This document shows positions 1 through 64,000 of a stretch of DNA of 64,000 nt, piece by piece. Made by a program: the position numbers and the translations under genes. The notes below the pieces were generated by a model. The model searched no databases. It saw nothing but the letters and a program-made list of their open reading frames with translations, and had not been told where the DNA came from. The stretch lies in assembly GCA_000091205.1 (NCBI GenBank), contig AP006502.2. One strand, given 5' to 3'. How positions within the stretch are numbered: the stretch's first letter is position 1; each line of letters opens with the position of its first letter. This DNA comes from Cyanidioschyzon merolae (lineage: Eukaryota).

Positions 1-189
1 TCTGATGAACAGCTTACAAGCGGCTTGCGGAAAAAAAGGTGCCCGCGGAACGTCCTCGTAAGTATCGCCCACATGCGCAATGAAAAGATTTCATATACTA
101 GCTGCGGGTAAATTCGTCTGAGGTTGTGCACGCGCATTCGGCGCCGTACGCCGATATATACTTCTGACTGCGCTTCAAAGGCGTGCGAC

Positions 190-906
190 ATGACTGAGGA
201 ACTGCCTCGACAAACAGAACCTCTTACTGAAGAAGAGACGGATCAGGAAAGTGCGTCCGAATTAAAACAAGAAGATATCGCCGAGGCAGCGAGAGAAAGT
301 GGCATTGATCCGAAAGAGCTTGCACAGCAAGCGGCGCTCCTTCAGGCGCATGAGCACGCCGTCGGCGCGGCTGGCGCAGGGGCTGGCCTCCCCGCTCGCC
401 AGTCTCGAGCTGAGAAGAAGACGAGAAAAGCCCTCTCAAAACTTGGACTGAAAAAGGTACCGGGTGTAACGCGGATTGCAGTGAAAAAAGAAGGGACTTT
501 ACTTTTTGTTGTTTCGCAACCCGATGTGTACAAGAGCTCGGCGTCTGACACGTACGTTTTCTTCGGAGAAGCCAAAATTGGTGAGAGTATTGGTGATGCC
601 GGTGCACAGGCCGAGGCAAGGCGCTTCCTAGACTACAGCGCTGACTCTGATCAGTTTGGCCTCGAGGGCAAACTGCGCGACTATCTTGGCGGCGAGAGAG
701 CGGGAGCCGACGGGGCTCCCGGCACACGCTCAGGTCCCAGCGGCGACGTGTCAGAACAGGAAGAGGAAGTTGATGAGACAGGGCTCGACCCTAAGGACAT
801 TGAGCTCGTTGTCCAGCAGGCGGATGTTTCCCGAGCACGTGCAGCACGAGCGTTACGCAATAACAATGGTGATATTGTGAATGCTATACTTGAGTTGACG
901 GTATAA
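190..906 (+). CDS. Nascent polypeptide-associated complex subunit alpha (NAC domain plus C-terminal UBA-like domain)
   Basis: ORF 124..906. ATG at 190 (MTEELP...) is the likelier start. The NAC-domain core 'KKTRKALSKLGLKKVPGVTRIAVKKEGTLLFVVSQPDVYKSSASDTYVFFGEAKIGE' and the C-terminal UBA-like 'DIELVVQQADVSRARAARALRNNNGDIVNAILELT' are diagnostic of eukaryotic NAC-alpha. Confidence 0.85.
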   Translation: MTEELPRQTEPLTEEETDQESASELKQEDIAEAARESGIDPKELAQQAALLQAHEHAVGAAGAGAGLPARQSRAEKKTRKALSKLGLKKVPGVTRIAVKKEGTLLFVVSQPDVYKSSASDTYVFFGEAKIGESIGDAGAQAEARRFLDYSADSDQFGLEGKLRDYLGGERAGADGAPGTRSGPSGDVSEQEEEVDETGLDPKDIELVVQQADVSRARAARALRNNNGDIVNAILELTV

Positions 907-1111
907 AGAAAGAATTTGATGACGCCTTACGGGGTATGCTTTGAGATCGGGGCTGTTCTGCTGGACCACACGATCCTGGAGCCGATGCGTTTCATGCTCA
1001 CCGAGAAATCTGAGAGCGCATCACGGGAAGGAACCGAAGGCGCTCACGTCACTCAATGCGTGACGTTCTGACTTTGCATCACCGGATCCAGACACTTTCT
1101 TCAAGCCTTTT

Positions 1112-2371
1112 TTAACCCAATCCGTCGTGATTGCGAGCTCCGTAGAGTTCACGCAACAGATAATATGCAAAGTTGCTCGAGAAGCTCCCAATATCCGTGA
1201 CAAAAATTGAGACTTGCGAACTCGGCACGATCGCATAGCGCGGATTACTTACTCCGACTCTGGATTGGAACGGGCTAATGCTTTCATATGGCAACAGAGT
1301 GCTGGGCACAAAAGATTTTTCGATAGCGGAAATATCATGAGGGAACCGCTCAGAAATCCTGTGCAACTCCGTCAGAACTAGGACAGGAACAGCGTGCGCA
1401 CGCGCTGCATCCGCAGCAAGGCGACACGTTGGGCGCGTGATCACGGAACCCTCCGCAAGGACTACTTCGGCGCGGATGATCAGCTTGTGCACCCGAGCCA
1501 TAATTGCATATACTGCAGCGTCCGTAATCAACGTCGTATCAATACCGCGCCCAGCAAGCTCGCTTGCTAGCCTGTGACCACTGCACTCTGGCGCAGCTTC
1601 AGATACGAAGACCTTGAAACGGCGTTTTTTCCCAGCTTCTAATAGGAAATGCATAATTAAAGGCGAATACCCGCAGGTCAAAACCACCTCTTCCGAATGT
1701 ATATGCTCGCTGCTTTGCTGTGCTATCTGACTGTCAGCGCTCTCGAGCTCGTTCAGAAGTTCGACAACCGTTTCTTCTTGTCGAAATTCTTCCACGGTAC
1801 AGCTTTCTAGAAGCCGTCGACTGGAGTCGTTCCTCTCCTGGAAGATATTTGAGCTGTCGCTGGGACCCCTGCTGCCGAGTACCGAGACAGCCACGAAGGT
1901 CTCGAGTTCAGCGCCTGCAGTGGAGCTCGCGAATCCTTGAACACGTCGTTGTCTGAGAAGTAGTAGCCGCTTCAAAACATTTTCCAGTACGTACTGGCAA
2001 AGAATGTTCGAGAATAGTTTCTGATCATTCAAGAGTTTTGTGAGATCACGCAAAAAAGCCTCTAGGCTCCTCGTTGCACAGTACTGGAGCAGTACACGGA
2101 GCGCGCTTGCTAGTTGGTTACCGAACGGAACGGTATTCGTCTTTGACTTCTTTCCAGATTCGTTCTTCGGTTGCGTTTCTTCAGCAACAGCACGACGAGC
2201 GCTTGCACGGCAGTTGGAAGTGGGATACGTTACGGGCTTCAAAAAAACCGACGTGAAAAACTCCGCTCCGTAAAGACTCTCATACGCTTCATCTAAACTC
2301 TTTAGCAGCTTCAACGCAATTTCCTCGAAGCGTTGATCTTCGGAATCAGCCTCTGCTGAACTTGAAGCCAT
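1112..2371 (-). CDS. Translation initiation factor eIF-2B regulatory subunit (eIF2B alpha/beta/delta fold; beta/delta-like)
   Basis: 419-aa ORF with an N-terminal low-complexity region. The C-terminal half matches the eIF2B_5/MtnA-like fold: 'VVLTCGYSPLIMHFLLEAGKKRRFKVFVSEAAPECSGHRLASELAGRGIDTTLITDAAVYAIMARVHKLIIRAEVVLAEGSVITRPTCRLAADAARAHAVPVLVLTE'. It lacks MtnA active-site features, so I call it eIF2B. Confidence 0.7.
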   Translation of the reverse strand: MASSSAEADSEDQRFEEIALKLLKSLDEAYESLYGAEFFTSVFLKPVTYPTSNCRASARRAVAEETQPKNESGKKSKTNTVPFGNQLASALRVLLQYCATRSLEAFLRDLTKLLNDQKLFSNILCQYVLENVLKRLLLLRQRRVQGFASSTAGAELETFVAVSVLGSRGPSDSSNIFQERNDSSRRLLESCTVEEFRQEETVVELLNELESADSQIAQQSSEHIHSEEVVLTCGYSPLIMHFLLEAGKKRRFKVFVSEAAPECSGHRLASELAGRGIDTTLITDAAVYAIMARVHKLIIRAEVVLAEGSVITRPTCRLAADAARAHAVPVLVLTELHRISERFPHDISAIEKSFVPSTLLPYESISPFQSRVGVSNPRYAIVPSSQVSIFVTDIGSFSSNFAYYLLRELYGARNHDGLG

Positions 2372-2535
2372 CGCTCAGTGAAACCCAGTATCTCAACTAT
2401 GCCAGCCGCGTCTTGTTCTCTGCTGGAATGGGACGGATCCGAGCTTGCGCGGCATCAATAGCAACGTGACAGTATGTCCCTGGACCACGGAGGATGGAAT
2501 CGCACCGTCATGCGCCTCATCATTCTTTATAGCCT

Positions 2536-3322
2536 TTAAGCTCAGTTGTGTTCGACCCTTGGATGAGTATAATGAAATGGTATTTCGCTGGTTATAGAAG
2601 ATGCGTTCGAAGAGTGCTAATTTTCAAAACTAAAAAATCGAGGGGAAAGGTAAGGACACGGAAGTCGGGGATCCTGGAGTCCCAGTATCGCCAGGTGCCG
2701 GAAAAGAAACAAAAAATCTTCTTCTCGTCGACAATGGATCCAAGAAGAGCAAGTGACAATGAAGAAGAGGAGGGTAGATAGGCGAGAAAAGGTGCTTGCG
2801 CGGTGGGGCCACGGCGAGATTGTAGTGGCGCCGATGGGTCGTCTTCTAAGAATCAATGCAAAGGTGACTTCAATCAGCTGTAGAGCATTCAAGGAGTTTG
2901 TGAACCGCGACTTCAACACCACCATCAATGTCAGATGGAGCGTGATGCGGAAGTCTCGGTTCATGGACTCCATGATTGGTTGCCTCTGGTTGAAATCATC
3001 AATTCAAGGATTACTAGAACTCGTCTCATCGGCGCCCCTACAATCTCGCCGTGGCCCCACCGCGCAAGCACCTTTTCTCGCCTATCTACCCTCCTCTTCT
3101 TCATTGTCACTTGCTCTTCTTGGATCCATTGTCGACGAGAAGAAGATTTTTTGTTTCTTTTCCGGCACCTGGCGATACTGGGACTCCAGGATCCCCGACT
3201 TCCGTGTCCTTACCTTTCCCCTCGATTTTTTAGTTTTGAAAATTAGCACTCTTCGAACGCATCTTCTATAACCAGCGAAATACCATTTCATTATACTCAT
3301 CCAAGGGTGGAACACCACTGAG
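2536..3322. repeat. Foldback element: two A-family units in tail-to-tail inverted orientation (about 790-bp palindrome)
   Basis: The plus-strand ORF 2548..2781 and minus-strand ORF 3082..3318 encode the identical 77-aa peptide. The outer about 290 bp of each arm are near-perfect reverse complements (for example 'gacaatgaagaagaggagggtagataggcgagaaaaggtgcttgcgcggtggggccacggcgagattgtag' pairs with its reverse complement at about 3045-3118). The inner about 100 bp per arm are about 70% identical. The centre encodes 'FKEFVNRDFNTTINV'. Confidence 0.85.
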
Positions 3323-6300
3323 GTGAGAGACTATAATCTAACTCTCAGTTACCGTGATTGCTCTCATGCCACAAATGGATAGACCTGGAGAAGCCCGTAC
3401 TACAGTTGGACGGCGCACGAATCTACCAACTCAGCACCCGCGCTGTTCCGATTTGTGCTGACGAATTGGGCGGGAAAGATGAAACAGTTTGAGAAAGGAC
3501 GTTCTAGCTCAAATGCCGCAGTGGAGCGCAGAAAACGCTGCGGTTGTTAATAGGGATTCTCTAAATAAGGATGAAGAGTGCAATACGTCTAACGCAAACT
3601 GCTCAGAGCGAGTGAAGAGAACAAAGAAAGCCATTGTGAAACCTCGTCTACCAGTCCGGTGTGCGCTGCTTCAAAGCCCTCCGCGAAAGCGATACAAAAA
3701 TGTTTCAACGCTTTCTTCGATTCAAGTGGCTGGCGCTCTAGGAGCTCCGAGAGTTCCACAAGAAACTCCACTAAAAACGCAACATAGATGTTACAGACTG
3801 AAGCTCGACGCTAAGGATAAAGGCACTCGCCGGCAGAGTCACGGCGATGGCGACGGCTTTAGCCCCGAAAGCTCAGATATCAGGCGCAATGTCCTGCACA
3901 AACCACTCCAACTTTCGAGTGGTCTTGAATGTGACGGCATCAATAGGCAGCGGAGTTCCCCGCCGGACCCTGTGTCCAACACAACCGAGCTCTTGGAACG
4001 GCCAAGTGATGGAGACGTGGTTTGTACTGTTCCTCGTGAGGTTCTGATTCTTTGCAATGAAAAGGACGAATTTTTCCAAGCAATATTCAGATGACTTTGT
4101 TTTTCCCGTCGCCGCTATCTGGAAAGAGTCACTCAGGGCAACCTCTTGCTGGCGGCGGCCCGATTTTTGCGTCACATGATGGGCAACTAGCGAGCCGGTC
4201 AAGAGTTGAATCACAGCAACGATTGCCTGTTATTTAATGAGTGGTACATATAGCCTCAACTGCTTGGTATAACCTTTCCATTGTTTCGGAGAATCAGGTT
4301 CGTTCAACGCAGGCTCGGTTCCGGATAATTTCACAGATCAGAATCGAGCAGATAGCATCATGAATTTTCTTCCACAAAATGACTGGCATTAGGATCATTA
4401 TAACCGACGCAAAACATAAACTCCGTTAATCCTATCTCAAAATCGTAGCAGTGAGTTCCGGAAACCTTGGCTTGAGTACCATTGTTCTGAATGTGCTTTT
4501 TCTCATGGATATGAAACAAACTAAGACGTCCTGTAAATTAGAGAAATGTAGCGGCAAGCCTCTATTCTCTGACTTGTCGCTCACGAGAAAAAATACCTTT
4601 CATGTGTCATTCAGTCATTACTACGTTCAGCAGCTGGATGAATCGCCTTTCTTGCAGCGCTTGTCCTGAACTTCGTGCATCCAAAACAGAATGTCTGAAT
4701 GTTTCTCTATGCGACCGTTTCTCCATGTATCTATTCCACCACAAGCGTTCTCGAGGTGATATCTTCACAAACGTTGCAGGATGTCAGCCTTCGGTAGCAC
4801 TGATACAAGCGATGATGAAGAGGCATGCGTGGGCAAAAATAGAAGAGCCCTGCTATTGGAAACACTCGCAAGTTGTACAAAACATTATTGATTTCGAACT
4901 GAAACGCAAACGGCTTTTGCAGAAAAGTCTGGTGCTCGCCTCACTGGATTAGACATCATCCGGGAAAAACGGTAAACCTATATAAGGAAAATGATAGAGG
5001 GGCGAACAACTGTTCGAAAAGAAGGCAAAAGCGAGCATTAAGAGAAAATCAGCCCCAGCAGAAATGCAATCGTGTTATTGCCCTCTAATCAGCAATCGAA
5101 CTGGATCGTTGGATACCTCACCCAGCGTGGTAACACTCTTCATGATCTGCTCTTCGCACCCTCTTCTGTCATTCTCCGAGACAACTTCGCCGTACATCTT
5201 TGAAAAGCGAGAGGAGAGAACGATACTCAGATTGGCACTGAGCTACTCTTCGTGCCAGGATATACCCCTGGTTCAATGCAGGAGAGGCGTATATTTAAGT
5301 GCCAGACGCGGTCTTAACGGACATGGATCCATGGAAGAATCATTAGCATCCATGTCTTTGTTCGTTGAGAAATCGTTCTCTGCCATCGCAAGCCTTAAAC
5401 TGATATGTTCCTTTTCCTACCGTGTGCGGGAGGGAGCGGAGTGGCGCTTCGGATTGTAACACGTGCTCGCTACGAAGGAAGTGACCAAAATGTACTCGAG
5501 AAATAAAAAGTACATATCCAGGAAAAGTGACCTTCGCACTGATCATCCCCGAAATGCGTCCGATCCGCGAGGAATAGACCTGGTATGGAGTATAGCAATA
5601 GCATGGAAATCGCCATACCCAGCAAGGGGAAAATACGAGGAAAGAGAAGGGGATGCATCAACCAGACAAAGTAGAGAATTGTACCCCGAAACAAGCACAA
5701 ATAACGACAGGACAAAAACTATAGAAGTGGAAAGATCAGTCCAAAATCGCTGCAAAGGCATAAACACTAATATACATGAACAGGAAGAGAATTCCAGAAA
5801 CTGAAATTCGGAGCACCAGTAAGGATCATATAACTTCGTTTTCGAGGAGGGCTCTCATAGCTTTTCTCTTACCGTGGCACAGCTCGTCATGCAAATGCTC
5901 GTGCAAGTTCCGGATGCGCATTGCGAGCTGCCCTCATTCCACACGGATTTTTGGACAAATCCTTCGTTCTTCTACCAGCGTTCGCGACAGAACGTGAAAC
6001 ACGGCCTGATCGCAGTATACAAGATCTGCACGCACGCTTGCGAGAAAACATTTGTACGTCATGAAATCACATCAGCAATCGGAATATCCATGACGAAAGA
6101 GAAAAATATCGAATCAACCTGAAAAATGAAACGATACGCGAGACAATCTCGAGTGCTTCAATCGGTTCACCGTTTGGAAGTTAGAACCGTTTTAACCTAC
6201 CTTACTGGCCTAAAAAAGTGGTGACTGATAGAACGGTTTCTTGGAGTGCCGAAGGAGGCAAATGACAAGCTGATGGTGACAGATGGGATCGAGGTGCCAA

Positions 6301-6390
6301 CGACGCCGGAAGCGATATCGCACCGAGAGCGAGACTCGCGTCAGATCGCCCGCGCCTATCGAGTGGATCTCGGACTCGGATCGCCACACG

Positions 6391-6715
6391 TCCTATCCAT
6401 ACGATGGCGTCAACGGGATACCTGCCTTGCTTGCGATTCGCGCACCACTATATTCGCGTCGAGAGAGCCCTCGAGAGGATCGGCACAAGTCTTATCCATA
6501 CGATGGTGTCAACGGGATACCTGCCTTGCTTGCATTCCGCGCCCCATTATATTCGCCTCAAAAGAGCCCTCGAGAGGATCGGCACAAGTCTTATCCATAC
6601 CATGGCGTTAACGGGGTACCTGCCTTGCTTGCATCTCTCGCCCCATTATATTTGCCTCAAGGGAGCCCTCGAGAGCGAAGCAGACTCCGTCCACCAATGC
6701 GGGTGCACTCGACTC
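6391..6715. repeat. 99-bp tandem repeat, about 3.3 units (minisatellite; in-frame 33-codon unit)
   Basis: The unit 'tcttatccatacgatggtgtcaacgggatacctgccttgcttgc...agagccctcgagaggatcggcacaag' starts at 6391, 6490 and 6589, giving a period of exactly 99 bp. Overlapping ORFs exist in two frames (6283..6720 with repeating 'SYPYDGVNGIPALLA...REDRHK'). Confidence 0.85.
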
Positions 6716-9445
6716 CGTAAGCGTCTGTTCGAAGCGGCCCTCATTCGTCACTTCAACGCCCACTTATCACTGCAGACTCCTCTGTACTATACGTTCCACT
6801 CAGTGGGCTACGGCCGGTCTCTGGCAGCGAGCACGGGTCACTCGAACAGCTTTCCGAAGATCATGGGTAGAGCTGATTCGACGTTTCGCCTTACAGGGCA
6901 GGAAATCGTAAGGAGTACGCAGGGAGAATGGAGACCGACGGAAGACCAGGCTGCATGCACTTTGTGAAACTTAAACTTGACTCAACTAACGATGCTGATT
7001 TTCAACCGTCCAAGATAAATGAAGAGAAACACATCGCGCGGTTGCCTTATCTCAAAATCAAGAGAGCGGAATGAAAGAGTTGAACAGAATCCAGATGATA
7101 GTGTGCAAATTTTCGAGGGCTTTATACTAGAGTGAAGCATGATGGGCGTCAGGAGGCACACGAACGTTTGGAATGACGGCGTCAGGGCCCAAATCAATGC
7201 CTTTAGCACCGCATCGAAGAGACTAATGCTTTGCACGGTTATTCAGAGAGTCCATCAGCGTCCAACAGGCGCATGCGGACGATCCTTGGAAGGTGCACAT
7301 GAGACAGCGCTAGCGTGATCATCAGTACCGATTATAGGGAAGCATGAAACACGCATTAACCAACTTTTTAAATGAATTCGAAAAGCAAGTATCTGGTAAG
7401 TCGCGTCGTTTGGTGGAAACCTACGAAGTTGTACAAGCTATAGAACGCAAAAACTGTACTTGCTCTCCTTCGACGAGGGCGTACAACGAGTGCAAGATTC
7501 GATTCTGAAAGATTCACTCCGATGCATTCAGAAAGACATACAGTCTTCACGAGCACGGGTGCGCGTTGAATCTGGTAGACACGAAAAAGAGAAACTGAGA
7601 CGGATGCGCTTGCCGATGTACAGCAAGCTGAACGATCCTCAGATCGATAGAAAATCGAGCGTGAGAGGTTTTCTACGGTTTGAATCCACTCGCAACCATG
7701 CGCACAAGCAGTTTCCGAACGGAGACTCGAATGCTTCGATCAACATCCGGCGACCTTGTGCTTCCGGAGCGTCCAGTGGCCTTTTGCAGAAGGGTCCTGC
7801 ATTGGTATCCCCTAGTACTCATTGTGGGCATTGGGATGAGACGCGGAAGACTTGCGGTTAAACAAAATTCGATGGCCTGGACACATGGGATTCGATTCTC
7901 CCACTGAGCGAGGCAAATGTATGGCGCAGTTCAGCAGTATGGAATGGCAGGTGCGTAGAATATACAGAACGCAAGAGATATCCTTGCGCAATCGGTGAAC
8001 GATAACTATGCTGGATTATTCGATATTGCTGATTATACTGAACGCCTCGCTTGATGTGGCAGGAACTTTACAATTTTGGAAACGCACTCGGGCTTTCGTA
8101 TGCTGCGCTTTGCTTGGATCCAAAAATTGTAAGCACTGATAAATGAGACTGCTCTCTCGAGGTGCGTCGATCAAATGCGCATCTACGAGCATGCTCCAGG
8201 TATCTCCTCTCGCCCCGGAACGGCACAGCTCTGATTTTTAGCAGCGCGATTTACGTGGAGATCAGGTTTTGTTTCCGGGCTCGTAGTGCTCTGCGAAATG
8301 TCCTCTTACGTAAGGTTTTAAATGCTATTCAGAGGGAGCAGCTTCCATGAGAAGCGATGCGCGTAGACTCTCATGGACATGTTCGTAGCCTTTTTTAATG
8401 ACGCAGAATCCCATTGGACGAGATCCATTGGGAAGAGAGAGTCCACTAGCTCATTTCGTGGACCAAAACGAGCTTTCTTTTTGATAAATGCAGACAGAGC
8501 TGCATAGCGTACGTTGTGCGAGGCGCTGCCCTGTTTTTGAGCCACTGGGTGAGGCATCGGTGCTTCATTTACGCTTTTATCGCAAAGACATCAACAAACG
8601 ATATTTCACACAACTTTTGATTCAGTCCACATCAGGAGAAGACGACCAGTTTGCTCATTCGCGCATTTCGATGACTGGCCAACTTCAGCGGCTGGCGTCC
8701 ACACGCGACCACCGACCGTTTCACTGGCAGGTTTTCTACAATGAGACCATCCCTTGGAGAGGACAACACCCGTCGGACTTCAGCGTAAGGGCGTTTGCTC
8801 TGTAAGCCATTCGCACCTTGCCCCATGCTCACTGCAAGGAGCAACGTCCCAACCTAATATGCAGTGTATCAATTTTCATTTGACCAGCACTTTGCGTACC
8901 CGTGCATTAAACCTTCCAAACGTCCTTTTGAAATTGTAGTTTTGATACAGAGAGCAAGACTCGCGAACACGCGAAAGCTGTATATAAAAAATTGTACCGA
9001 GTAACGCTATCCGTGGTGCATCAAATTTCCAATTTTTCCAGAAACATTTCCCTGCAAAACGCATATTGTCGGTGAGAGGGTGATAAATCTCACCAGAGTC
9101 CCTCGGACACGAGAATACTGCTGTTATCCCCTTGGAAAGGGTTTCAAACTACCCTAGCAAGGTCAGCTTTCCATCTGGTCCACATCAGTTCTGCTATCGG
9201 GCGTGGCAGCACGGTCAGTCTAATAACTGCAGAGATTCCCGAACTACATTCTTCTGTCATCTGCTTCCCTTGTATCGGATTTATATATGGACTGGAATCA
9301 AGTGCCCCAATGATCACTCGATCGAACTCGCCCATGCCGACCGCATCAAGGCGCTGTGTTTGCGCGCCCTGGGGGCCTGCATTTGGTAGAAGCGCGGCAC
9401 CTTGAAAACTCAGCTTCGCGCGTTTTTGCTCAAGGCTTTCGACTG

Positions 9446-11563
9446 ATGGCTGATAACTTTCGCGTACGCTCACCCGCTGAGTTTTTCGCGGAAAACAAAA
9501 ACATTGCAGGTTTCGATAACGATGGGCGCTCTCTTTATACCACCGTGCGCGAGCTCGTAGAAAACGGCCTCGATGCTGCAGAGGCCGCTGAAGTGCTGCC
9601 CTCGATTCGCATACGACTCGAGGAACTTAGGGGTAAGGACTTTCAAGCGCGCCTGGGACTTGGGGGCATCGTCAGAAGAGACTTCAGTATGTACAAAGAC
9701 TTTCATGAGCAGCGGAAACTAGCTCAGGGCAAAGCCGCTGCACTGCGGCGCAAGAAAAGGCGGGCTCCGAACGTTGGACCCGAGGGCACGAGCGAACCCG
9801 CCGATGAGCCTCAGTTAGAGGCTCCCAGCGACGGTGCCACGCTCGAAACCTGCACGGATGAAGCGGCTACCGCAGATGCAGGAGCCGGTGTAGATGAACC
9901 GCAAAGTGGGGATGCCCAGTTTTTCATTGTTTCTGTACAGGACAATGGAACTGGGATCGAGCACGAGCGCATTCCTCAGATGTTCGGTATTGTTCTCGCC
10001 GGCACCAAGTACAGCGTTCAGCAGTCTCGCGGTAAATTCGGACTCGGATCGAAGATGGCGCTTCTATGGAGTAAGATGTCTACTGGTCTTCCGATACGTA
10101 TCTGTTCTTCTACAGATTCGCGTCAGCCATTATCGCTCTGTATGCTGGATATCGACATCGCTAGAAACAAACCTCGAGTGCTTGTTCACAAGAAAATCGA
10201 AAATGCGATTGGGTTTCGCGGCACGGAAGTCTCAGTAACCATTAGAGGTAACTGGAAGACGTACCGCACATATATCCTGCAATATTTGCGTCACATGGCA
10301 ATTATTACCCCATATGCTGAGTTTTTCTTTAGTTATCGTGGACCAATAGCATCCAAGAATTTTGATCTCTATTTCGCGAGGAGGTCCGATTGTGTTCCGC
10401 CACAACCAACCCAAGTGAAGCATCATCCGAGCTCGGTGAACCAACTCGTCCTCCAGCAACTGATGAATAGTGTGCCAGCCAGCACCAAACTAATCGATTT
10501 CTTGGCAAACGAGCTCTCATCTATTTCGCGTGACTACGCAAAAAGATTGGTGTGCGAGTTAGGCTGCTCTTTTTCCGAGGAAACCTCCGTTGCCGAGGTG
10601 AAAGGTAACATGTTACGCCATCTACTCGAACTCTTGAGGCAAGCACATTTTCTGCCGCCTAGTGGAGATTGTTTGAGCCCCGCCGGTGAATACAATCTGC
10701 GTCTAGGTATCATCAAAGAATTAAGCCCCGAAATAGTCGCAACGCATACAGAGCCTGTCGGCGTGCTTGACGGCCATCCGTTCATTGTTGAGGTTGGTGT
10801 GAGTTTCGGTGGTGCCAAGGTGAAGCCAGGCATCAACGTTTTCAGGTTCGCAAACCGCATTCCTCTACTCTTCGAGGGTGGTAATGATGTTGTCACGCGA
10901 ACCGCGACCAAATTAATCCCCTGGACGAATTACAAAATCAATCCCATCACGGATCGCGTAGGAGTATTCTGCTCAATCGTATCTACGCGTTGCCCGTTCA
11001 AGGGTACCGGAAAAGAGTATATCGGAGCTGACGCAGAGCCCATCCAGAAATCCGTTCGCCATGCTATCATGCAGTGTTGCCAGCAGCTGCGAATCAAGCT
11101 CGTTCGAAAGAGCATCCAACAGGAGCGACAGGAACGAAAGAAAAGGCTCTCCAAATACGTTCCCCACGTTGCTCGTGCAATCCACAAGGTTTTGCTCGCG
11201 ATGGCCAACCATATGGAGGTGCTCGACGGAACTTCTCGCGAGAAAGACCATGGGCAGAGTCTACTCGCGAAAGTTCAAGCAGGGTTGATTTCAGAGTCAG
11301 TTATAGGGGAGCACCTCATGCGACATGTTGCAGAAACTGAAGTCGAAGAGCACCAAGACTCCAAGAAGGGCGTTGCGCAGATCGATCTAAGCCATGTATA
11401 TCCCGGAATACTACCACCGGCAGTGCAGTCTCTGCTCCGTCCTAGTTTCAAATCCGCGCACGACGACGCAAACATTGATGACATATTCCGTCTTCATTTC
11501 CTTGATACTCAGAAAGCCTCTACGGCTGCACGCCTTGGTGAGTGTGATGGGGTCCCGATCTGA
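9446..11563 (+). CDS. TOP6B: DNA topoisomerase VI subunit B (GHKL/Bergerat ATPase, transducer domain)
   Basis: ORF 9356..11563; ATG at 9446 (MADNFRVRSPAEFFAENKNIAGFDNDGRSLYTTVRELVENGLDAAEA) aligns with plant TOP6B N-termini. The Bergerat N-box 'ENGLDA', the G1 box 'DNGTGI', and 'GKFGLGSKMALLWSKMSTGLPIRI' are present. There is an acidic low-complexity insertion between the N-box and G1. Confidence 0.9.
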   Translation: MADNFRVRSPAEFFAENKNIAGFDNDGRSLYTTVRELVENGLDAAEAAEVLPSIRIRLEELRGKDFQARLGLGGIVRRDFSMYKDFHEQRKLAQGKAAALRRKKRRAPNVGPEGTSEPADEPQLEAPSDGATLETCTDEAATADAGAGVDEPQSGDAQFFIVSVQDNGTGIEHERIPQMFGIVLAGTKYSVQQSRGKFGLGSKMALLWSKMSTGLPIRICSSTDSRQPLSLCMLDIDIARNKPRVLVHKKIENAIGFRGTEVSVTIRGNWKTYRTYILQYLRHMAIITPYAEFFFSYRGPIASKNFDLYFARRSDCVPPQPTQVKHHPSSVNQLVLQQLMNSVPASTKLIDFLANELSSISRDYAKRLVCELGCSFSEETSVAEVKGNMLRHLLELLRQAHFLPPSGDCLSPAGEYNLRLGIIKELSPEIVATHTEPVGVLDGHPFIVEVGVSFGGAKVKPGINVFRFANRIPLLFEGGNDVVTRTATKLIPWTNYKINPITDRVGVFCSIVSTRCPFKGTGKEYIGADAEPIQKSVRHAIMQCCQQLRIKLVRKSIQQERQERKKRLSKYVPHVARAIHKVLLAMANHMEVLDGTSREKDHGQSLLAKVQAGLISESVIGEHLMRHVAETEVEEHQDSKKGVAQIDLSHVYPGILPPAVQSLLRPSFKSAHDDANIDDIFRLHFLDTQKASTAARLGECDGVPI

Positions 11564-12969
11564 GCGATGAAACGCTCCACACAGTCGATGAATCGATCCG
11601 CCATCTCTTCATGGGGCAGATGCCCGCAATGATCGAAGATACAGAGTTCGCATCCCAGGTACTGGGCAAGAAGTTGGGAGTTTCTCAGTGGCACTATACG
11701 GTCGTCTCTGCCATGAATGATTAACACGGGAATGGAGAGCTTTCTCAGATTTTGAAGAAGATCCGTGTAATCCTCTGCTGTCCCTCCATGTGCTATTCGA
11801 TGGACTTGCTGCGCGAATTCCTTGATGCTGAAGACTCCCTGATATCGGTTGAGCACGAAAGCGAGAAGCGCGCGATCCCATCCACGTACCCTGTCCGGTA
11901 ATCGATATCCCTCGATAACATCAGGTCGAATGAGTGTTCGATCCTCTACTGCAAGCCTTAATCCGTATCGCCAGAGACGCTCTTGACTGACGACCAACCG
12001 GACAAGTCCCCGAAGCACAGGAGATATTCCGCGCGATATTTGCGCCGTCAAAAAGCGAAAAGACACCTGCACCGTCGCCAGCGCGTACCGCAGGGGTAAC
12101 AGAACTGTTTGCAAGCAACGCCGAATACCGCGTGCACGCTGCTTGGTCTCGCGAAAATAGATCGCAGGCGATACAAGAATTAGAGCACGTGGTGCACACG
12201 GCAGCTGCGCCACAGACTGTAAAGCTACTAAACCGCCCAGTGAGTGACCTACCAGGCAAATGTCGTTTGCTTGCCTTGCGGGCATACGAGCGAACTGCCC
12301 GACGACTTCAGCCATGGAACGAAGAGAGTAGTGGTGATTGCTCCAGGAACGGCTCGTAAGACCAAATGCCGGTAGGTCCAGAGCCTCCACGTTGCTCCCA
12401 GTCTTCCGTGCAAGCTCGTCCATGACATTACGAAAAGTGAAAAGAGAGGCTCCGAATCCATGCAGTAGAATGATGCGGCGCCGAGTTACAGAGGCGTTCG
12501 GACTGGAAGGCTCCGGGTTTCGCTCCTTCCAGCGCACATTGAGGTTGCAAAACCGAGAGAAATTCGAGTCCGGATCCGCCAAACTTTCAGGTTTGTTAAG
12601 CCTTTTCGTATACTCAATATTGAAGAATATCCACGAAGACAAGAGGCTGGCACCGATTCCAGCGGAGCCAGCTCCGAGGTTGGTAGCAGCCGCAGTATCC
12701 GTGCGCCTGCTTGCAAGCGCGTTTCCGTAAAGGCGGACGGCAAACCAAGTCGCGAGCCCTGTAAGACCGCTTATAAACTTCTCGGTAACAGTCAATCTAG
12801 GCCAACGGTCAGCATCAAATGGGTCCACGTACGACATCGGCGTGTTGCTCCGACAACGCTGCTTTCTCTTCAAGTCATACAACCTCAGTGGATGCACTAC
12901 TAAAACCGATTCGTCGCTAAGCTCATGTACGCAAGGCACTGCGCGGCGGCGTCGCAGCTGGTTATGCAC
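11509..12969 (-). CDS. Alpha/beta-hydrolase fold protein (lipase/esterase-like) with N-terminal hydrophobic segment
   Basis: 486-aa ORF. It carries 'ILLHGFGAS' (oxyanion-hole HG), the nucleophile elbow 'GHSLGG', and the catalytic His context 'DHCGHLPHEE'. Its 3' end overlaps the TOP6B stop by about 55 nt in convergent orientation. Confidence 0.75.
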   Translation of the reverse strand: MHNQLRRRRAVPCVHELSDESVLVVHPLRLYDLKRKQRCRSNTPMSYVDPFDADRWPRLTVTEKFISGLTGLATWFAVRLYGNALASRRTDTAAATNLGAGSAGIGASLLSSWIFFNIEYTKRLNKPESLADPDSNFSRFCNLNVRWKERNPEPSSPNASVTRRRIILLHGFGASLFTFRNVMDELARKTGSNVEALDLPAFGLTSRSWSNHHYSLRSMAEVVGQFARMPARQANDICLVGHSLGGLVALQSVAQLPCAPRALILVSPAIYFRETKQRARGIRRCLQTVLLPLRYALATVQVSFRFLTAQISRGISPVLRGLVRLVVSQERLWRYGLRLAVEDRTLIRPDVIEGYRLPDRVRGWDRALLAFVLNRYQGVFSIKEFAQQVHRIAHGGTAEDYTDLLQNLRKLSIPVLIIHGRDDRIVPLRNSQLLAQYLGCELCIFDHCGHLPHEEMADRFIDCVERFIAQIGTPSHSPRRAAVEAF

Positions 12970-13201
12970 CAGCGATTTCGATGCCCCTCAATAGAATACG
13001 AACTTGATTTCCAGTTGACGCCTGGGAAGGCGGCTACAGACTGCACGATATATAGAGAAGCGGAAACTTTTGCAGGTAAACGTCGTCCTAGAAAGGCGCG
13101 AAGAGCTCTGGGAAGGAGTTTCGTGTGATCCTGAAAAGAAAATCGAACTCCCTTTTAGGCAACTGTGCCGGAGCTTTTGAGCAGAGCGCTCCTGGAGCGG
13201 T
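12970..13201. promoter_or_regulatory. Putative bidirectional promoter region between the divergent alpha/beta-hydrolase and ValRS genes
   Basis: This is only positional inference: about 230 bp separate two divergently oriented start codons. I identified no motif. Confidence 0.25.
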
Positions 13202-14877
13202 GTGCGGTCGACAGCCATGCAACAACCGGTGCGGGCAGTAGCTTTTGTCCAAGGTGGTGCGCTCTTGCAGAGGCGTTGGATAAGTGACTCAACTTGTCGT
13301 CGGCTCCTGGGAGACGCTTCGCAAAGGAAGCGTTTCGCAAAAGAACTCTACAGCGTCCCGGGCGTCTCGCTGAAGAGTCGTGCTCTGCGACTCTGCTCTA
13401 CGACAGACGCTAGTGGGAAGAGTGTCCAGACGCCCTTCAGAACCGGCTCGAGGCCTGTATTTGCGGAGAATGCGGAGGACGCAATGCCGAAAAACTTCGA
13501 CCCAGCGGCGCACGAAGAACGCATATACTCCTGGTGGGAGGCTGCAGGTTTCTTTTCTCCAAGAGATGAGGGCGTTGGCGATATTGAGAAGCCTTTTGTG
13601 ATCGTTATGCCGCCTCCGAATGTCACGGGCGGCCTTCACATGGGCCACGCAATCGGTACAACAATCGAAGACATCTTGATACGTTTCCATCGTATGCGTG
13701 GGCGCCCTACCTTGTGGCTACCCGGAACGGATCATGCTGGGATTGCGACTCAGTTGCTCGTCGAGCGAGCGCTTACTGCCTCCGGCAAGAGCCGCAGTGA
13801 GATAGGCAGAGAAGCGTTCGTTGAAATGGTATGGAAGTGGAAACAAGAGAAGGGTGGGTATATCACCAAGCAGCTCCGAAGGCTCGGCGCCAGTGCTGAC
13901 TGGAACCGGGAGAAATTCACACTTAGCCCAGAGATGAGCGCGGCCGTGGCGGAGGCGTTTGTGCGCCTTTACGATGCTGGTCTCATCTACCGGGGTACGT
14001 ATATGGTGAACTGGAGCCCAGCACTGCAAACAGCTGTTTCAGACCTGGAGGTCGAGTTTAGCGAAGAGAAGGGAAAACTTTACCTATTCAAGTACATGTT
14101 AGCTGAACCGGGGTCCGAAGAGGATGCCTTCCTACCAGTCGCAACGACCCGACCGGAAACGATTCTTGGCGACACTGCACTTTGCGTTCATCCCTCGGAT
14201 GGACGCTTCCAGAAATACATCGGCATGCATGCCATTGTTCCGTTTGTTCACCGCCGCATTCCAATCGTTGCTGATGCTCGGGTGGATCCATCGTTCGGCA
14301 CGGGTGTGCTGAAGATCACCCCAGGTCATGATCGCATGGATTATGAGATAGGCAAAACTCACAATCTCCCCGTCATTACTGTCATCGGTAAGGATGGCAG
14401 AATCGTGCCGTACAGTGAGACAGATGCGCGGTTCGTAGGGCTGGATCGCTTCCTCTGTCGGGAGCGGATCTGGGCGGATTTGCAAAGCACCGGCCAAGCG
14501 ATTGAGGTTCGGGAGCACACAACGAGGGTTCCCCGCTCCCAGCGTGGCGGTGAGATCATCGAGCCACTCGTATCGACTCAATGGTTTGTGCGTACGCGGC
14601 CTCTTGCGGAAAAGGCTCTGGCTGCTGTTCGAGAGGGACAAATTCGGATCTTGCCGGAAAGGTTCGAGAAGATTTACTATCATTGGTTGGAAAATATTGA
14701 AGACTGGTGTATATCTCGTCAGCTTTGGTGGGGGCATCGCATACCCGTCTATTACATCAATGGTGATCAGGAAAACTACGTCGTTGCCAGAAATGTAGAG
14801 GAGGCTCGCGAGAGGGTCCGCGCCATGACGGTCGGCGACTTCACCCTCGAGCAGGATCCCGACGTGCTTGATACATG
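13202..14877 (+). CDS. Valyl-tRNA synthetase, bacterial/organellar type, exon 1 (with N-terminal presequence)
   Basis: Class I aaRS HIGH motif 'PNVTGGLHMGHA'. Strong ValRS-specific similarity throughout (editing/CP1 region). About 95 aa of N-terminal Arg/Ser-rich extension precede the conserved 'MPKNFDPAAHEERIYSWWE'. The ORF ends at a GTAAGT donor at 14878. Confidence 0.85.
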
Positions 14878-15045
14878 GTAAGTTTCGTGAGCAGCTCGAT
14901 GCTTCTGCATGTGATGATATAAGCTTGAAACCACAGACCTGTAATGAAATGCTGAACGTGATTAGGTAGCAAGCTGTGATGTCTGAGTTTGGAGCAGGTT
15001 CGAATGGAACAGCGGAAACTAACCTCTTTCTTTGTCCGCCTGTAG
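14878..15045 (+). other. Spliceosomal intron (168 nt, GTAAGT...TAG, phase 2) in the ValRS gene
   Basis: Exon 1 ends '...GAT ACA TG' and exon 2 starts 'G TTT TCT TCT GGA CTT TGG CCA TTT'. Together they restore the universally conserved ValRS sequence 'DTW|FSSGLWPFSTMGWP'. The ORF stop in exon 1 is the 'TAA' inside the GTAAGT donor. Confidence 0.8.
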
Positions 15046-16405
15046 GTTTTCTTCTGGACTTTGGCCATTTTCGACGATGGGTTGGCCCGATGAGAACCAA
15101 CCTGACTATCGCAAGTTCTTTCCGGGTTCTGTCCTAGAGACCGGATACGATATTCTGTTCTTCTGGGTTGCCAGGATGATTATGCTGAGCCTGGAGCTTA
15201 CGGGCAAGATACCATTTGAGGTGGTTTACCTCCATGGCCTGGTTCGCGATGCGAATGGAAGAAAGATGAGCAAAACGCTGGGGAACGTCACTGATCCCCT
15301 TGAGGTCATCAGTAAGTATGGAACCGACGCGCTGCGTTTCACACTCGTGACAGGGAGCAGCGCCGGGCGAGATATTCCTCTCGCAGAGGAGCGTGTAGCA
15401 GCAAGCCGTAACTTTGCAAACAAGGTATGGAACATTGCCCGCTTCGTCGTGAACGCAGTGGGTAGCGACGCATCCGAGACAGCGCTTTGGGCGGAGCCCT
15501 CGAGCAATGAGTGGACAGGGCTCAGCTTAAACCTCGCGGATCATTTCATTCTCGCACAGTTAACACAGCTTGTACATGATGTTACTCAGCACCTGGAATC
15601 ATTTGAAATTGGCGACGCTGGCCAAAAAGTTTACGATTTTTTGTGGGACGATTTTGCGGACTGGTACTTGGAGGTTGCGAAAGCAGTTTTACGGACAGCG
15701 AACGGCGACTCCAAGGCGGCGGCGCCATCCAAACGGATCCTGGCACTCACTCTGGACACGAGTCTCCGTCTCCTGCATCCATTTATGCCATTTATAACAG
15801 AGGCTGCGTATCAGAGACTGCCCTCTGCGGTGAGCAATGGACACGGAACTGCGCTTATGTGCCAAAATTGGCCGATGCTACGATTTCCAGAGAATCAGGC
15901 TGCTGTTACGGGTTTTCGACGCTTCCAAGAGCTTGTCCGCAAAGTGCGCAACGCCCGAGCCAGCTACGGTGTCGAGCCGTCGCGGCGCATAGCGGCCTGG
16001 GTTGTGGTGCGATCGAATAATGAACTCGAGGACTTTATCACGTCGTATCCGTCAGTTTTCGCGTCTCTAGCCAAGATAGATGAGCAGCAGATGCACGTTG
16101 TGAATGTCCCGCCAGAAACGGATTTCATTCGAAAGTGTGTGCACGTTATTGTCGACGAAAACATAGAAGCGTTCCTGCCGGCCAAAGGTTTATTTGACGT
16201 ACAAGTTGAGCGAGAGCGTTTGAATAAGCAGGTTCAAAAAATCGGCGCCGATCTTGCCGGGCTCGAGAAGCGACTCGGCGCAAGGGGCTTCCTCCAAAAC
16301 GCACCGCCAAATATTGTCGAGGAAACAAAGGCAAAACACCAGGAGCTCAAGGAGACTATCACCGCTATACAGCAGCGCCTTCAGCTGCTAGAGGATCTAG
16401 CTTGA
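15046..16405 (+). CDS. Valyl-tRNA synthetase exon 2 (KMSKS, anticodon-binding, C-terminal coiled coil)
   Basis: 'KMSKTLGN' is the KMSKS motif. The C-terminal coiled coil ('LNKQVQKIGADLAGLEKRLGARGFLQNAPPNIVEETKAKHQELKETITAIQQRLQLLEDLA') is typical of bacterial-type ValRS. Confidence 0.85.
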
Positions 16406-16759
16406 TGCGTACGGTAAAAAGAAGTGCACGAAGTGCGCTGCTTCTCCCTAAGGCTGGAAGCTGTAGGGAGGCGCGGGACCTGGCCCGCTCCGTCTCAGGT
16501 TTGGGTTCCCGCCACGTCCCCCAGTTAACTGCACTAAAAACGAGCGGTAATACTCGGATGTTATATCGTACAGCATCGACTTCTTCTGCAGCTGCTGCGA
16601 ACGCGAACTAGATACCTACCGGGCAGTTGAATGCGATATTGAAGAGACGTGCGCTCAGTCGGAGCGTCTCAGGCCGGCGCGGCCGTCGCTTCCTTGCGGA
16701 ATATCGCAACGGCGCGCTTGTAGCGTTTTGTTCCTGAGCTGTGTTCTATCCAAAGGCGA

Positions 16760-17300
16760 ACGTTATAAAAAGCGATTTCGCGGTTTATGGCATATGCATT
16801 CAAAGTGCGTTCATTTTCAAAAATAAATAGCCCAAAGAAAAGGGATGGGTATGGGATTCCACGATCCTGGAATCCTTGTGAATATCAGCTGCCAAACAAC
16901 AATAAAAGTCCACTTCTCATCGACCATTGAGCGAAAAAGAGCAAGCGACGAAGAAGAAAAAGGGAAATATGGGCGAGTAAGTGTGTGTGCCCGACGGGAC
17001 GACGACGAGACCGTTGTGGCACAGAGGACACGATTTCGAGGAATCCCTGTATTAATGAGATCGATCGGCCGTGGCGCATTCACGGAGTTCGTGAACCGAG
17101 ACCTCAACGCCGCCAGCAATATTAGAAGATGTACGGTGCTGAAGACGAGACTGGAGAAGCTGCGACGATCCGACTTTGTGGGACAGCCTCTCAGGCTCAA
17201 AACGTCCGAGGAAATTTGAAGCCAAGATCATCCGGTCGGTGGAAACAGGTTAGGAGGCGTCTGTGAGTGAGTACGCATTTACCCGCCATGCACCTAGAAC
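16760..17300 (+). mobile_element. A-family repeat copy carrying a TnpB/Fanzor-like RuvC-III motif relic (degenerate, non-autonomous)
   Basis: ORF 16845..17219 is '...SVCARRDDDETVVAQRTRFRGIPVLMRSIGRGAFTEFVNRDLNAASNIRRCTVLKTRLEKLRRSDFVGQPLRLKTSEEI*'. It is homologous at DNA level to 2536-3322, 38960-39512 and 51825-52360. It begins with a small hairpin 'ggattccacgatcctggaatcc'. Divergence from copy 3 rises upstream of 16850. Confidence 0.55.
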
Positions 17301-17339
17301 CCTTTTGGTTTTACTGATCACATGCCGCGGACGCTTGGT

Positions 17340-18215
17340 CGGAGGCCGAACTGGTCTATGATTAGAATCCAGCGCTGAACTGCTCGTTCTGTCTTTCCAA
17401 TATTTTCCGAACTCTTACGAGGTGTCCAGTGCCAACATACCAAGCGCACCAATAAGCGCCTACGAATTCAAAAGTCCTGGGAGGACTCCCAGTCGTGTGT
17501 GTTCGGAGTGGCCCCTGCGACGCTTCGCCGCTGACATCCATTACTTCACCGGAATCAAGGTTATTCGCAACGCGCTCAGACAACGATTCCTAAAATAGCC
17601 CGTAGCATTGTCCAATGCATACATACAGGCATCCAGTCTTCTCCGTTCCGTTTGTGTCGCACGTTCAATTCAGGCATTCGCCAGGTGTTCGGTCTCTCTT
17701 TTATTGATGCAACTCGTGGGCGCTGCCATTTGCGCTGACTGGATTGACGAAGAGAACAAGTCGACGTCGCCCGATGACCATTCCTTTCCGTGCTCGTCCC
17801 GAAACGCTGCTGAGCTCGTCACTTGCAATCATCGAATCGGTTCAAAGGCGAACCTTCTATGTTTGTTGCAATCGACGAGACGGAGCTCAACAGCAGCGCG
17901 ATACCTCGCACGGGATATGCTCCCAGGGGCGCACATCTCTTCTGCTAGCACGCCAGCGAGTCCTGGACTTTGTCGAACGTCGTCGCAGCGATCTGTCCGA
18001 GCGCAGAGCGCATCAGCGCTTTGTACGAAGTGCGGCTGGGGGATCGGAGTTTCGCAACTCCTGCACCAGCCTGGATTTCGTATACGGAACGTGTTTCATA
18101 ATCGAAATATCGCGTTCCACGGATCCTCGATCGAACGGGACAGTATGCGCGTGCGTATGCAGCTGACGGAGTATTCGCTCAGAAGAGTCGCGCAGATGAA
18201 GCCCGTGAGCGTAGG
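17340..18215 (+). repeat. B-family interspersed repeat, copy 1 (about 0.9 kb), directly abutting the A-family copy
   Basis: About 98% identical to 21480-22355 and 39512-40400. It gives identical ORFs in three places (for example 'MSERVANNLDSGEVMDVSGEASQGPLRTHTTG...' on the minus strand). Confidence 0.85.
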
Positions 18216-19386
18216 GCAAACCTCCGTGGAAAACGCAAATGATCATCGCAGTAAAAGACGCAATTTCACCGCATTGTGAGATCCGAAAATCGCACACATG
18301 CTTCCGTCACTACCATGAGACGCCGCCAGACTACATCTGAGATTGATAAGTCTACAGAGCAGGTGCCAAGAAAGTGCCGAACCAACGAGAAAATCAAAAA
18401 CATATGCGGGTCAATCTCGAGTGCTGCATGAAGCGCATCTCGTGAGCGTTGGATCCGTTGTGTTCTGAGCGCACTTTTCAAGAAAAGTGGGTACTGATAG
18501 AAGGGATTCTAGGCTTACGAGAACACATTAGAGTACTAAGGCTCGTGCGGAAGGTGCTTGGCTGGTTTCCATGGCACTGCGCTGGAGTCGCCAGAGGTTT
18601 TCATTCCATGCAGCCACGAAGCATATATACGTCAACTTCTGGAATGTGTTGGAACACGCAATGGCCAATAATCCGCCTCGTTTTATGGTAGGGTTTGACG
18701 CTGGACGTACTGCAGGGTGCAGCTGCTGCACACTTGCTCTTGTAACGAGAGTGCAAATCCATAGCAGTATTTGGTTCTGTATGATTTTCGTCGTTTCGCT
18801 GAGGACGGCATGGACACATCCCGAGCATGTCCGCGCGCTGAAGCAGCTAAAGAAGATGGGAATGACTAGGAGACAGGTGCAGAAGATGGTATATGGTAAG
18901 CTACCTTAACGTCAGACGGTACGGCAGTCGACGGAAAGAAACGTGCAACCGTGTGAACGTATCTGAAAGTGTACGCGCAAGCACTTTCTGCACCGCGACT
19001 GGAACACTTTGATCAAATTCCGGAAATGTATCGTACTTTAAGAATATTAATCATTTTTGTGGCGAGCAAACCTTCGAGGCCATTATCTCATACTCATTAT
19101 GGGCATGTTGATGAAACGCTAAAGGCTTGCGACGAAACAAAGTCATTACCCAGTAGAGATGGTGTTGGATTCTAGCCAAGGTCAAGCACGCGTATGGTGC
19201 GATATGGTATGACCCAGCGAAACAACAAGTTCGGGTCACCGTATTTATATCTGTATAGTGGGAGCAGTATTCCTGGGCAGCTGGCGAACGAAAATCGTGT
19301 TTCTTCATTCCATATTTCTGGGTACACGGCAAGTTTAGACTGTAGCGGTGTTGGCATGAATGGCAAACGACATCACGCGCTGAGAA

Positions 19387-21387
19387 CTAGACGCCAGAAG
19401 ATCGTTTTGAGAGGCTCTTGTCGCGCTTCATTCCATCGTTGTCGCGCGGGGCACCACCAGATGTCTGATCAACCTTGTTGGCTCGAGACGCCAGCTCGGT
19501 AGCATCCTCATATTGCACATGCCCGATGCTGCTCTCTGCACTCTCGGATTCATTGAGTGTATGCCGTTCATGAGCAATTACTGCATTCGTCGGATTTTCC
19601 GTTTGAGTTTTCGTGCTTCTGTTCTTCGCATGGGGAGGGCGCGTAATGAAAAAAACGCCTGTGATTTTCGGTAGGACGACACCTTTGACGCGAAGGTGAT
19701 CGGCGCCGAATGCGACATCCGACCAGGCCATAAACTCGGCCCCCTCGCCAAATTCCGCAAGCTCGGGTGGTACACGAACAAGCGCAGGCGGCAGCGGTAC
19801 ACCTGCAGAGATCATTTGTTTGCGGTCTAAGAGATGTGGATTCGGAACTTCCATGAAACGGTACAAGGGCGTTCCAGTTGCGTCCATTGATCCTTGAGAA
19901 AGTTCGAATCTACGACCTTCCGCGTTCTCAAAGTACGCAACCTCGGTAACGAGGCGTGAGGACAAGCGCAAATCCTGTCGGGAGCCCCGGTCGCAAATCA
20001 AATGTAACCCATAAGAAAGACACGGTTCCATACTCAGGCTGAAGCGGAATGTGTGGTCATGGAGGAAAGCAATCCTGCGGCGTTTCGCAACATCCATTCC
20101 GTTGATGAGAGATGCTTGCATGGGGGATTGCAGGTCCCCCGCTGCATGCATGAATGCAGCTGCCGTCGCAGCGCTCATAATTGGAGAGCTCAGCGACAAG
20201 CCATCACAGGAGAGTTTCAAAAATCTGTAGACCTTCCGCTCAAGACTAGTTTGTTGACTTAACTCTTCGCGTTTCCAAATTCTTAGCCGATATCCGATGC
20301 ATTCCATGGGATGTAGTGGAGCCTGTGATTCAGTTCGCGTGGGTACCAGCAGCTCCGCTCGAGAGATCTCGAACTCTGCGAATGGCTCTGTTTTATCGTC
20401 ACCCCAGTAAATCCATTTTCGTGAGTAGACCTCATTGTGAATATACGACGGGTACAGAACCTTTCGGCCAGGAGTCAATCGACGAATTTTCAAGCGAGCA
20501 ACTAGTTCTCTAGACGCGGACGGCTGCTTTCGGCCCGATTCCACGGTTGCTGTGGGGTCGGGGCCGCTCGCCCAGAGCATCGACGTAGCGCCTTCAACTC
20601 GCTCGTTCCCAGCAGAGATACCAAGTCCCTCTACCATATTCATGCCCGGGGCCATGGACTCTATGTCGTGTTCATGGGCTCGCCCGAAGAGAACTCTTTC
20701 AGTGTACGGGTATGCGCCTGGAGGCACTACGTAATACAGAAGCGGCTCCATGTATCCCTTCTGCACAAGTGCTGCTACAATATCGGAATCTATCGTGTAT
20801 GGCCCTCGACCCCATAGCTGCTTTCTGGGAAAAGCGGGATTAAAGACTGTGTAAAACTCTAGAGGGATAATGATCTCTATGAAGCGGGTTTGCCCAGGCA
20901 CGAGGTCCAGCCAGGCCCTCTCCGGTATAGTCGCTCCTGATCTGTATATGAAAGTTCTACAGGGGAGGTCCCTGGCACTGAAGCATCGTAGTTCCGCAAA
21001 CACATTCTTGCTTTCCTCCTCGGTGGCGTATGCCCACGCCTCTTCCGGCACGGCAGGCGGACTTGCTTGAGGAACATTCTGCTGACAGTTCACCTGCTGG
21101 GCGTTTGTCGCAGCTGCTGCTGGCGCTGGAACCGCAACAGCCTGAGTTCCGAGAGAGGCGTGCGCTGGAAACTCCTCATCAGCTGAAGTTTGCGCGACTT
21201 GAACCGAAGACTGTGCGGTACGCAGCTCGGAGCCCGGTTCGACTGCTTGCTCTCGTGGCGTCCCAGAAGACGGCCTTCCATCGAAAAGAGTCAGATTCTG
21301 AACGTCGGTTGCTCGGCTCAACCCAGATTCAGGGTTAGTTTCATCGTCTGCCTCATTTGGAGCTGGCAGATCCATAGATCGAACCAA
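19387..21387 (-). CDS. Conserved hypothetical protein (666 aa; Pro/Ala/Gln-rich N-terminus, structured C-terminal two-thirds)
   Basis: Long uninterrupted ORF with coding-like composition. I recognise no family from the sequence; the function is unknown. Confidence 0.55.
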   Translation of the reverse strand: MVRSMDLPAPNEADDETNPESGLSRATDVQNLTLFDGRPSSGTPREQAVEPGSELRTAQSSVQVAQTSADEEFPAHASLGTQAVAVPAPAAAATNAQQVNCQQNVPQASPPAVPEEAWAYATEEESKNVFAELRCFSARDLPCRTFIYRSGATIPERAWLDLVPGQTRFIEIIIPLEFYTVFNPAFPRKQLWGRGPYTIDSDIVAALVQKGYMEPLLYYVVPPGAYPYTERVLFGRAHEHDIESMAPGMNMVEGLGISAGNERVEGATSMLWASGPDPTATVESGRKQPSASRELVARLKIRRLTPGRKVLYPSYIHNEVYSRKWIYWGDDKTEPFAEFEISRAELLVPTRTESQAPLHPMECIGYRLRIWKREELSQQTSLERKVYRFLKLSCDGLSLSSPIMSAATAAAFMHAAGDLQSPMQASLINGMDVAKRRRIAFLHDHTFRFSLSMEPCLSYGLHLICDRGSRQDLRLSSRLVTEVAYFENAEGRRFELSQGSMDATGTPLYRFMEVPNPHLLDRKQMISAGVPLPPALVRVPPELAEFGEGAEFMAWSDVAFGADHLRVKGVVLPKITGVFFITRPPHAKNRSTKTQTENPTNAVIAHERHTLNESESAESSIGHVQYEDATELASRANKVDQTSGGAPRDNDGMKRDKSLSKRSSGV

Positions 21388-21479
21388 CCTTCTCGGAGCC
21401 TATTTCTCGCAAACGCCAGATGCATACATTGTTTTCAATGGTGTGACACGGTGCGCCGTGTGGGTCTGCGGGGCTCCGG

Positions 21480-22355
21480 CGATCCCCGCCAGATTAGAAT
21501 CCAGCGCTGAACTGCTCGTTCTGTCTTTCCAATATTTTCCGAACTCTTACGAGATGTCCAGTGCCAACATACCAAGCGCACCAATAAGCGCCTACGAATT
21601 CAAAAGTCCTGGGAGGACTCCCAGTCGTGTGTGTTCGGAGTGGCCCCTGCGACGCTTCGCCGCTGACATCCATTACTTCACCGGAATCAAGGTTATTCGC
21701 AACGCGCTCAGACAACGATTCCTAAAATAGCCCGTAGCATTGTCCAATGCATACATACAGGCATCCAGTCTTCTCCGTTCCGTTTGTGTCGCACGTTCAA
21801 TTCAGGCATTCGCCAGGTGTTCGGTCTCTCTTTTATTGATGCAACTCGTGGGCGCTGCCATTTGCGCTGACTGGATTGACGAAGAGAACAAGTCGACGTC
21901 GCCCGATGACGATTCCTTTCCGTGCTCGTCCCGAAACGCTGCTGAGCTCGTCACTTGCAATCATCGAATCGGTTCAAAGGCGAACCTTCTATGTTTGTTG
22001 CAATCGACGAGACGGAGCTCAACAGCAGCGCGATACCTCGCACGGGATATGCTCCCAGGGGCGCACATCTCTTCTGCTAGCACGCCAGCGAGTCCTGGAC
22101 TTTGTCGAACGTCGTCGCAGCGATCTGTCCGAGCGCAGAGCGCATCAGCGCTTTGTACGAAGTGCGGCTGGGGGATCGGAGTTTCGCAACTCCTGCACCA
22201 GCCTGGATTTCGTATACGGAACGTGTTTCATAATCGAAATATCGCGTTCCACGGATCCTCGATCGAACGGGACAGTATGCGCGTGCGTATGCAGCTGACG
22301 GAGTATTCGCTCAGAAGAGTCGCGCAGATGAAGCCCGTGAGCACAGGGTACGGCA
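21480..22355 (+). repeat. B-family interspersed repeat, copy 2 (B only, no A part)
   Basis: Near-identical to 17360-18215. It starts at 'agattagaatccagcgctgaactgctcg'. The left flank is unique sequence, namely the 5' end of the 19387..21387 gene region. Confidence 0.85.
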
Positions 22356-24056
22356 GAAAGCGCAATAACTGAAGATGGCATTGAAGGGATCCTTTTATAT
22401 CTGTGAATGGCATCTACAGAGCGACAAAGAAATCGTGCCCGGGCCACAGGGCAGCGCTTCGAACAAAAGATCTGGTGGACACAGGACATCAGGTGACCAC
22501 AAGGAAGCGTCACAGCTGTAGAGAGCTTACCGAGGCTCCATGCACACAAGACGAACATGACGCAAGAAGCGCAGACCGCAACTTTTGCTCGCGCATCATA
22601 TTTGTCGACAACAGCCAAAAGAGGCAAAGTCCAGACTTTACCGCTGCCGCGTGTATCCTTCGCCCGCTCTCAACGGAACCCAGGATTCAGTAGTGGTCGT
22701 CGTATTCAGCGTTGGAGATGAGCCGGAAAAAGAAATCATTCGCGGCAAATGCCCGCAAAAGCTGGTGTAGATAACAGTGGCAAGAAAAGCAAACATTAAT
22801 GTGTTGGACAAAGTTCGGTAAGCGGACACTTACCATTGTATGCTGCCTACTAGGGTAGATCGAGTTTCCAGATGCAGCTGCGGCGGATTGCGTGGCAAGC
22901 AGCAAAAGCGTTCACAAGGCACTGGACCGGTGCGTTCCGCAGGATTCTCGCTCGCGTATGTAGAGAGGCTCTCGAGCGTTTGCAACGAGCAGAGCGCACA
23001 GGCGGCAGCAAGCTGGGCTGCATCCTCTTTTTTACATTTAGCGCAGGCATTTGAGCGATTTTTTCACTTGAGAAAAAACATTTTTTGCAAATTTTGCCGC
23101 GTGTGAACACGGGCCAGTTGCCTTGTGCTTCGCTTCACGCCGAGGATATGAAGTGAGCGTGAGCTTTCCGGCCGGATGTCAGTCTTACGACAACAAGAAA
23201 AAATGAATTCTTTGATTTTTGAAAACCGATTCTGCAAATGGTTTTCGTCTACTGTTGAGAAGGACTGGAAGCGAACATTCTTAGAAGACTGAATCGCCTA
23301 GGTATACTTTTGGTGCGAATGCTTCGCATTGCTGCCAGTGCTTACAAATATTCAGCATTTACTGGGTATGCTCGAGAGCGCAGCGACTCTGAATGAGTAA
23401 CATGTCTATCGATGATGGTTGAGATTTGCTCCCTATTTGTCCGCAGCCTCTTCATTGATATCGCGATGCAATTTTACATACTGGATCTCGACTAGGTTTT
23501 ATTTGAGAGCGATTCCCTGAAGCCGTAGAGCAGGGCGCCGAAATGAGGTACAGAGCTGCATTCCAAGCCTGTTCATCCAGCACAAAGTGCAATGTGGCGT
23601 TCGCATGCTCTGAAGTGCGGATGTCCCTCCGCTGATGCGCCTTCACTGACCATAGAAAAGCCCCAATCCAGCAGAGTAATACAATAAGATGCCCAAGTGC
23701 AGCGTGTTCAGGAGAACAATGACCGATTCGGCTCGATGACAAGTGACGAAAATACAGCGTCAGGGCGATGGAGACGTGGCGTCGACGTTGCGCGTCTCGA
23801 ATCCACGAAGACAAACCAATACTGCAGGGCTCAAAATGACTTGCCCGAGCACAGTCTTATTTCTCAACCCATATCAAGCTATTCCCAAGCGACTTTGTAT
23901 TTATGAAATCGACCATCACCTGGAGTCCGGACCCTCAACTCCAGCAAGTGCGTCCTTTGATGTTCCGAAAGGCGACGGCTGCTAGTCTCTACTCTTGGGA
24001 AGGCAACTAGGATAGCTCTAACATAAACTTCATGCAATTATAAATACTAGTACCTA

Positions 24057-26135
24057 ATGGACAGCCACCAAAATATGTTCGTCCATAAATTCGTGCTTGC
24101 GCGCACATTTTTAACAGTAGGAGATAATACGGTGTGCACCGTCAAAGGACTCCGCTCTACCTCTCTCAAGTCCCGTTTTGTGCCGATAGTCTCCCACGAT
24201 TTTCGTGTTCGGAAAATGTTCGCAGCCTCGGCGCTGCCTCTATGGAGTTCCAGGTCTTGCAATGTTGCTGTTGCATCCGCGAGGGCGAACGTGGTGCGGC
24301 AACACAGTCATATCGAAGGCGCAGGCCGACCTCGGCGGCATCGCTTTAAGATGTGCTTTGCAGCAACCAGAGAGCACGATGACGACAGAAATTTTCGAGT
24401 GGGTGAGGATTTTTTGGCTAAAGCTCGCGCTTCTGCTGAGGATTTACGTGCACGTCTCTGCACAGTCGCGGACGGAAAGTTGCGAGTTATCTCTCTGATC
24501 ACTTATACGGACACGCAGTTAAGGCCTCTGGCACCTGAGAAAAGAACAAGCTCTACTCGAGTTAACGGCTGTACTTCGGTAACGTTTGTCGAGCCACACT
24601 TTGGAACGACTTGCGGGGGCGAAACCTGCGTCAGGTACCTCGAGGGTTATTCTGACTCGCGCCTCGCAAGCGGAGCAATTGTTTTGTTGTCCTTGGCACT
24701 CTGTGGAAAAACGCTTCCAGAGATTGAGCGCTTTCGGGCGGATACGCTTCTCGAGTCTTTTTGTTTGCGCGAGATCGTGATGTCGCCCCGAATGGGAGGC
24801 GTAAAAGCCATTCTGCGGCACGTTCAAGAACGAATGCAAGTCGTATGCAGCGGGCGCCATCTCGCGCCGCAAGAACCTGCAACGCTCACCCAGAAGTCTT
24901 ACAGCGCAAACCTTGATGTTGTAGGACCTGTTCTAGGGGACGAATCGCCTGCAGAGGTTGCGGTCCTGCTCTCTGGTGGGGTCGACTCCGCTGTCGCGAT
25001 GGCTTCTTTGTTGGAGCGAGGATTCCGAGTGCAGCCCTTTTATCTCAAGATATGGCTGGAGGACGAACTAGCCAATTTGGGCCGTTGCCCCTGGGAGGAC
25101 GATATCCGGGACGCCGAGAAGGTCTGCGCAGCACTGGCCCGAAAGTACAACCAAAGGGTGCAACTCGAGACACTATCTCTCCAAGAGGAATACTGGAGTC
25201 GTGTCGTCCAGTATACAATAGACGAGGCGCGCCGAGGGCGAACGCCGAACCCTGACATCATGTGCAACAGCCGAATCAAATTTGGGGCCTTCCTGGATTC
25301 TTTGGGTCAGAGATACGCTCTAGTAGCTAGTGGGCACTATGCCCGGGTAGTAACTATGCGGCATACTGAGAGGGGAGGCGAGACGCATGCTGTGGCGCAG
25401 CTCTTCTGCTCCCCTGACATCGTCAAAGATCAGACGTACTTTCTCTCGCAGCTGTCCCAGCAGCAATTGTTGAAAGCTACATTTCCCATAGGTGACTTGA
25501 CAAAGAGCGCGGTCCGTCGACTCGCTCGGGAACGCTATAATCTGCCTAATTGTGACCGACCAGACTCTCAGGGTATTTGTTTTCTAGGAAAATTGAAATT
25601 CGAACAATTTCTCGAGCATTACCTTGGCACCTGGGCGGGGCCCATCATGGAGGCAGAGTCGGGTCGATTTTTGGGCACGCATCGAGGATTTTGGTTCTAC
25701 ACCATAGGACAGCGGAAAGGGCTGGCACTGCCTGGCGGCCCTTGGTACGTCGTCGGAAAAGATCTAGAGAACAACATCGTGTTGGTCAGTCGAGAACGTT
25801 CACAATGCAACGTGACTTGTCGCTCGTTTATTGTGGAAAATGTGAACTGGATCGGATGGGAACATAGCAACACTAACGAAGAACCCATGCGATGTCGCGT
25901 GAAGATCCGTCACGGTCCAAGAAGCGTGTCAGCAGAGGTCCACTGCCTAGAACCGAAAAATCAGTCTTGGATCATTGCTCTCGATGAACCGGAGTCTGGT
26001 ATTGCCCCGGGGCAGTTTGCAGTGTTTTATAGAGAAAACCAGTGCCTTGGGGGCGGCGTCATCGCTTCGGTACCCGCGCTACAAGTGTCCCGAACAATCC
26101 AGAGACGCAGCATGACCGAGGAGTGCACCATCTAG
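24057..26135 (+). CDS. mnmA: SufE-like sulfur-acceptor domain fused to tRNA-specific 2-thiouridylase MnmA (s2U34 synthase), with N-terminal targeting-like extension
   Basis: The SufE domain is 'RVNGCTSVTFVEPHF...YLEGYSDSRLASGAIVLLSLALCGKTLPEI...MSPRMGGVKAIL' (compare E. coli SufE 'GCQSQVW...GDSDA.IVKGL...LTPSRSQGLEAMI'). The MnmA part has the PP-loop 'VLLSGGVDSAV', 'RTPNPDIMCNSRIKFGAF', 'DQTYFL', 'GICFLG' and 'GQFAVFYRENQCLGGGVI'. A possible internal start at 24216 gives 'MFAASALPLWSS...'. Confidence 0.85.
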   Translation: MDSHQNMFVHKFVLARTFLTVGDNTVCTVKGLRSTSLKSRFVPIVSHDFRVRKMFAASALPLWSSRSCNVAVASARANVVRQHSHIEGAGRPRRHRFKMCFAATREHDDDRNFRVGEDFLAKARASAEDLRARLCTVADGKLRVISLITYTDTQLRPLAPEKRTSSTRVNGCTSVTFVEPHFGTTCGGETCVRYLEGYSDSRLASGAIVLLSLALCGKTLPEIERFRADTLLESFCLREIVMSPRMGGVKAILRHVQERMQVVCSGRHLAPQEPATLTQKSYSANLDVVGPVLGDESPAEVAVLLSGGVDSAVAMASLLERGFRVQPFYLKIWLEDELANLGRCPWEDDIRDAEKVCAALARKYNQRVQLETLSLQEEYWSRVVQYTIDEARRGRTPNPDIMCNSRIKFGAFLDSLGQRYALVASGHYARVVTMRHTERGGETHAVAQLFCSPDIVKDQTYFLSQLSQQQLLKATFPIGDLTKSAVRRLARERYNLPNCDRPDSQGICFLGKLKFEQFLEHYLGTWAGPIMEAESGRFLGTHRGFWFYTIGQRKGLALPGGPWYVVGKDLENNIVLVSRERSQCNVTCRSFIVENVNWIGWEHSNTNEEPMRCRVKIRHGPRSVSAEVHCLEPKNQSWIIALDEPESGIAPGQFAVFYRENQCLGGGVIASVPALQVSRTIQRRSMTEECTI

Positions 26136-28196
26136 GGATACTATGTGACCGCCTAGGGAGCCACAGCTGCGCGCGGGACGTTCTGCCGCAGCCTGGCGGT
26201 AAGCATATTACCCAGAGCCGTGGATTCTGGAGCACTTATAGCGACCCGCCTCTTCGCTTGTTTTGCTTGCTGGCATCCAGCAAGAAGAATGTCTCCTGCA
26301 GGCTAGAGAAAGGTTGTCGAAACACGTCATACAGGCACTGCTTGCTTACGAGAATCTGTGTAATTTTACGCGTCCGTCCTCGTACCGTCAGTGGTTAGGT
26401 GAAGCAGCCTTCACGTAGTCCTTACTCTGAATATCGCGCACCCCAATCAGAAGTTATAAACCTCTATCCAAACGACTGTCGTATTGTAAGTCTAATTCAA
26501 TCCAGACAACCTATAGTAAAATCTGTCAAAGAAGCTGAATGATTTGAAGTTGCCTTATCGTTCATACGAAGGGTGATTAAGAGCCACGGATGGACGAAGA
26601 AACAGAGCACGTTTCTGTGGGAGGCAGTCGCACTTTGAGCCCCACAAAACCGAGTTTGTCTCTTGTGATGAGACTCCTTTCGGACGAAATGTTTTACGTA
26701 TAAATGGGAACCCGAGGTGGGGCAATCCGCTGTCCGTCAAAAAGAGACGAGCCAGCACACCGACATCGTGAGCCCTAGCGGGATTCAGTCTTATCGAAGA
26801 CTACAAATAGCCATGCGGCCGGGAACATTCCGAACATTACCCGTCGTCGAAGCGTTCCTCGTGGCTTCGCCTTCCCACACTCTTCTGTCCGGCTCTCGGA
26901 AATTCATCACTTTCCATAACTCAAAAGCTCTCAATGAATTCGAGGCTTACAATGGTACTCCGCTGTTTTTCCCGCCAGCATATGCTTCTTGGCCAAATAC
27001 TGTCGAAGATGTTTTTCCATTTGTCAAAAAATTCAGATTCACGATGATCGATCAACAGATGAGTTTTTCGTATCTGTGGCGTCGGCCATCGACAAGTTGT
27101 TCCCTACTACCGTCAACTGCTCCGCTCTGCTAGTTTGCTTCTCTGTTCGTGCGTAAGAACAAGTATAAAAGCGGACTTCGATTAGTGGTCATGCTCTCGA
27201 TGGAGAAGGTGGAGAAAGGACTCTTAGGATGTAGTAGATATATGCACAGAAAATGCGAGCTCAAGTCACGCTACCGGCCCAGTCTTTATCGACCCCGATA
27301 TGAAAACGGTCCTGGAATATAGCACGGCGGCCCGTACAGCGGTTTCATTTGCTCAGTCGAAAGGAAATGCAGAAGCATGAACAGCTTGGGCAAGCGTTAC
27401 CAGTTGTTCAATGCCTCTCCTCGTTGGAAACGATACTCTGCTCGCTTGAGAGACGCATGGTGTCGAATTGTTCCCTCGCGAGCTTTCCTAGGCGTGGATT
27501 CTGTTGGTCTTAGTAGCACTGATTCCCGGCTTCTCGCAATCGCGAGGACTATCCCAACGGTAGTGACGCTGTTACCGCTACGTGCGAAGCACGGTACGTT
27601 TCATGGGTGCAATTTGTTAGAGAACCTGTCAGTGCCTACTTAACCTATCAATTCCACTGATGATTGCACATGAATCGATTCTCGATTCTCTAGACATCGC
27701 CGACGTCGCGAGTAGCAAGCCCTGACAAACCCCTGACTGCCTCCTATCCGCGATCGTGCAAGCGCCAAGTGTGTGTTTTTGCAGTTGAAAAGCATCGAAT
27801 CGATGGTCTGGCCACAAAAAGCAACTTTCTCTCGTATCATTCCCATTAAATATTTTGAACCTCACGGACTATAGCGACCGCCCTTTGCAAAGCAGGACAC
27901 CTTTTCGAGGCAAGATTTACGATACATTGATCAGCATCCGGATTCGAACATGTCGCACACGATGTCTCGGTGCTGAAGAAAGTGCATGTGGGCTTTCAAA
28001 AATTTGGATCCAGCGGTGACACATCCAAACGCACAGATGCACGGAAAGCGGGTTCAGAGCTAACGTTTCTTTCGATACACAGTGAAACTCGTGCAGCTCC
28101 AGCATATCAAGCATCCAAGACAAAGAGTTGCTTCGAATGGTGCAGATGACCTCAGACACATCCGGAGCGATTCGTGCATCAAGGTTCTATTCAGAA

Positions 28197-29966
28197 TCAG
28201 ACGGCAGCGTATTCTGAACGTATGGATGTTCTCCTTAAGCGGAAGACAATTGGCGCAGAGAGGACCAGAATGAATCCGATCGTACCAATGATCAGTACGC
28301 GAGCGAATTGACGAGAAAATGCACCCCCAGAGGCGCTCTGCTCTCGCACCGCTTTGTGTCCAGACTGAAACGCATTGTCCTCTTTGGCGACGTTTCCGAG
28401 CGCTCTCCGGAGGATATCTGGTGCACGTTCTGTCCGAATGCACGCTTCGGAGACGTTGTTCGGAACCGTATTGAGCACCCAGGAGAAAAACGATGACGCC
28501 GTACATGAAAAGTTTCCATCGCAAAACGGCCCAAACAATGGTCTAGGTTTCTGATCATAGTGTCCTGCATAAACGCTGACTCGAAAGTCATTCTCTTCGG
28601 GTCCCGTCCTGCGCAGTTCAAAGATCACGTGCGAGGCATAGGGTGCGATGCCGTCTTCGATTGCAGTCACTCCAAGCGCAGCGCGAATATCGAAAATCGT
28701 CGTGTCATGGCCAGAATAATAGACCAGCTTACGATAGCAGTTACCGATCTCGTCACCATCGTGACCTTTTCGATTGCACTCGTCTTTTGCCCTCGCAAGC
28801 ACCTGCACGTTCCCATTGTCCGCTTCAATAGCAGTGGCGAGACGTGTTGAGATGGATCGCAGCAGGCGCCCGCCAACAAGCGGTCCGAGTCCAGAGGCAT
28901 CCCATTTGGCTCCATTCAGCCGCGCAGTCAACACCTCTAGGTCTGCATCAAATCGTGAAACCGTTGCAGGGGCGGGAATAGAATGTGACTTCTGGCATAT
29001 TCGGATATCACGCAGTGTCGCCGCGAGCGCAAGCTTCTTCTTCTTCTTCATGCTCTGAAAGGCCTCGACGCTTACGTTCGCCAGTGATGGTAGCGCTGCA
29101 TACAGATCCGAGCGCCTTTGTAGCTCCCCGTAAACGAAGTCCGATTTCAGCATCTTCTTGGATACGATGTCCCAGAGTTGGCAGCGGCCCTTCCCGCTGC
29201 CGTCTAACAGCCTGTCGTCCCCGTATAAACGTGTATGGATTGGAACATACTGGAAGCCTCCAGGAATATGGTACTGCTTTTTGCTGTAGCGATGGCGCCT
29301 TTGGTGTGAAGGATTCGATGCTGCAGGATAGAGGCCGTGCATGACGGCTGCTGCGGACACCAGGGTGCGGTCTACGTCAGTAGCCCGTACATGCGTCTCC
29401 TCATGGTTGTAGCGAGCGCGCAAGAGTCGATCATTCGGATGGCCTTGCACGTAGCGTTCGTGTAGGAATCTTCCGAACCGATAACACTGGTACATGCCTA
29501 AGGCGGTGAGCTCTCCATAGTCGACATCCCACTTGGTCTTGTCGAACGGAAACGGCTTGTAAGGTCGCCGCCGCGTCCCCGTTGCATAGGCTGGTGCGTA
29601 GTTCTGCGGAGCTCGATCACAATGCCGCGCAACAATAACGACCGCCTTTACTTTTCCTTCACTGTGGAGTGACTCGTACGGTGACGCGTTTCTCGGAACG
29701 ACGTACGACGAAACATCGCCTAAAGGGACCCCTCCAAGCCAAGCCTCTTTTGACTCTACGGTAAGCCGGTGCTCGAGGCCCTGCTGAAACGCTCTAACAA
29801 CGTCCGCGGAGCCGAGGATGTGTATTGCAACCAGCAAAACTAGTACTGCAAAGAAAACAATCGAAAATAGCTCCCGTCCCCACATCAGAACCGAGTCGCG
29901 CAAAGAGTCTGTCCGGCAGCCGACCAGCGATCCAGTCGATAAACCACCTGGAAAGACAGCTACCAA
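28197..29966 (-). CDS. Histidine acid phosphatase (branch 2 histidine phosphatase), membrane-anchored
   Basis: Catalytic 'RHCDRAP' (RHGxRxP motif) and the downstream 'GHDTTI' (HD motif). There is an N-terminal signal/TM segment ('LFSIVFFAVLVLLVAIHILG') and a C-terminal TM segment ('VLIIGTIGFILVLSAPIVF'). Confidence 0.8.
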   Translation of the reverse strand: MVAVFPGGLSTGSLVGCRTDSLRDSVLMWGRELFSIVFFAVLVLLVAIHILGSADVVRAFQQGLEHRLTVESKEAWLGGVPLGDVSSYVVPRNASPYESLHSEGKVKAVVIVARHCDRAPQNYAPAYATGTRRRPYKPFPFDKTKWDVDYGELTALGMYQCYRFGRFLHERYVQGHPNDRLLRARYNHEETHVRATDVDRTLVSAAAVMHGLYPAASNPSHQRRHRYSKKQYHIPGGFQYVPIHTRLYGDDRLLDGSGKGRCQLWDIVSKKMLKSDFVYGELQRRSDLYAALPSLANVSVEAFQSMKKKKKLALAATLRDIRICQKSHSIPAPATVSRFDADLEVLTARLNGAKWDASGLGPLVGGRLLRSISTRLATAIEADNGNVQVLARAKDECNRKGHDGDEIGNCYRKLVYYSGHDTTIFDIRAALGVTAIEDGIAPYASHVIFELRRTGPEENDFRVSVYAGHYDQKPRPLFGPFCDGNFSCTASSFFSWVLNTVPNNVSEACIRTERAPDILRRALGNVAKEDNAFQSGHKAVREQSASGGAFSRQFARVLIIGTIGFILVLSAPIVFRLRRTSIRSEYAAV

Positions 29967-30879
29967 AGCACACGGCTACCTGGGTAGTCACCTGTCCAGT
30001 CGATCGACCAACTAGACAGATAGCTGCCGAAGCTGGCGGCTATCCAGACAAACAGCAACAACGTCAGTCGGCTAACGATGCAGACGGCTTTCGAGGCGGA
30101 CGGAAATCCGAGCGAAACAGAAGTGCAGCACTGAACTATGGGCACTGTTCGAGCCTTTCGAATTTTCCCCCTACTCTTGTTGACATGGTGAGTCGCGCGG
30201 TTCGAAGTATACCAATAGCGGTTTATGGATTTGTCTCAATTTTTAAGATTCTCGGTCATCTTTTCGGAATGGCTGCTTCTACGCCTTGATGGTGGATTTC
30301 GTACCGGCTCCGGAGTCAACGTGGTTCTCATCGCTATCGAACGAAGGATTCGAAAAATAACCGACACCGTCGTCCTATTCATACGAACAAGCGTCCAATC
30401 TTCTCTTTTCTTTACGTGTGGCATGCTCACATAGCACATTCTTAAAAATTTCGATCTTCCGTTCCAAGCCGACTTGTGGACGCAGCAATGCGTGCCGCTG
30501 CATTGATAAGTGAGAAATTTGAAGTCGCCGCTTGAGGACTCGCTCATAAGCTCATGCGGAAAGTTCACTGGACCTGGGGCGTCACATAATAGATCCACTC
30601 GAAACCCAGATCCTCTACTCTCCGTAGCCTACGACGAAACGGGATTCCACACCAGCATGACGCATCTGATAGAGCATGCTCCCAGAGGCTTCAGTCCTTC
30701 TGTCTGCATGGAAAATGGTCTTGAACTCGGATTTGAGTCACTGCAGGGATCGCTCTTAGTGGATATTGGGTTACACCTTGCCAGAAAGGAGCGAAAATGG
30801 ATCAGAATCTCTCGACTTTCTCTCCAAATTGAATTTTTTGTTCGATACTTTTTACATCATGAACAGCAGCGCGTGCCAC

Positions 30880-31180
30880 AACCTATCTAACGAATGGAAC
30901 AGCGTACGCTTGCATTTGCAGAGGACAGAGTACTCGCGAAAGGGATAGCGCTGAAGAAGTCTGTGATCGTTGGGCACGGCACCAGGCTCCGAAACGGAGG
31001 AGGGCATCGAGGGGAGCCCCTGCACCCTCCAAGGACATGTACTGAGCGATGAAGCAGGCGCTCATGCACCACAAGGCAGTGCTCGGAGCGGGGGGGGGGG
31101 GGGTGCAGTAGACTCCTGGGGATCCGCGGCCACAGTCGAGTGTCATCCCCGCGAGGAACGCCCCGAGGCATTATAAAACG
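30880..31180. repeat. B-family 3'-tail fragment (diverged)
   Basis: 'acgaatggaacagcgtacgcttgcatttgcagagg...atgtactgagcgatgaagcaggcgctcatgcacc' is about 75% identical to 55975-56160, to 40300-40500, and to the B core at about 18120. It contains the G14 tract. Confidence 0.5.
31090..31103. repeat. G14 homopolymer tract
   Basis: Direct observation: 'gagcggggggggggggggtgcag'. Confidence 0.9.
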
Positions 31181-31804
31181 CAGACGGGAATGGCAGACGA
31201 AGCAGAAATTGCTGCTTTTGTCTGAGCGCGGAATGCATCGAAAGTGGCCTGATGCAGCAAAACCATGGCTTTAGCGCTAATGTCGATATCTCTGGACTGC
31301 TGTCTTCGGAGCCCGGGAGACAGCAAAAACCGGCGTATTGAAAACGGGAGATAATATAGAGGAAAAGGAAGCAGTCGGAGAAAAATCCCGCAAATAAAAG
31401 TGTTGATGACATAGAGAGAAGATCCAATATTTTGATTGCAAGTTCGAGTTGGGAGACCTGCTTTATGGTATCCACACATGGATGGAACTGGATGTGTCCA
31501 CGGCCGCGAACGACGGCCGCGATACAACGCAGCTCTCGAATAACGCCTCTGATGACTATCTGTGAACCTGCTTGCGAGTAGGCACTGGAGAGGTAGCGCG
31601 TGCTCTAGTTTGAAAACACTTACCACTAAACTTGCAGCATATCTGTGTGTCTGGCTGCAGGCAGGTACTCGAAACGCTGGGCGAGTTTTAGATCGAGCAC
31701 GCACCCTCCTGGGTCCGTCACCTGTTCTTGACACACTTACGTGAAGCCAGAGAATACCCAAGATCGAGAACTGTAGAACGACAGAACGCTTTATTTTTAG
31801 GGAC

Positions 31805-34800
31805 ATGGAGCAGTTTTCTTGCGGCGGGAGACTAACTTCGGCGCAAGTGAAGCAGATCGCACCGGAGGCCGTTAACTTTCCCGATCGCGAGAGGCTTGTG
31901 CTCTCGTTTTGGAACGATTCGAGAGCGTTTGAGCGCTCAAACGAGTTAGCTGTCGGGAAACCGCTCTTCACGTTTTACGACGGCCCGCCATTTGCCACGG
32001 GCCTGCCACACTACGGGCATCTTCTTGCCGGGACTATTAAAGATACAGTGACGCGCTATGCTTACCAAACCGGATACCAGGTTCCCCGGCGATTCGGTTG
32101 GGATTGTCACGGCCTTCCAGTCGAGTACGAAATCGATCAGAAACTTGGCATTCGCTCACGGGAAGATGTTTTGAAACTCAGTATCGCAGCTTATAACGAA
32201 GAATGCCGAAAAATCGTTCTACGATACTCGGGAGAATGGGAGAGGATCGTTTCCAGAATGGGACGGTGGATTGACTTTAAAAACGGATACCGCACCATGG
32301 ACACATCGTTCATGGAATCGGTATGGTGGGTGTTCAGCCAGCTTCACAAAAAGGGACTAGTGTATCGCGGCTTCAAAGTCATGCCGTTTTCAACAGCATG
32401 CAGCACGCCTTTGAGTAATTTTGAGACGAACTTGAACTATCGGGAAGTTCAGGATCCCGCGATCACGATTTCTTTTCCTGTGTTGAATGATCCTGATCAC
32501 GCCTCGTTTCTGGCATGGACCACCACACCTTGGACTGTGCCTAGCAATGTCGCCCTCTGTGTTCATCCGGAATTGATATATGTGCGCGTTCGAGATCATT
32601 CCCGTGAGGACCGGGTATGGATCCTCGCAGAGGCCCGCCTAGGTAGCATCTTCAAAATGAATGATGCACGGAAACACTCAAGTGCATGCGAATTTACGAT
32701 CATCGCGAGGCATCACGGATATGAGCTTGTTGGTTTACATTACGAGCCTGTGTTTGATTATTACAAGGACTCGCGCTTCCGCGAGCTTCTCCGAGACCCG
32801 TTCCGAGTCTTGGGCGATGATTTCGTGACCGCAGATAGCGGGACTGGTGTCGTGCACCTCTCGCCAGCTTTTGGTGAAGACGATTATCGAGTCTGCATGA
32901 GAGAAGGAGTGATCGGCTGTGCAGGAGGAAGGCCGGACCGACCTGTCTGGTTACCGTGCCCCGTGGACGAAGATGGCAAGTTCACAGAACCTGTGGATGA
33001 TTTTCGTGGGATGTATATCAAAGAGGCAGACCGGGGTCTCATACGTAAGATGAAGACCCTCAGTCGACTCGTGAAGCACGAGACCTACACCCACTCTTAC
33101 CCTTTCTGCTGGCGCAGTGATACGCCACTGATTTATCGCGCCGTTCCGTCGTGGTTCATAGCTGTTGAGAAATTCAGGGATCGCCTCTTGGATTGCAATG
33201 CGAGAACCTACTGGGTGCCGGAAGTGATTCGGGAACATCGTTTCGCGAACTGGCTTGAGAATACACGCGACTGGAACGTAAGCCGGAACCGTTACTGGGG
33301 CACGCCTCTTCCCGTGTGGACGGATCGTACCGGCGATGAAATCATTGTCGTTGGATCGATTGCTGAGCTCGAAGAGCTTGCGGGTCTGCCCACGGGCTCG
33401 ATAAGTGATTTACACCGCCATAACATAGACTCGATCGAGATACGAAGCCGGCAGAATCCAGGAAATGTGTTACGACGAGTGGAAGAAGTCTTTGACTGTT
33501 GGTTTGAGTCCGGCGCGATGCCGTATGCAAGCGTTCATTACCCATTCGAACATGAAGAAGATTTCTTCCAGAAAGGCATGTTCCCCGCGCAGTTCATCGC
33601 TGAAGGTCTGGACCAAACACGAGGATGGTTCTATACGCTCATGGTGCTCGGAACTGCGCTATTCAACGAACCCCCGTTCAAGAATGTGATCGTGAATGGC
33701 CTCGTTCTTGCTGAAGATGGAAAGAAAATGAGCAAACGTCTGAAAAACTACCCAGATCCGATGGATATGATAGAGAATTTTGGAGCTGACGCCTTGCGCT
33801 TGTACTTGATCAACTCCCCTGTGGTTCGTGGGGAGCCTCTTCGTTTCAAGGAGACTGGAGTCAAGGACATCGTTCGAGACGTGATGTTGCCTTGGTATAA
33901 CGCTTTTAGATTTTTCATCCAGAACTTTGCAGCATTCGCTGAAGCCAACGCGGAAGCGGACACGCTTCTTCGTCAGGCAAAAGGCACGACTGAGCGCAGC
34001 AACCCCATGGATCGCTGGATTTTATCCCTCTTGGCCTCCCTGATCAGTTTTCTTCACAAAGAAATGCGAGCCTATCGCCTGTACACTGTGGTACCCCGGT
34101 TACTCCTTTTCATCGAGTCGCTCACGAACTGGTATGTGCGTCTGAATCGACCGCGGCTGAAAGGCTCAGGCGCTCGCTCAGCTTTGGATCAGGCCGTAGC
34201 GCTTTGTACGCTCGGGGACTTGTTGAGCAGACTTGCGGTTCTTATGGCGCCTTTTGCTCCATTCATGGCTGAATGGACGTATCAGACGCTCCGCAGCCTT
34301 CCTCTGGTAAGCTTATATGAGCAGACCGCAGACTCGGTGCATTTCCTGCCTCTACCTTCAAGTGACGAGGAAGCGGTTGATCTCGTCTTTGAAGAAAAAG
34401 TGCGCCACATGCAGCTTGCAATCACACTGGGAAGAGCCATACGAGAGCGACGCAATGTCGCTCTCAAGCAGCCCTTGCACACGCTGACAGTGATTCATCA
34501 CAACGAGCAGACCTTGCAAAATGTTGCGAGTCTTGAGGAGTACGTCCGGGGGGAATTGAATGTGAAACAAGTTGTGTACAGCACAGACGAAGACCGCTAC
34601 ATCTCCCGGAGGGCGATACCTGATGGCAAACTTCTGGGGCGGAGGCTTGGGTCAGCATTCAAGGAAGCAACTGCGGAGATTCGAAGCTGGACGCCTATGC
34701 AGGTCGCAAAAGTTGAGCGCGAACGCTCTGCAACTGTGTGCCAGGGCCGTTACCAGATTTCGGTTGATGAAATCTTCATTAATCGGGATGTCAACAGGGA

Positions 34801-35428
34801 GGCGCTCCGCGAAGGCGAGGACGTTGAATGCGACGTCTTGAATGGCATGATTGTCATCCTGAACCTCGGTATAGATCACGAACTTTTTCTGGATGGCATT
34901 GCACGGGAGATTGTGAACCGGGTGCAGAAGTTACGAAAGAAACTTGGCCTCGTCCCTAGTGATCGCGTCGATGTGTTTATCGAAGGTGGTTCTGTCGTAG
35001 AGCAAGCACTCAATAGCCGGGCCGATTTGGTCGGCAGTATGCTGGGATGCAAAAGACTGCTGTGCACTGAGGACCTGTCTTTGTTGCGCAAGCGGTTCAT
35101 TCCCCAGATCCCCTTGATCGCGCAAGAGCATGTCGAACCCCTTCAGGGAGACCATGTGTGCATTTCGTTGGTTCGCGCTGGTCTATGGCTACTCCCGAGT
35201 GCATTCACGAAGCGACCAGCTACTTTCCTCCATGCCTTGCAGTCGTTTCTTCTTGGAATTCGCGAGCGCTTCGCCGCTGCGAATGAGAACCCCAATATAC
35301 TGCGCGTCGTTCTGGACGGCGAGCGTTTGGAGCTTCACGAACACATCCATTTCAGTAGGTACGCTGCGGATATCGTTGCTGACTTGAAAGCCACCGCCCA
35401 GCACACAGCATCTATGGAAGCACGCTGA
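31805..35428 (+). CDS. Isoleucyl-tRNA synthetase, cytosolic eukaryotic type (1207 aa, apparently intronless)
   Basis: HIGH motif 'PHYGHLLAGTIKD' and KMSKS 'KMSKRLKNYP'. The CP1 editing domain and eukaryote-type C-terminal extension are present. The full-length ORF runs from M (MEQFSCGG...) to stop. Confidence 0.9.
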   Translation: MEQFSCGGRLTSAQVKQIAPEAVNFPDRERLVLSFWNDSRAFERSNELAVGKPLFTFYDGPPFATGLPHYGHLLAGTIKDTVTRYAYQTGYQVPRRFGWDCHGLPVEYEIDQKLGIRSREDVLKLSIAAYNEECRKIVLRYSGEWERIVSRMGRWIDFKNGYRTMDTSFMESVWWVFSQLHKKGLVYRGFKVMPFSTACSTPLSNFETNLNYREVQDPAITISFPVLNDPDHASFLAWTTTPWTVPSNVALCVHPELIYVRVRDHSREDRVWILAEARLGSIFKMNDARKHSSACEFTIIARHHGYELVGLHYEPVFDYYKDSRFRELLRDPFRVLGDDFVTADSGTGVVHLSPAFGEDDYRVCMREGVIGCAGGRPDRPVWLPCPVDEDGKFTEPVDDFRGMYIKEADRGLIRKMKTLSRLVKHETYTHSYPFCWRSDTPLIYRAVPSWFIAVEKFRDRLLDCNARTYWVPEVIREHRFANWLENTRDWNVSRNRYWGTPLPVWTDRTGDEIIVVGSIAELEELAGLPTGSISDLHRHNIDSIEIRSRQNPGNVLRRVEEVFDCWFESGAMPYASVHYPFEHEEDFFQKGMFPAQFIAEGLDQTRGWFYTLMVLGTALFNEPPFKNVIVNGLVLAEDGKKMSKRLKNYPDPMDMIENFGADALRLYLINSPVVRGEPLRFKETGVKDIVRDVMLPWYNAFRFFIQNFAAFAEANAEADTLLRQAKGTTERSNPMDRWILSLLASLISFLHKEMRAYRLYTVVPRLLLFIESLTNWYVRLNRPRLKGSGARSALDQAVALCTLGDLLSRLAVLMAPFAPFMAEWTYQTLRSLPLVSLYEQTADSVHFLPLPSSDEEAVDLVFEEKVRHMQLAITLGRAIRERRNVALKQPLHTLTVIHHNEQTLQNVASLEEYVRGELNVKQVVYSTDEDRYISRRAIPDGKLLGRRLGSAFKEATAEIRSWTPMQVAKVERERSATVCQGRYQISVDEIFINRDVNREALREGEDVECDVLNGMIVILNLGIDHELFLDGIAREIVNRVQKLRKKLGLVPSDRVDVFIEGGSVVEQALNSRADLVGSMLGCKRLLCTEDLSLLRKRFIPQIPLIAQEHVEPLQGDHVCISLVRAGLWLLPSAFTKRPATFLHALQSFLLGIRERFAAANENPNILRVVLDGERLELHEHIHFSRYAADIVADLKATAQHTASMEAR

Positions 35429-35959
35429 GCGTTTCGCCCCAACGACGACGACGACGCACAGGACGGGCGTGCACGGGCCCTGATCGCGGCGACTCTTCTC
35501 CTTAGACACGTTCGTGCGAAGCTCAGCGGGACTCCGATGGGGATTCGCTTCGTATAGCCTGCCTCGGCGGCGACGATAGCGCTCCTGTATGTATACGTGT
35601 GTGTGCGCGCGCAGGCACCTTTGCAGCAGGCATGAAACCTGCCCCAGCTCTAAACATCCAAGATAAGATAGTGATGCGCCCGCCATTGCAATAACGAAGC
35701 GTATTTTTCCATCCCTAAAATAAATTTGCTAAAATCCGATAGGTAAAGCTCAGCGGAAAGCAATCAACACCGCCGCCTGTCTGTAGGCCACGGGTACCCG
35801 CATCGCCAACCAGCTCGCAAGGCATACGATGTGCTCGCAAGTTCCCGGCACGCTCTGGTTATGAAAATGATGCGTGCAAGGAGCTGAAGCGCTTATTCAA
35901 TCACGAATGATGCCTAGATTCGATTGAATTCTAAAACGCTTCAATGAGTGGCTTCCGGA

Positions 35960-37741
35960 CTAGGTATTTGGCTTCAGCGTCTCAAACAGCGCACTATAGT
36001 TCCGCGTTGGGATCCTGGTTGTGGGTGCGTACGCACTCGAGAACACATTGAATGTAACATTGCACGCACGTGCATCGAGCAGGCTCGCGACACATACATC
36101 CGCAACATCCGCCCGGGATATTTTTTTCGTGAATGGCGTTCGAACGATCTCCGATACAACGACGCCCGATGGGAGGCCTCGGCCCTGTATCTGACTCTGA
36201 TCGAACGTGATGCTGGTTACGCCGCCCGGTTCGTCAGTGAGCACACCAGTTCGTATAATGCAATAGGAGAGACCACCGGCTTTCAGCGCATCCTCGATGG
36301 ATCGCTTGCGGCTGATTTCTTCCATATCCGCGTGGGTGCCCATACAAGAAACGAGCACGAACTCGGGTTCATCTTGAGTACGGAAAGCTTTCATATAGTC
36401 TAGGGTAAGCATGAAAGTGCCCTTGCGGGAGCCAGGGTTACTAAGTGAGCGGATGCTCAAGTTATTTCGAGCCTCATAAAGGAAGCCGATTTGCGTGATC
36501 TCTGAAAAGTCGTAGACACTAGCATCGCGAATTTCTGCTTGCAAGAGGGCACCATCACTCGTGCGCTGAGGGATAAAGTCAGGGAACGAGAAGCGCAGCG
36601 TAATCCACTTTCTGGATGGAGTAGTAGAGAACGTCGAAATGAACTGGATGCCTGCCCTATCGCCGGACTTGGTTCGGATGATCAGCGAGTAGCGTTGGCC
36701 GTCACCGAGACAACGCAGAATCAAACCGGAGAATCCCTGGAAGTTCAGCGGTTTGCGCGCGAAGCTCGTTGTGAAGACCTCTGCTTGACCTCTATAAATG
36801 TCGCGTATTTTTCCATGAAAAACAGCGTTACCAAAGTCGTTCAGTTGGAAGAAAGTTGACGAAAGTGGATCCCGCAGGCGCCCGCTCTCTTCCATTGCGG
36901 CCTGCGGCATTACTGGAGCGCTCTGGTCCTCATTATTATCCTGGAGAAGCTGGTCCACGTTACCCACTTCATTCTGATAAGCCTTGACAACAGCAGTTTG
37001 AAGATTTTCAGGACGCGCCCACAGTGCAAAATGTCTAGGCTTGTTAAACTTGAAAATCGTAATTTTGGCCGAGTCCTTGCGACCAAACTCCAAAAACCTC
37101 GCATCTTGGAATGCTCGAATTAGGTTTGTGATGGCCTCCGTCTCACGCTCCGACTCGTCAGAAACCACACATATTACTTTATCGACACCGTACAGCGCCT
37201 CCAGTACGGAGTCCTTATCGAGTAGGTCCGCTTTTGCATACTCGCACCCGGTACCGAGTTCATCGAGTGTTTCAGGGCGCAGGTCCCGAACGAGTGCACG
37301 CACCCGGAAACCCTGGAGAAGTAGCTTGCGGACGACAAGGCGCCCAGTGCGTCCAGTTGCACCAGCAACGAGCACGAGCGGGACCAGACCCTCCTCCTCT
37401 ATGTTGTAAAGCTCTGGAGTTGGGTCTAACTTGCGCAGTCGCAGCTTAACCGGTGGCGCGCTCGTTGCGTCAGATAGCGGCGCTAGCCTGCGCAAACCCT
37501 CTACCACACTCTGAAACTGCCGAAAAAAACCGTCCAGGAGCATGTAGCCTTCCTGCTGGCGTTGCGGACCCGCAGAACGGAGGCGTCTCAGCCGCCAGCG
37601 TTGCCGAACCCTCAAGTCCGCTGTTCCGAGTTTTAGTTTCGGCTGAACTATTCTGCGGCAAAGCAGAAACCCGTCAGCACTAAAACGAGTCATAGCGTGC
37701 CCTCTAGGCCTAGAAGACGCCCCGGAGCTACTCGCAAACAT
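35960..37741 (-). CDS. HCF173-like protein: atypical NAD(P)-binding SDR/NmrA-like Rossmann domain interrupted by a CIA30 domain (plastid-type)
   Basis: Rossmann 'LVLVAGATGRTGRLVVRKLLLQGFRVRALVRD'. CIA30 core 'LRCLGDGQRYSLIIRT...WITLRFSFPDFIP'. SDR C-terminal part 'LSYCIIRTGVLTD'. The ORF extends to 38014; the ATG at 37741 gives 'MFASSSGASSRPRGH...', a transit-peptide-like N-terminus. The start is uncertain. Confidence 0.75.
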   Translation of the reverse strand: MFASSSGASSRPRGHAMTRFSADGFLLCRRIVQPKLKLGTADLRVRQRWRLRRLRSAGPQRQQEGYMLLDGFFRQFQSVVEGLRRLAPLSDATSAPPVKLRLRKLDPTPELYNIEEEGLVPLVLVAGATGRTGRLVVRKLLLQGFRVRALVRDLRPETLDELGTGCEYAKADLLDKDSVLEALYGVDKVICVVSDESERETEAITNLIRAFQDARFLEFGRKDSAKITIFKFNKPRHFALWARPENLQTAVVKAYQNEVGNVDQLLQDNNEDQSAPVMPQAAMEESGRLRDPLSSTFFQLNDFGNAVFHGKIRDIYRGQAEVFTTSFARKPLNFQGFSGLILRCLGDGQRYSLIIRTKSGDRAGIQFISTFSTTPSRKWITLRFSFPDFIPQRTSDGALLQAEIRDASVYDFSEITQIGFLYEARNNLSIRSLSNPGSRKGTFMLTLDYMKAFRTQDEPEFVLVSCMGTHADMEEISRKRSIEDALKAGGLSYCIIRTGVLTDEPGGVTSITFDQSQIQGRGLPSGVVVSEIVRTPFTKKISRADVADVCVASLLDARACNVTFNVFSSAYAPTTRIPTRNYSALFETLKPNT

Positions 37742-38199
37742 CTGCACACGGTTGCAAGTTAGCTTCGGACGTGTTGCGGTATCTCTAACTGGGTACAGCT
37801 GAACCGGTGCGCTATGCGCACTCAGACGTAAAAATACCAAGAAAGCATAGCAGGGAACATACTCCAAACTCTGCTCCGCTTTAGACAACATGAACTCGCC
37901 GTAAAGAACTGCGTTCTTCTCACTTGACGTCGTATGGTGAGCAGGGAGCTCGGAACACCAGTGATCAGCATTCTTCGGGACTTTCAATCCAGTTCTGTTC
38001 CAACGGCGCTGCATGTGATTGAGTGCTTTTTCGCAGTGTGGAGCAGGAGATCGACATCAGGATGCAATGCACCGTATAGATTGTAGACGACTAGCCTGTA
38101 GGATATATTTGTTACTGAAGCATGCAAAGAGGACAGGATTCCTCTTTCAGATCAGATATACAAAAGCACTCTGATGGATGAGAAACACTGAAATGAAGA

Positions 38200-38830
38200 A
38201 ACAAGAAGATGCTATCCGCGCCAAATACCGATATTGTGGAAGACTGCTCACGGTCAATGGTTAAGAACGAACTGTTGATCACCGTTCGCGGAAGGCAAAA
38301 GCGATGATCGTAGACGCCACAGGCGTCTCTGTCTCTCAGCACATTGTTCGCGTGGTTCTGAAAACACTGGGATACAGTTGAATTTCACGCATGGCTATTT
38401 TGCATCGAAATCGCAACCACGAGAACTTTCCTGGAAGGTCACGATCTGTATGAAGCACAGCAACGCCGGTTCATTGTTTCATTCGATGAGATTTGCTTCG
38501 GAAGAAACGATCGGAGCGTATATGGGTATTCACGGAAGGGGACCCGTTTTGCGTACGATCGAGCTCGTGGGCAACAAGGATATCATGTTTTGTTCTAGCT
38601 GCAGAGCATTCATTTGGAGGCCTCAGTTTCGCTCGTAGAGAACGCTCATCCAACAGCTCCAATCACATCGTCCAAACATTGAAGACTTTTCACGTGACAT
38701 CTGGCAGTGTCTTTCCACTGGACACCGTGGCATTTCACCATTCCCCTCGTGTTCGAGCTTTTGCCGATTCTATCAGGGTAGATGTGCTTTTCATTCCTCC
38801 GTACTCTTCGTGGTTCAACCTCATCTAAAG
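38200..38830 (+). pseudogene. Tc1/mariner (IS630-like) DDE transposase relic, frameshifted
   Basis: HTH-like 'IVDATGVSVSQHIVRVVLKTLGYS'. The ORF 38493..38828 ends '...LDTVAFHHSPRVRAFADSIRVDVLFIPPYSSWFNLI*'. This matches the Tc1/mariner C-terminal signature 'DNAPIH...VLxLPPYSPDLNPIE' that includes the third catalytic acidic residue. Stops and frameshifts lie upstream. Confidence 0.55.
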
Positions 38831-38959
38831 AGTTTTTCGTAACGTGAAAAGGAATGATGGATCCCGTGGGTGAATCGCTGAAGCGTTCAGCATGGTGAAG
38901 CTAGGGCACACGTCTCTTTCTTCTCCAAGTCCTTCTAGCTCCGTGGGAGTTCCTCACCT

Positions 38960-40500
38960 AAAGGCAAAAACATGTACGTTCATTCTGAAGAAATGAGAAA
39001 TCCAAGGGAACGTTATGGATATGGGATTCCACGATCCTGGAATCCTTGTGAATATCAGCTGCCAAACAACAATAAAAGTCCACTTCTCATCGACCATTGA
39101 GCGAAAAAGAGCAAGCGACGAAGAAGAAAAAAGGAAATATGGGCGAGTAAGTGTGTGTGCCCGACGGGACGACGACGAGACCGTTGTGGCACAGAGGGCA
39201 CGATTTCGAGGAATTCCTGTATTGATGAGATCGATCGGCCGTGGCGCATTCACGGAGTTCGTGAACCGAGACCTCAACGCCGCCAGCAATATTAGAAGAT
39301 GTACGGTGCTGAAGACGAGACTGGAGAAGCTGCGACGATCCGACTTTGTGGGACAGCCTCTCAGGCTCAAAACGTCCGAGGAAATTCGAAGCCAAGATCA
39401 TCCGGTCGGTGGAAACAGGTTAGGAGGCGTCTGTGAGTGAGTACGCATTTACCCGCCATGCACCTAGAACCCTTTTGGTTTTACTGATCACATGCCGCGG
39501 ACGCTTGGTCGGAGGCCGAACTGGTCTATGATTAGAATCCAGCGCTGAACTGCTCGTTCTGTCTTTCCAATATTTTCCGAACTCTTACGAGGTGTCCAGT
39601 GCCAACATACCAAGCGCACCAATAAGCGCCTACGAATTCAAAAGTCCTGGGAGGACTCCCAGTCGTGTGTGTTCGGAGTGGCCCCTGCGACGCTTCGCCG
39701 CTGACATCCATTACTTCACCGGAATCAAGGTTATTCGCAACGCGCTCAGACAACGATTCCTAAAATAGCCCGTAGCATTGTCCAATGCATACATACAGGC
39801 ATCCAGTCTTCTCCGTTCCGTTTGTGTCGCACGTTCAATTCAGGCATTCGCCAGGTGTTCGGTCTCTCTTTTATTGATGCAACTCGTGGGCGCTGCCATT
39901 TGCGCTGACGGGATTGACGAAGAGAACAAGTCGACGTCGCCCGATGACGATTCCTTTCCGTGCTCGTCCCGAAACGCTGCTGAGCTCGTCACTTGCAATC
40001 ATCGAATCGGTTCAAAGGCGAACCTTCTATGTTTGTTGCAATCGACGAGACGGAGCTCAACAGCAGCGCGATACCTCGCACGGGATATGCTCGCGGGGGC
40101 GCACATCTCTTCTGCTAGCACGCCAGCGAGTCCTGGACTTTGTCGAACGTCGTCGCAGCGATCTGTCCGAGCGCAGAGCGCATCAGCGCTTTGTACGAAG
40201 TGCGGCTGGGGAGATCGGAGTTTCGCAACTCCTGCACCAGCCTGGATTTCGTATACGGAACGTGTTTCATAATCGAAATATCGCGTTCCACGGATCCTCG
40301 ATCGAACGGGACAGTATGCGCGTGCGTATGCAGCTGACGGAGTATTCGCTCAGAATAGTCGCGCAGATGAAGCCCTTGACCACAGGGTACGTTACCGGTC
40401 GCGGAAACCGGAGCGAGCATCCAGCGGAACCTTATGTACCCGTCCAGCTCATGTACTGAGCCATGAAGCGAGCGTTCACGTGCTACAGGCCGGCCTTCGA
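38960..40500 (+). mobile_element. Composite A+B repeat, copy 3 (A-family unit with RuvC-III-like motif followed by B-family unit with the longest 3' tail)
   Basis: 39020-40390 is about 98% identical to 16850-18215, with small indels. Upstream of 39020 the A part is still homologous to copy 1 but much more diverged. The 3' tail 40390-40500 ('...atgtactgagccatgaagcgagcgttcacgtgc') is absent from copies 1 and 2 but present in the diverged B copies. Confidence 0.8.
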
Positions 40501-41074
40501 ACGAGGAGCTGCAGTTGACACATAGGAAAACCTGACCTCGGTCAAGAGTTTCCGTTGGGAAGTGCGCACAGAGGCTATGTTCATGGATTACGACAGTAGC
40601 ACGTAAAATATATATTGCAACTACCGACCATGCACTAGGTGTCTCGAAAACAACCAGAAACTGTGAAATGATGACCTTACCGCTTCCGTCAACTTCCCTC
40701 GACTGCTGAGAACGGAGCTGATGGAACAGAAGAGACCCCCATCTTAAAATATCGAGATAAGAATGAGGCAACGTAGCAGCCGCGGGTAAACACCTCAAAA
40801 GCTGTTGTTGATTACAGCTGGCTGGGACCCACACGTCAGTGTGCATCCCCGTGTAATAGGAATGGGTCTCCTCTATCTTACCCTGACGTTGGTGCAGAGT
40901 GAAGAATGATGTATGCCAAACTTGAAAAGAGCACCATACCCGGAAAACTAATCCACATGCGTCCTTCTCACTCCCGGTCGTAAGCGTGCCAGCGCCAGAC
41001 GGCGAATCGTCTACATTCGGCGTTGCGATGAAGCGCTTCCGTTCCAGCTCTGCAAAGCGTTTTTCCCTTGGAGA

Positions 41075-42709
41075 ATGCTTGCTGCACTTGGGCAGGCACA
41101 GCTGGAGGACCCACCAGTTCGAAGACTGGCCTTCGCTTGGCGAATAGGAAGCTGGAGCTCTCGTAAGGGCGTATTGGCTTGGGCTTCGCTTGCCTGCAGT
41201 TCGCGGAACCTTGGCTGCGACACGCGTTTGCAGGCTAGCCAGCAACGCAAGTGCCAGCGCAGTGCTGTACCATTTCAGTGGTCCTGCTCAAAAGATCCCG
41301 TTGAGCGCTCGAGAGGGGCGAAATCCCCAGAGAGTGATGACAGAGAAGTGTTCAGAAAGCCGCATTCTCCGAGCTCGGAAAGGGACGCTGTTGTTGCAAA
41401 AAGCGCGAAAGAGCAGAGGCCTGTCACTCAGACTACGGCAAACGTTGTGGAAGGAGGCCATAACGAAGAGCGCAACGACCGCGGCGCGCCCGCTGACTCG
41501 CTCGCAGCACTTCAAGAGGATTTGCCGCTCATTCGTCAGATATTCGGGGCAGATACGTTTTTCCCCACAGAGGATGTTGTTGGGAAACGCGGTGTCGTCT
41601 ATCGGGGCAACTTGCGCAATAAGCCGGATGAAGTCTACCGGCGCCTTGCTAAGCGACTGGAATCACTTCTGGGAGATAGATATATATTATCTCTTCTGGA
41701 AGGAGATGAAAACGGAAGAGCATTCGTTCTAATCGAACCAAACGGTACCTTGGCAGGAGACAGTACGGCACGGCCCTTCTCGGTGAAGAAGGAGGATGTG
41801 CTCACGATCATGCTGGCGCTCTTGTTTTGCATCCTAACTGGAATGACCATTTTTCTAAGGGTAGGCACCATTCTTGGTCCCGAATATGGTGAAATTCGCC
41901 GGATAACGTTTCAGAATGGGGTGAAACCTGTTTTCTTCAGCTTTTTTTCAACCTTGATTGCCGCGCAACTCCTCCAGCGACTCCTCGCGTGGAAATATAG
42001 ATGTTCCATTGGGACGCCAATTCTCCTTCCGAGCCCGCAGCTCGGGAGCTTTGGCTCCGTGTACCATCTAGACCAATCGCCTCCCGACCGCAAGGCTCTT
42101 TTCGACATCGCCATGGCAAGTGGTGGCCTCCCATTCATCGTTAGTATTCTGATCTTCACCGTTGGTGTGATCATGACTTCTTTTGCTGTGGGACTGCCAC
42201 TCGCATCTGTCCACGGCTCGTTGATGAACGTGCGGAATTTTGTATACGTACCGGAGCAATGGATTTACCGTGATTCTTTTCTGTTGGGGCTCATTGCGCG
42301 CGCATTGCTAAGCGTGCAGCCAGTGACGCTGAATGCGGCAGTTGCTGCAGACCAGCAACTAGCACCGCTCGTTCTGGTGCATCCGTTAGTTCTCGTCGGT
42401 GCGACACTCATGCAGATATCGGCGCTGTCGTTGCTGCCTCTGCGGCAGCTGGATGGCTGGCGTATCCTAACAGCCATCTTCGGCAGACGAGCGGCGAGTC
42501 TGCTTTCGCGCTTCACCGTGCTCTATCTTCTAATCGGGGCAGCGAGGTATCCTTATCTGCTCTTATTTCTAACCGTGATTCCGTTCGGGCCGTGGAAACT
42601 CGATCGCCAGTGTCGGAATGAAATATCGGAAACAGATCGTATTCGTCAGATTGTAGGCTACATTGTAATCGTGATCATGATCTTTGCAATGTGCCCCTAT
42701 TCGAAGTAG
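41075..42709 (+). CDS. EGY-family site-2 protease homolog (peptidase M50-like) lacking the HExxH zinc site (EGY3-like pseudoprotease)
   Basis: The EGY-specific N-terminal domain is 'IFGADTFFPTEDVVGKRGVVYRGNLRNKPDEVYRRLAKRLESLLGDRYILSLLEGDENGRAFVLI'. It is polytopic, and the M50 'NxxPxxxLDG' motif appears as 'LSLLPLRQLDGWRIL'. The position aligned to HELGH reads 'AAQLLQRLLA'. Confidence 0.8.
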   Translation: MLAALGQAQLEDPPVRRLAFAWRIGSWSSRKGVLAWASLACSSRNLGCDTRLQASQQRKCQRSAVPFQWSCSKDPVERSRGAKSPESDDREVFRKPHSPSSERDAVVAKSAKEQRPVTQTTANVVEGGHNEERNDRGAPADSLAALQEDLPLIRQIFGADTFFPTEDVVGKRGVVYRGNLRNKPDEVYRRLAKRLESLLGDRYILSLLEGDENGRAFVLIEPNGTLAGDSTARPFSVKKEDVLTIMLALLFCILTGMTIFLRVGTILGPEYGEIRRITFQNGVKPVFFSFFSTLIAAQLLQRLLAWKYRCSIGTPILLPSPQLGSFGSVYHLDQSPPDRKALFDIAMASGGLPFIVSILIFTVGVIMTSFAVGLPLASVHGSLMNVRNFVYVPEQWIYRDSFLLGLIARALLSVQPVTLNAAVAADQQLAPLVLVHPLVLVGATLMQISALSLLPLRQLDGWRILTAIFGRRAASLLSRFTVLYLLIGAARYPYLLLFLTVIPFGPWKLDRQCRNEISETDRIRQIVGYIVIVIMIFAMCPYSK

Positions 42710-45700
42710 AGCCTATATCGGTTCGTCGGTGATACACAGAGTGCCAGTGCATACACAAATTAGCAAAAGATTTATGGAGTATTTGAAGGACAACTGGATT
42801 CAGTTTGATAGCGCTTTGCGACCGAAAGTGATTTTTCTAATGAACACGGGGATGATTCTGAAAAACGATGAAACTTGCAGTGCTTTGTGAGAATCTTTTT
42901 AGATTTCATGGATATGAGCACGGCCGTCGACAGGGTTTCGTATTCACCTGAGCAAAGCCCCGAATACGGTCACACATATGCAAAGGGAATCCATGTTGCT
43001 CCGGAGGCTGGCACTCTGCATGATGCTGGACGATCTACGTAGAGAATATCGTGTGATTGGTGTACATCCAGGCGAGACACTGGTCGAGCCTTGTGCATGA
43101 ATTCCTCTCGGAAGGCACAGGGCGTGAACGGAACTCAATCGACGTGATTGGCTTAACAGTGGCCCCAGACGTAAACGAGCAGCAGTACACCGTCCAAAGG
43201 ATAAACATGGATTGGCATCGTTGGACGTGTTCTCTACACCCGTTTCAGATTAAAATGGAACGGATCCGATCAATTAGCGCAGTAATAAACTCTAACGCTT
43301 CGGTTTCTTCTGATGGTCATCGACATCAGTCTTTACGGGGGGTTCCTGAGACTGGTTCCATTTTCTCTTGCTTATTCCCGAGTTTGAAAACGCTGGTCTC
43401 ACTTGCTTCCCCAGCTCCGTCGTCAGCAGCGAAAGGACGTTGAATGCAGCCTCAAAGTCCCGAGTTCGCAGCCTTCGACTGCTGTCGAAGCATTTCATGT
43501 CAAGGCGGAAGTTGCGATCCCCAGGTCGCGTGCCATTTTCAGCTTCCTTGTAAACAGCCTCTATGCGCTCTTCGCATCGGTTACACGAGGGTACGGTTGA
43601 TCCATATGTGCACTGCATATGCTTCATCGATGGCCGTCATTTGGCGCGTGAAACTTGCTTCGTGGCCTCATTAATGCCCTCGGCGGGAACAGAGGGCTTC
43701 CCTCCATGCCCTCCTCGGTACCCGCGCCCGATTTCGTAACTCACTACCATAGACTGTTTCAGGTCCATCTACTTAGCGAGTACTCTGTTTGCCGCACGTG
43801 CAGGTGCACGCGGCTCTGTTCGATAGAGAATCACTGAAACGTAAACTAATCAACTATGAGACAATTGCCAGAAGCAAAATCCTAGCTAGAGAACTAGCCA
43901 AGAAATTTCGATCTTTTTACGCTGTGTTTATGCAATGCTGTGATACATTCTCCTGTGGAAGTGATCTTTACGAGGAATCAAGTCCGAGCCAAAGATCCTT
44001 ATCCATGGAAACAGAAAAGACGGGAGCCGCAGTGAGCATAGCCCGTGAGAGGTATACTGCTACAAACGATTGCCGTCTCTTCGATGACCACAAACAGATT
44101 GTGATTTGTTTCTAGTACAGGATCAATTATTTGACGTGACATATTTAGCGAACGTTCGGCATAAGCTAGTGAACAAGTCTTCAAGAGGAGAAGTAGTGTA
44201 CGTTTTCTCGTCAATCCAGCAGCGCAACTTGCTGCACCAACGAATTGCCTTGAAATAGAAAGATCTAAGTGTGAATGGCAACGTGCTTTAAGCATGCTGT
44301 ACATAAGGGGAATAGAATAGTGTATCGCTGCACATATGCAGTGGACAATTGTATCAAACGTTTTACGAATTCTAATTCGACGACGTCGGGAATCGTCTTG
44401 ATTCCGGTCACCTGATGAATTCCAGCTGGAAAGTGTCGATAAAACCGCTCCGGAACTACGAGCTAGGATCCTAAAAATACGTATGAATCTCTATGTACTT
44501 ATTGATGCACTTCAAATATCGAGGCAGTACATCTAAATAACGTTCGAAACAAACGGAAAAGAAGGAGCAGACAGAACTGTTCAATGCTCTATATTAGGCT
44601 CACACCGGGACAGAAGCGAATGCAATATGCAGTTTTGATATTTGCGCTGTCTGTGATCAGCGCAAGCGAGTAGGATACACAAGAAGCGGGAGACGTTTAC
44701 GGCACAGTGCCATCATATACGGCAGGTCCTGAAATCGGGGAACAAAACAGGGTCCCTTTGCGCCTTTCGCATCACGCCTGAATAGTTGTCAAAAGCCCAC
44801 TGGTTGTCCGTGGAAAGAGCTCTTGACGAGCAGGGTCTGCGTTATGCAGGGGCAAAGTGGGGTTATAAGGCTCTTCTTCTGTACGGCGTACTACATTAGG
44901 GGCATTCAGTGGTACCCGCACGCTTCAGGTCGGGGTTCAAAATGCTCTAGCAAAAGTCTCATAGACTCGTACGAAGCTGATGTTTCCCAACCGCGTCGAA
45001 GCCCGTTCCCAACGTGATGGACTCACGGCGCAGAGGAGCACAGATTCCGTATTGCTGTATTTTGGGTTTGTTCAAAACGTGTTCGGGCTTCAGTGCACTT
45101 GCCTTTTGTTTATTCACTGTAAATGACAGGAAGCGCTCTTGTCCAGTCTTCATACGCAGCAGGTGTCGACGGTAGTTGTGCTTCCATATGCGGCAGCGTT
45201 CCCTGTTGCTGTGTCCGACGCGCGTTCCCAGCTGACTACGATCATAGTTGGATTCCATCCAGCGTCAAACAACGAGCAGCATACTACCTTACATCGCTTC
45301 GAACTCGCGTCTGACACCCAACACCTGCACAGCCCGCTCTGCGACGGAACTCTACGCGCCCTCATCCGATAGCGTTGCCCAGCTCCAACGCTGACGTTCC
45401 GCAACGAGCCTCTGCAGGTGCCCGCGGCGTTCAAGCCGGCGCAAGTTCAGCACATTGCCATCAATTACTCGATCCAGGTCCCTGCAAGCCCCTGAACATG
45501 GCCTGGAGCTCATGTTCACCTAAATATCGCCCGTTGCCCTCGGAGAATCATAAGAGATACCAACTTGAGCAGTTGCGGAGCTGTGCGCCTCCAGAGCACC
45601 CATCATCGCTGCACGGTGTGCTGAGGCAACGGCGGCGGCCGCTGCGATTCCCGGATCCCAGCGCATGGCGGCGGAATGCACAGGGCGCGCCTGAAAAACG

Positions 45701-45889
45701 GTCACCTTCCAGAGTGGCAACGCCGTGCGCGAGATGCTGATGCATACGATATGCACTGGTACCGAGTTGCTGGAAGACTGAACCGTGAGGCGCTTTGACT
45801 TGCACGAGTCCGAACAGTGCTGCACTGATACGGTTTTAACTGGACACGGTTATGGGAAGTAGCCGCGCTGGAGACGACGAACGAGTGTT

Positions 45890-47104
45890 ATGAATCGGAA
45901 CAGTCGTTTAACAGCACAGAGCACAGTGTTTATAGGGCCCAAGGAGGGCAGCAGCAGCGTCGGGTTGTTTCTCGCTCGCCTCTGGCAACGACGACGACTG
46001 CACAGGCGGGTTCGTGGCGCGAGCCGCAGCCTCCAGGCGACCGCTACACAGCCGCAGTGGTCGCTGGTGCAGGTTGCGCGGCGAGTGCTCTTCCCTCCAC
46101 TATGGGTAGAGCTTGCGCGAGCGCACGTGCTTGCAAAGTTTTCGAGGGCGTTCGAGCAAGTACCGCGCAAGCGACGTGACGGGACGGCGGCACCCGCCGC
46201 AGTGAGCACGGCAGTGGAAGCGGCAGCGGCACCCAGTCCTTCGCGGAACGCAGCTCGTGGAGGACAGGGCGTTAGCCGTACGCAGCTGCTCGGGCGAATT
46301 GTGTACGAGTGGGTAGACTACGACCAACGGCGACTCGTTTGCGCCCGTCAGACAGCAGACGGGGTACCGGTGGTGGACCCGCGCTGCTCCGCCATACCGA
46401 GAACGGAGCGCCTGCGGAACAAGTGGCGGCGCCTGCGGGAGCTTTCGGCAGCATCCAGCGAGCGCGAAGCGGCAGACGGCGCGGGACCGCAGACGGACAA
46501 CGTTGCGCTGGTGGGCGCCCCAGCGGGCCCGCCACCAGTCGAAAGCCCGACGGAACAATACGCAGTCGTTAAGCTTGAATCAGGTCCCGGCACACTGCAC
46601 GAGGATACCGAAGAAGATGCTACTCTAGAACGGTGCGCGGGCCCTGCGCTGGCGCGCTGCTGGAGCGCACCCGAGCTGGGCGACGCCGAAGATGATAGCA
46701 CTCGCTATGAACCAGAGCGCTCGCCGCTGGACTATCTGGGGAACGTTCCGCTGCTATTCACCACGAACACCCCTCAGGGCCGTTTGCTTCAAAGGCGTTT
46801 GCGCGTCGCACGCCTGCAGATGCACCGCCTTGTACGGGAGGGTGTGCGCACGCTCATGCAGAGTGCGCCGCTGCGCCTAGCGCTGGGCGCTCGTCTACGC
46901 TGCTTAGACGGAGCGGCAGCGTACGAATCGCAACGAGAGGCCAGACAAGTCACGAGCGGCCCTGTTAGAGACGCCTCGCCAGCAGCGTGGAAGCGCTTCT
47001 CGGGCGACGGTGTGCTCCGCAGCGTCTCACAAGCGGCGCTCGCAACGCTAGGCACGCTGCGGTGTGAGTGGCCGTTCCACGTTCGTCGTCTGCGGGACCA
47101 GTAG
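45890..47104 (+). CDS. Ala/Arg/Pro-rich low-complexity hypothetical ORF in a GC-rich island (may be non-coding)
   Basis: 404-aa ORF. Long ORFs are open in several frames on both strands across 45.9-46.7 kb, as expected for very high GC. There is no recognisable domain. Confidence 0.25.
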   Translation: MNRNSRLTAQSTVFIGPKEGSSSVGLFLARLWQRRRLHRRVRGASRSLQATATQPQWSLVQVARRVLFPPLWVELARAHVLAKFSRAFEQVPRKRRDGTAAPAAVSTAVEAAAAPSPSRNAARGGQGVSRTQLLGRIVYEWVDYDQRRLVCARQTADGVPVVDPRCSAIPRTERLRNKWRRLRELSAASSEREAADGAGPQTDNVALVGAPAGPPPVESPTEQYAVVKLESGPGTLHEDTEEDATLERCAGPALARCWSAPELGDAEDDSTRYEPERSPLDYLGNVPLLFTTNTPQGRLLQRRLRVARLQMHRLVREGVRTLMQSAPLRLALGARLRCLDGAAAYESQREARQVTSGPVRDASPAAWKRFSGDGVLRSVSQAALATLGTLRCEWPFHVRRLRDQ

Positions 47105-48730
47105 GTGTGCATAGCGAAACTGATTTTTAACATATCTAACAAAATAACACGACGACGGAAAGATAAGTGGATATTCGTGTAGGAATCTCAGTTCGATGGA
47201 CTAACTGCTTCACGATTTAAACGGGGAACTGGAGATGCCCGCAAGTTTTTGGTTTCGCAGAACGTTTTCACCAGGGATGCCCTATGGTGCGATTCATACG
47301 AACGTTTGGGAAAGCGTCCACCTTTCTACCTACCCCTGAATTCCACTGTCGATTCTTATCCTCGGAGAGTTGCGCAGATGCGGTGCGTCGGGACCGCGCA
47401 CGCAGGACACGTGTCGAGAATCCGGGCGCCTGCGGGCGCTCAGACTCGAGCCGCTGGCTGTTTGCGTGCCATAAGCGCGACAGCCTGCACAGACGCGTAA
47501 ATGCATAAGTACATGGGTGCACGGATGCATCCTTGCTCCGTCATGCATCAGCACCGTGCCTGCGGGCTGGTGCGCGGCCTGAGGCGTAACGACGCAGACC
47601 CTTTCTAGTGCTCGACAGGAGTGGAGCGCGATGCGCGCGAAGGCTTCCACCAAGATCGGCACCGCATCAGGATCCAGTCCATGTCCCAGCGACGACGAAA
47701 CACAGCAGAAACAGCCTCAGCATGGGGATACCGCTCACAATATCCAGTTGTATAAGATCCAAGTCGCGAGCGCTCGGGCAAGGGGTGATGGACCGCGGCT
47801 CCTACACGAAGCGTGGCAGCCTTTTAGGGACCTCCTGCAGCGAACTCGTCCAGAAAGAAATATGGACCATGCTGTTGGCGCTTCCGAATCGGCGATACGA
47901 GCTAGTGCGGCATCTTCTGCCGCTGCAAGACATGCTGCAGACGATGAGTCCTGGGGCGGCACCAGAAAAGCGGTTTTACAACAAAGGCGCTGCGATAACC
48001 AGCGAATCCTGGCCAGGTGCGCGGCGGGCTATACCAGAGACAAGGCTGCAAGCTTTGCAGTAATTCAACATACGAGACAGATGGGTGAAGTATAGTACCG
48101 TATTCCAGTGGGCAGCATAAAATTCTCATTGCCAGAGTGGGCTTTATTTGTATGTGCTACAGGTTCTCAGCCGTTCACTTTTCCGTGCCGACGCTGTACG
48201 GGCCTTGACAGGTACTACCCGAACTCGTTCCCCTATTTATGCATTGAAGATGCTTTTTGTTCACTGTTCAAATGAACTATCGTGGTGTTCTGTGGTCTAA
48301 GTTCCGAAAAATAGACTCGTACTCGCAGTGAAAGTTTTCACTTGCACGGTAAGCAACACCAAAAGAACCGCAATTTGTAGAAATAATAAGAATGAATTTA
48401 GGATATTTAGGGACAATTTATGAAAGTGTTGCGCGCGTCGCGACACTGATGTCCAGCGTCGAAATTCCGCTCGTGAATCCATGGCTCTAGAATCACGGCG
48501 TGCTTCGAGTGCCCACGACTTCTCCTCGCCGGGGTCATATTTGAGTAAAATTCATATTACTGCTACGATCTTCGAGCACGGAGATTACTGCAGCTGTAAT
48601 CTCGCTAATAATATCTCGACGACTGTTGCTCCCGGCGACTGCGTTAAGCTGCAACTGCGGCGATTTGCAATAAATATGCTTTTTCAATTGGTGTTTCTAG
48701 CGCCTTTTCTTCGTAGGCTGAAATCGATTC

Positions 48731-50689
48731 ATGGCAGATCCTATCGTGGACATTGCTCCAGACCAAATATTCATTGGTGCAGAGGAGCCCTCAGCGCAAG
48801 TGCACGACGTTGAGTCGAAGGGTGCGGTCGCGGAGGAATCTGACAAGTCCTATATCCGGTACAATGCAATCGGCACTGCACTAGGCTTTCTCGTGAACGG
48901 TTACATGTACCAGGTAGGCACGTTACTTCTAACTCTATATGTGGACGCGTATTATACGGTGTATGCGAGTACGTTTCTACAGTCTGCGCTCTCTACTTCT
49001 GTACTGTACGGCGTTCTCTTTGGGCTCCTTAGCTTTGGATTCATCGCCGATATCATCGGACGCAAGGCCGGTCTCATCGCTTGCTCCTGCATCGTTATAC
49101 TCGGCTCGATCCTGTCCACGGCAGCGAACGGAAAAACAACTGACGGTATGTTCTGGATGATTATCGTCGGACGCGCTGTCGTTGGCCTCGGAATGGGCGG
49201 CGAGTACACTTGTAACGTTCCGAATATCGTTGAGGATAGTGAGGAAGTCAGCACGAAAACGCGCGGACGAAGGGTTTCGCTGCTTGTGATGCTCATGGAG
49301 GTCATCGGGAACAACACACCGACGCTGATCCAGCTGATTCTCATTGCGGCAGCTTGCCGCCACGTCTACATCACTTCATCGTCGTCTACAGGGGTAAGCC
49401 TCCCGAATTGCCGGCCTCAGGTGGTGTGGAGAATCTCCTACGGGCTGGGCCTCATTCCGTGCATCATCGTGCTTTTCTTGCGGGTTCGCATGCGCGATTC
49501 TAAAATGTACCGCAAGGATGAGAATCTAAGACGCAAGTCCTATGATCTACTGGACCTGTTTGTTATTTTCCGACACTTTATCCCACGGATGATCGGCACA
49601 ATCTTCATGTGGTTTCTCATCGACTGGATCAATTACAGCCAAGGCACGTTTGGTGGCGTGATCCTGTCGAGTGTGATCGGGGCATCTCTCTTCAAGACGG
49701 CTTGGATCAGTCTCGCCCAGGGCGTGGTGCTCACTCTCGGGCCAGTTGCGGCTGCTCTGGTCGTGGATCGTCTCGGACGGCGGAAAACGGAGGTCCTCGG
49801 ATGGGCGTGGCTCGCCTCCACGCAGCTGATTACGGCTGGCGTGTACCTCATGCTTGCAAAGCATGCGGTAGGCTACGTTATTTGGACTACTTTCGTATTC
49901 ATTTTCCAGTACTTTGTGTTCATCCCTGTCTATCTGGTCCCGGCTGAAGTGTACCCCACTCGCGTGCGTGCAACGCTCTACGGATGGTCATCGGCGCTCG
50001 GCAAGGTCGGGGGCATTGTCGGAACGACCGTGTTTCCTTACATGTGGAGCGCGCTCTCGCCCGATGGCAACGAGTCCGGCCATAGCGGCCTCCTTGGACT
50101 GCGTAAGATCCAGTGGATCTACGCAGGAATCGAATACTTCGGTTTGATCCTTGCTCTCCTATTTGTCCCGGAGTATAGTAACGTCAGTCTCAGAGGCGAG
50201 GAGAATCGATTCCTGGCCATGCGTGCGCGGTACGCTGCGCGCTTCGCGAAGAGCCTCGGTGCACAGCCCGCACCAGCCGCCTCCTTCGAGAGCATTCAGA
50301 TTGGGCACTACTCCTGGTGGTCCCTGCTCTACCTTCGCCTCTTCCGCAGTCGTGAGGAGTACGCTGCAGCTCTGGAGCAGTACGCTCAGATGCTGCTTGC
50401 GCGCTCCTACATCACCAAGGTGGAGCAGCTCGAGCAGTACGCTGCTGCGCCCGTCTACTACAACGACCGGACGCTGTTCTCGAATCTCATCCGGCGCATC
50501 CGCCTCGGAGCAGAGGGTGCCAGGGAGTACAATCGCCTGTCGGAGCTGATGGGCGAGGAGTCCATGGAGAATCCAGCCTTTGGCGAGCAGCAGGCGAAGA
50601 TCGTGCTGTCTGCGGATGGTGGTTCGAGCGATGAAAAAGTATCGAAGGAAGCAACGGATACCACCACAGACAACAGCATGACCTTTTGA
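48731..50689 (+). CDS. MFS transporter, inorganic phosphate:H+ symporter (PHT1/Pho84-like), with long C-terminal cytosolic tail
   Basis: 12-TM MFS topology. The PHS-family signature region is 'ADIIGRKAGLIACSCIVILGSILSTAANG...MIIVGRAVVGLGMGGEYTCNVPNIVEDSEEVSTKTRGRRVSLLVMLMEVIG' (compare Pho84 'GDRLGRK...[29 protein letters not shown]'). Confidence 0.8.
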   Translation: MADPIVDIAPDQIFIGAEEPSAQVHDVESKGAVAEESDKSYIRYNAIGTALGFLVNGYMYQVGTLLLTLYVDAYYTVYASTFLQSALSTSVLYGVLFGLLSFGFIADIIGRKAGLIACSCIVILGSILSTAANGKTTDGMFWMIIVGRAVVGLGMGGEYTCNVPNIVEDSEEVSTKTRGRRVSLLVMLMEVIGNNTPTLIQLILIAAACRHVYITSSSSTGVSLPNCRPQVVWRISYGLGLIPCIIVLFLRVRMRDSKMYRKDENLRRKSYDLLDLFVIFRHFIPRMIGTIFMWFLIDWINYSQGTFGGVILSSVIGASLFKTAWISLAQGVVLTLGPVAAALVVDRLGRRKTEVLGWAWLASTQLITAGVYLMLAKHAVGYVIWTTFVFIFQYFVFIPVYLVPAEVYPTRVRATLYGWSSALGKVGGIVGTTVFPYMWSALSPDGNESGHSGLLGLRKIQWIYAGIEYFGLILALLFVPEYSNVSLRGEENRFLAMRARYAARFAKSLGAQPAPAASFESIQIGHYSWWSLLYLRLFRSREEYAAALEQYAQMLLARSYITKVEQLEQYAAAPVYYNDRTLFSNLIRRIRLGAEGAREYNRLSELMGEESMENPAFGEQQAKIVLSADGGSSDEKVSKEATDTTTDNSMTF

Positions 50690-51824
50690 GGTATGCATGA
50701 TCATGGAAAGTCATGCATTAGCATCATGAACGAGATACGGCTATGTAGAGGCTCCGCATGGAGCGCAGAAACGTCATCGAAAGGAACCGGCGAGCGTTAC
50801 GAAGCGATGTTTCCTGATTGCGTACGCGCTCATGGGGAGACCCATACCAGACGGACGGAAACCCCGCAGGGAAGGACACGCACACCAATAAACTGCAGTT
50901 CAGCTCTCACAACATGTGTCCCAATATCGATACAGCGCTCGCTGGAGTCCGCAGTCATTTCCTGCACCTGCTGCGTTGCCTATACCAGTAGCTGCTGAAT
51001 GGCCACAAGACCGTGGCGCACAGGTCACAATATCGTCTTCTACCTGAGAAAGCAACTTGCTTGATTGCTTGCTTGCTGGTTGCCTGTGCACATAGACGCA
51101 TGGATAGCCGCCTGCTTGCTTTTACGCACACATGCACACATGCATAGTTGGGAAGATGGATGGATAGGTGCGTTTGGTATCTTCTCTGCGCACCATCGCG
51201 GACATCGACGGCTACCAGGTCGCGATTTGCACCCTGAAGTACGAACGTGCGTTTCAGAGCTACTCCACGCTGCCGTATTCGAGAAATGCCTGCACCCTTG
51301 ACGCTGACGATTGCTTCGCAACAGCTGGTAGCGTTCCAGAACGACAGCCGCACCTGGCGCTTGGTGGAAGCACGCTCAAGGATCCTGGACACGAAGCGGG
51401 TGCGCAAGCTATTGAGCGTCTTGGAACTATTATCGAGAACGAAAAAACATAGAGCACAGGGATCGCCTCCGCTCTGGACGCGCTGAAGAAGGTCAGCACC
51501 GATCCCCGGTTGCACGTCGTTCCGAATCGTATCCTGCGTGTCCTGCTATCGGGGTTCTACGTGGCGGGCGGTGGCTGGCTAGCACACAGCACCATACCCT
51601 GTGGCGACTTGTGAGCTCACCGATATCCGCTCAACTGCGCATGATGCACCAGAACGTAGTTTCGCTCATGGGAACACAGATCGCGTTAACGCTAATCAGG
51701 CTCGCGCCTCAGCCTTCTGCCCTAAGCAAAGCAACGAGCATGTTAGACGTGCTGCGGACCTGGCACGTGCAGGATTCTTGTCATAGCACTTCACCTCAAC
51801 TGTGCTCTAGCGCCAAGTGCGTAT

Positions 51825-52360
51825 CATTTAATGTTTTTTTTCGTGGTTTAGAGCAAATGCTCTCGAAGTGCGTTCATTTACAAATGTAAAAAGGCTAAGG
51901 TATAGAGATGGAAGTCGCGGATCCTAGAGGGCCTCATTGCCGGCTGTCCGAAAACAAGGAAAAAATCCTCTTTTCGCCGTTCATCGAGCAAGGGAAAGCG
52001 CGCGGCGGCGAAGAAAAAGAGGACAGGTAGACGAGAAAAGGTGCTCGCCTGACGGGACGAGGTCGAGACTGTAGTAGAACAGAGGACACAAGTTCGAGGA
52101 ATCCTTGCAATGGTGAGTTCAACCAGAGGCAGGGTACGCATAGAGTTCGCGAACCGAGAGTTTAACGCTGCTATCAACATCGGGAGATGTGCAGTGCTGG
52201 ACAAGAGACCCCCGGAGCTGATACGAGCCGACTTTGTGGGAGAACCTCTCAGGGTCGAATTGTACGGGATGACGTTGCAACCAGTAGTAGGCGGCCGGTC
52301 CAAAAGACGGGAAGGCGTCTGCACGTGAGTGGGTAGACATCCAGTCTACGCTTCTAGGCA
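51825..52360 (+). mobile_element. A-family repeat copy (diverged) with TnpB/Fanzor-like RuvC-III motif relic
   Basis: About 75% DNA identity to 2570-2830 and 16760-17300. It encodes '...DEVETVVEQRTQVRGILAMVSSTRGRVRIEFANREFNAAINIGRCAVLDKRPPELIRADFVGEPLRVEL...' with a stop just upstream, so it is degenerate. Confidence 0.55.
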
Positions 52361-53037
52361 TAAAGTCCAGGGAAGCGGATGCGTACACGGGCACAGTGCG
52401 CTTTCTGCGTCTGCCCATTGGTTGGTGTCAAGCACAAACCCGCATTGCCAACCGACAACAACGCATTCCATGCATGATCACGAAGGAGAGAGGCGGCTCC
52501 CAGAATGTATCCTAACAGCCAAGTTTCTCCAGCGTGTCGTGCAGCGAAGGCAAGCCTGCATCCGCAGACTGTCCAAGCACAAACTGACGACGAGATCCGA
52601 TTCTACTTCGGTTGAACCACGCCTCGAGCCGACGCCCTCTGTGGTATAGAAAAACTGTTCTAGCTCGGTGAACTATCTGCTCCAGCATTTAAGGTGCAAA
52701 GGCGGACACGGAAAGGCAGGTAGTAGGCACACACAATAGGACATGTGAAACGACCAGAATATCCGAGAAAAAAGTCTGGGGAATGGAGCTTGGAAGCAGG
52801 GCATTTAATGGATACCTCACCGCGCACTGAAAAAAAACACAAAAAAAGTAAGAAGAAATGCACATAATCGGAGAACGCTGCCCCAAGTAAACGTTTTGTC
52901 GATGAAAAAATCCAGTCTACGGCCGGCGGCGCGCCGCTCGCGACGAATGCATACCGACCATACAGCGTTTGTCGCTAAGAAGGCATTTGCTGTTGTCTGC
53001 GGCGGGTGCCCTGACGAGCAAACTTTTCTTCTTTTTG

Positions 53038-54804
53038 ATGGAGTTCGACATAAAAACAGTCAGCGTGGAACCTTTTGAAGGACAGAAAACTGGCACGAGC
53101 GGCTTAAGGAAGAAAGTAAGGGTGTTCCAGCAACCCGGGTACCTCGAAGCTTTTGTGCAGTCTGTCTTCTGTGCGTTGCCGGAAATCCCAGGATCCGGGT
53201 TCGATCAGCCCTCTGCTGAAGAGCGAGTGCTGGTTCTGGGTGGCGACGGGAGGTATTTTAATAAGGAGGCAATCCGTAATATTCTTCGCCTGGCTGCAGC
53301 AAACAACGTAAACAGAGTACTAGTTGGACAGAATGGTTTGCTCTGCACGCCCGCAGTAAGTGCGATCATACGAAGGCGCAATCTAGCAGGCGGGATCATA
53401 TTGACAGCGTCACATAACCCGGGTGGACCTGAGGCTGACTTTGGTATCAAGTACAATACGAAGGACGGTGGCCCGGCACCGGAGTCGTACACTGACGTGT
53501 TCTACAAATGGACGCGCCAGATCCGAGAGTACCGTATCGCAGTGGATCCAAGTACCGCTGACGGCGATCCCTTTTCCGAAATATCCCTTGAGCGCCCGCG
53601 GGTCTATGAGTTCCTTTCACGAGATACGAAGAGCCGCTTTGTGATCGAGGTTATCGACTCTATGGATGATTACGTGAGTCTGCTGAAAGAAATTTTTGAC
53701 TTTCAGATGCTAAGGGAACTCTTTCGCCGCAGCGATTTCTCTATGCTCTTTGACGCGCTTCATGGCGTGACGGGTCCATACGGGAAACGTATCTTTGTGG
53801 AGGAGCTTGGTGCGGCGCCGGAGAGCCTCCGCAACTGTCAGCCTCTAGAGGATTTCGGCGGCGGGCACCCCGACCCCAATCTCGTTTACGCAGCAGATTT
53901 GGTGTCACGTTGCGATCCTAAGCAGAATCCCAATGCACCGCAGTTTGGTGCAGCATCCGATGGTGACGGCGACCGTAATATGGTGCTGGGACGGGGTTTC
54001 TTTGTCACACCGAGTGATTCTCTAGCTGTTATCGTGGCGTACGCGAAGGATGCAATTCCATATTTCCGAAAAGGTGGCCTTGTTGGCGCAGCGCGATCGA
54101 TGCCGACTGCCAGTGCAGTGGACAAGGTTACTGCAAAGCTGAAAATCAACGTTTTTGAAACACCTACTGGATGGAAGTACTTTTCGAATCTCCTGTCTTC
54201 CGGTAAGGCTCAGATATGTGGCGAGGAGTCTTTTGGTACATCGAGCGATCACATCAGAGAAAAGGATGGGCTGTGGGCCATTCTATGCTGGCTATCGATT
54301 CTGGCATATCGCAATGTTGGTAAGACGCCCGTCGGCTCATTCATTGGCATTCAGCAAATCGTAGAGGAGCACTGGAAAGAGTATGGTAGGAACTTCTTCA
54401 CGCGTTATGATTACGAGGAATGTGATGCCGTGGCTGCGGAAAGGATGATGGCGCATCTCCGACAATATCAAGAAAACGGCGATTATGCCGTGCTTGAGCG
54501 GGTTGTAGGGCATCCGGTCATCGTTGCCGATGATTTTACGTACACGGATCCAGTCGATCACAGTGTTGCCAAGAACCAGGGGCTACGGTTCGTCTTTGCA
54601 AACGGATCCCGGATAGTTTTTCGCATTAGTGGGACTGGCAGCACGGGCGCTACTATCCGAATGTACATCGAAAAATTTGTCCAGGATCAAGCCAAAATGT
54701 TTGCAGATACTGCTGAAGCTCTTAGCGATCTCATTCACGTTGCGCTACAGGTGAGTCAATTGGAAGCATTCACTGGCCGAACTGCTCCGAGCGTGATTAC
54801 GTAA
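53038..54804 (+). CDS. PGM: Phosphoglucomutase (alpha-D-phosphohexomutase, PGM1-type)
   Basis: ORF 52969..54804; the likely start is MEFDIKTVSVEPFEGQKTGTSGLRKK at 53038. The active-site Ser loop is 'TASHNPGGP', the Mg loop is 'DGDGDRN', the sugar-binding motif is 'GEESFG' and the phosphate-binding motif is 'SGTGS'. Confidence 0.9.
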   Translation: MEFDIKTVSVEPFEGQKTGTSGLRKKVRVFQQPGYLEAFVQSVFCALPEIPGSGFDQPSAEERVLVLGGDGRYFNKEAIRNILRLAAANNVNRVLVGQNGLLCTPAVSAIIRRRNLAGGIILTASHNPGGPEADFGIKYNTKDGGPAPESYTDVFYKWTRQIREYRIAVDPSTADGDPFSEISLERPRVYEFLSRDTKSRFVIEVIDSMDDYVSLLKEIFDFQMLRELFRRSDFSMLFDALHGVTGPYGKRIFVEELGAAPESLRNCQPLEDFGGGHPDPNLVYAADLVSRCDPKQNPNAPQFGAASDGDGDRNMVLGRGFFVTPSDSLAVIVAYAKDAIPYFRKGGLVGAARSMPTASAVDKVTAKLKINVFETPTGWKYFSNLLSSGKAQICGEESFGTSSDHIREKDGLWAILCWLSILAYRNVGKTPVGSFIGIQQIVEEHWKEYGRNFFTRYDYEECDAVAAERMMAHLRQYQENGDYAVLERVVGHPVIVADDFTYTDPVDHSVAKNQGLRFVFANGSRIVFRISGTGSTGATIRMYIEKFVQDQAKMFADTAEALSDLIHVALQVSQLEAFTGRTAPSVIT

Positions 54805-55383
54805 GTGTAGTGGATCCCAACACACCTTAGTAGAGATTGCGCATGACTGCCAAAAGGCGCTTTATTGCCTATCTATCGGAGAAAGGTTTCCCATAGAACG
54901 TTCAAGCAATATTTTGGTGCTTGTATCAAGTCGACTTTGAACAAGCATCTGCGCTCTGCACAACGGAGACTTGTGAAAAGGGATTGGTCGAAACTAGCCA
55001 GAATTCTGCAGATTTGCTGCAATCTTCAGCTGCCAAGTCAGTATAAAGAGTAAGTTGCATGAGAGTTCCCTGCTTTGTGAAAGTGATGATCTCGTACAGT
55101 GCAAATATATTTCGAGACTGCGATACGCGATTGTCGTTGGTCATCCAGAGACGCAAACTGCCATGAAACGTCAGACCTCGCCGCTGCACCTATGTCAATT
55201 TAAACTGGGACAATGAACCGCTCGCTCTGTTCCTGCCTTTCGAGTTTTTCAGAACATTTTTCTAGATGCACCATATCGACTTTCAAAGAGTAGCAATTAG
55301 GGCTCACGATTGCATATTTAGTTTTATGATGCTATGTTGTCTTTTCGGAGCGGCTCCTTCGATCTTTTTTTTGCACGTGGAAT

Positions 55384-56290
55384 TTGTTGCGTTTCTGGAC
55401 TCAAGATGATTCGCGACGCGTTCGAACAGCGGTTCGTAAAATACAGATATTATTATTCAGGGCATATATAAGGGTCTCCACTGCTCGTATTTTCTTCCAT
55501 CTAGCATCCGATGGTCGCGGATTCTTCAAGCGTTCGACCTTTCTGTATCAACGCAACTCGTGGGCGCAGGAATTTGCAATTACTAGATTGACAAGGAAAT
55601 AACACTCGACGCTATCCTTTGACGACTGCTTGGGAAGCTGACGCCGAATGTTCGATGAACTCGTCAAGTCAAATAATTTATTGCGTTCGAAAATCGAATC
55701 CTCCTCGCCTTGCGGTCATCGACGAAAGGGGAGTCCAAATCAACGTGATACTTCTAACGGGATGTGCTCAGAGAGGCTCATGCCTCTTCTGTTTGCGTGG
55801 AAAAGGGGTTCGCGGCTCGGCCGAATCATCGCAGGGATGCTTTCCCGATGAGACTGCGTCACTGCTTCCCAAAATGAGCGCATCGACGGATCGTCATCTG
55901 TCGACATGTTTCCTGATCAGGTTTTTTTCTTTCGTTTACTAGTTCCACCATGGGAAACATCACTTTTCGCAAACCCTCTATCGAATGGAACGGCATGCGC
56001 TTGCATGTGCAGCGGAAAGAGTACTCGCCGAGAGAAGTGCCCAGACGAAGCCTTTGGCCGTACGGTACGGGGCCGGGCACGGCAACAGAAGTGGGCATCG
56101 CGCGGAGCCTCCGGCACCTGTCAAGGGCATGTACTGAAAGATGAAGCAAGCATTCATATGCAACCGAGCGACCATTGGACGGTTGGATTCTGTGGACTTA
56201 TGGGAACACCTGATCATACGCGATCGTAACCGTTGCGAATAGGGCACCGAATCTGCATTCAAAGAAGACAAAAATGGCAAGCGAAGCGTA
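55384..56290 (+). repeat. B-family repeat, old diverged copy (about 70% identity)
   Basis: 'ggactcaagatgattcgcgacgcgttcgaacagcggttcgtaaaatacag' aligns with B 'ggaatcaaggttattcgcaacgcgctcagacaacgattcctaaaatagcc'. 'atcaacgcaactcgtgggcgcaggaatttgc' aligns with B 'attgatgcaactcgtgggcgctgccatttgc'. 'tcgaatggaacggcatgcgcttgcatgtgcagcgg' aligns with B 'tcgaacgggacagtatgcgcgtgcgtatgcagctg'. Confidence 0.7.
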
Positions 56291-56899
56291 GATCCCGACT
56301 ACCTCGTGTACATGAAAAGCTCTGCCCACAGTCGGCAGCAGCCAAACCAGGAGTACAATTCTGCCACCAATATCCTTGCATTGCTCAGAACGGAGAGGAA
56401 CTGCCTGGGAACTCCGGCGTATGTAGAGTGTGAGCTAAGAAAGCGATCAAAAGAAGCAGTCTTAGAGATGCCTGCGTAGCCTGGTGTTAATCTCAAAGAA
56501 AGAAGATCCAAAATGCAGTGCGTTCGATTGTATTAAAGGACCTTTCCCATTTTTCTGACATGTGTGCATCAGTAGCGAAAGAAGAGACTTCTAGAAACCA
56601 AGCCGCTTTTGATGGCGATAGCAGGTCTTTCATTTGCCGTCGCAGGCAGCTATACGATAAGTCGGATCGTTGTTCTTATCGGAAACGGCCTGAAACTTTT
56701 TCATGCTGGTGCAAGCGACTGAGTTTTGTCGTTATCGGTCAGAAGCAAGCACCAAAGGAAACTACAGCTGAGACCCGCTCCCCAAGCTACGTCTTGGTTT
56801 CGAGAGAGTTTGTCCGGCGTCATCTCGAGATCGAAACCGCTTAGCCAAGGTGTCCGGGGTGCTCCAAGTTGACCACTCGGCACTATAGGTGATTGACAG

Positions 56900-57478
56900 A
56901 TGGACGAGCTGAACTCGCCCCTCGGGGAGCGAGCACAAGGAGCAAGCCTGGCCCACGTAGTTTGGAGTGATCCGCAATGGCTCGAACGTTACCCGCTGAC
57001 TTTCGAAAACGTTCTGACTTACTTTTCGCGTTCGCCCTTTTATGACCCAACGTGCAATAACGAGCTGGTTCGGATGCAAATGCACCCGGAACTTCAAGGC
57101 GAAATGTTGTACTACACGCAGAGGGAAGAAGAGCTTCTGCTAGGTATGCAGGGGGTAGAGTACGTGCCGTTATGTTCATCGGACGCTCACGAGCTTTTCA
57201 TCATTCGAAAGCAGGTTCGAAGATCCGCGGACGAGGTTCACGTGACGAACCTGTATTACATACTGTACGGGCAAGTCTACGAAGCTCCAGCGTTTTCCAC
57301 AGTTCTTCTTGTTCGTCTCCGACAGAGCGCAGATTTTCTTGTTCGCTCGCTCGGTTTGCTTCGGCAGTGGCTGTCTAAGAAGGAATACGGAGAACCGGGC
57401 GCCACGGGTCATGGGCATGAAGATACCCTTCTTCTGCAACTTCTTCGGAAGGCTCAACAACGCAATCGCCAGCTATAG
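56900..57478 (+). CDS. MED6: Mediator of RNA polymerase II transcription subunit 6 (MED6)
   Basis: 192 aa. 'VVWSDPQWLERYPLTFENVLTYFSRSPFYDPTCNNELVRMQ' matches the conserved MED6 N-terminal core ('...NVLDYF..S.FYD..CNNE..KMQ'). Confidence 0.7.
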   Translation: MDELNSPLGERAQGASLAHVVWSDPQWLERYPLTFENVLTYFSRSPFYDPTCNNELVRMQMHPELQGEMLYYTQREEELLLGMQGVEYVPLCSSDAHELFIIRKQVRRSADEVHVTNLYYILYGQVYEAPAFSTVLLVRLRQSADFLVRSLGLLRQWLSKKEYGEPGATGHGHEDTLLLQLLRKAQQRNRQL

Positions 57479-59260
57479 CTGTCTTGGTTCGAGGGACTGC
57501 TCAAGAGTCCCCTCCGGGCGCTCGTTTACGTTTCCACTGGGGGTTTTGGAATGCTTTAGCAGCAGCAGATTGTGCAGCGCTGTTCATATTTTGAAAGCCT
57601 TACTTTTTAATGCGTAGACTATTTTTGAGGTTATCTGGGCTGGGCTTCGAAAATTGGACCATATGGGGTCTTGTCACCGTGAGTCATCTGGCTTCGGGAC
57701 TCGTGCATTTTGCTGTTGATTTTTTTCAGTAAATATCAAACAATCGAATGCACAAGCCTCCCCAGTTTGAACTTGATCTGCGACCGGCTGGGTACGACGG
57801 GGTTCGCAACAGGCGTTCAGCGAGATCACCTGTTTTAGAATAGCAAATGCACTGCTTGGTGGATTCGTGACTGGGCGGTCTGAACGGGACACTTTGTCTT
57901 TTGATGAGTGCTCCTTGGAATGGTCGTCGGCTTCGAGTGGAAATTGAAAGCTAGATTTTCTGGAGGATTCTAGTCAGTCCCGGGACGAGCCTAGCGCAAA
58001 AATGGCGCACAAAGTTTGGTGGCTCATCGACGTAGTTCAAGTCTCCCAGAAACGAGATCAAGCTGCTCTAGCGGCAATGTTATGAGCATGCCTATCCCGA
58101 AGGTGGACATGATAAGAATTTGCGTTTCTGAGCGCTTTCTGAGGATTACATCAACATCGCCACAGTAAATGTCCTCTAACCGCATTAAAGTTTCTCTCAG
58201 CAAGTTGTCAGCCAAGAGGGATATCTTTAATAGGCTGAATCTCTGCATTATATGCATAAGTCTTACTCTTAGCGTCGTGTATCCTTTGCGGGGAAAAGAG
58301 TGAAATATGGTTCGAACAGGTCATGTACGGATTCTCGCGTACGTTCCATACCTACACCATCACTTTCTTATCACCGCGGTGTGCAGTCACGACGAATCCA
58401 ATCGGGAAGCAGCACGCGTCACTATTGTGCATTACCGACAAAATCTGCATTCGGAAAAAGCATTTCCATCGACAGGGTAAATGAATAGCCACGGCGGGGC
58501 ACCGCCTCTTGCATGCGCATACACGCACGAGAGTTCTCTACACCAATATTCCAATGCGTGCGCAGTCGATGTGTGTATCCCGGTTCGGCGTTCCGAGGCG
58601 GCAGCGCTCGAGAACGCGAGCGCACCGGATGCGCATCTCCTGGATCCCATCGCACTGCGTGGCGAGACTCGCCACCAGCTGTGAGCCAGCCGTTCTGCAA
58701 GACGCAACGCTAGCAGATCAGGAACGCATCGCGTCCATCGTGCGGTAGCGCGCGCATGCAAGCGCTGCCCTCGAGGGGAGCACGGCGGGAGACGCGACAC
58801 GTACGCGTACGAATTACTGTACCTGTGTGCGGTGAAGTGTATTGGATGTGTGTGGACGTTGGACTGCTAGTCGAGGCGAGTTGTCGGGAGCTGTTCGTCT
58901 TCACACGGAGGTATATTGCGAAGCGCTAGTGTTGACACCGGTATCCGGTGCGAACAATCAGACAGAGCAGCAGCGCGAAGCGCACGTCGGCACCTTGAGG
59001 ACTTGGGCTTCGTGTGCGCGTCTGGCGGCGAGCGCGTTTATCGGACGGCTACGGTAAGGCGCGGGGCAACGCGCTGCAGCGGACCTAGCAGCTGGTGTGC
59101 GGACACAGGGCGGTACAGCTCTGAGGCTGCGTTTTCTCTGGCTCAGTGTGTGTGGCGCGACGTTCTGTGCGGTTTTCTAGGTTGGGGCTACCTCGATGCG
59201 CAGTCGCGAGTGCTCTAGCTCGCTGCAGCAACTGTTGCCTGCACTGTTTGCGTCGCGCTA

Positions 59261-61714
59261 GTGCTGCCCACAGCCATGAAATACGGTCACCGTCTTCGGG
59301 CGTTTTACGAGGTTTTCGGGGCAGCGGATCAGGTGGGCCCGGACGGCACTGCGCCCGACGCTCGGGAGCGCCCTGCACCTGGAACGGCGCCGAAGAGCCG
59401 CACGTCCGACTGGCACCGACAAGTCGAGCCTGAGGTCGTGTGCGACGTAGCCGAGAATGCCGGCCGTGACTCCTCAGCTGGCTACGAGACTTCAGCCTCG
59501 TCAGGGGCCGGTGGTGGCCGCGGCAGCTCGCAGCGCTCGCTTTCACCGGTGCCAGCGGAAGACACCACCTCGGAAGCTGACCCGCTGCCGGATGCTGCTG
59601 TGATGGGACCACGAGCACCGGCGTCGCAGCTCCCGGACCTGCGCTCTGAGCTCGGTGATCGATACCGCGCTTTGTACGCCATGTACAAGGCGGGAAAGGC
59701 CGCTGTCCGGTGCATACGCGCAACCATGGACGAGCACGCACCAAGGGCTCATCATCGGACATCAGTGCCCCCAGAGGCGCTGGGCAGACGCTCCCGCTAT
59801 TTGAAGCTGCTGGGCAATAATCTGCAGCTGAGTCGGATCCCCAGTGACCTCGAGCAGGTGTTTGATGCGGTTTGGGTCTTTTTCGACTCCATTATCCGAG
59901 AAATTGGGGCGTTTCGAAGAGTTTTCGAAGAGCGCACAGCTGACTTGCAGTGCCGCCTGGATGTGCTGCGCCAACAGGGAGCATCTAGCAGCGTGCGTGG
60001 CGCGCTGGAGCTGGGCGCGGAGGCGGAGCAGGTTCTAGTGTGCTTGCAGATTGCCCAGGTTGCCATTGGAAAGATTTTGAAAAAGTTCACCAAGGCGTTG
60101 GCTCTGATCGCATCGGACGAAGCGGCGGCTCGCGGCTGGCATGGTTGGGATGTTGCGGATGTGCGCGAAGACGCGCTCGAAGGCGCAGGCCAGAGTGAGA
60201 GCGAGCAGAGCTCCACGACGACGACGTCAGCGACGCCGGCCGGCAGCGGCGGTAGGAGCGACGCCGATGGCGTTGATAAGCGGCGAGGCGGTACCCGCGG
60301 CGTTGGCAACGCCGCCCCGAACGCTATTCAGGATGCAAAACTCGAGCGTGCTGTACGGTTGGCCATGTGCGGGTCGCTGAGCTCGGCCCTAGCGCTGGAT
60401 CCCTCTGAAGAGGCACCGCCGCTGGTGCTGGTTACGCGCCTTCGCAGATTCCTGGTGCAGCAACCTTTTGTGTGCGACCAAAGACGGTTGGGCTTTCTCG
60501 CCGATCTACGCCACCGTAAGGATTGCGCAGTTCTGGCGCTGCACCGCATCTTAGAAAGCCTAACACCAGCTGCGACCGGGGATGATGCGGCGCTGGGTGG
60601 TGCCCCTACCGGGCAGCTGCATACTGCGGCGGCATGTGCCCCAGGTCGGGGCGTCGATGGCGATCAGCGCACGTTAGGCGCGCTCACGCTGTTGCGGCAC
60701 GTTTTGGACGATGTGCCTCCGCCAGGTGAGTACTCTTTGCATGCTCCCTCAGCGCATCTACCAGCTTTGCCGCCCGGCGGGCGTGTGCGACCTTTCGCAG
60801 AGGAGTGCCGCCTCTTAGCCCGCCAACTCGAGTCGCAGCTGGCGGCCTACAACCCGACTACAGATCCATCGTCGCCATACGAGGTTGCGACACGCTTCTA
60901 TCTGGCGAACGTGGCTGCCTCTGGACCGGCGGTGACGGCCGAAGCTTTTCTCCGAGCTGCGCGATCCGTTCCTATGCACTTTTTGTGCCCAATATGCCTG
61001 GATATGCTTTTTGAGACCGTCGAGCTCCCCTGCAGACATCGTTTCTGCGAGGTCTGCATCCAAGAGGCACGCTTTTCCGCAGAGCTACAAGGCGCTACGC
61101 TCTCGTGCCCGTTGTGTCAGCCGGGTCTGTATCGCCGACACTGCTGCGAAACAGCGGACACGTCAGCGGTGCAGGCCGCGAGGCACGCATCGGCATCGCC
61201 CGAGGAATGCGTGTCGAGCGCCGAGCGCGATGCGCTGTCTCCTGCGGATGCGTGCGCACGGACGGAGCAACGCGAGCGGCGAGCGTCCTCTATTGACGGG
61301 TTACTGCGTGCTGCGTTTCCCGCGCAGTGGCGACTGCGCGAGCGGCAGGCGCGTGCAACCCGTGAGATGCTCGAACGTCGTCGACGCTTCCGCGAACGCG
61401 TCGCGCATCTGGATGCTGCCAAGCTGCGCAGCAGCGGGAATCTCGAGTCTGTGGCGCGGAAGCGGTTTCACTGGGTATGCCAGTGCTTTGGCGATCGTAG
61501 TGGCAGAGCGCGGCCAGTTGCGACACCTCCGCCTTCCGCAGGGGATGCGGTGGCTGATGTGGAACCTGCAGCCGACGGCAGGCGGGCAGGTCTCGTGGAT
61601 GCGCGTGCTGGCGTGCTCGGGGACCCCAAGCCGGATGCCGCTGCGCAGACGCAAGGGAAGCCCGCGACGAGCGTGCCCCAAAATCGAGCGCGCAGTGCCT
61701 GTAGTATCGCATGA
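59261..61714 (+). CDS. SPX-domain-like / C3HC4 RING-finger E3 ubiquitin ligase (NLA/BAH1-like architecture) with long low-complexity inserts
   Basis: The C3HC4 RING is 'CPICLDMLFETVELPCRHRFCEVCIQ...LSCPLCQ'. N-terminal SPX-like blocks are 'MKYGHRL' (compare MKFGKHL), 'VWVFFDSIIREIGAFRRVFEE' (subdomain 2) and 'QVAIGKILKKFTKAL' (subdomain 3, compare KILKKYDK). The region is very GC-rich. Confidence 0.65.
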   Translation: MLPTAMKYGHRLRAFYEVFGAADQVGPDGTAPDARERPAPGTAPKSRTSDWHRQVEPEVVCDVAENAGRDSSAGYETSASSGAGGGRGSSQRSLSPVPAEDTTSEADPLPDAAVMGPRAPASQLPDLRSELGDRYRALYAMYKAGKAAVRCIRATMDEHAPRAHHRTSVPPEALGRRSRYLKLLGNNLQLSRIPSDLEQVFDAVWVFFDSIIREIGAFRRVFEERTADLQCRLDVLRQQGASSSVRGALELGAEAEQVLVCLQIAQVAIGKILKKFTKALALIASDEAAARGWHGWDVADVREDALEGAGQSESEQSSTTTTSATPAGSGGRSDADGVDKRRGGTRGVGNAAPNAIQDAKLERAVRLAMCGSLSSALALDPSEEAPPLVLVTRLRRFLVQQPFVCDQRRLGFLADLRHRKDCAVLALHRILESLTPAATGDDAALGGAPTGQLHTAAACAPGRGVDGDQRTLGALTLLRHVLDDVPPPGEYSLHAPSAHLPALPPGGRVRPFAEECRLLARQLESQLAAYNPTTDPSSPYEVATRFYLANVAASGPAVTAEAFLRAARSVPMHFLCPICLDMLFETVELPCRHRFCEVCIQEARFSAELQGATLSCPLCQPGLYRRHCCETADTSAVQAARHASASPEECVSSAERDALSPADACARTEQRERRASSIDGLLRAAFPAQWRLRERQARATREMLERRRRFRERVAHLDAAKLRSSGNLESVARKRFHWVCQCFGDRSGRARPVATPPPSAGDAVADVEPAADGRRAGLVDARAGVLGDPKPDAAAQTQGKPATSVPQNRARSACSIA

Positions 61715-62886
61715 ATGGGGCACGAGCGCTGCGGACGGGTTGCCACGCATCCGCAGTGGGTCCGTGCGAGGCGCGCCTGCGGATGGACCGGTGTTCGATG
61801 CGCTGCTATGCGTGTACGGATGCTTGGGTGATTACGCACATATGAATCGAGGTTTACGCAGTGCAGTGGGCAACGTGGCGATCTCTGCCACTGGCGCAGT
61901 GCAGGCCACGGGGACTCTGCTCGATGGGGCGAGAAGTAGCGATCGCGCGCAGTAACGTGGCCTGTGCGGGTTCATGAGCGCTTCCGGCGATATCCGAGTG
62001 CGGCACGCATGGATGCTGGAGGCCTACCTGTGGCGTCCTCGCCCGCACCACATTGTTCGCTGATAGACGGCCACAGAATGAACAGCCACAGTGGCGGCAC
62101 ACGGCTTGCGCTGGAGAACGTTGGTGCACTCGCTTTGCAATCCTCGTTCAGACCGATACGCACGCTCCGCAGAGATCGCAGCTGCTGGCTGTTATCGTCT
62201 GTTCACCTGGACGTGTGTGTGCTTCACGTCGGACACTGCCAGGTCTGGGCCGGACACCGCGCTGCGAAGGCGCGAAGCGGAGGCGGAGGCAGAGGCGGAG
62301 GCAGAGGCAGCGAGCATCGCAAATCGCTGCTGCTGGCATGCGCAATGGAAAGCGAGTTGTGCGCGTCTCGCCAAAGTGACCCAGCTGTGGGTAGTTACAG
62401 GGTCATGCCCCCGTGGTGAAATACGTGTTACTGCTTGTGCAATAACTGGGAGCGAAGCACTCGATCCCACTAATTTGATGGAATGCGTTCAGTGCATGCA
62501 GCGCTTGCTTCAAATCTTTCCGTGCGTTTGATCGCTACGTGGATGCTGCTTCGGACGACATCTCATGTCATGCAATTTCCTTCCGAGAAATCCCGATGCT
62601 TGACGCCATCGTGGCGCCCAGTGTATCACTTTATTTCATTAGATAGGCACGCCTCCGAACTAGAGCGGAACCTGCTCGTATCCTCAAACTATGCAAACGA
62701 ACATAAAGACCTTGATTTCGAGACGATATTCGTCGTGCAAACGATTTCGAGGTGTAACGCACGAGGCAATGGTGTCCGGCTCGGATGCGGCTGGTGACCC
62801 ACGAAGCGGCGCCCGACGCCGCAGCTGGCCGCATCCGTACGCGATGCTGGGTGTCTCATGGAGGTCCTTCCAATTTTTAGACAAGT

Positions 62887-63990
62887 ATGTACGTCGTCTC
62901 GGGACGTGCCGCGATCTGCGCGCATGCCGCAGCGCGACGTCTTCTCAGAATATCTCAGGTTCTGCGTTCGCCGTCTGTCGCCCTTTCCAGAAAGCGCGAT
63001 ATCATGTTCGTAAGCGCTTGCTGCAACGGAACTCGTAACTTAATTGCGGTTCAGCGTCAACGCCGCGTAAAAACCAGCCGTTCAGGAGGATTCGCGTGTA
63101 CAAGGCGCTTTGGACCGCGGCTGAAGAGGCTTCCACGCCTCGTGGCGGCTGTCGAGAAAGAGACCGAAAAGGTCCAGGGGTCGGTCAACGGGTCAGACGC
63201 TGACGCCGACGGTGGTCTTCAGGGCTACAAGAGCACTGATCCGCGAACAGGCGCGAGTCGCGAACTCAGTTTGGGCGAGAAAGAACGTCTGTACTTGGAG
63301 GCAGTGTATTCGTTTTACAACGGGGAACCGATTCTCAGCAACGAGGAGTTTAACGTTTTAAAGGAGGACCTGCAGTGGAATGGATCACAAGTCATCCTTA
63401 TGAACCGAGACGAACAAAGGTTCCTGAACGCCGCTCAAGCGTTCTACAACGGCAAACCTATAATGAGCGATGAAGATTTCGACGCACTCAAGGATCGTTT
63501 ACGGAAGCAGGGCTCCCAGATTGCCCTACAACAGGGCCCTCGTTGCAACATCGAAACTGGCGTGTGTTACAGTGACTGTCAAGTTGATAAGTTGCGGCAA
63601 GCGGTTATCTACGCACCGGCTGCTGGTATCGGCGCCCTGCTCTGGGCTGGGTTAAGTTTCGAGCTGACCCCGCTGCGACACGTCAACCCGGTCTGGAATC
63701 TGTTCATTGGGGCCCCCGTCATATACGCCTGCGCGCAGCTCCTGACGGGGATCGTGCTTCAAAATGATCCACAGATTGTGGTCGGAGAATGCCCATCTTG
63801 TGGATCGGAACAGCGAGTATTCTTCGGTGACATTCTCGGTGTTGAGGGTTATCGCGATGTAGCCGAAATCAAATGCGAGCGTTGCAAGGCGTCGCTGCGC
63901 CTCGACCGCAAACGCATGCGCCTAGAACAGATCCCGCGTATCCAGGGACCATCCATCAAACAGCGAGAGAACGTAGCACCAGCGTCGTAG
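62887..63990 (+). CDS. PGRL1: PGR5-like protein 1 (PGRL1; cyclic electron flow around PSI), plastid-targeted
   Basis: Strong match to plant PGRL1: 'PILSNEEFNVLKEDLQWNGSQVILMNRDEQRFLNAAQAFYNGKPIMSDEDFDALKDRLRKQGSQIALQQGPRCN'. There are two TM helices and the C-terminal 'CPSCGSEQRVFFG...KCERCKA' Cys pairs. An alternative ATG at 63004 gives 'MFVSACC...' before an Arg/Ser-rich transit-like region. Confidence 0.85.
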   Translation: MYVVSGRAAICAHAAARRLLRISQVLRSPSVALSRKRDIMFVSACCNGTRNLIAVQRQRRVKTSRSGGFACTRRFGPRLKRLPRLVAAVEKETEKVQGSVNGSDADADGGLQGYKSTDPRTGASRELSLGEKERLYLEAVYSFYNGEPILSNEEFNVLKEDLQWNGSQVILMNRDEQRFLNAAQAFYNGKPIMSDEDFDALKDRLRKQGSQIALQQGPRCNIETGVCYSDCQVDKLRQAVIYAPAAGIGALLWAGLSFELTPLRHVNPVWNLFIGAPVIYACAQLLTGIVLQNDPQIVVGECPSCGSEQRVFFGDILGVEGYRDVAEIKCERCKASLRLDRKRMRLEQIPRIQGPSIKQRENVAPAS

Positions 63991-64000
63991 TTGTGGGCGA

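What the first reader, a model, noticed from the sequence alone, without database searches (positions are those of the whole stretch)
2536..3322. About 790-bp foldback built from two A-family units with an identity gradient (outer arms near-identical, centre diverged)
The plus and minus strands encode the same 77-aa peptide because the outer about 290 bp of each arm are near-perfect inverted repeats. Towards the centre, identity falls to about 70%. The RuvC-III-like codons sit at the symmetry axis ('...gtgaaccgcgacttcaacaccaccatcaatgtc' facing the reverse complement of 'catgaaccgagacttccgcatcacgctccatct'). This pattern is what arm-to-arm gene conversion of an old inverted duplication produces. 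The structure lies in the 5' intergenic region of the eIF2B-subunit gene. It could form a large cruciform or hairpin in DNA or RNA, and so be a source of hairpin siRNA or of genome instability.
Basis: seen in the sequence. Interest (0 to 1): 0.55.

Follow-up and report, generated by a model that had tools for sequence, protein, structure and literature searches.

The report
Inverted pair of dead Fanzor-transposon fragments
An 810-bp palindrome upstream of the eIF2B-beta gene of the red alga Cyanidioschyzon merolae consists of two broken, facing copies of a known Fanzor1 transposon whose arms are kept identical by gene conversion; it is real and neatly documented, but an ordinary kind of genomic relic.

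Summary
The foldback is real: 2527-3336, symmetry axis 2931/2932. Identity is a step rather than a smooth gradient. The arms are 100% identical over 271 bp (2555-2825 against 3038-3308), about 79% in the outer 28 bp, and about 70% in the inner 105 bp.

The window is C. merolae 10D. Each arm is a dead copy of the published Fanzor1 element CMe-1A (Bao & Jurka 2013). It keeps the promoter region and about the first 55 codons, fused by a family-wide internal deletion to the C-terminal RuvC-III codons, and is cut off at the axis.

Environmental contigs from at least four further haplotypes (98.5-99.4% identical) carry the same structure. All 7 variants inside the identical tract (6 SNPs and a 2-bp indel) are mirrored in both arms. 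One edge mismatch is resolved in opposite directions in two lineages. A 10-site patch copied from left arm to right arm appears in two independent samples. This shows ongoing arm-to-arm gene conversion.

The hairpin-siRNA idea is not supported, because C. merolae lacks Dicer and Argonaute. No inversion, deletion or empty-site variant was seen. Two distant syntenic relatives lack the element.

Verdict: a non-coding transposon relic evolving in concert. New member of a known kind, low to moderate interest.

The parts
2527..2554 (+). Left arm, outer diverged edge (22/28 matches to the right arm). It begins where homology to CMe-1A starts, at consensus position about 786.
2555..2825 (+). Left arm, 271-bp tract 100% identical to the reverse complement of 3038-3308. 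It corresponds to CMe-1A about 815-1071: the region upstream of the Fanzor1 ORF plus roughly the first 55 codons. The start codon is lost and stops are present. N-terminal codons DTEVGDPGVPVSPGAGKETKNL lie at 2655-2720.
2823..2828 (+). Family-wide internal deletion junction (CMe-1A about 1071 joined to about 2826), shared by all A units. It coincides within about 3 bp with the inner end of the identical tract.
2826..2931 (+). Left arm, inner diverged zone (about 70% identical to the right arm). It holds the C-terminal Fanzor1 codons, including RuvC-III EFVNRDFNTTINVR (2894-2935), and is cut off at CMe-1A about 2940.
2932..3037 (-). Right arm, inner diverged zone, with MNRDFRITLHL at 2964-2932. 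In haplotypes L002 and L020, sites 2999-3026 have been converted to the left-arm sequence.
3038..3308 (-). Right arm, 271-bp tract identical to the left arm.
3309..3336 (-). Right arm, outer diverged edge.
1112..2371 (-). Neighbouring gene: eIF-2B beta subunit (PF01008; exact match to BAM83246.1 of C. merolae 10D). Its ATG lies 155 bp from the foldback.
3489..4094 (+). Neighbouring, divergently oriented, fast-evolving 201-aa ORF. A syntenic counterpart with a shared C-terminal motif exists in two distant relatives.
16776..17219 (+). Another A-family unit with the same deletion junction, 64-70% identical to the arms. It is part of a 1.4-kb segment duplicated at 38974-40387.
38974..39440 (+). 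A-family unit that is a near-duplicate of the 16.8-kb copy. A DDE_3 transposase remnant lies immediately upstream (38493-38828).
51837..52338 (+). A-family unit retaining more of the 3' end (CMe-1A 840-969 plus 2840-3099).

Best explanation
The foldback is a non-coding relic made of two tail-to-tail copies of a short, non-autonomous derivative (the 'A family') of the Fanzor1-encoding element CMe-1A of Cyanidioschyzon merolae.

Each copy keeps the region upstream of the Fanzor1 ORF and about the first 55 codons. One ancestral internal deletion fuses these to the last part of the ORF, which holds the RuvC-III motif. Both copies are cut off at the same family coordinate, about 2940, and that point forms the symmetry axis.

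Shown: recurrent intrachromosomal gene conversion between the arms keeps a central 271-285-bp tract of each arm identical.

Inferred: the edges of the arms, which conversion tracts reach less often, have drifted to 70-80% identity. Once diverged, they act as barriers to further conversion, and the diverged centre probably makes the palindrome tolerable to replication. The element has no dedicated function. It roughly triples the length of a short divergent promoter region between eIF2B-beta and a fast-evolving gene.

Unresolved: whether the pair began as an inverted duplication of one truncated unit, or as two insertions followed by a symmetric deletion at the centre.
For: Family identity:
- blastn of the published CMe-1A consensus (PMC3627910, supplement 2) matches positions 786-969 to 2528-2716 (74%, E=5e-27) and to 3335-3147 (E=2e-25).
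- It also matches 2903-2939 to 2893-2929 and 2849-2923 to 3021-2951.
- At protein level, CMe-1 residues 2-23 and the EFVNRDFNAAINIR motif are recovered.
- All A units in the window share the same deletion junction. So does a complete A element on another contig, L021 (CMe-1A 795-969 plus 2833-3169). L022 carries a near full-length CMe-1A.

Host: eIF2B-beta equals BAM83246.1 of C. merolae 10D.

Concerted evolution:
- Six environmental contigs span the structure at 98.5-99.4% identity.
- Within 2557-2824, all 6 SNP sites and one 2-bp indel are mirrored in both arms in every contig: 2559/3304, 2617/3246, 2618/3245, 2621/3239, 2682/3181, 2760/3103 and 2788/3075.
- The tract changes between strains at about the neutral intergenic rate (0.4-1.9% against 0-2.6%), yet the arms differ at 0 sites in every haplotype.
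- Edge site 2554/3309 is G/C (mismatched) in 10D, G/G in group A and C/C in groups B and C, so it has been resolved in both directions.
- In L002, 10 right-arm sites (2999-3026) carry the left-arm sequence. The same patch is present in L020, from a different sample.

No outside donor found: a 26-mer from the tract occurs in metagenome contigs only at this locus. The 77-aa tract ORF has one database relative, also from this locus.

Other:
- Homologous recombination is highly efficient in C. merolae (PMC11376382).
- Two distant relatives with the same gene order (eIF2B-beta 46-51% identical) have no inverted repeat or Fanzor sequence upstream, and one has an intergenic region of only 432 bp.
Against: - The other strains' arms come from short-read metagenome assemblies, in which a repeat could in principle be collapsed. 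I consider this unlikely. Every mirrored variant except 2682/3181 lies within about 80 nt of an arm-specific site, so k-mers or reads would phase it. The edge and patch events are flanked by arm-specific bases. But I could not inspect reads.
- The inner halves of the two arms are no more similar to each other (70%) than to other family copies (64-71%), so a common origin by duplication is not demonstrated.
- The inner end of the identical tract coincides within about 3 bp with the family's deletion junction. Pure arm-to-arm conversion does not predict this, and it remains unexplained.
- The polarity of some edge changes is unknown.
- Nothing here tests transcription or any effect on the neighbouring promoters, so 'no function' is an inference.
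Confidence: 0.78

Rival explanations
1. The arm identity does not come from arm-to-arm exchange. Either both arms were overwritten by an external family member that shares only the 5' segment (for example a full-length CMe-1A-like element), or the identical tract is a very recent local inverted duplication.
For: The inner boundary of the identical tract (2825/2826) coincides with the family's internal deletion junction. That is exactly where homology to a full-length element would end. The inner halves of the arms are as diverged from each other as from unrelated copies.
Against: - No third copy of the tract was found in the 64-kb window, in metagenome contigs, or among predicted proteins.
- Other family copies are only 59-69% identical to the tract.
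- At least four haplotypes each have internally identical arms that differ between haplotypes at 1-5 sites. An outside donor would have to re-convert both arms separately in each lineage.
- The tract is also flanked on its outer side by diverged family sequence, which a simple recent duplication does not produce.
- The L002/L020 patch copies a left-arm allele into the right arm.
Confidence: 0.1
2. The hairpin is functional. A long inverted-repeat transcript or a DNA cruciform is maintained by selection for pairing, as an siRNA or hpRNA source or as a regulator of the eIF2B-beta promoter. On this view the mirrored changes are compensatory substitutions.
For: - The predicted single-strand fold is extremely stable (-434 kcal/mol, z = -53).
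- All variants in the stem are mirrored.
- The structure is conserved in all sampled strains and sits in a divergent promoter region.
Against: - C. merolae lacks Argonaute and Dicer (PMC11376382).
- The tract changes between strains as fast as neighbouring non-coding DNA.
- There are no single-sided or wobble intermediates, and a mirrored 2-bp indel is present. This is what conversion predicts, not selection on pairing.
- The centre and the edges are left to decay.
- No Rfam family matches anywhere in the window.
- Distant syntenic relatives do without the element.
Confidence: 0.06
3. The whole 810-bp structure is itself a mobile foldback or MITE-like element with long terminal inverted repeats, and it inserted here as a unit.
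For: Both arms end outward at exactly the same family coordinate (CMe-1A 786), where arm-to-arm and family homology stop together. A 3-bp direct repeat, TCT, can be read at the two flanks. A DDE_3 transposase remnant sits next to another A unit.
Against: - No second copy of the dimer was found in the window or in any fetched locus.
- A 3-bp repeat is weak evidence: about 1 in 64 per register, and several registers are possible.
- Complete A elements are single units of about 590 bp ending at CMe-1A 3169.
- CMe-1A is reported to lack TIRs and recognisable TSDs (PMC3627910).
Confidence: 0.04
4. Assembly artefact: a single unit was mis-assembled as an inverted pair.
For: Several short-read contigs break inside or at the edge of the repeat (L004-L007, L011-L013, L018, L019).
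Against: - The two arms carry arm-specific sequence at both ends: 6 differences in the outer 28 bp and about 32 in the inner 105 bp.
- Six independent contigs from six samples span the whole structure with the same arrangement.
- Contig breaks at repeat boundaries are the expected behaviour of assemblers faced with a real repeat.
- From my own knowledge, the 10D reference was finished to completion with Sanger reads longer than the tract.
Confidence: 0.02

Closest known systems
CMe-1A, the Fanzor1-encoding element of Cyanidioschyzon merolae (Bao & Jurka 2013, Mob DNA 4:12; about 150 copies, about 80% identical to the consensus, no TIRs or TSDs)
   Same: Both arms align to its consensus at the 5' ORF-proximal region (786-969+) and at the RuvC-III region (2849-2939). 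The protein motifs of CMe-1 are recovered.
   Different: The arms lack consensus positions 1-785, carry an internal deletion of about 1.75 kb (about 1071 to 2826), and lack the last 230 bp or so. The start codon is lost and the frame is broken. The short 'A' derivative with this junction is not described in that paper, which mentions only TE-N2_CMe, equal to the 5' 635 bp.
Large palindromes homogenised by arm-to-arm gene conversion, such as human Y-chromosome palindromes P1-P8 and plastid inverted repeats (from general knowledge)
   Same: The arms are more alike within a genome than the same arm is between lineages. Substitutions appear in both arms. The boundaries of identity are sharp.
   Different: About a thousand times smaller. 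It is made of transposon debris, contains no functional gene, and has no unique spacer. Instead the centre is diverged arm sequence.
Foldback transposons and MITEs with long terminal inverted repeats
   Same: Transposon-derived inverted arms of a few hundred bp with little between them.
   Different: It is single-copy, has no convincing target-site duplication, and shows no evidence of mobility. The arms are 5' parts of a unit that normally occurs singly.
Inverted-repeat (hpRNA) loci that produce endogenous siRNAs in plants, flies and fungi
   Same: The architecture could give a long perfect dsRNA stem if transcribed.
   Different: The host has no Dicer or Argonaute. No transcription evidence is available.
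Inverted repeats with diverged or spaced centres in yeast (general knowledge: fragility of inverted Alu-type repeats falls steeply with spacer length and divergence)
   Same: Perfect outer arms combined with an imperfect centre of about 210 bp. This configuration is expected to suppress hairpin or cruciform extrusion and so to persist.
   Different: Stability here is only inferred from the absence of rearranged haplotypes. It was not measured.

Membership tests
CMe-1A transposable-element family (C. merolae Fanzor1 element) | Nucleotide homology to the family consensus | tested here: met
   blastn of the published consensus: 786-969 to each arm (E=5e-27 and 2e-25), and the RuvC-III region to each arm (E=9e-5 each). 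Multiple alignment.
CMe-1A transposable-element family (C. merolae Fanzor1 element) | Host genome is C. merolae | tested here: met
   The neighbouring eIF2B-beta protein is identical to BAM83246.1 / XP_005539282.1 of strain 10D.
Functional Fanzor1/TnpB RNA-guided nuclease gene | Complete motif set D-X(125,275)-[TS][TS]-X-X-[C4 zinc finger]-X(5,50)-RD in one intact ORF (Bao & Jurka 2013) | tested here: not met
   Only the terminal RD motif (NRDF) survives in each arm. The part of the ORF that carries the rest of the motif set, including the zinc finger, falls in the internal deletion of about 1.75 kb. The start codon is lost and stops are present. No Pfam hit.
Functional Fanzor1/TnpB RNA-guided nuclease gene | Associated guide (omega) RNA at the 3' end of the element | tested here: not met
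   Both arms end at CMe-1A about 2940 and lack the last 230 bp or so of the element, including everything after the ORF. That the omega RNA lies there is general knowledge about Fanzor systems and has not been shown for CMe-1A.
Palindrome under arm-to-arm gene conversion (concerted evolution) | Arms more similar within a genome than orthologous arms are between lineages | tested here: met
   0 arm-to-arm differences in the tract in each haplotype, against 1-5 differences per 268 bp between haplotypes.
Palindrome under arm-to-arm gene conversion (concerted evolution) | Variants between lineages occur as mirrored pairs, and heterologies are resolved toward either arm | tested here: met
   7 of 7 tract variants are mirrored. 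Site 2554/3309 is G/C in 10D, G/G in group A and C/C in groups B and C. A 10-site left-to-right patch occurs in L002 and L020. Caveat: phasing rests on short-read assemblies.
Mobile foldback element / MITE | Multiple copies of the same dimer with target-site duplications | tested here: inconclusive
   No other dimer in the window or in the fetched loci. Only a 3-bp TCT repeat at the flanks. The complete genome could not be searched.
Hairpin-RNA / siRNA-producing inverted repeat | Host has Dicer and Argonaute, and small RNAs map to the arms | not testable with these tools
   Published work states that C. merolae lacks both proteins (PMC11376382). No small-RNA data are available here.

The most novel reading that the evidence does not exclude
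The identical tract is not just a passive product of recombination. It holds the Fanzor1 promoter region and N-terminal codons of two inward-facing units. On this reading, the pair is maintained because convergent transcription or a DNA hairpin acts as an insulator or regulator in the shared promoter region of eIF2B-beta and its neighbour, in an organism without RNAi. The exact coincidence of the tract boundary with the family's deletion junction would then reflect a functional module, or repeated templating from intact Fanzor1 elements. A milder version: the locus is a natural reporter from which the rates and tract lengths of mitotic gene conversion in wild hot-spring red algae can be read directly.
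Probability: 0.06. Interest if true: 0.55.

Novelty: new member of a known kind. Interest (0 to 1): 0.27.

Why it matters
The finding is mostly a clean, small example of known processes.

- It shows that relics of the Fanzor1 element CMe-1A exist as a short derivative carrying both a 5' truncation and an internal deletion, which was copied several times after the deletion.
- It gives direct population-level evidence that intrachromosomal gene conversion is active in natural C. merolae populations, with events visible on a scale of about 15 to 285 bp. This fits the organism's efficient homologous recombination.
- Practically, the palindrome breaks short-read assemblies at this locus and generates spurious twin ORFs that gene callers annotate.
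- It sits in the promoter region of an essential translation-factor gene, so anyone engineering that locus should know it is there.

Tried and rejected
- Pfam on the arm ORFs and other A-unit ORFs gave nothing meaningful. The Fanzor link came from the motif and then from the published consensus.
- The word-indexed protein search with an A-unit ORF found only three short relatives and no full-length protein.
- Rfam gathering scan of the whole window: no family.
- Search for an external donor of the identical tract: a 26-mer in metagenome contigs hit only this locus. The 77-aa ORF search found only this locus.
- Orthologous loci in more distant relatives lack the element. However, they are so distant (46-51% protein identity) that they bound its age only loosely.
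- I tested whether the two inner halves are each other's closest relatives, which would favour an inverted duplication. They are not distinguishable from other family copies.
- I considered whether the internal 'deletion' could be a splice junction, making the A unit a processed copy. Reading the junction sequence in the alignment, I saw no GT...AG arrangement that reproduces the shared junction, and I dropped the idea.
- I considered collapse of the two arms by assemblers as the source of the mirrored SNPs. I judged it unlikely, because the distances to arm-specific sites are short enough for phasing, but I could not exclude it without reads.

Full report
**Observation.** The repeat finder gives one pair, 2527-2877 and 2986-3336, 351 nt, 94% complementary. 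BLAST of the region against the window gives 2527-3336 against its own reverse complement at 90.3%.

Aligning the arms end to end and comparing mirrored positions (which sum to 5863) shows three zones:
- An outer edge, 2527-2554, with 22/28 matches.
- A perfectly identical tract, 2555-2825 against 3038-3308, 271 bp.
- An inner zone, 2826-2931 against 2932-3037, at about 70% with one 1-nt indel (73/105).

The inner similarity and the outer-edge similarity both lie far outside shuffled controls (z = 9.6; 24/30 against a maximum of 18). The structure is therefore a full palindrome whose centre has diverged, not arms with an unrelated spacer. Identity per 40-nt window runs 40/40 along the tract, then 31/40, 27/40 and 23/35 toward the axis. 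That is a step followed by a mild decline, not a gradient along the whole arm.

The twin 77/78-aa ORFs exist. They are a trivial consequence of the repeat, and the only database relative comes from the same locus in another strain. As single-stranded DNA the region folds into one long hairpin (-434 kcal/mol, z = -53), as any such repeat would.

**Host and setting.** The ORF at 1112-2371(-) carries the IF-2B domain. It is identical to the eIF-2B beta subunit of Cyanidioschyzon merolae 10D (BAM83246.1), which lies on a 1.62-Mb record. The foldback begins 155 bp upstream of its ATG.

On the other side, 152 bp away, starts a divergently oriented 201-aa ORF (3489-4094). It evolves fast but has a syntenic counterpart with a shared C-terminal motif in two distant relatives. 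The foldback occupies 810 of the 1117 bp between the two genes.

**What the arms are.** Bao & Jurka (2013, PMC3627910) describe one Fanzor1 family in C. merolae, CMe-1A. It is 3169 bp long, has about 150 copies that are about 80% identical to the consensus, and has no TIRs or recognisable TSDs. Its consensus and its 734-aa protein are in their supplements.

Comparison of that consensus with the window:
- Consensus 786-969 matches 2528-2716 (74%, E=5e-27) and 3335-3147 (E=2e-25).
- Consensus 2903-2939 matches 2893-2929.
- Consensus 2849-2923 matches 3021-2951.

At protein level, the left arm reads DTEVGDPGVPVSPGAGKETKNL against CMe-1 residues 2-23 (13/22). It also reads EFVNRDFNTTINVR against EFVNRDFNAAINIR (11/14). 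The right arm reads MNRDFRITLHL on the minus strand.

A multiple alignment shows that both arms and the other 'A units' in the window (16776-17219, 38974-39440, 51837-52338) share one internal deletion. It joins consensus position about 1071 (…DEMVV) to about 2826 (EQ…RAKVRG…). A complete element of this kind occurs on an unrelated environmental contig, L021 (about 590 bp; consensus 795-969 plus 2833-3169). A near full-length CMe-1A occurs on L022.

The A family is therefore a short, non-autonomous derivative that was copied after the deletion arose. The two foldback arms are A units that additionally lack everything beyond consensus position about 2940. They are pseudogenes: the start codon is lost, the frame is broken, and only the RD part of the Fanzor motif set remains.

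**Evidence for gene conversion.** Exact-protein look-ups recovered the same locus from many environmental assemblies. Six contigs span the foldback: L001-L003 at 99.3-99.4% identity and L008-L010 at 98.5-98.7%. Others stop inside it or at the tract boundary (L004-L007, L011-L013, L018, L019), as assemblers do at real repeats.

Aligning the spanning contigs gives three results.

1. Inside the tract there are six SNP sites and one 2-bp indel among the haplotypes. Every one is present as a complementary pair in both arms of every contig: 2559/3304, 2617/3246, 2618/3245, 2621/3239, 2682/3181, 2760/3103 and 2788/3075. The tract differs between haplotypes by 0.4-1.9%, similar to nearby non-coding DNA (0-2.6%). 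Yet within each haplotype the arms differ at no site. Arms evolving independently since the haplotypes split would be expected to differ by a comparable number of sites.

2. At the outer edge, site 2554/3309 is mismatched in 10D (G on the left, C-equivalent on the right). It is matched as G/G in group A and as C/C in groups B and C, so the same heterology has been resolved toward opposite arms in different lineages. In those groups the identical tract reaches out to 2541.

3. In L002, ten right-arm sites (2999-3026) carry the left-arm bases, including the non-10D allele at 2856. The same patch is present in L020, which comes from a different sample. This lies in the diverged zone, where the arms share no long k-mers, so it cannot be an assembly cross-over.

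No contig shows the centre inverted or deleted.

Caveat: the other haplotypes come from short-read assemblies. All mirrored variants except 2682/3181 lie within about 80 nt of an arm-specific site, so they should have been phased. I could not inspect reads.

**How it most likely works.**

Shown:
- The arms are dead CMe-1A derivatives.
- They evolve in concert.
- Conversion acts in both directions, with events visible on scales from a few sites at an edge to about 285 bp.

Inferred:
- Repeated non-crossover recombination between the arms homogenises the middle of each arm. This fits the highly efficient homologous recombination of this alga (PMC11376382).
- The ends of the homology, which conversion tracts reach less often, accumulate differences that then block further exchange. 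The identical tract is therefore bounded on both sides by decayed family sequence, and identity declines mildly toward the axis.
- From general knowledge of inverted repeats in yeast, an imperfect centre of about 210 bp should greatly reduce hairpin or cruciform extrusion. This would explain why the structure is stable in all sampled haplotypes.

**Open points.** The origin is unresolved.
- Both arms stop at the same family coordinates at both ends (about 786 and about 2940).
- The shared inner end favours inverted duplication of one truncated unit, or a symmetric deletion at the tip of a hairpin formed by two full units.
- The shared outer end favours two complete 5' ends, that is, two insertions.
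- The inner halves are no closer to each other than to other copies.

The inner boundary of the tract coincides within about 3 bp with the family deletion junction. This would be expected if an intact element had once served as a conversion donor. No third copy was found, and re-conversion from outside in every haplotype is unparsimonious. I record it as unexplained.

Hairpin siRNA is not supported: C. merolae lacks Argonaute and Dicer. Selection for pairing is unlikely. The stem changes at the neutral rate, shows no one-sided intermediates, includes a mirrored indel, and its centre and edges decay. No Rfam family matches.

Two distant relatives with the same gene order (eIF2B-beta 46-51% identical) have no inverted repeat and no Fanzor-related sequence upstream. 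One has an intergenic region of only 432 bp. This is consistent with a lineage-specific insertion into a short bidirectional promoter region.

**Comparison and verdict.** The locus belongs to the CMe-1A family by sequence, but it is not a Fanzor gene. It behaves like the much larger palindromes that are homogenised by arm-to-arm conversion. It is not shown to be a mobile foldback element or an hpRNA locus.

It is a new example of known things, and the population evidence for conversion is its most useful aspect. Interest is low to moderate.

Noticed in passing
window 38493-38828 (+): A DDE_3 (PF13358, E=4.9e-9) Tc1/mariner-type transposase remnant ending '...IPPYSSWFNLI' lies about 150 bp upstream of the A unit at 38974. 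This is reminiscent of the Mariner-plus-Fanzor1 elements described in other species, whereas CMe-1A is reported as unclassified.
   Followed up: partly
window 16805-18216, 38974-40387, 21492-22348: A 1.4-kb segment (an A unit plus about 1 kb downstream) is duplicated at 97.9% identity. Its last 860 bp or so occur a third time at 99+% identity. The ORFs inside have no Pfam hit. This could be a recently active element or further gene conversion.
   Followed up: partly
window 6739-7589 and 18550-19089 (+): Further, much more diverged Fanzor1 (CMe-1) protein relics were detected by tblastn (aa 314-624 at 29-34% identity; aa 521-702 at 27%). Together with the A units, the window holds about six Fanzor-derived fragments.
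   Followed up: no
window 6378-6675: A tandem repeat of about 99 bp in three copies (84-89% identity) lies just upstream of the Fanzor relic at 6739.
   Followed up: no
window 52613-52800 (-); L022 788-978: An inverted fragment matching CMe-1A 84-265 (the TE-N2_CMe part of the consensus) lies close to an A unit in the window, and another lies just upstream of a full-length copy on L022. This suggests a recurrent association between the two repeats.
   Followed up: no
window 1-6000 compared with L001, L008, L009: Divergence between 10D and the environmental haplotypes is mosaic. L008 and L009 are 0.6-2.6% diverged left of the foldback, 0-0.5% at 3337-4094, and 2.6% at 4095-5990. L001 shows roughly the opposite pattern. 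This looks like recombination between strains, with a block boundary at or near the foldback.
   Followed up: partly
window 3489-4094 (+); L014 2838-3557; L015 3916-4524: The 201-aa ORF next to the foldback has no Pfam domain and is highly diverged. It keeps its position, orientation and a C-terminal motif (vC.V...eDeFF..I) in two distant relatives, so it is probably a real, fast-evolving gene.
   Followed up: partly
CMe-1A consensus 3110-3169 (PMC3627910, supplement 2): By eye, the 3' end of the published consensus, after the stop codon, contains a 7-bp GC-rich hairpin (GCCGCCA...TGGCGGC) followed by a T-rich run. This is a possible terminal structure or RNA 3' end of the element. The foldback arms lack this part.
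   Followed up: no
window 46001-48000 and 58001-62000: These are local GC-rich stretches (0.58-0.64, against a window average of about 0.52).
   Followed up: no

Follow-up and report, generated by a model that had tools for sequence, protein, structure and literature searches.

Near-identical segments shared by three repeat loci in a 64,000-nt stretch of Cyanidioschyzon merolae DNA (the window) are probably ectopic (interlocus) gene conversion tracts among three old, independently inserted repeat copies, a reading to which we give a probability of roughly 0.8. The loci, called here c1, c2 and c3, all fall within 23 kb of one strand. The 99% identical blocks that they carry are not new insertions: identity collapses in register at both edges. 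Gene conversion between copies of one repeat family, A, had been suggested in a preliminary description of this DNA, and our analysis supports that suggestion and extends it to a second family, B, given the in-register 5' ~860 bp at c2 and c3.

The window is part of chromosome 20 of C. merolae 10D. Self-BLAST of the window aligns 16845-18208 with 39015-40379 at 99.05% identity (1365 bp, 13 differences), 17360-18210 with 21492-22342 at 99.77% over 851 bp, and 21492-22352 with 39530-40391 at 99.07% over 862 bp. The main pair, described earlier as about 98% identical (16850-18215 and 39020-40390), is therefore real, and so is the third copy described as equally young and consisting of B without A, since 21492-22352 shares ~860 bp with the others at 99.1-99.8%. 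About 8 of the 13 differences between c1 and c2 are private to c2 and lie inside the B part, c3 differs from c1 at 2 positions in 851 bp, and fixed-site differences separate the block copies. The A/B junction is at 17360/17361 in c1, and the junction string ggaggccgaactggtctatgattagaatcc recurs at both composites, c1 and c2. On the right, the three blocks end within ~10 nt of a common point, and the left end of B is sharp at c3. The distances to neighboring genes are also as first described (less than 400 bp from the ValRS stop to the first composite, less than 1 kb from the start of the HCF173-like gene to the second), the ValRS ORF ending at 16405 and the NmrA/CIA30 (HCF173-like) ORF starting at 38014 on the minus strand. 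CMT277C, which lies between c1 and c3 in 18217-21491, was recognized through a homology search.

Table 1. Coordinates of the repeat features in the window, with strand and the basis or content of each.
Feature	Position	Strand	Content or basis
c1 block copy	16845..18216	+	From the mini-Fanzor start codon through the A/B junction to ~862 of the B family model
c2 block copy	39015..40391	+	Content as in the c1 block
c3 block copy	21492..22352	+	B part alone
Unconverted old 5' part of resident A, c1	16720..16844	+	CMe-1A ~786-905, on the 5' side of the Fanzor1 start codon
Unconverted old 5' stub of 5'-truncated A, c2	38963..39014	+	34/53 identical to c1
Old unconverted 3' extension of resident B, c3	22353..22878	+	Family alignment, B profile
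Old unconverted 3' extension of resident B, c2	40392..40912	+	264/445 identical to the c3 extension
B copy, c1	17359..18218	+	Truncated at model position 862 of ~1385
B3, old full-length B	30123..31474	+	Profile match
B5, old full-length B	43220..44600	-	Profile match; missed in the preliminary description
B6, old full-length B	55196..56568	+	Profile match
Mini-Fanzor ORF, c1	16845..17219	+	124 aa; tblastn with CMe-1p, E = 5e-12
Mini-Fanzor ORF, c2	39015..39440	+	141 aa
A 3' untranslated tail, c1	17220..17360	+	Ends at the A/B junction
A3, old A copy	51783..52348	+	Closest to CMe-1A: 78.6% over positions 2835-3109
A4, arm of inverted pair	2527..2877	+	Tract 2555-2825
A5, arm of inverted pair	2986..3336	-	Tract partner 3038-3308

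What lies just outside the blocks? To the left of c1 there are ~125 nt of A-family sequence, 68% identical to the CMe-1A consensus, with a score that was matched by 0 of 500 shuffles. The corresponding stub at c2 (40-50 nt) is marginal by score (1/500 shuffles), yet it keeps colinearity, and its end coincides exactly with the break. Identity between the two loci is 64% in the A-family sequence just before the break, and the sharp upstream drop noted in the preliminary description is confirmed by 13 differences in 1365 positions inside the left edge versus 19 in 53 outside it (Fisher p = 5e-21). The block starts inside resident A copies at c1 and c2, and not at an A-family terminus. On the right, c2 and c3 match at 99.1% over 862 bp and then at 59% (264/445; z = 35.6 versus shuffles) across the next ~450 bp, a contrast between block and extension with a Fisher p of 9e-86. 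In the family alignment these extensions of ~520 bp are 53% identical, and any pair of old copies is 53-61% identical. The B profile matches c2 (39529-40912) and c3 (21490-22878) each in a single uninterrupted alignment from model position 2 to 1390, and therefore the block stands, in register, in place of the old 5' part. No displaced old B 5' half is found upstream of the block at c2 or c3. At c1, at most ~20 nt of B-like stub are present past the truncation. The unique flanks that were compared are unrelated (z = 0.6 for the right flanks of c1 and c2, and likewise for left flanks), all flank comparisons except those of the B extensions give z <= 2.1, and no target-site duplications were seen at the blocks. 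The pattern by which we recognize conversion, low-identity homology continuing in register, is present at the right edge in c2/c3, at the left edge in c1/c2, and at both edges in a further pair, A4/A5; the remaining block edges fall where shared homology ends.

That further pair holds a second, independent conversion tract, in inverted A copies at 2.5-3.3 kb. Positions 2555-2825 of A4 and 3038-3308 of A5 are 100% identical over 271 bp, and the homologous flanks are 72% (23/32) and 69% (74/108) identical (tract versus flanks, p = 5e-23). The tract starts ~100 nt upstream of the ATG-equivalent position.

Close strains represented in metagenomes provide a population view of the same loci. At site 16924, which is 75 nt from the last locus-specific base, all four combinations of locus and allele occur across 10D and eight locus-anchored contigs, and sites 17028 and 17045 likewise show four combinations, with less safe phasing. 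The polymorphism that c1 and c2 share across environmental strains, with one safely phased site, is held with moderate confidence. In-block variants more than ~150 nt from a unique flank were not relied on, since phasing over that distance is beyond short-read assemblies. No pre-conversion allele was found, and all sampled strains (~99.4% identical) already carry the blocks. The 30-mer at the left end of the block occurs in metagenome contigs of close strains in the A/B and c3 contexts only, with no other insertion sites, in a census that covers a few metagenomes and not the complete 10D genome.

By its similarity to the published Fanzor1 element CMe-1A, family A is an internally deleted copy of that element. 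What it retains is the upstream region with start codon and N-terminus, joined to the RuvC-III part of the C-terminus and to the 3' end. Nucleotide identity to CMe-1A is 65-79% over positions 786-1070 and 2833-3109, including regions outside the ORF; every A copy matches 786-969 and 2833-3109 at 65-79%, and in every copy ~1.76 kb (1070-2833) is deleted. The c1 ORF joins ~57 aa of the Fanzor1 N-terminus in frame to the C-terminal RuvC-III region (EFVNRDLNAASNIRRC) and has lost RuvC-I, RuvC-II and the zinc finger, and the c2 ORF extends to ...HPVGGNRLGGVCE because it has CGA where c1 has TGA (17217). In tblastn with CMe-1p, c1 matches at 42% over aa 634-708 (E = 5e-12), c2 at 41% and A3 at 64%, and the RD (RuvC-III) motif EFVNRDLNAASNIRRC of A matches EFVNRDFNAAINIRRC of CMe-1p. 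The complete catalytic core (D ... [TS][TS]xx-C4 zinc finger ... RD) is not present in A, where only the RD part remains. Lacking ~1.76 kb of ORF, A cannot encode a nuclease and is not a Fanzor gene but a non-autonomous deletion derivative. The c1 tail runs 96 nt past GGAGGCGTCTG and that of CMe-1A runs 86 nt; this match in length would place the Fanzor right end at most ~10 nt from the first base of B. The A tail folds no better than shuffled sequence (z = 0.58), and no Rfam match was obtained in the window.

A resembles CMe-1A (Bao & Jurka 2013, PMC3627910) in an ORF whose N- and C-termini match those of Fanzor1, RD...NAA.NI motif included, in being devoid of terminal inverted repeats, and in having a neighboring non-autonomous repeat (B beside A; TE-N2_CMe in the CMe-1A consensus). 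It differs from CMe-1A in having no TE-N2_CMe part (consensus positions 1-635) and, at c1 and c2, in being just 65-68% identical to the consensus. Intact copies of CMe-1A have been reported (PMC3627910). We also considered whether c1 might be a full-length old Fanzor with an overwritten middle, a relic at 18550-19089 representing its 3' part; this was rejected, as 18200-18560 contains no colinear continuation of the c1 A and the relic is far more diverged than the c1 A flank.

Family B is a non-coding, unclassified dispersed repeat of ~1.39 kb, present in six copies in the window. The preliminary description had taken the unit to be ~0.87 kb, a length that the profile matches revise upward, and its census lacked the minus-strand copy at 43220-44600. 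It had also listed 55384-56290 and 30880-31180 as old B pieces; they are indeed old, and are parts of the full-length copies at 55196-56568 and 30123-31474. B has no blastn or tblastn match to CMe-1A or CMe-1p and no nhmmer match at E <= 10, and the idea that it belongs to CMe-1A or TE-N2_CMe was rejected for want of similarity. A decayed Tc1/mariner-IS630 (DDE_3) transposase, suggested by 'VFGVAPATLRR' and 'FVAIDETELN...GYAPRG', was likewise rejected: a search for a transposase signature gave no Pfam match and no protein homologues, and the old B copies show no codon periodicity (3.08/3.09/3.03). No terminal inverted repeats, target-site duplications or hairpins were seen at the ends of B, which are too eroded to call. 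No older conversion patch among the other B copies is significant, and exchange is therefore not general in the family.

Could A+B be a single element with a variable 5' end? This alternative, raised in the preliminary description, fails because A occurs three times without B and B four times without A in the window; the idea that A remnants persist beside the other B copies was also rejected. In two sister genera, Cyanidiococcus and a third relative, the syntenic loci contain neither family, and the copies of these separate families are therefore independent old insertions into a conserved gene order. On this comparison, A and B are genuine lineage-specific insertions.

How, then, might the three loci have become so alike? 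At c1, a Fanzor1 element with an internal deletion (A) borders on a B truncated at ~862; at c2, a 5'-truncated A borders on a full B; and c3 has a full B and no A. Homology-directed repair probably copied sequence between them, in tracts reaching almost to the limits of the homology shared by the partners. On the left, these limits would be the left end of B at c3, where there is no A, and at c2 a point ~50 nt short of the truncated end of A; on the right, the limit for all three blocks would be the point at which the c1 B is truncated. Tracts that run to the limits of homology would explain why all blocks stop at the same place. After a first exchange the copies would have been ~99% alike, and exchange probably continued (concerted evolution). 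The data show in-register replacement with old homologous sequence beyond the tract, a second independent tract, and one phaseable polymorphism common to two loci; which way sequence moved, what lesion began the exchange and which repair sub-pathway served it we infer: c1 was likely the donor or the bottleneck, and breaks in the repeats would need to be repaired from a template, classical nonhomologous end joining (C-NHEJ) being reported as absent in C. merolae (PMC6635534).

What weighs against conversion is that the unconverted flanks are just 53-70% identical. Rad51-dependent recombination normally tolerates far less divergence than this. The first exchange would therefore require an unusual event, such as a homeologous or microhomology-assisted step. 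The c3 tract starts at the first base of B and c1 is nearly without homology on the right, so that at least one junction per event would have had little or nothing to anneal to. It also counts against conversion that the other B copies show no older partial tracts and that no sampled strain has a pre-conversion state.

Our best reading is that the conversion is an event of a known kind, represented here by local ectopic exchange in an NHEJ-less genome. It is reminiscent of ectopic conversion in yeast Ty elements, LTR pairs (PMC7251063) and palindrome arms, in which there is also a near-identical tract within diverged homology, in register, with unduplicated unique flanks, partners close together on one chromosome, and polymorphism shared between paralogues. 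Unlike in those systems, the flanking homology is unusually low (53-70%), the tracts come near the limits of shared homology, and the host has no classical NHEJ. Template-switching gap repair, as in P-element and Ac/Ds-type chimeras, offers another parallel, since an internal part comes from another copy and the terminal parts are resident. However, neither A nor B is known to have a transposase, terminal inverted repeats or excision footprints, and what stayed resident here is not short termini but 520 bp of 3' sequence.

Among the alternatives, recent transposition would have a young unit, either B or A(3')+B, insert at three sites, perhaps with a preference for resident A or B. The three copies are 99-99.8% identical, versus ~58% for old B copies, they share a right end, B begins sharply at c3, and both families are genuine lineage-specific insertions. 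However, the common right end falls within the 1.39 kb unit, with old B continuing in register at c2 and c3, and the left end of the composite is inside an A element instead of at a family terminus. An insertion should also have left the old 5' half upstream, where there is none. There are no terminal inverted repeats, target-site duplications or terminal hairpins, B is without coding capacity, and the left end of the block appears in no additional metagenome context. We consider recent transposition improbable, the old extensions that continue in register having largely refuted it. With block ends internal to the family unit, the two or more bursts of B activity proposed in the preliminary description are not supported; nor is its nested or preferential insertion of A(3')+B, for which there is no displaced 5' half, no target-site duplication, and, in the metagenomes, only two contexts of the left end of the block.

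A more elaborate, and very improbable, alternative is homing-like conversion triggered by a Fanzor-guided break. The 3' transcript of A (omega RNA) would continue for 14-15 nt beyond the right end, into the first bases of B, Fanzor1 supplied in trans from an intact CMe-1A would cut matching B left ends, and repair would proceed from an A+B copy. Fanzor1 guides derive from the 14-15 nt flanking the element end (PMC13565253), and intact CMe-1A copies, as reported (PMC3627910), could provide the enzyme in a host where C-NHEJ is absent. A retains the Fanzor1 3' region and tail, with a predicted right end within ~10 nt of B, and the c3 tract starts at the first base of B with sequence identical to that following A in c1 and c2. 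However, the putative c3 target is preceded on its 5' side by GCCA, not by an AT-rich TAM, and if the TAM were ATTA within GATTAG, the donors c1 and c2 would be cut too. A guided break leaves unexplained both the start of the c1/c2 tract at the A start codon and the A4/A5 tract, the A 3' region, as noted above, folds no better than shuffled sequence and has no Rfam match, the position of the A right end is imprecise, and restorative homing has not been demonstrated for any Fanzor. The likeness to TnpB/IscB restorative homing lies in homology-directed copying beside the right end of a TnpB-family element, with a guide that would come from the flank of that end; the differences are that there is no intact nuclease gene and no suitable TAM here, and that the copied segment is both outside and inside the Fanzor element. 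If true, no natural footprint of Fanzor-driven homing-like conversion would have been seen in a eukaryotic genome before this one.

RNA-mediated conversion, in which a transcript from the mini-Fanzor ATG to ~18216 is reverse-transcribed and the cDNA recombines with homeologous copies, would account for the left edge of c1 and c2 at the ORF start, with promoter-side sequence unshared, and for the common right end. There is no poly(A) remnant, the upstream start of the A4/A5 tract indicates that the coincidence with the ATG is not general, and the common right end is already explained by the truncation of the c1 B; a cDNA intermediate is thus a remote prospect.

Segmental duplication, or an assembly artefact, is hardly credible: near-identity over 0.9-1.4 kb and two metagenome contigs that collapse c1 onto c3 could point that way, but unrelated unique flanks refute the duplication put forward as an alternative in the preliminary description, c1, c2 and c3 each lie in ancestral synteny, the copies can be told apart at fixed sites, and of the six block/flank junctions five are found again on independent contigs from metagenomes of close strains, one contig spanning 18097-21682, so that the repeats are not an assembly artefact.

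Under ectopic conversion, the reading that we prefer, near-identity of repeats in C. merolae cannot be taken as a sign of recent transposition, since 60%-diverged relics can acquire a young appearance through conversion. Such a correction of age would bear on estimates of transposable element activity in this alga, those for the Fanzor1 family included. The two tracts would be clean natural examples of conversion with flanks just ~55-70% identical, in a free-living eukaryote reported to be without classical NHEJ, and could be useful for understanding repair-pathway choice and off-target template use in C. merolae gene targeting. The analysis also documents two repeat families, a 'mini-Fanzor' that is non-autonomous and a 1.39 kb repeat, unclassified, that is present in six intergenic regions of these 64 kb.

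The collapse of c1 onto c3 in two metagenome contigs shows that assemblers confuse these copies. A 4,132-bp 'deletion' in contig L004 was not accepted as proof of c1-c3 recombination: another contig of that metagenome, L006, reads through the interval, and one 30-kb contig follows a strain-chimeric path, which makes repeat connectivity in these assemblies unreliable. Contig L014 contains the same join as L004, and given this join a real c1-c3 deletion allele is possible.

How did a near-identical sequence block come to occupy three loci with strongly diverged surroundings? Self-comparison of the window confirmed the near-identical A+B pair claimed in the preliminary description, at loci c1 and c2 (16845-18208 versus 39015-40379; 99.05% identity, 1365 bp), and the equally young-looking B-only copy at c3, which carries the distal part of the block (17360-18210 versus 21492-22342, 99.77% over 851 bp with c1; 21492-22352 versus 39530-40391, 99.07% over 862 bp with c2). 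The A/B junction string quoted there was found at c1 and c2, and the sharp drop in identity upstream of the composites was also borne out, only 34/53 positions being identical 5' of 16845/39015. Despite this, A-family sequence is present on both sides of the comparison: the solid case is c1, with 125 nt at 68% to the published CMe-1A consensus (0/500 shuffles), and c2 has a colinear stub of 40-50 nt that stops at the break (1/500 shuffles). In c2 and c3 the block makes up just the initial ~860 bp of a resident B element, which runs on in register and uninterrupted, each giving a single match to the B profile HMM over model positions 2-1390. Beyond the block c2 and c3 are homologous (264/445 identical, z = 35.6), and in the B family alignment these extensions, at 53% identity, are no closer than any old pair; differences number 8/862 inside the block versus 181/445 outside (p = 9e-86). 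No displaced old 5' half of B was found upstream of the block at c2 or c3, and the c1 B copy ends ~20 nt past it. None of the 99% blocks is a complete element. At either edge identity drops steeply, inside homologous sequence wherever the homology carries on, which makes the block a replacement and not an insertion.

The gene-conversion alternative raised for the A copies is therefore right and extends to B, where the old extensions continue in register past the block. Every tract extends nearly to the limit of homology common to its partners: on the left, to the first base of B at c3 and to ~50 nt from the truncated A end at c2; on the right, for all three, to the c1 truncation point, which accounts for their common right end. 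These limits also suggest, as an inference on direction, c1 as donor to c3 (2 differences/851 bp) and as donor or recipient with c2 (~1% divergence). A second, textbook conversion tract, absent from the preliminary description, lies in an inverted pair of A copies, A4 (2527-2877, +) and A5 (2986-3336, -), 108 nt apart: 271 bp are 100% identical (2555-2825 and the reverse complement of 3308-3038), flanked on both sides by homologous A sequence at 69-72% identity (23/32 and 74/108; p = 5e-23). Since its boundaries differ from those at c1/c2, it is probably of no significance that the c1/c2 edge falls on the ATG of the A open reading frame.

Exchange between c1 and c2 appears to have been repeated, because polymorphism is common to both paralogues: at site 16924, 75 nt from the last locus-specific base, both states occur at both loci in contigs anchored by ValRS (c1) or the NmrA/CIA30 gene (c2). 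Sites 17028 and 17045 show the same pattern and lie past the safe short-read phasing range. Nine variants of the A reading frame occur in public assemblies. At 17509-17534 and its c2/c3 equivalents there are four differences in 26 bp, all three 10D copies having T, A, T, A and metagenome strain versions C, G, C, G or C, G, T, A; such clustering points to the copying of a short stretch from a different source and not to independent point mutations. C. merolae is reported to lack classical NHEJ (PMC6635534), so that broken repeats must rely on template-directed repair or on microhomology. The process, interlocus gene conversion with concerted evolution of transposon relics, is known; the present case adds a well-documented example, in which the partners are an unclassified repeat and an internally deleted form of a known Fanzor1 element.

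Conversion has its difficulties. Identity in the unconverted flanks is just 53-70%, a very low level for homologous recombination, and past some tract ends there is scarcely any homology or none. The first exchange must therefore have relied on an unusual step, homeologous or assisted by microhomology; once copies were 99% identical, further exchange would be easy. No pre-conversion allele was found, nor were older tracts detectable among other B copies. In two metagenome contigs of close strains from different samples (L004 9787-11250 and L014 3001-4469) the c1 block is joined straight to the c3 extension (window 16845-18210 to 21492 onward), skipping 4,132 bp in which the conserved gene CMT277C lies. 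Another contig from the L004 sample spans the skipped interval, and one contig of 30 kb can be shown to follow a strain-chimeric path, so in these joins the assembler has probably collapsed the 99.8% repeat; a real deletion allele, from recombination between direct repeats, is possible.

Could Fanzor activity itself have started the conversion? An A guide RNA reading into the first bases of B might direct a trans-acting Fanzor1 to cut B left ends, which fits the known guide architecture (PMC13565253) and the start of the c3 tract at the first base of B. We consider this very improbable: an AT-rich TAM is absent at c3, donors would also be cut were ATTA the TAM, the A tail has no structural signal, and the c1/c2 and A4/A5 tracts are left unexplained. 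Nothing specific speaks for an RNA-mediated route. Transposition in a burst, or by nested insertion, fails on the old extensions in register, the internal block ends and the metagenome census, in which the left-end 30-mer of the block had five matches in JGI contigs, in A/B and c3 contexts only, with no sign of further insertion sites; neither the "bursts" of B activity nor the "preferential insertion" of an A(3')+B unit is supported. Segmental duplication or misassembly fails given unrelated flanks, conserved synteny and independently confirmed junctions.

Repeat-derived features of the window
Feature	Position	Strand	Remarks
Mini-Fanzor ORF, c1	16845-17219	+	124 aa
Mini-Fanzor ORF, c2	39015-39440	+	141 aa
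Further A copy (A3)	51783-52348		
Further A copies, inverted pair (A4/A5)	2527-2877 / 3336-2986		
Decayed Fanzor1 pseudogene	18550-19089	+	CMe-1p aa 521-702, 27% identity
Fanzor1 pseudogene fragment	6739-7589	+	CMe-1p aa 314-414 + 509-624, 29-34% identity, stops present
TE-N2_CMe fragment	52580-52800	-	CMe-1A consensus 84-298, 71%
TE-N2_CMe fragment	47267-47366	+	CMe-1A consensus 20-121, 68%
B copy, c1	17359-18218		truncated at model position 862
B copy, c3	21490-22878		
B copy	30123-31474		
B copy, c2	39529-40912		
B copy	44600-43220	-	full length, old (~58% identity)
B copy	55196-56568		

CMe-1A is a 3169-bp Fanzor1-bearing element of C. merolae, with ~150 copies, no TIRs or TSDs and no known class (Bao & Jurka, PMC3627910); its consensus and 734-aa protein (CMe-1p) were taken from the supplementary files of that paper. 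Every A copy matches CMe-1A 786-1070, which takes in upstream sequence with the ATG (position 906) and ~55 codons; fused to it is 2833-3109, with the RuvC-III motif among the final ~90 codons, followed by the 3' tail. A is thus a "mini-Fanzor", a non-autonomous derivative from which an in-frame internal deletion of 1.76 kb has removed RuvC-I, RuvC-II and the zinc finger. Its ORF, whose ATG begins the 99% block, is open at both c1 and c2, and TGA at 17217 (c1) versus CGA (c2) accounts for the different lengths. Judging from tail length, the A right end probably lies at most ~10 nt from the A/B junction at 17360/17361. Metagenomes hold a second family of similar short ORFs (45-52% identity, 76-124 aa, 14 variants, one on 25 contigs). 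The pseudogene just downstream of c1, with in-frame stops and an RD-motif remnant (FLHRDWNTLIKFRKC), is far older than the A copies and not colinear with the c1 A; the other Fanzor1 fragment adjoins a ~99-bp tandem repeat (6378-6675, ~3 copies, 85-90% identity). TE-N2_CMe, a separate element, makes up the 5' 635 bp of the CMe-1A consensus, and its minus-strand fragment directly follows A3 in opposite orientation.

B is a ~1.39 kb unit with exactly six copies in the window by sensitive BLASTN and profile HMM, in six intergenic regions within 64 kb; the minus-strand copy was missing from the preliminary list. Old copies are 53-61% identical in every pairwise comparison. Searches found no similarity to CMe-1A, no protein homologues or Pfam domains, no codon periodicity and no Rfam match, and no TIRs or TSDs were callable at its eroded ends. 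On these comparisons B is an unclassified, non-coding dispersed repeat; an early impression of a Tc1/IS630-like transposase was rejected for lack of homologues, Pfam domains or codon periodicity. No A remnants adjoin B copies other than c1/c2; A and B thus form two distinct families, which happen to lie side by side at those loci.

CYME_CMT277C, between c1 and c3, matched at 100% identity (C. merolae 10D, chromosome 20), and the same region occurs on hot-spring metagenome contigs at ~99.4%. The gene order TopoVI-B, hydrolase, ValRS, Rxt3-like, MnmA, His-phosphatase, IleRS, NmrA/CIA30 is kept in Cyanidiococcus yangmingshanensis and a third relative, and no A-, B- or Fanzor-like sequence was found at their syntenic loci, which marks A and B as lineage-specific insertions within an ancestral arrangement of genes. 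Window genes are almost intron-free, with a PGRL1-like ORF at the right end (62887-63990, +). ValRS is the only apparent split gene (ORFs 13202-14881 and 15032-16405), being called as two ORFs in all strains' contigs and the third relative but a single 1002-aa gene in Cyanidiococcus.

Follow-up and report, generated by a model that had tools for sequence, protein, structure and literature searches.

A SufE-fold domain joined to a complete MnmA in a single polypeptide of Cyanidioschyzon merolae, a candidate plastid tRNA thiolase with a built-in persulfide carrier

The window analyzed in this study is a stretch of 64,000 nucleotides of Cyanidioschyzon merolae DNA. The longest open reading frame (ORF) at the locus lies on the plus strand at positions 24057..26135 and comprises 692 codons plus stop; it encodes a SufE domain and an MnmA in one frame, exactly as an earlier reading of the letters without database searches (the sequence-only reading) had stated. 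Residues 54 to 692 of this ORF are identical to C. merolae 10D XP_005539287.1 (639/639, 100%), and the matching C. merolae product is encoded by a nuclear gene on a 1.62-Mb contig. The most likely coding sequence (CDS) starts at Met54 (24216..26135, plus strand; 639 amino acids plus stop) and corresponds to XP_005539287.1, BAM83251.1, and UniRef100_M1UXN0. Met54, at window position 24216, is the start codon of the reference annotation and almost certainly the true start, and the first 53 codons of the ORF are probably a 5' leader rather than protein. An N-terminal Met-Phe is also found in four cyanidiophyte orthologues. The GC and GC3 values (0.47 and 0.53 for the 53 upstream codons versus 0.54 and 0.56 for the CDS) do not discriminate between the start codons, and the close environmental strains compared for this purpose are too similar to do so. 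Residues are numbered below from the first codon of the ORF unless otherwise stated.

The gene is compact and intron-free. A spliceosomal intron was observed in a neighboring gene. No stop codon or frameshift occurs between the two domains in the ORF, and the intact 692-codon frame is also kept in nine environmental variants of the gene, each of which carries 6 to 11 amino acid substitutions. An artifact, with a sequencing error or the ORF calling having joined two adjacent genes, was considered and rejected as having a negligible probability: nothing was found in its favor, the frame is uninterrupted in the reference genome as well as in independent environmental assemblies, and the same domain order recurs in more than 100 clusters that span many taxa and include proteins derived from transcripts.

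The MnmA module matches the NCBIfam MnmA equivalog TIGR00420 with 359.2 bits over residues 300 to 669 (cutoff, 236.95) and NF001138 with 341.9 bits (cutoff, 284). Three Pfam domains were found on the plus strand, i.e., the catalytic PP-loop (HUP) domain (residues 300 to 512, 24954..25592; PF03054 tRNA_Me_trans, 206.5 bits), the central PRC-barrel (residues 517 to 579, 25605..25793; PF20259, 85 bits), and the C-terminal β-barrel (residues 589 to 669, 25821..26063; PF20258, 73 bits). Foldseek gave TM scores (target) of 0.84 to 0.87 to the MnmA structures 2HMA, 2DEU, 2DET, and 2DER, and MnmA-tRNA cocrystal structures are among the matches. The elements from which a complete MnmA had been recognized by the sequence-only reading are all present: the PP-loop SGGVDS (residues 306 to 311, 24972..24989, plus strand), which is the ATP-binding and adenylation motif, CNSRIKF (residues 403 to 409), GICFLG (residues 506 to 511), and the C-terminal barrel. 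In a homologue set consisting of the query and the best 119 homologue clusters (120 sequences), Ser306, Gly307, Gly308, Val309, and Asp310 are invariant (120/120), while Ser311 and Cys344 (Ser258 and Cys291 in the numbering from Met54) are invariant in a 75-sequence alignment. Cys344 (25086..25088, plus strand) is the first Cys of the signature C-DxxC-C. Asp400-Ile-Met-Cys403 (25254..25265, plus strand) provides the equivalents of Asp99 and Cys102 of Escherichia coli MnmA, and Cys508 (25578..25580, plus strand) corresponds to Cys199; Asp400, Cys403, and Cys508 are all invariant in 120/120 sequences. Under the published definition, in which C-DxxC-C marks the D-type and CC-CxxC-C the C-type (PMC7025502), this signature assigns the module to the D-type. 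The predicted reaction is the ATP-dependent formation of 2-thiouridine at the wobble position (s2U34), and the tRNA substrates would be plastid tRNA-Lys, tRNA-Glu, and tRNA-Gln.

N-terminal to this module, residues from about 114 to 264 (24396..24848, plus strand) form a SufE-fold domain, as supported by Pfam, profile, and Foldseek searches. Pfam SufE (PF02657) matches residues 141 to 258 (24477..24830) over 110 of 121 model positions with 47.6 bits (E = 1.8e-12), above the gathering score of 27, and both PF02657 and PF03054 are found in one chain. A profile of the SufE domains of fusion proteins matched the PDB SufE entries 3G0M and 1MZG at E values of about 5e-24 and also matched CsdE. The TM scores (target) are 0.76 to 0.80 to SufE (3G0M, 1MZG, and 8VBS) and 0.69 to 0.76 to CsdE, and the Foldseek matches for this part include SufS-SufE and CsdA-CsdE complexes. 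The pLDDT values of the domain in the AF2 model, averaged over 10-residue blocks, are mostly above 90. Because its scores are far below the NCBIfam equivalog cutoffs (18.4 bits versus 160 for SufE NF006792; 21 bits versus 136.4 for CsdE TIGR03391), the domain is a divergent SufE, i.e., a SufE-fold domain that is not an equivalog of enterobacterial SufE or CsdE. A single-sequence search with residues 101 to 290 against a word-indexed database gave no match at E ≤ 1e-3, and a 34-sequence SufE profile gave only three matches in the same database; relatives of the domain were gathered by an exhaustive representative search instead.

Cys172 (24570..24572, plus strand), the predicted persulfide-acceptor Cys, aligns with Cys51 of E. 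coli SufE. It lies in the conserved acceptor loop G-C-x-S/A, where RVNGCTS is paired in the alignment with IQGCQS from solved SufE structures, and the stretch RVNGCTSVTFVE, which the sequence-only reading had quoted for the conserved persulfide-accepting Cys, is located at residues 168 to 179. All 104 sequences with a SufE domain, the query included, keep Cys172, and the equivalents of Asp74, Arg119, and Gly122 of E. coli SufE are invariant or nearly so among the fusion SufE domains; the mean column identity across the domain is only about 30%. As far as computation goes, a genuine SufE fold with a predicted persulfide-acceptor Cys and an MnmA with its full set of catalytic residues make up one covalent chain.

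The AF2 model of the whole protein (pLDDT, 83.5; pTM, 0.80) consists of two well-folded modules with a disordered N-terminus and linker. The interdomain linker occupies residues 265 to 299 (24849..24953, plus strand). Between the Pfam envelopes, it measures about 41 residues rather than the roughly 60 originally estimated, and 18 of these (residues 276 to 293, corresponding to model residues 223 to 240) are modeled as disordered, with pLDDT values below 50. Among the homologues, the linker spans 4 to 74 residues, with a median of 35.

The SufE Cys column is common to 104 of the 120 aligned sequences, and in all 104 domain-bearing sequences, SufE is N-terminal to MnmA. Precomputed Pfam annotations show this architecture in most of the best 120 homologue clusters. 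The named fusion members belong to the red algae and the diatoms, with one brown alga, and the fusion also occurs in Chromera velia; both domains are on one transcript in MMETSP-derived orthologues from Rhodosorus, Entomoneis, and Bangiopsis. The sequence-only reading had not recognized the fusion as a described architecture. The architecture is not new: the gene is already annotated in C. merolae, algae with red-type plastids widely possess the fusion, earlier reports describe it in Toxoplasma and in malaria parasites, and the domain composition can be read from standard databases. A search of the searchable literature found no paper on the fusion outside Apicomplexa, and a review of algal SUF systems that catalogs SUFE1 and SUFE3 makes no mention of MnmA or tRNA (PMC8003979); the distribution of the fusion across the red lineage is apparently undescribed. 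Of the 143 closest SufE-domain representatives, at least 33 carry MnmA, compared with 25 that have BolA and 1 that has NadA. In a scan of bacterial loci with two MnmA motifs, the best 80 loci among the matches listed match the MnmA part only (query residues from about 196 to 633). In neighbor-joining trees of the MnmA module, which addressed a single origin, all 77 fusion sequences formed one clade in 11 of 25 bootstrap replicates; in the others, a diatom group stood apart.

The apicoplast is a red-derived plastid, and the apicomplexan and red-algal fusions are for this reason most simply regarded as orthologues. The MnmA of Toxoplasma gondii (TGGT1_309110) has Pfam SufE and MnmA domains (Yang 2022, PMC9420914) and, according to the title and a section heading of that report, localizes to the apicoplast (PMC9420914). 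A SufE-like domain on the MnmAs of Plasmodium falciparum and other apicomplexans was reported from "detailed bioinformatic analysis" and comparison of predicted structures, and a relay from SufS through the SufE-like domain to MnmA was proposed (Swift 2023, PMC10219651). The P. falciparum protein (PfMnmA) has an N-terminal extension of 421 amino acids, counted against an alignment that includes Arabidopsis thaliana MnmA, and apicoplast maintenance in this parasite needs SufS and MnmA, whereas free SufE, SufC, and SufD are not needed (PMC10219651). Similar to these two proteins, the C. merolae protein is nuclear encoded and combines a predicted N-terminal targeting region, a SufE or SufE-like domain, and a complete D-type MnmA within a single polypeptide, and the same sulfur route from SufS is proposed. 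On the other hand, the apicomplexan MnmAs are much longer (1083 to about 1600 amino acids) and contain low-complexity insertions, whereas the C. merolae protein is compact (639 amino acids), and its SufE domain passes the Pfam threshold outright. Localization and knockout data exist for the apicomplexan MnmAs. By analogy, these orthologues, which experiments place in the apicoplast and genetics makes dependent on SufS, support a predicted plastid role.

We suggest only tentatively, and with somewhat less than even confidence, that the fusion had a single origin no later than the base of the red algae, spread by secondary endosymbiosis into ochrophytes, chromerids, and apicomplexans, and provides an obligatory SufE carrier in cis and a private branch from SufS. 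Such an obligatory carrier, if it exists, would account for the finding that the Plasmodium apicoplast can be maintained when free SufE is lost. However, Bacillus subtilis MnmA alone, which lacks a SufE domain, replaced PfMnmA in one of four attempts (PMC10219651), and the SufE module is therefore perhaps helpful rather than obligatory.

A putative plastid transit peptide, which starts with Met-Phe, occupies residues 54 to 105 (24216..24371, plus strand), as judged from composition and from AF2 pLDDT values below 50 across model residues 1 to 52. Ala, Arg, and Ser are abundant in the first 60 residues from Met54, and acidic residues appear only from position 34 onward. The peptide was recognized by eye only. 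The targeting peptide proposed in the sequence-only reading stands in its transit-peptide-like character from Met54, but "MFAASALP..." begins at residue 54 and is not the N-terminus of the ORF. An N-terminal Phe is common to the red-algal orthologues, and in the diatom and other orthologues, a signal peptide precedes an ASAF-like Phe motif. The N-terminus of the C. merolae protein fits a red-algal Phe-type plastid transit peptide, which suggests plastid targeting and localization. A mitochondrial protein equivalent to MTU1, or a dual-targeted one, that receives sulfur from the ISC desulfurase Nfs1 would agree with the classically mitochondrial location of eukaryotic MnmA homologues (MTU1), and recognition of the transit peptide by eye leaves it some room. 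We nevertheless consider it very improbable, given that SufE partners class II desulfurases (SufS/CsdA) and not IscS/Nfs1 (PMC8003979), that the Toxoplasma and Plasmodium orthologues are apicoplast proteins, that the Phe-type signals described above recur in red algae and diatoms, and that every fusion-bearing organism named in the sequence records examined or in the two apicomplexan papers (red algae, ochrophytes, chromerids, and apicomplexans) is plastid bearing.

On the sequence evidence, we consider it fairly probable that the protein is a plastid two-module s2U34 enzyme with a built-in SufE persulfide carrier fed by SufS. Translation would begin at Met54, and the first 50 to 60 or so residues would serve as the Phe-type transit peptide. 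The SUF-type cysteine desulfurase of the plastid (SufS/NFS2) would dock on the SufE domain in the stroma and pass persulfide sulfur to Cys172; the conserved Cys and the Plasmodium genetics suggest that the domain may both accept persulfide from, and stimulate, a class II desulfurase. The flexible linker of about 40 residues would then allow the SufE domain to deliver sulfur in cis to the MnmA site (Cys508 and Cys403 with Asp400), where the PP-loop would adenylate C2 of U34 before sulfur replaces the oxygen. SufS as the donor and Cys172 as the relay intermediate are thus predicted components of the scheme, in which tRNA thiolation would have its own branch off SufS, independent of the free SufE that feeds SufBCD.

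In E. coli, sulfur reaches MnmA through the relay IscS-TusA-TusBCD-TusE-MnmA. The terminal enzyme is the same D-type MnmA, with the PP-loop and the equivalents of Asp99, Cys102, and Cys199, and persulfide is passed through carrier proteins, as is proposed for C. merolae. The E. coli donor, however, is the class I desulfurase IscS, and the five Tus carriers are separate proteins that are unrelated to SufE and not fused. If sulfur is relayed through Cys172 in cis, the fused SufE would therefore stand in for the Tus proteins and do the work of TusA, TusBCD, and TusE. Another parallel in tRNA modification is E. coli CsdA-CsdE(-TcdA), where a class II desulfurase hands its persulfide to the SufE-fold CsdE, a protein that has a link to an enzyme of tRNA modification and whose structures match the C. 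merolae domain in both profile and Foldseek searches. TcdA makes ct6A, which is not a thionucleoside; furthermore, these E. coli components are separate proteins, and the C. merolae domain falls below the CsdE equivalog level (21 versus 136 bits). The B. subtilis YrvO-MnmA pair also represents a dedicated short desulfurase route to a D-type MnmA without Tus proteins, but transfer is direct, no SufE-type carrier is involved, and the genes are adjacent but separate (PMC10219651).

Direct transfer of this kind bears on whether Cys172 is used at all. Thermus thermophilus SufS and IscS serve MnmA directly in vitro (PMC7025502), which counts against the necessity of a carrier. Together with the B. 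subtilis YrvO-MnmA route and the ability of B. subtilis MnmA to work in the apicoplast without a SufE domain (PMC10219651), this would suit a SufE domain that acts as a docking and activating module only, recruiting SufS and stimulating it allosterically, like free SufE, while sulfur passes directly to the MnmA Cys and Cys172 is not obligatory. The approximately 17-fold stimulation of SufS by P. falciparum SufE points in the same direction. Since Cys172 is invariant in every domain-bearing sequence despite the low mean column identity, an unused thiol would be hard to explain, and we consider a pure docking role distinctly unlikely.

The relay through Cys172 must also be weighed against iron-sulfur chemistry, in which a labile [4Fe-4S] cluster at Asp400, Cys403, and Cys508 would be assembled or repaired in situ with sulfur from the SufE domain, and the cluster rather than a protein persulfide would deliver sulfur to U34. 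Such a role would parallel the plant SUFE3 (SufE-NadA) and B. subtilis NifS-NadA. Plant SUFE3 and SUFE1 (SufE-BolA) resemble the C. merolae protein in that a plastid SufE is fused to its client or partner ("SufE in cis"), whereas the partner is the Fe-S enzyme NadA or a BolA domain and not a tRNA thiolase. SUFE3 is an established fusion of SufE to a client and is thought to serve the cluster of that client (PMC8003979); according to a 2026 review, NifS builds the NadA cluster in situ, and two Cys and one Asp of E. coli D-type MnmA can serve as ligands of an Fe-S cluster (PMC13066941). The same three ligand positions are invariant in the fusion set. However, D-type MnmAs were classed as Fe-S independent (Shigi 2020, PMC7025502), and deletion of the SufC/SufD scaffold in P. 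falciparum does not give the phenotype of MnmA loss, although in situ assembly without SufBCD would still be compatible with this result (PMC10219651). The sequence itself does not tell the two chemistries apart; on balance, we regard the cluster-based role as rather unlikely.

The sulfur route to MnmA in plastids is understood only in part: the apicoplast work identified SufS as the sulfur source and proposed a role for the SufE-like domain of the fusion. As a short, cleanly recognizable form of the fusion, the C. merolae protein would be convenient for biochemistry of the relay. It would offer a tractable model for the in cis carrier function proposed here and also for the question of persulfide versus Fe-S cluster chemistry in D-type MnmA. 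The apicomplexan MnmAs are essential in those parasites. If the single origin that we tentatively suggest is correct, the fusion would be a lineage marker of red-derived plastids.

The ORF at 24057..26135 (+) runs without interruption for 692 codons, as the sequence-only reading had it, and a Pfam scan places SufE and MnmA above threshold in one chain. SufE (PF02657) occupies residues 141-258 (47.6 bits, where the gathering score is 27; E = 1.8e-12) and is followed by the MnmA HUP domain (residues 300-512, 206.5 bits), the MnmA PRC-barrel (residues 517-579, 85 bits) and the MnmA C-terminal barrel (residues 589-669, 73 bits); TIGR00420, the NCBIfam MnmA equivalog, gives 359 bits with a cut-off of 237. 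The motifs RVNGCTSVTFVE (residues 168-179), SGGVDS (306-311), CNSRIKF (403-409) and GICFLG (506-511) are all located where that reading had put them, while the linker, which it took to be about 60 residues, measures 41 residues between the Pfam envelopes. The stop or frameshift between SufE and MnmA that would have refuted the fusion is absent: the ORF is continuous in the reference, and also in independently assembled environmental sequences from C. merolae-like strains. Over 2,679 aligned bases, made up of the ORF and its flanks (400 nt on the upstream side, 200 nt on the downstream side), one environmental contig differs by 12 substitutions; every one lies inside the ORF, and 8 fall on the third base of a codon. 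Among nine variants of 692 aa, each has 6-11 amino-acid changes, and the catalytic residues are untouched in all.

From residue 54 to residue 692, the ORF matches a protein of C. merolae strain 10D at every position (639/639, 100% identity). The matching protein (XP_005539287.1, BAM83251.1, UniRef100_M1UXN0) is annotated as 'tRNA (5-methylaminomethyl-2-thiouridylate)-methyltransferase' and encoded on a 1.62-Mb contig; therefore, the window is nuclear DNA of C. merolae, an intron-poor red alga. The N-terminus 'MFAASALP...' described earlier is that of M54 (24216), the start in the reference annotation, and the ORF itself opens 53 in-frame codons upstream (24057..24215). The longest form of 692 aa is consistently chosen by metagenome gene callers, and the reference annotation has 639 aa. 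Neither the base composition of the 53 upstream codons nor the variation among close strains discriminates between the two starts. M54 is favoured because 'MF' opens four of four cyanidiophyte orthologues (including those of C. merolae, Cyanidiococcus, and Cyanidium), because other red-algal orthologues have Phe among the first few to approximately 15 residues, and because the first 52 residues from M54 are without structure in the AlphaFold2 model.

A profile built from the SufE domains of 34 fusions matches the SufE structures 3G0M and 1MZG (E of approximately 5e-24), and likewise CsdE structures, over nearly their whole length. Cys172 aligns with the acceptor Cys in the GC(Q)S loop of the solved SufE structures. 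C, D, G, and R are the positions that do not vary among the fusion SufE domains; they correspond to C51, D74, G80, and R119 of E. coli SufE (our numbering on the alignment). The domain falls far short of the NCBIfam SufE/CsdE equivalog cut-offs; judged by its sequence, it is a divergent SufE fold and not an enterobacterial-type SufE. The AlphaFold2 model (75-sequence alignment, mean pLDDT = 83.5, pTM = 0.80) consists of a disordered N-terminus, a SufE domain with pLDDT mostly >90, a linker with an 18-residue disordered stretch, and a confident MnmA. Foldseek returns SufE/CsdE structures (TM of approximately 0.7-0.8), including the SufS-SufE and CsdA-CsdE complexes, and MnmA crystal structures (target TM = 0.84-0.87).

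Throughout the alignments, no variation occurs in the PP-loop or at C344, D400xxC403, and C508, and the MnmA module carries the D-type 'C-DxxC-C' signature defined by Shigi et al. (2020, PMC7025502). Among the matches listed in a motif-limited scan accompanied by a crude tree, the closest prokaryotic relatives of this module share 46-53% identity with it and are not cyanobacteria: they are MAGs of Dependentiae/Babeliales, Planctomycetota, Gracilibacteria, Oligoflexia/Bdellovibrionota, and Verrucomicrobiota. Cyanobacterial MnmAs are C-type, a type that was not found in chloroplasts (Shigi et al. 2020, PMC7025502). Together with these nearest relatives, this suggests that the D-type MnmA of plastids may derive from some source other than cyanobacteria.

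From the module folds, the conserved residues, and the AlphaFold2/Foldseek picture, we infer a relay in which the persulfide of plastid SufS would pass to Cys172 of the fused SufE domain and then to the MnmA active site, where adenylated plastid tRNAs would receive s2U34. The linker, being flexible, would permit delivery in cis. A live alternative for the last chemical step is a labile [4Fe-4S] cluster, which several groups now report on D-type MnmA at its Asp/Cys/Cys site (PMC13066941); in that case the fused SufE would supply sulfur for the in-situ cluster, as proposed for SUFE3. The protein sequence does not discriminate between the persulfide relay and the cluster.

When the query is aligned with its 119 best-matching homologue clusters (clustered at 90% identity; n = 120 sequences in all), the SufE Cys column is occupied in 104, with Cys in 104/104; the remaining 16 include N-terminally truncated fusions and bacterial MnmAs. 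The fusion is found in red algae (Cyanidiococcus, Cyanidium, Porphyridium, Gracilaria, Agarophyton, Gracilariopsis, Rhodosorus, Bangiopsis, and Purpureofilum), diatoms (Cyclotella, Seminavis, Entomoneis, and Skeletonema), the brown alga Discosporangium, and the chromerid Chromera velia. Several members derive from the MMETSP algal transcriptome project, which provides RNA-level evidence from other species that SufE and MnmA share one message. A non-exhaustive scan of one genome per bacterial and archaeal species gave, among its best 80 loci, matches to the MnmA part only and no prokaryotic fusion. Judged from the red algae, ochrophytes, and chromerid named here, the fusion appears to be characteristic of red algae and red-derived plastids; a crude tree did not resolve a single origin.

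An exhaustive search of 1.84 billion representatives with the fusion SufE profile gave 4,492 matches (E<=1e-3). Among the 143 newly returned proteins in the best 150 of these, the Pfam partners are MnmA (33), BolA (25), CysRS (3), and NadA (1), and a local MnmA profile matches 41, fragments included. The fusion of SufE to a cysteinyl-tRNA synthetase catalytic domain, seen in a Polarella glacialis protein of 547 aa and in two other proteins, adds to the SufE-client fusions with BolA, NadA, and MnmA, and we know of no description of it.

The neighbouring ORFs correspond to ordinary genes of a eukaryote (NAC, an eIF2B subunit, topoisomerase VI B subunit, ValRS, a histidine phosphatase, an IleRS-like enzyme, phosphoglucomutase, and a RING protein). 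C. merolae has few introns; the valyl-tRNA synthetase (ValRS) gene (13202..16405, +) consists of two same-frame ORFs separated by a 168-nt spliceosomal intron (14878..15045, +) with canonical GTAAGT ... CTAAC ... TAG, and its removal yields an uninterrupted ORF of 1011 aa whose junction reads LDTW|FSSGLWPF. ValRS, SufE-MnmA, and the IleRS-like class I synthetase (31805..35428) place three tRNA-related genes within approximately 22 kb (13202..35428), which in a eukaryote is probably coincidence. The G+C content, approximately 0.52 on average, is markedly raised at 46001..48000 (0.61) and 58001..62000 (0.58-0.64), where the ORFs at 45890..47104 and 59261..61714 (a RING-finger protein, overlapped by 61011..61955) have few or no Pfam matches.

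The sequence-only reading did not know the fusion as a described architecture; the gene is annotated, and the architecture is visible in databases and published (PMC9420914, PMC10219651). Yang et al. [quoted passage not shown] Swift et al. (2023, PMC10219651) reported that the N-terminal extensions of MnmA in Plasmodium, Babesia, Theileria, Toxoplasma, and Eimeria include a SufE-like structural domain, and proposed that this domain takes sulfur from SufS and hands it to MnmA, a hypothesis that the earlier mechanistic reading, itself reasonable, matches. To maintain its apicoplast, P. falciparum needs SufS and MnmA and can do without free SufE, SufC, and SufD (Swift et al. 2023, PMC10219651), and dispensable free SufE is what a SufE domain in cis would predict. 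B. subtilis MnmA, which is without a SufE domain, achieved complementation in one attempt out of four (Swift et al. 2023, PMC10219651), so the SufE module may be facilitating rather than obligatory.

Other SufE-client fusions of plants and algae are SUFE1 (SufE-BolA) and SUFE3 (SufE-NadA), and a 2021 survey of microalgal SUF/SUFE concluded that SUFE diversity is lower outside the green lineage (PMC8003979). Because MnmA and tRNA have 0 occurrences in that survey, it seems to have missed the SufE-MnmA class. Our literature search for the fusion outside Apicomplexa found no description. For biochemical work, the protein of C. merolae, being compact, would serve well as a model, and if the fusion is characteristic of the red lineage, the apicomplexan fusion would be an inheritance.
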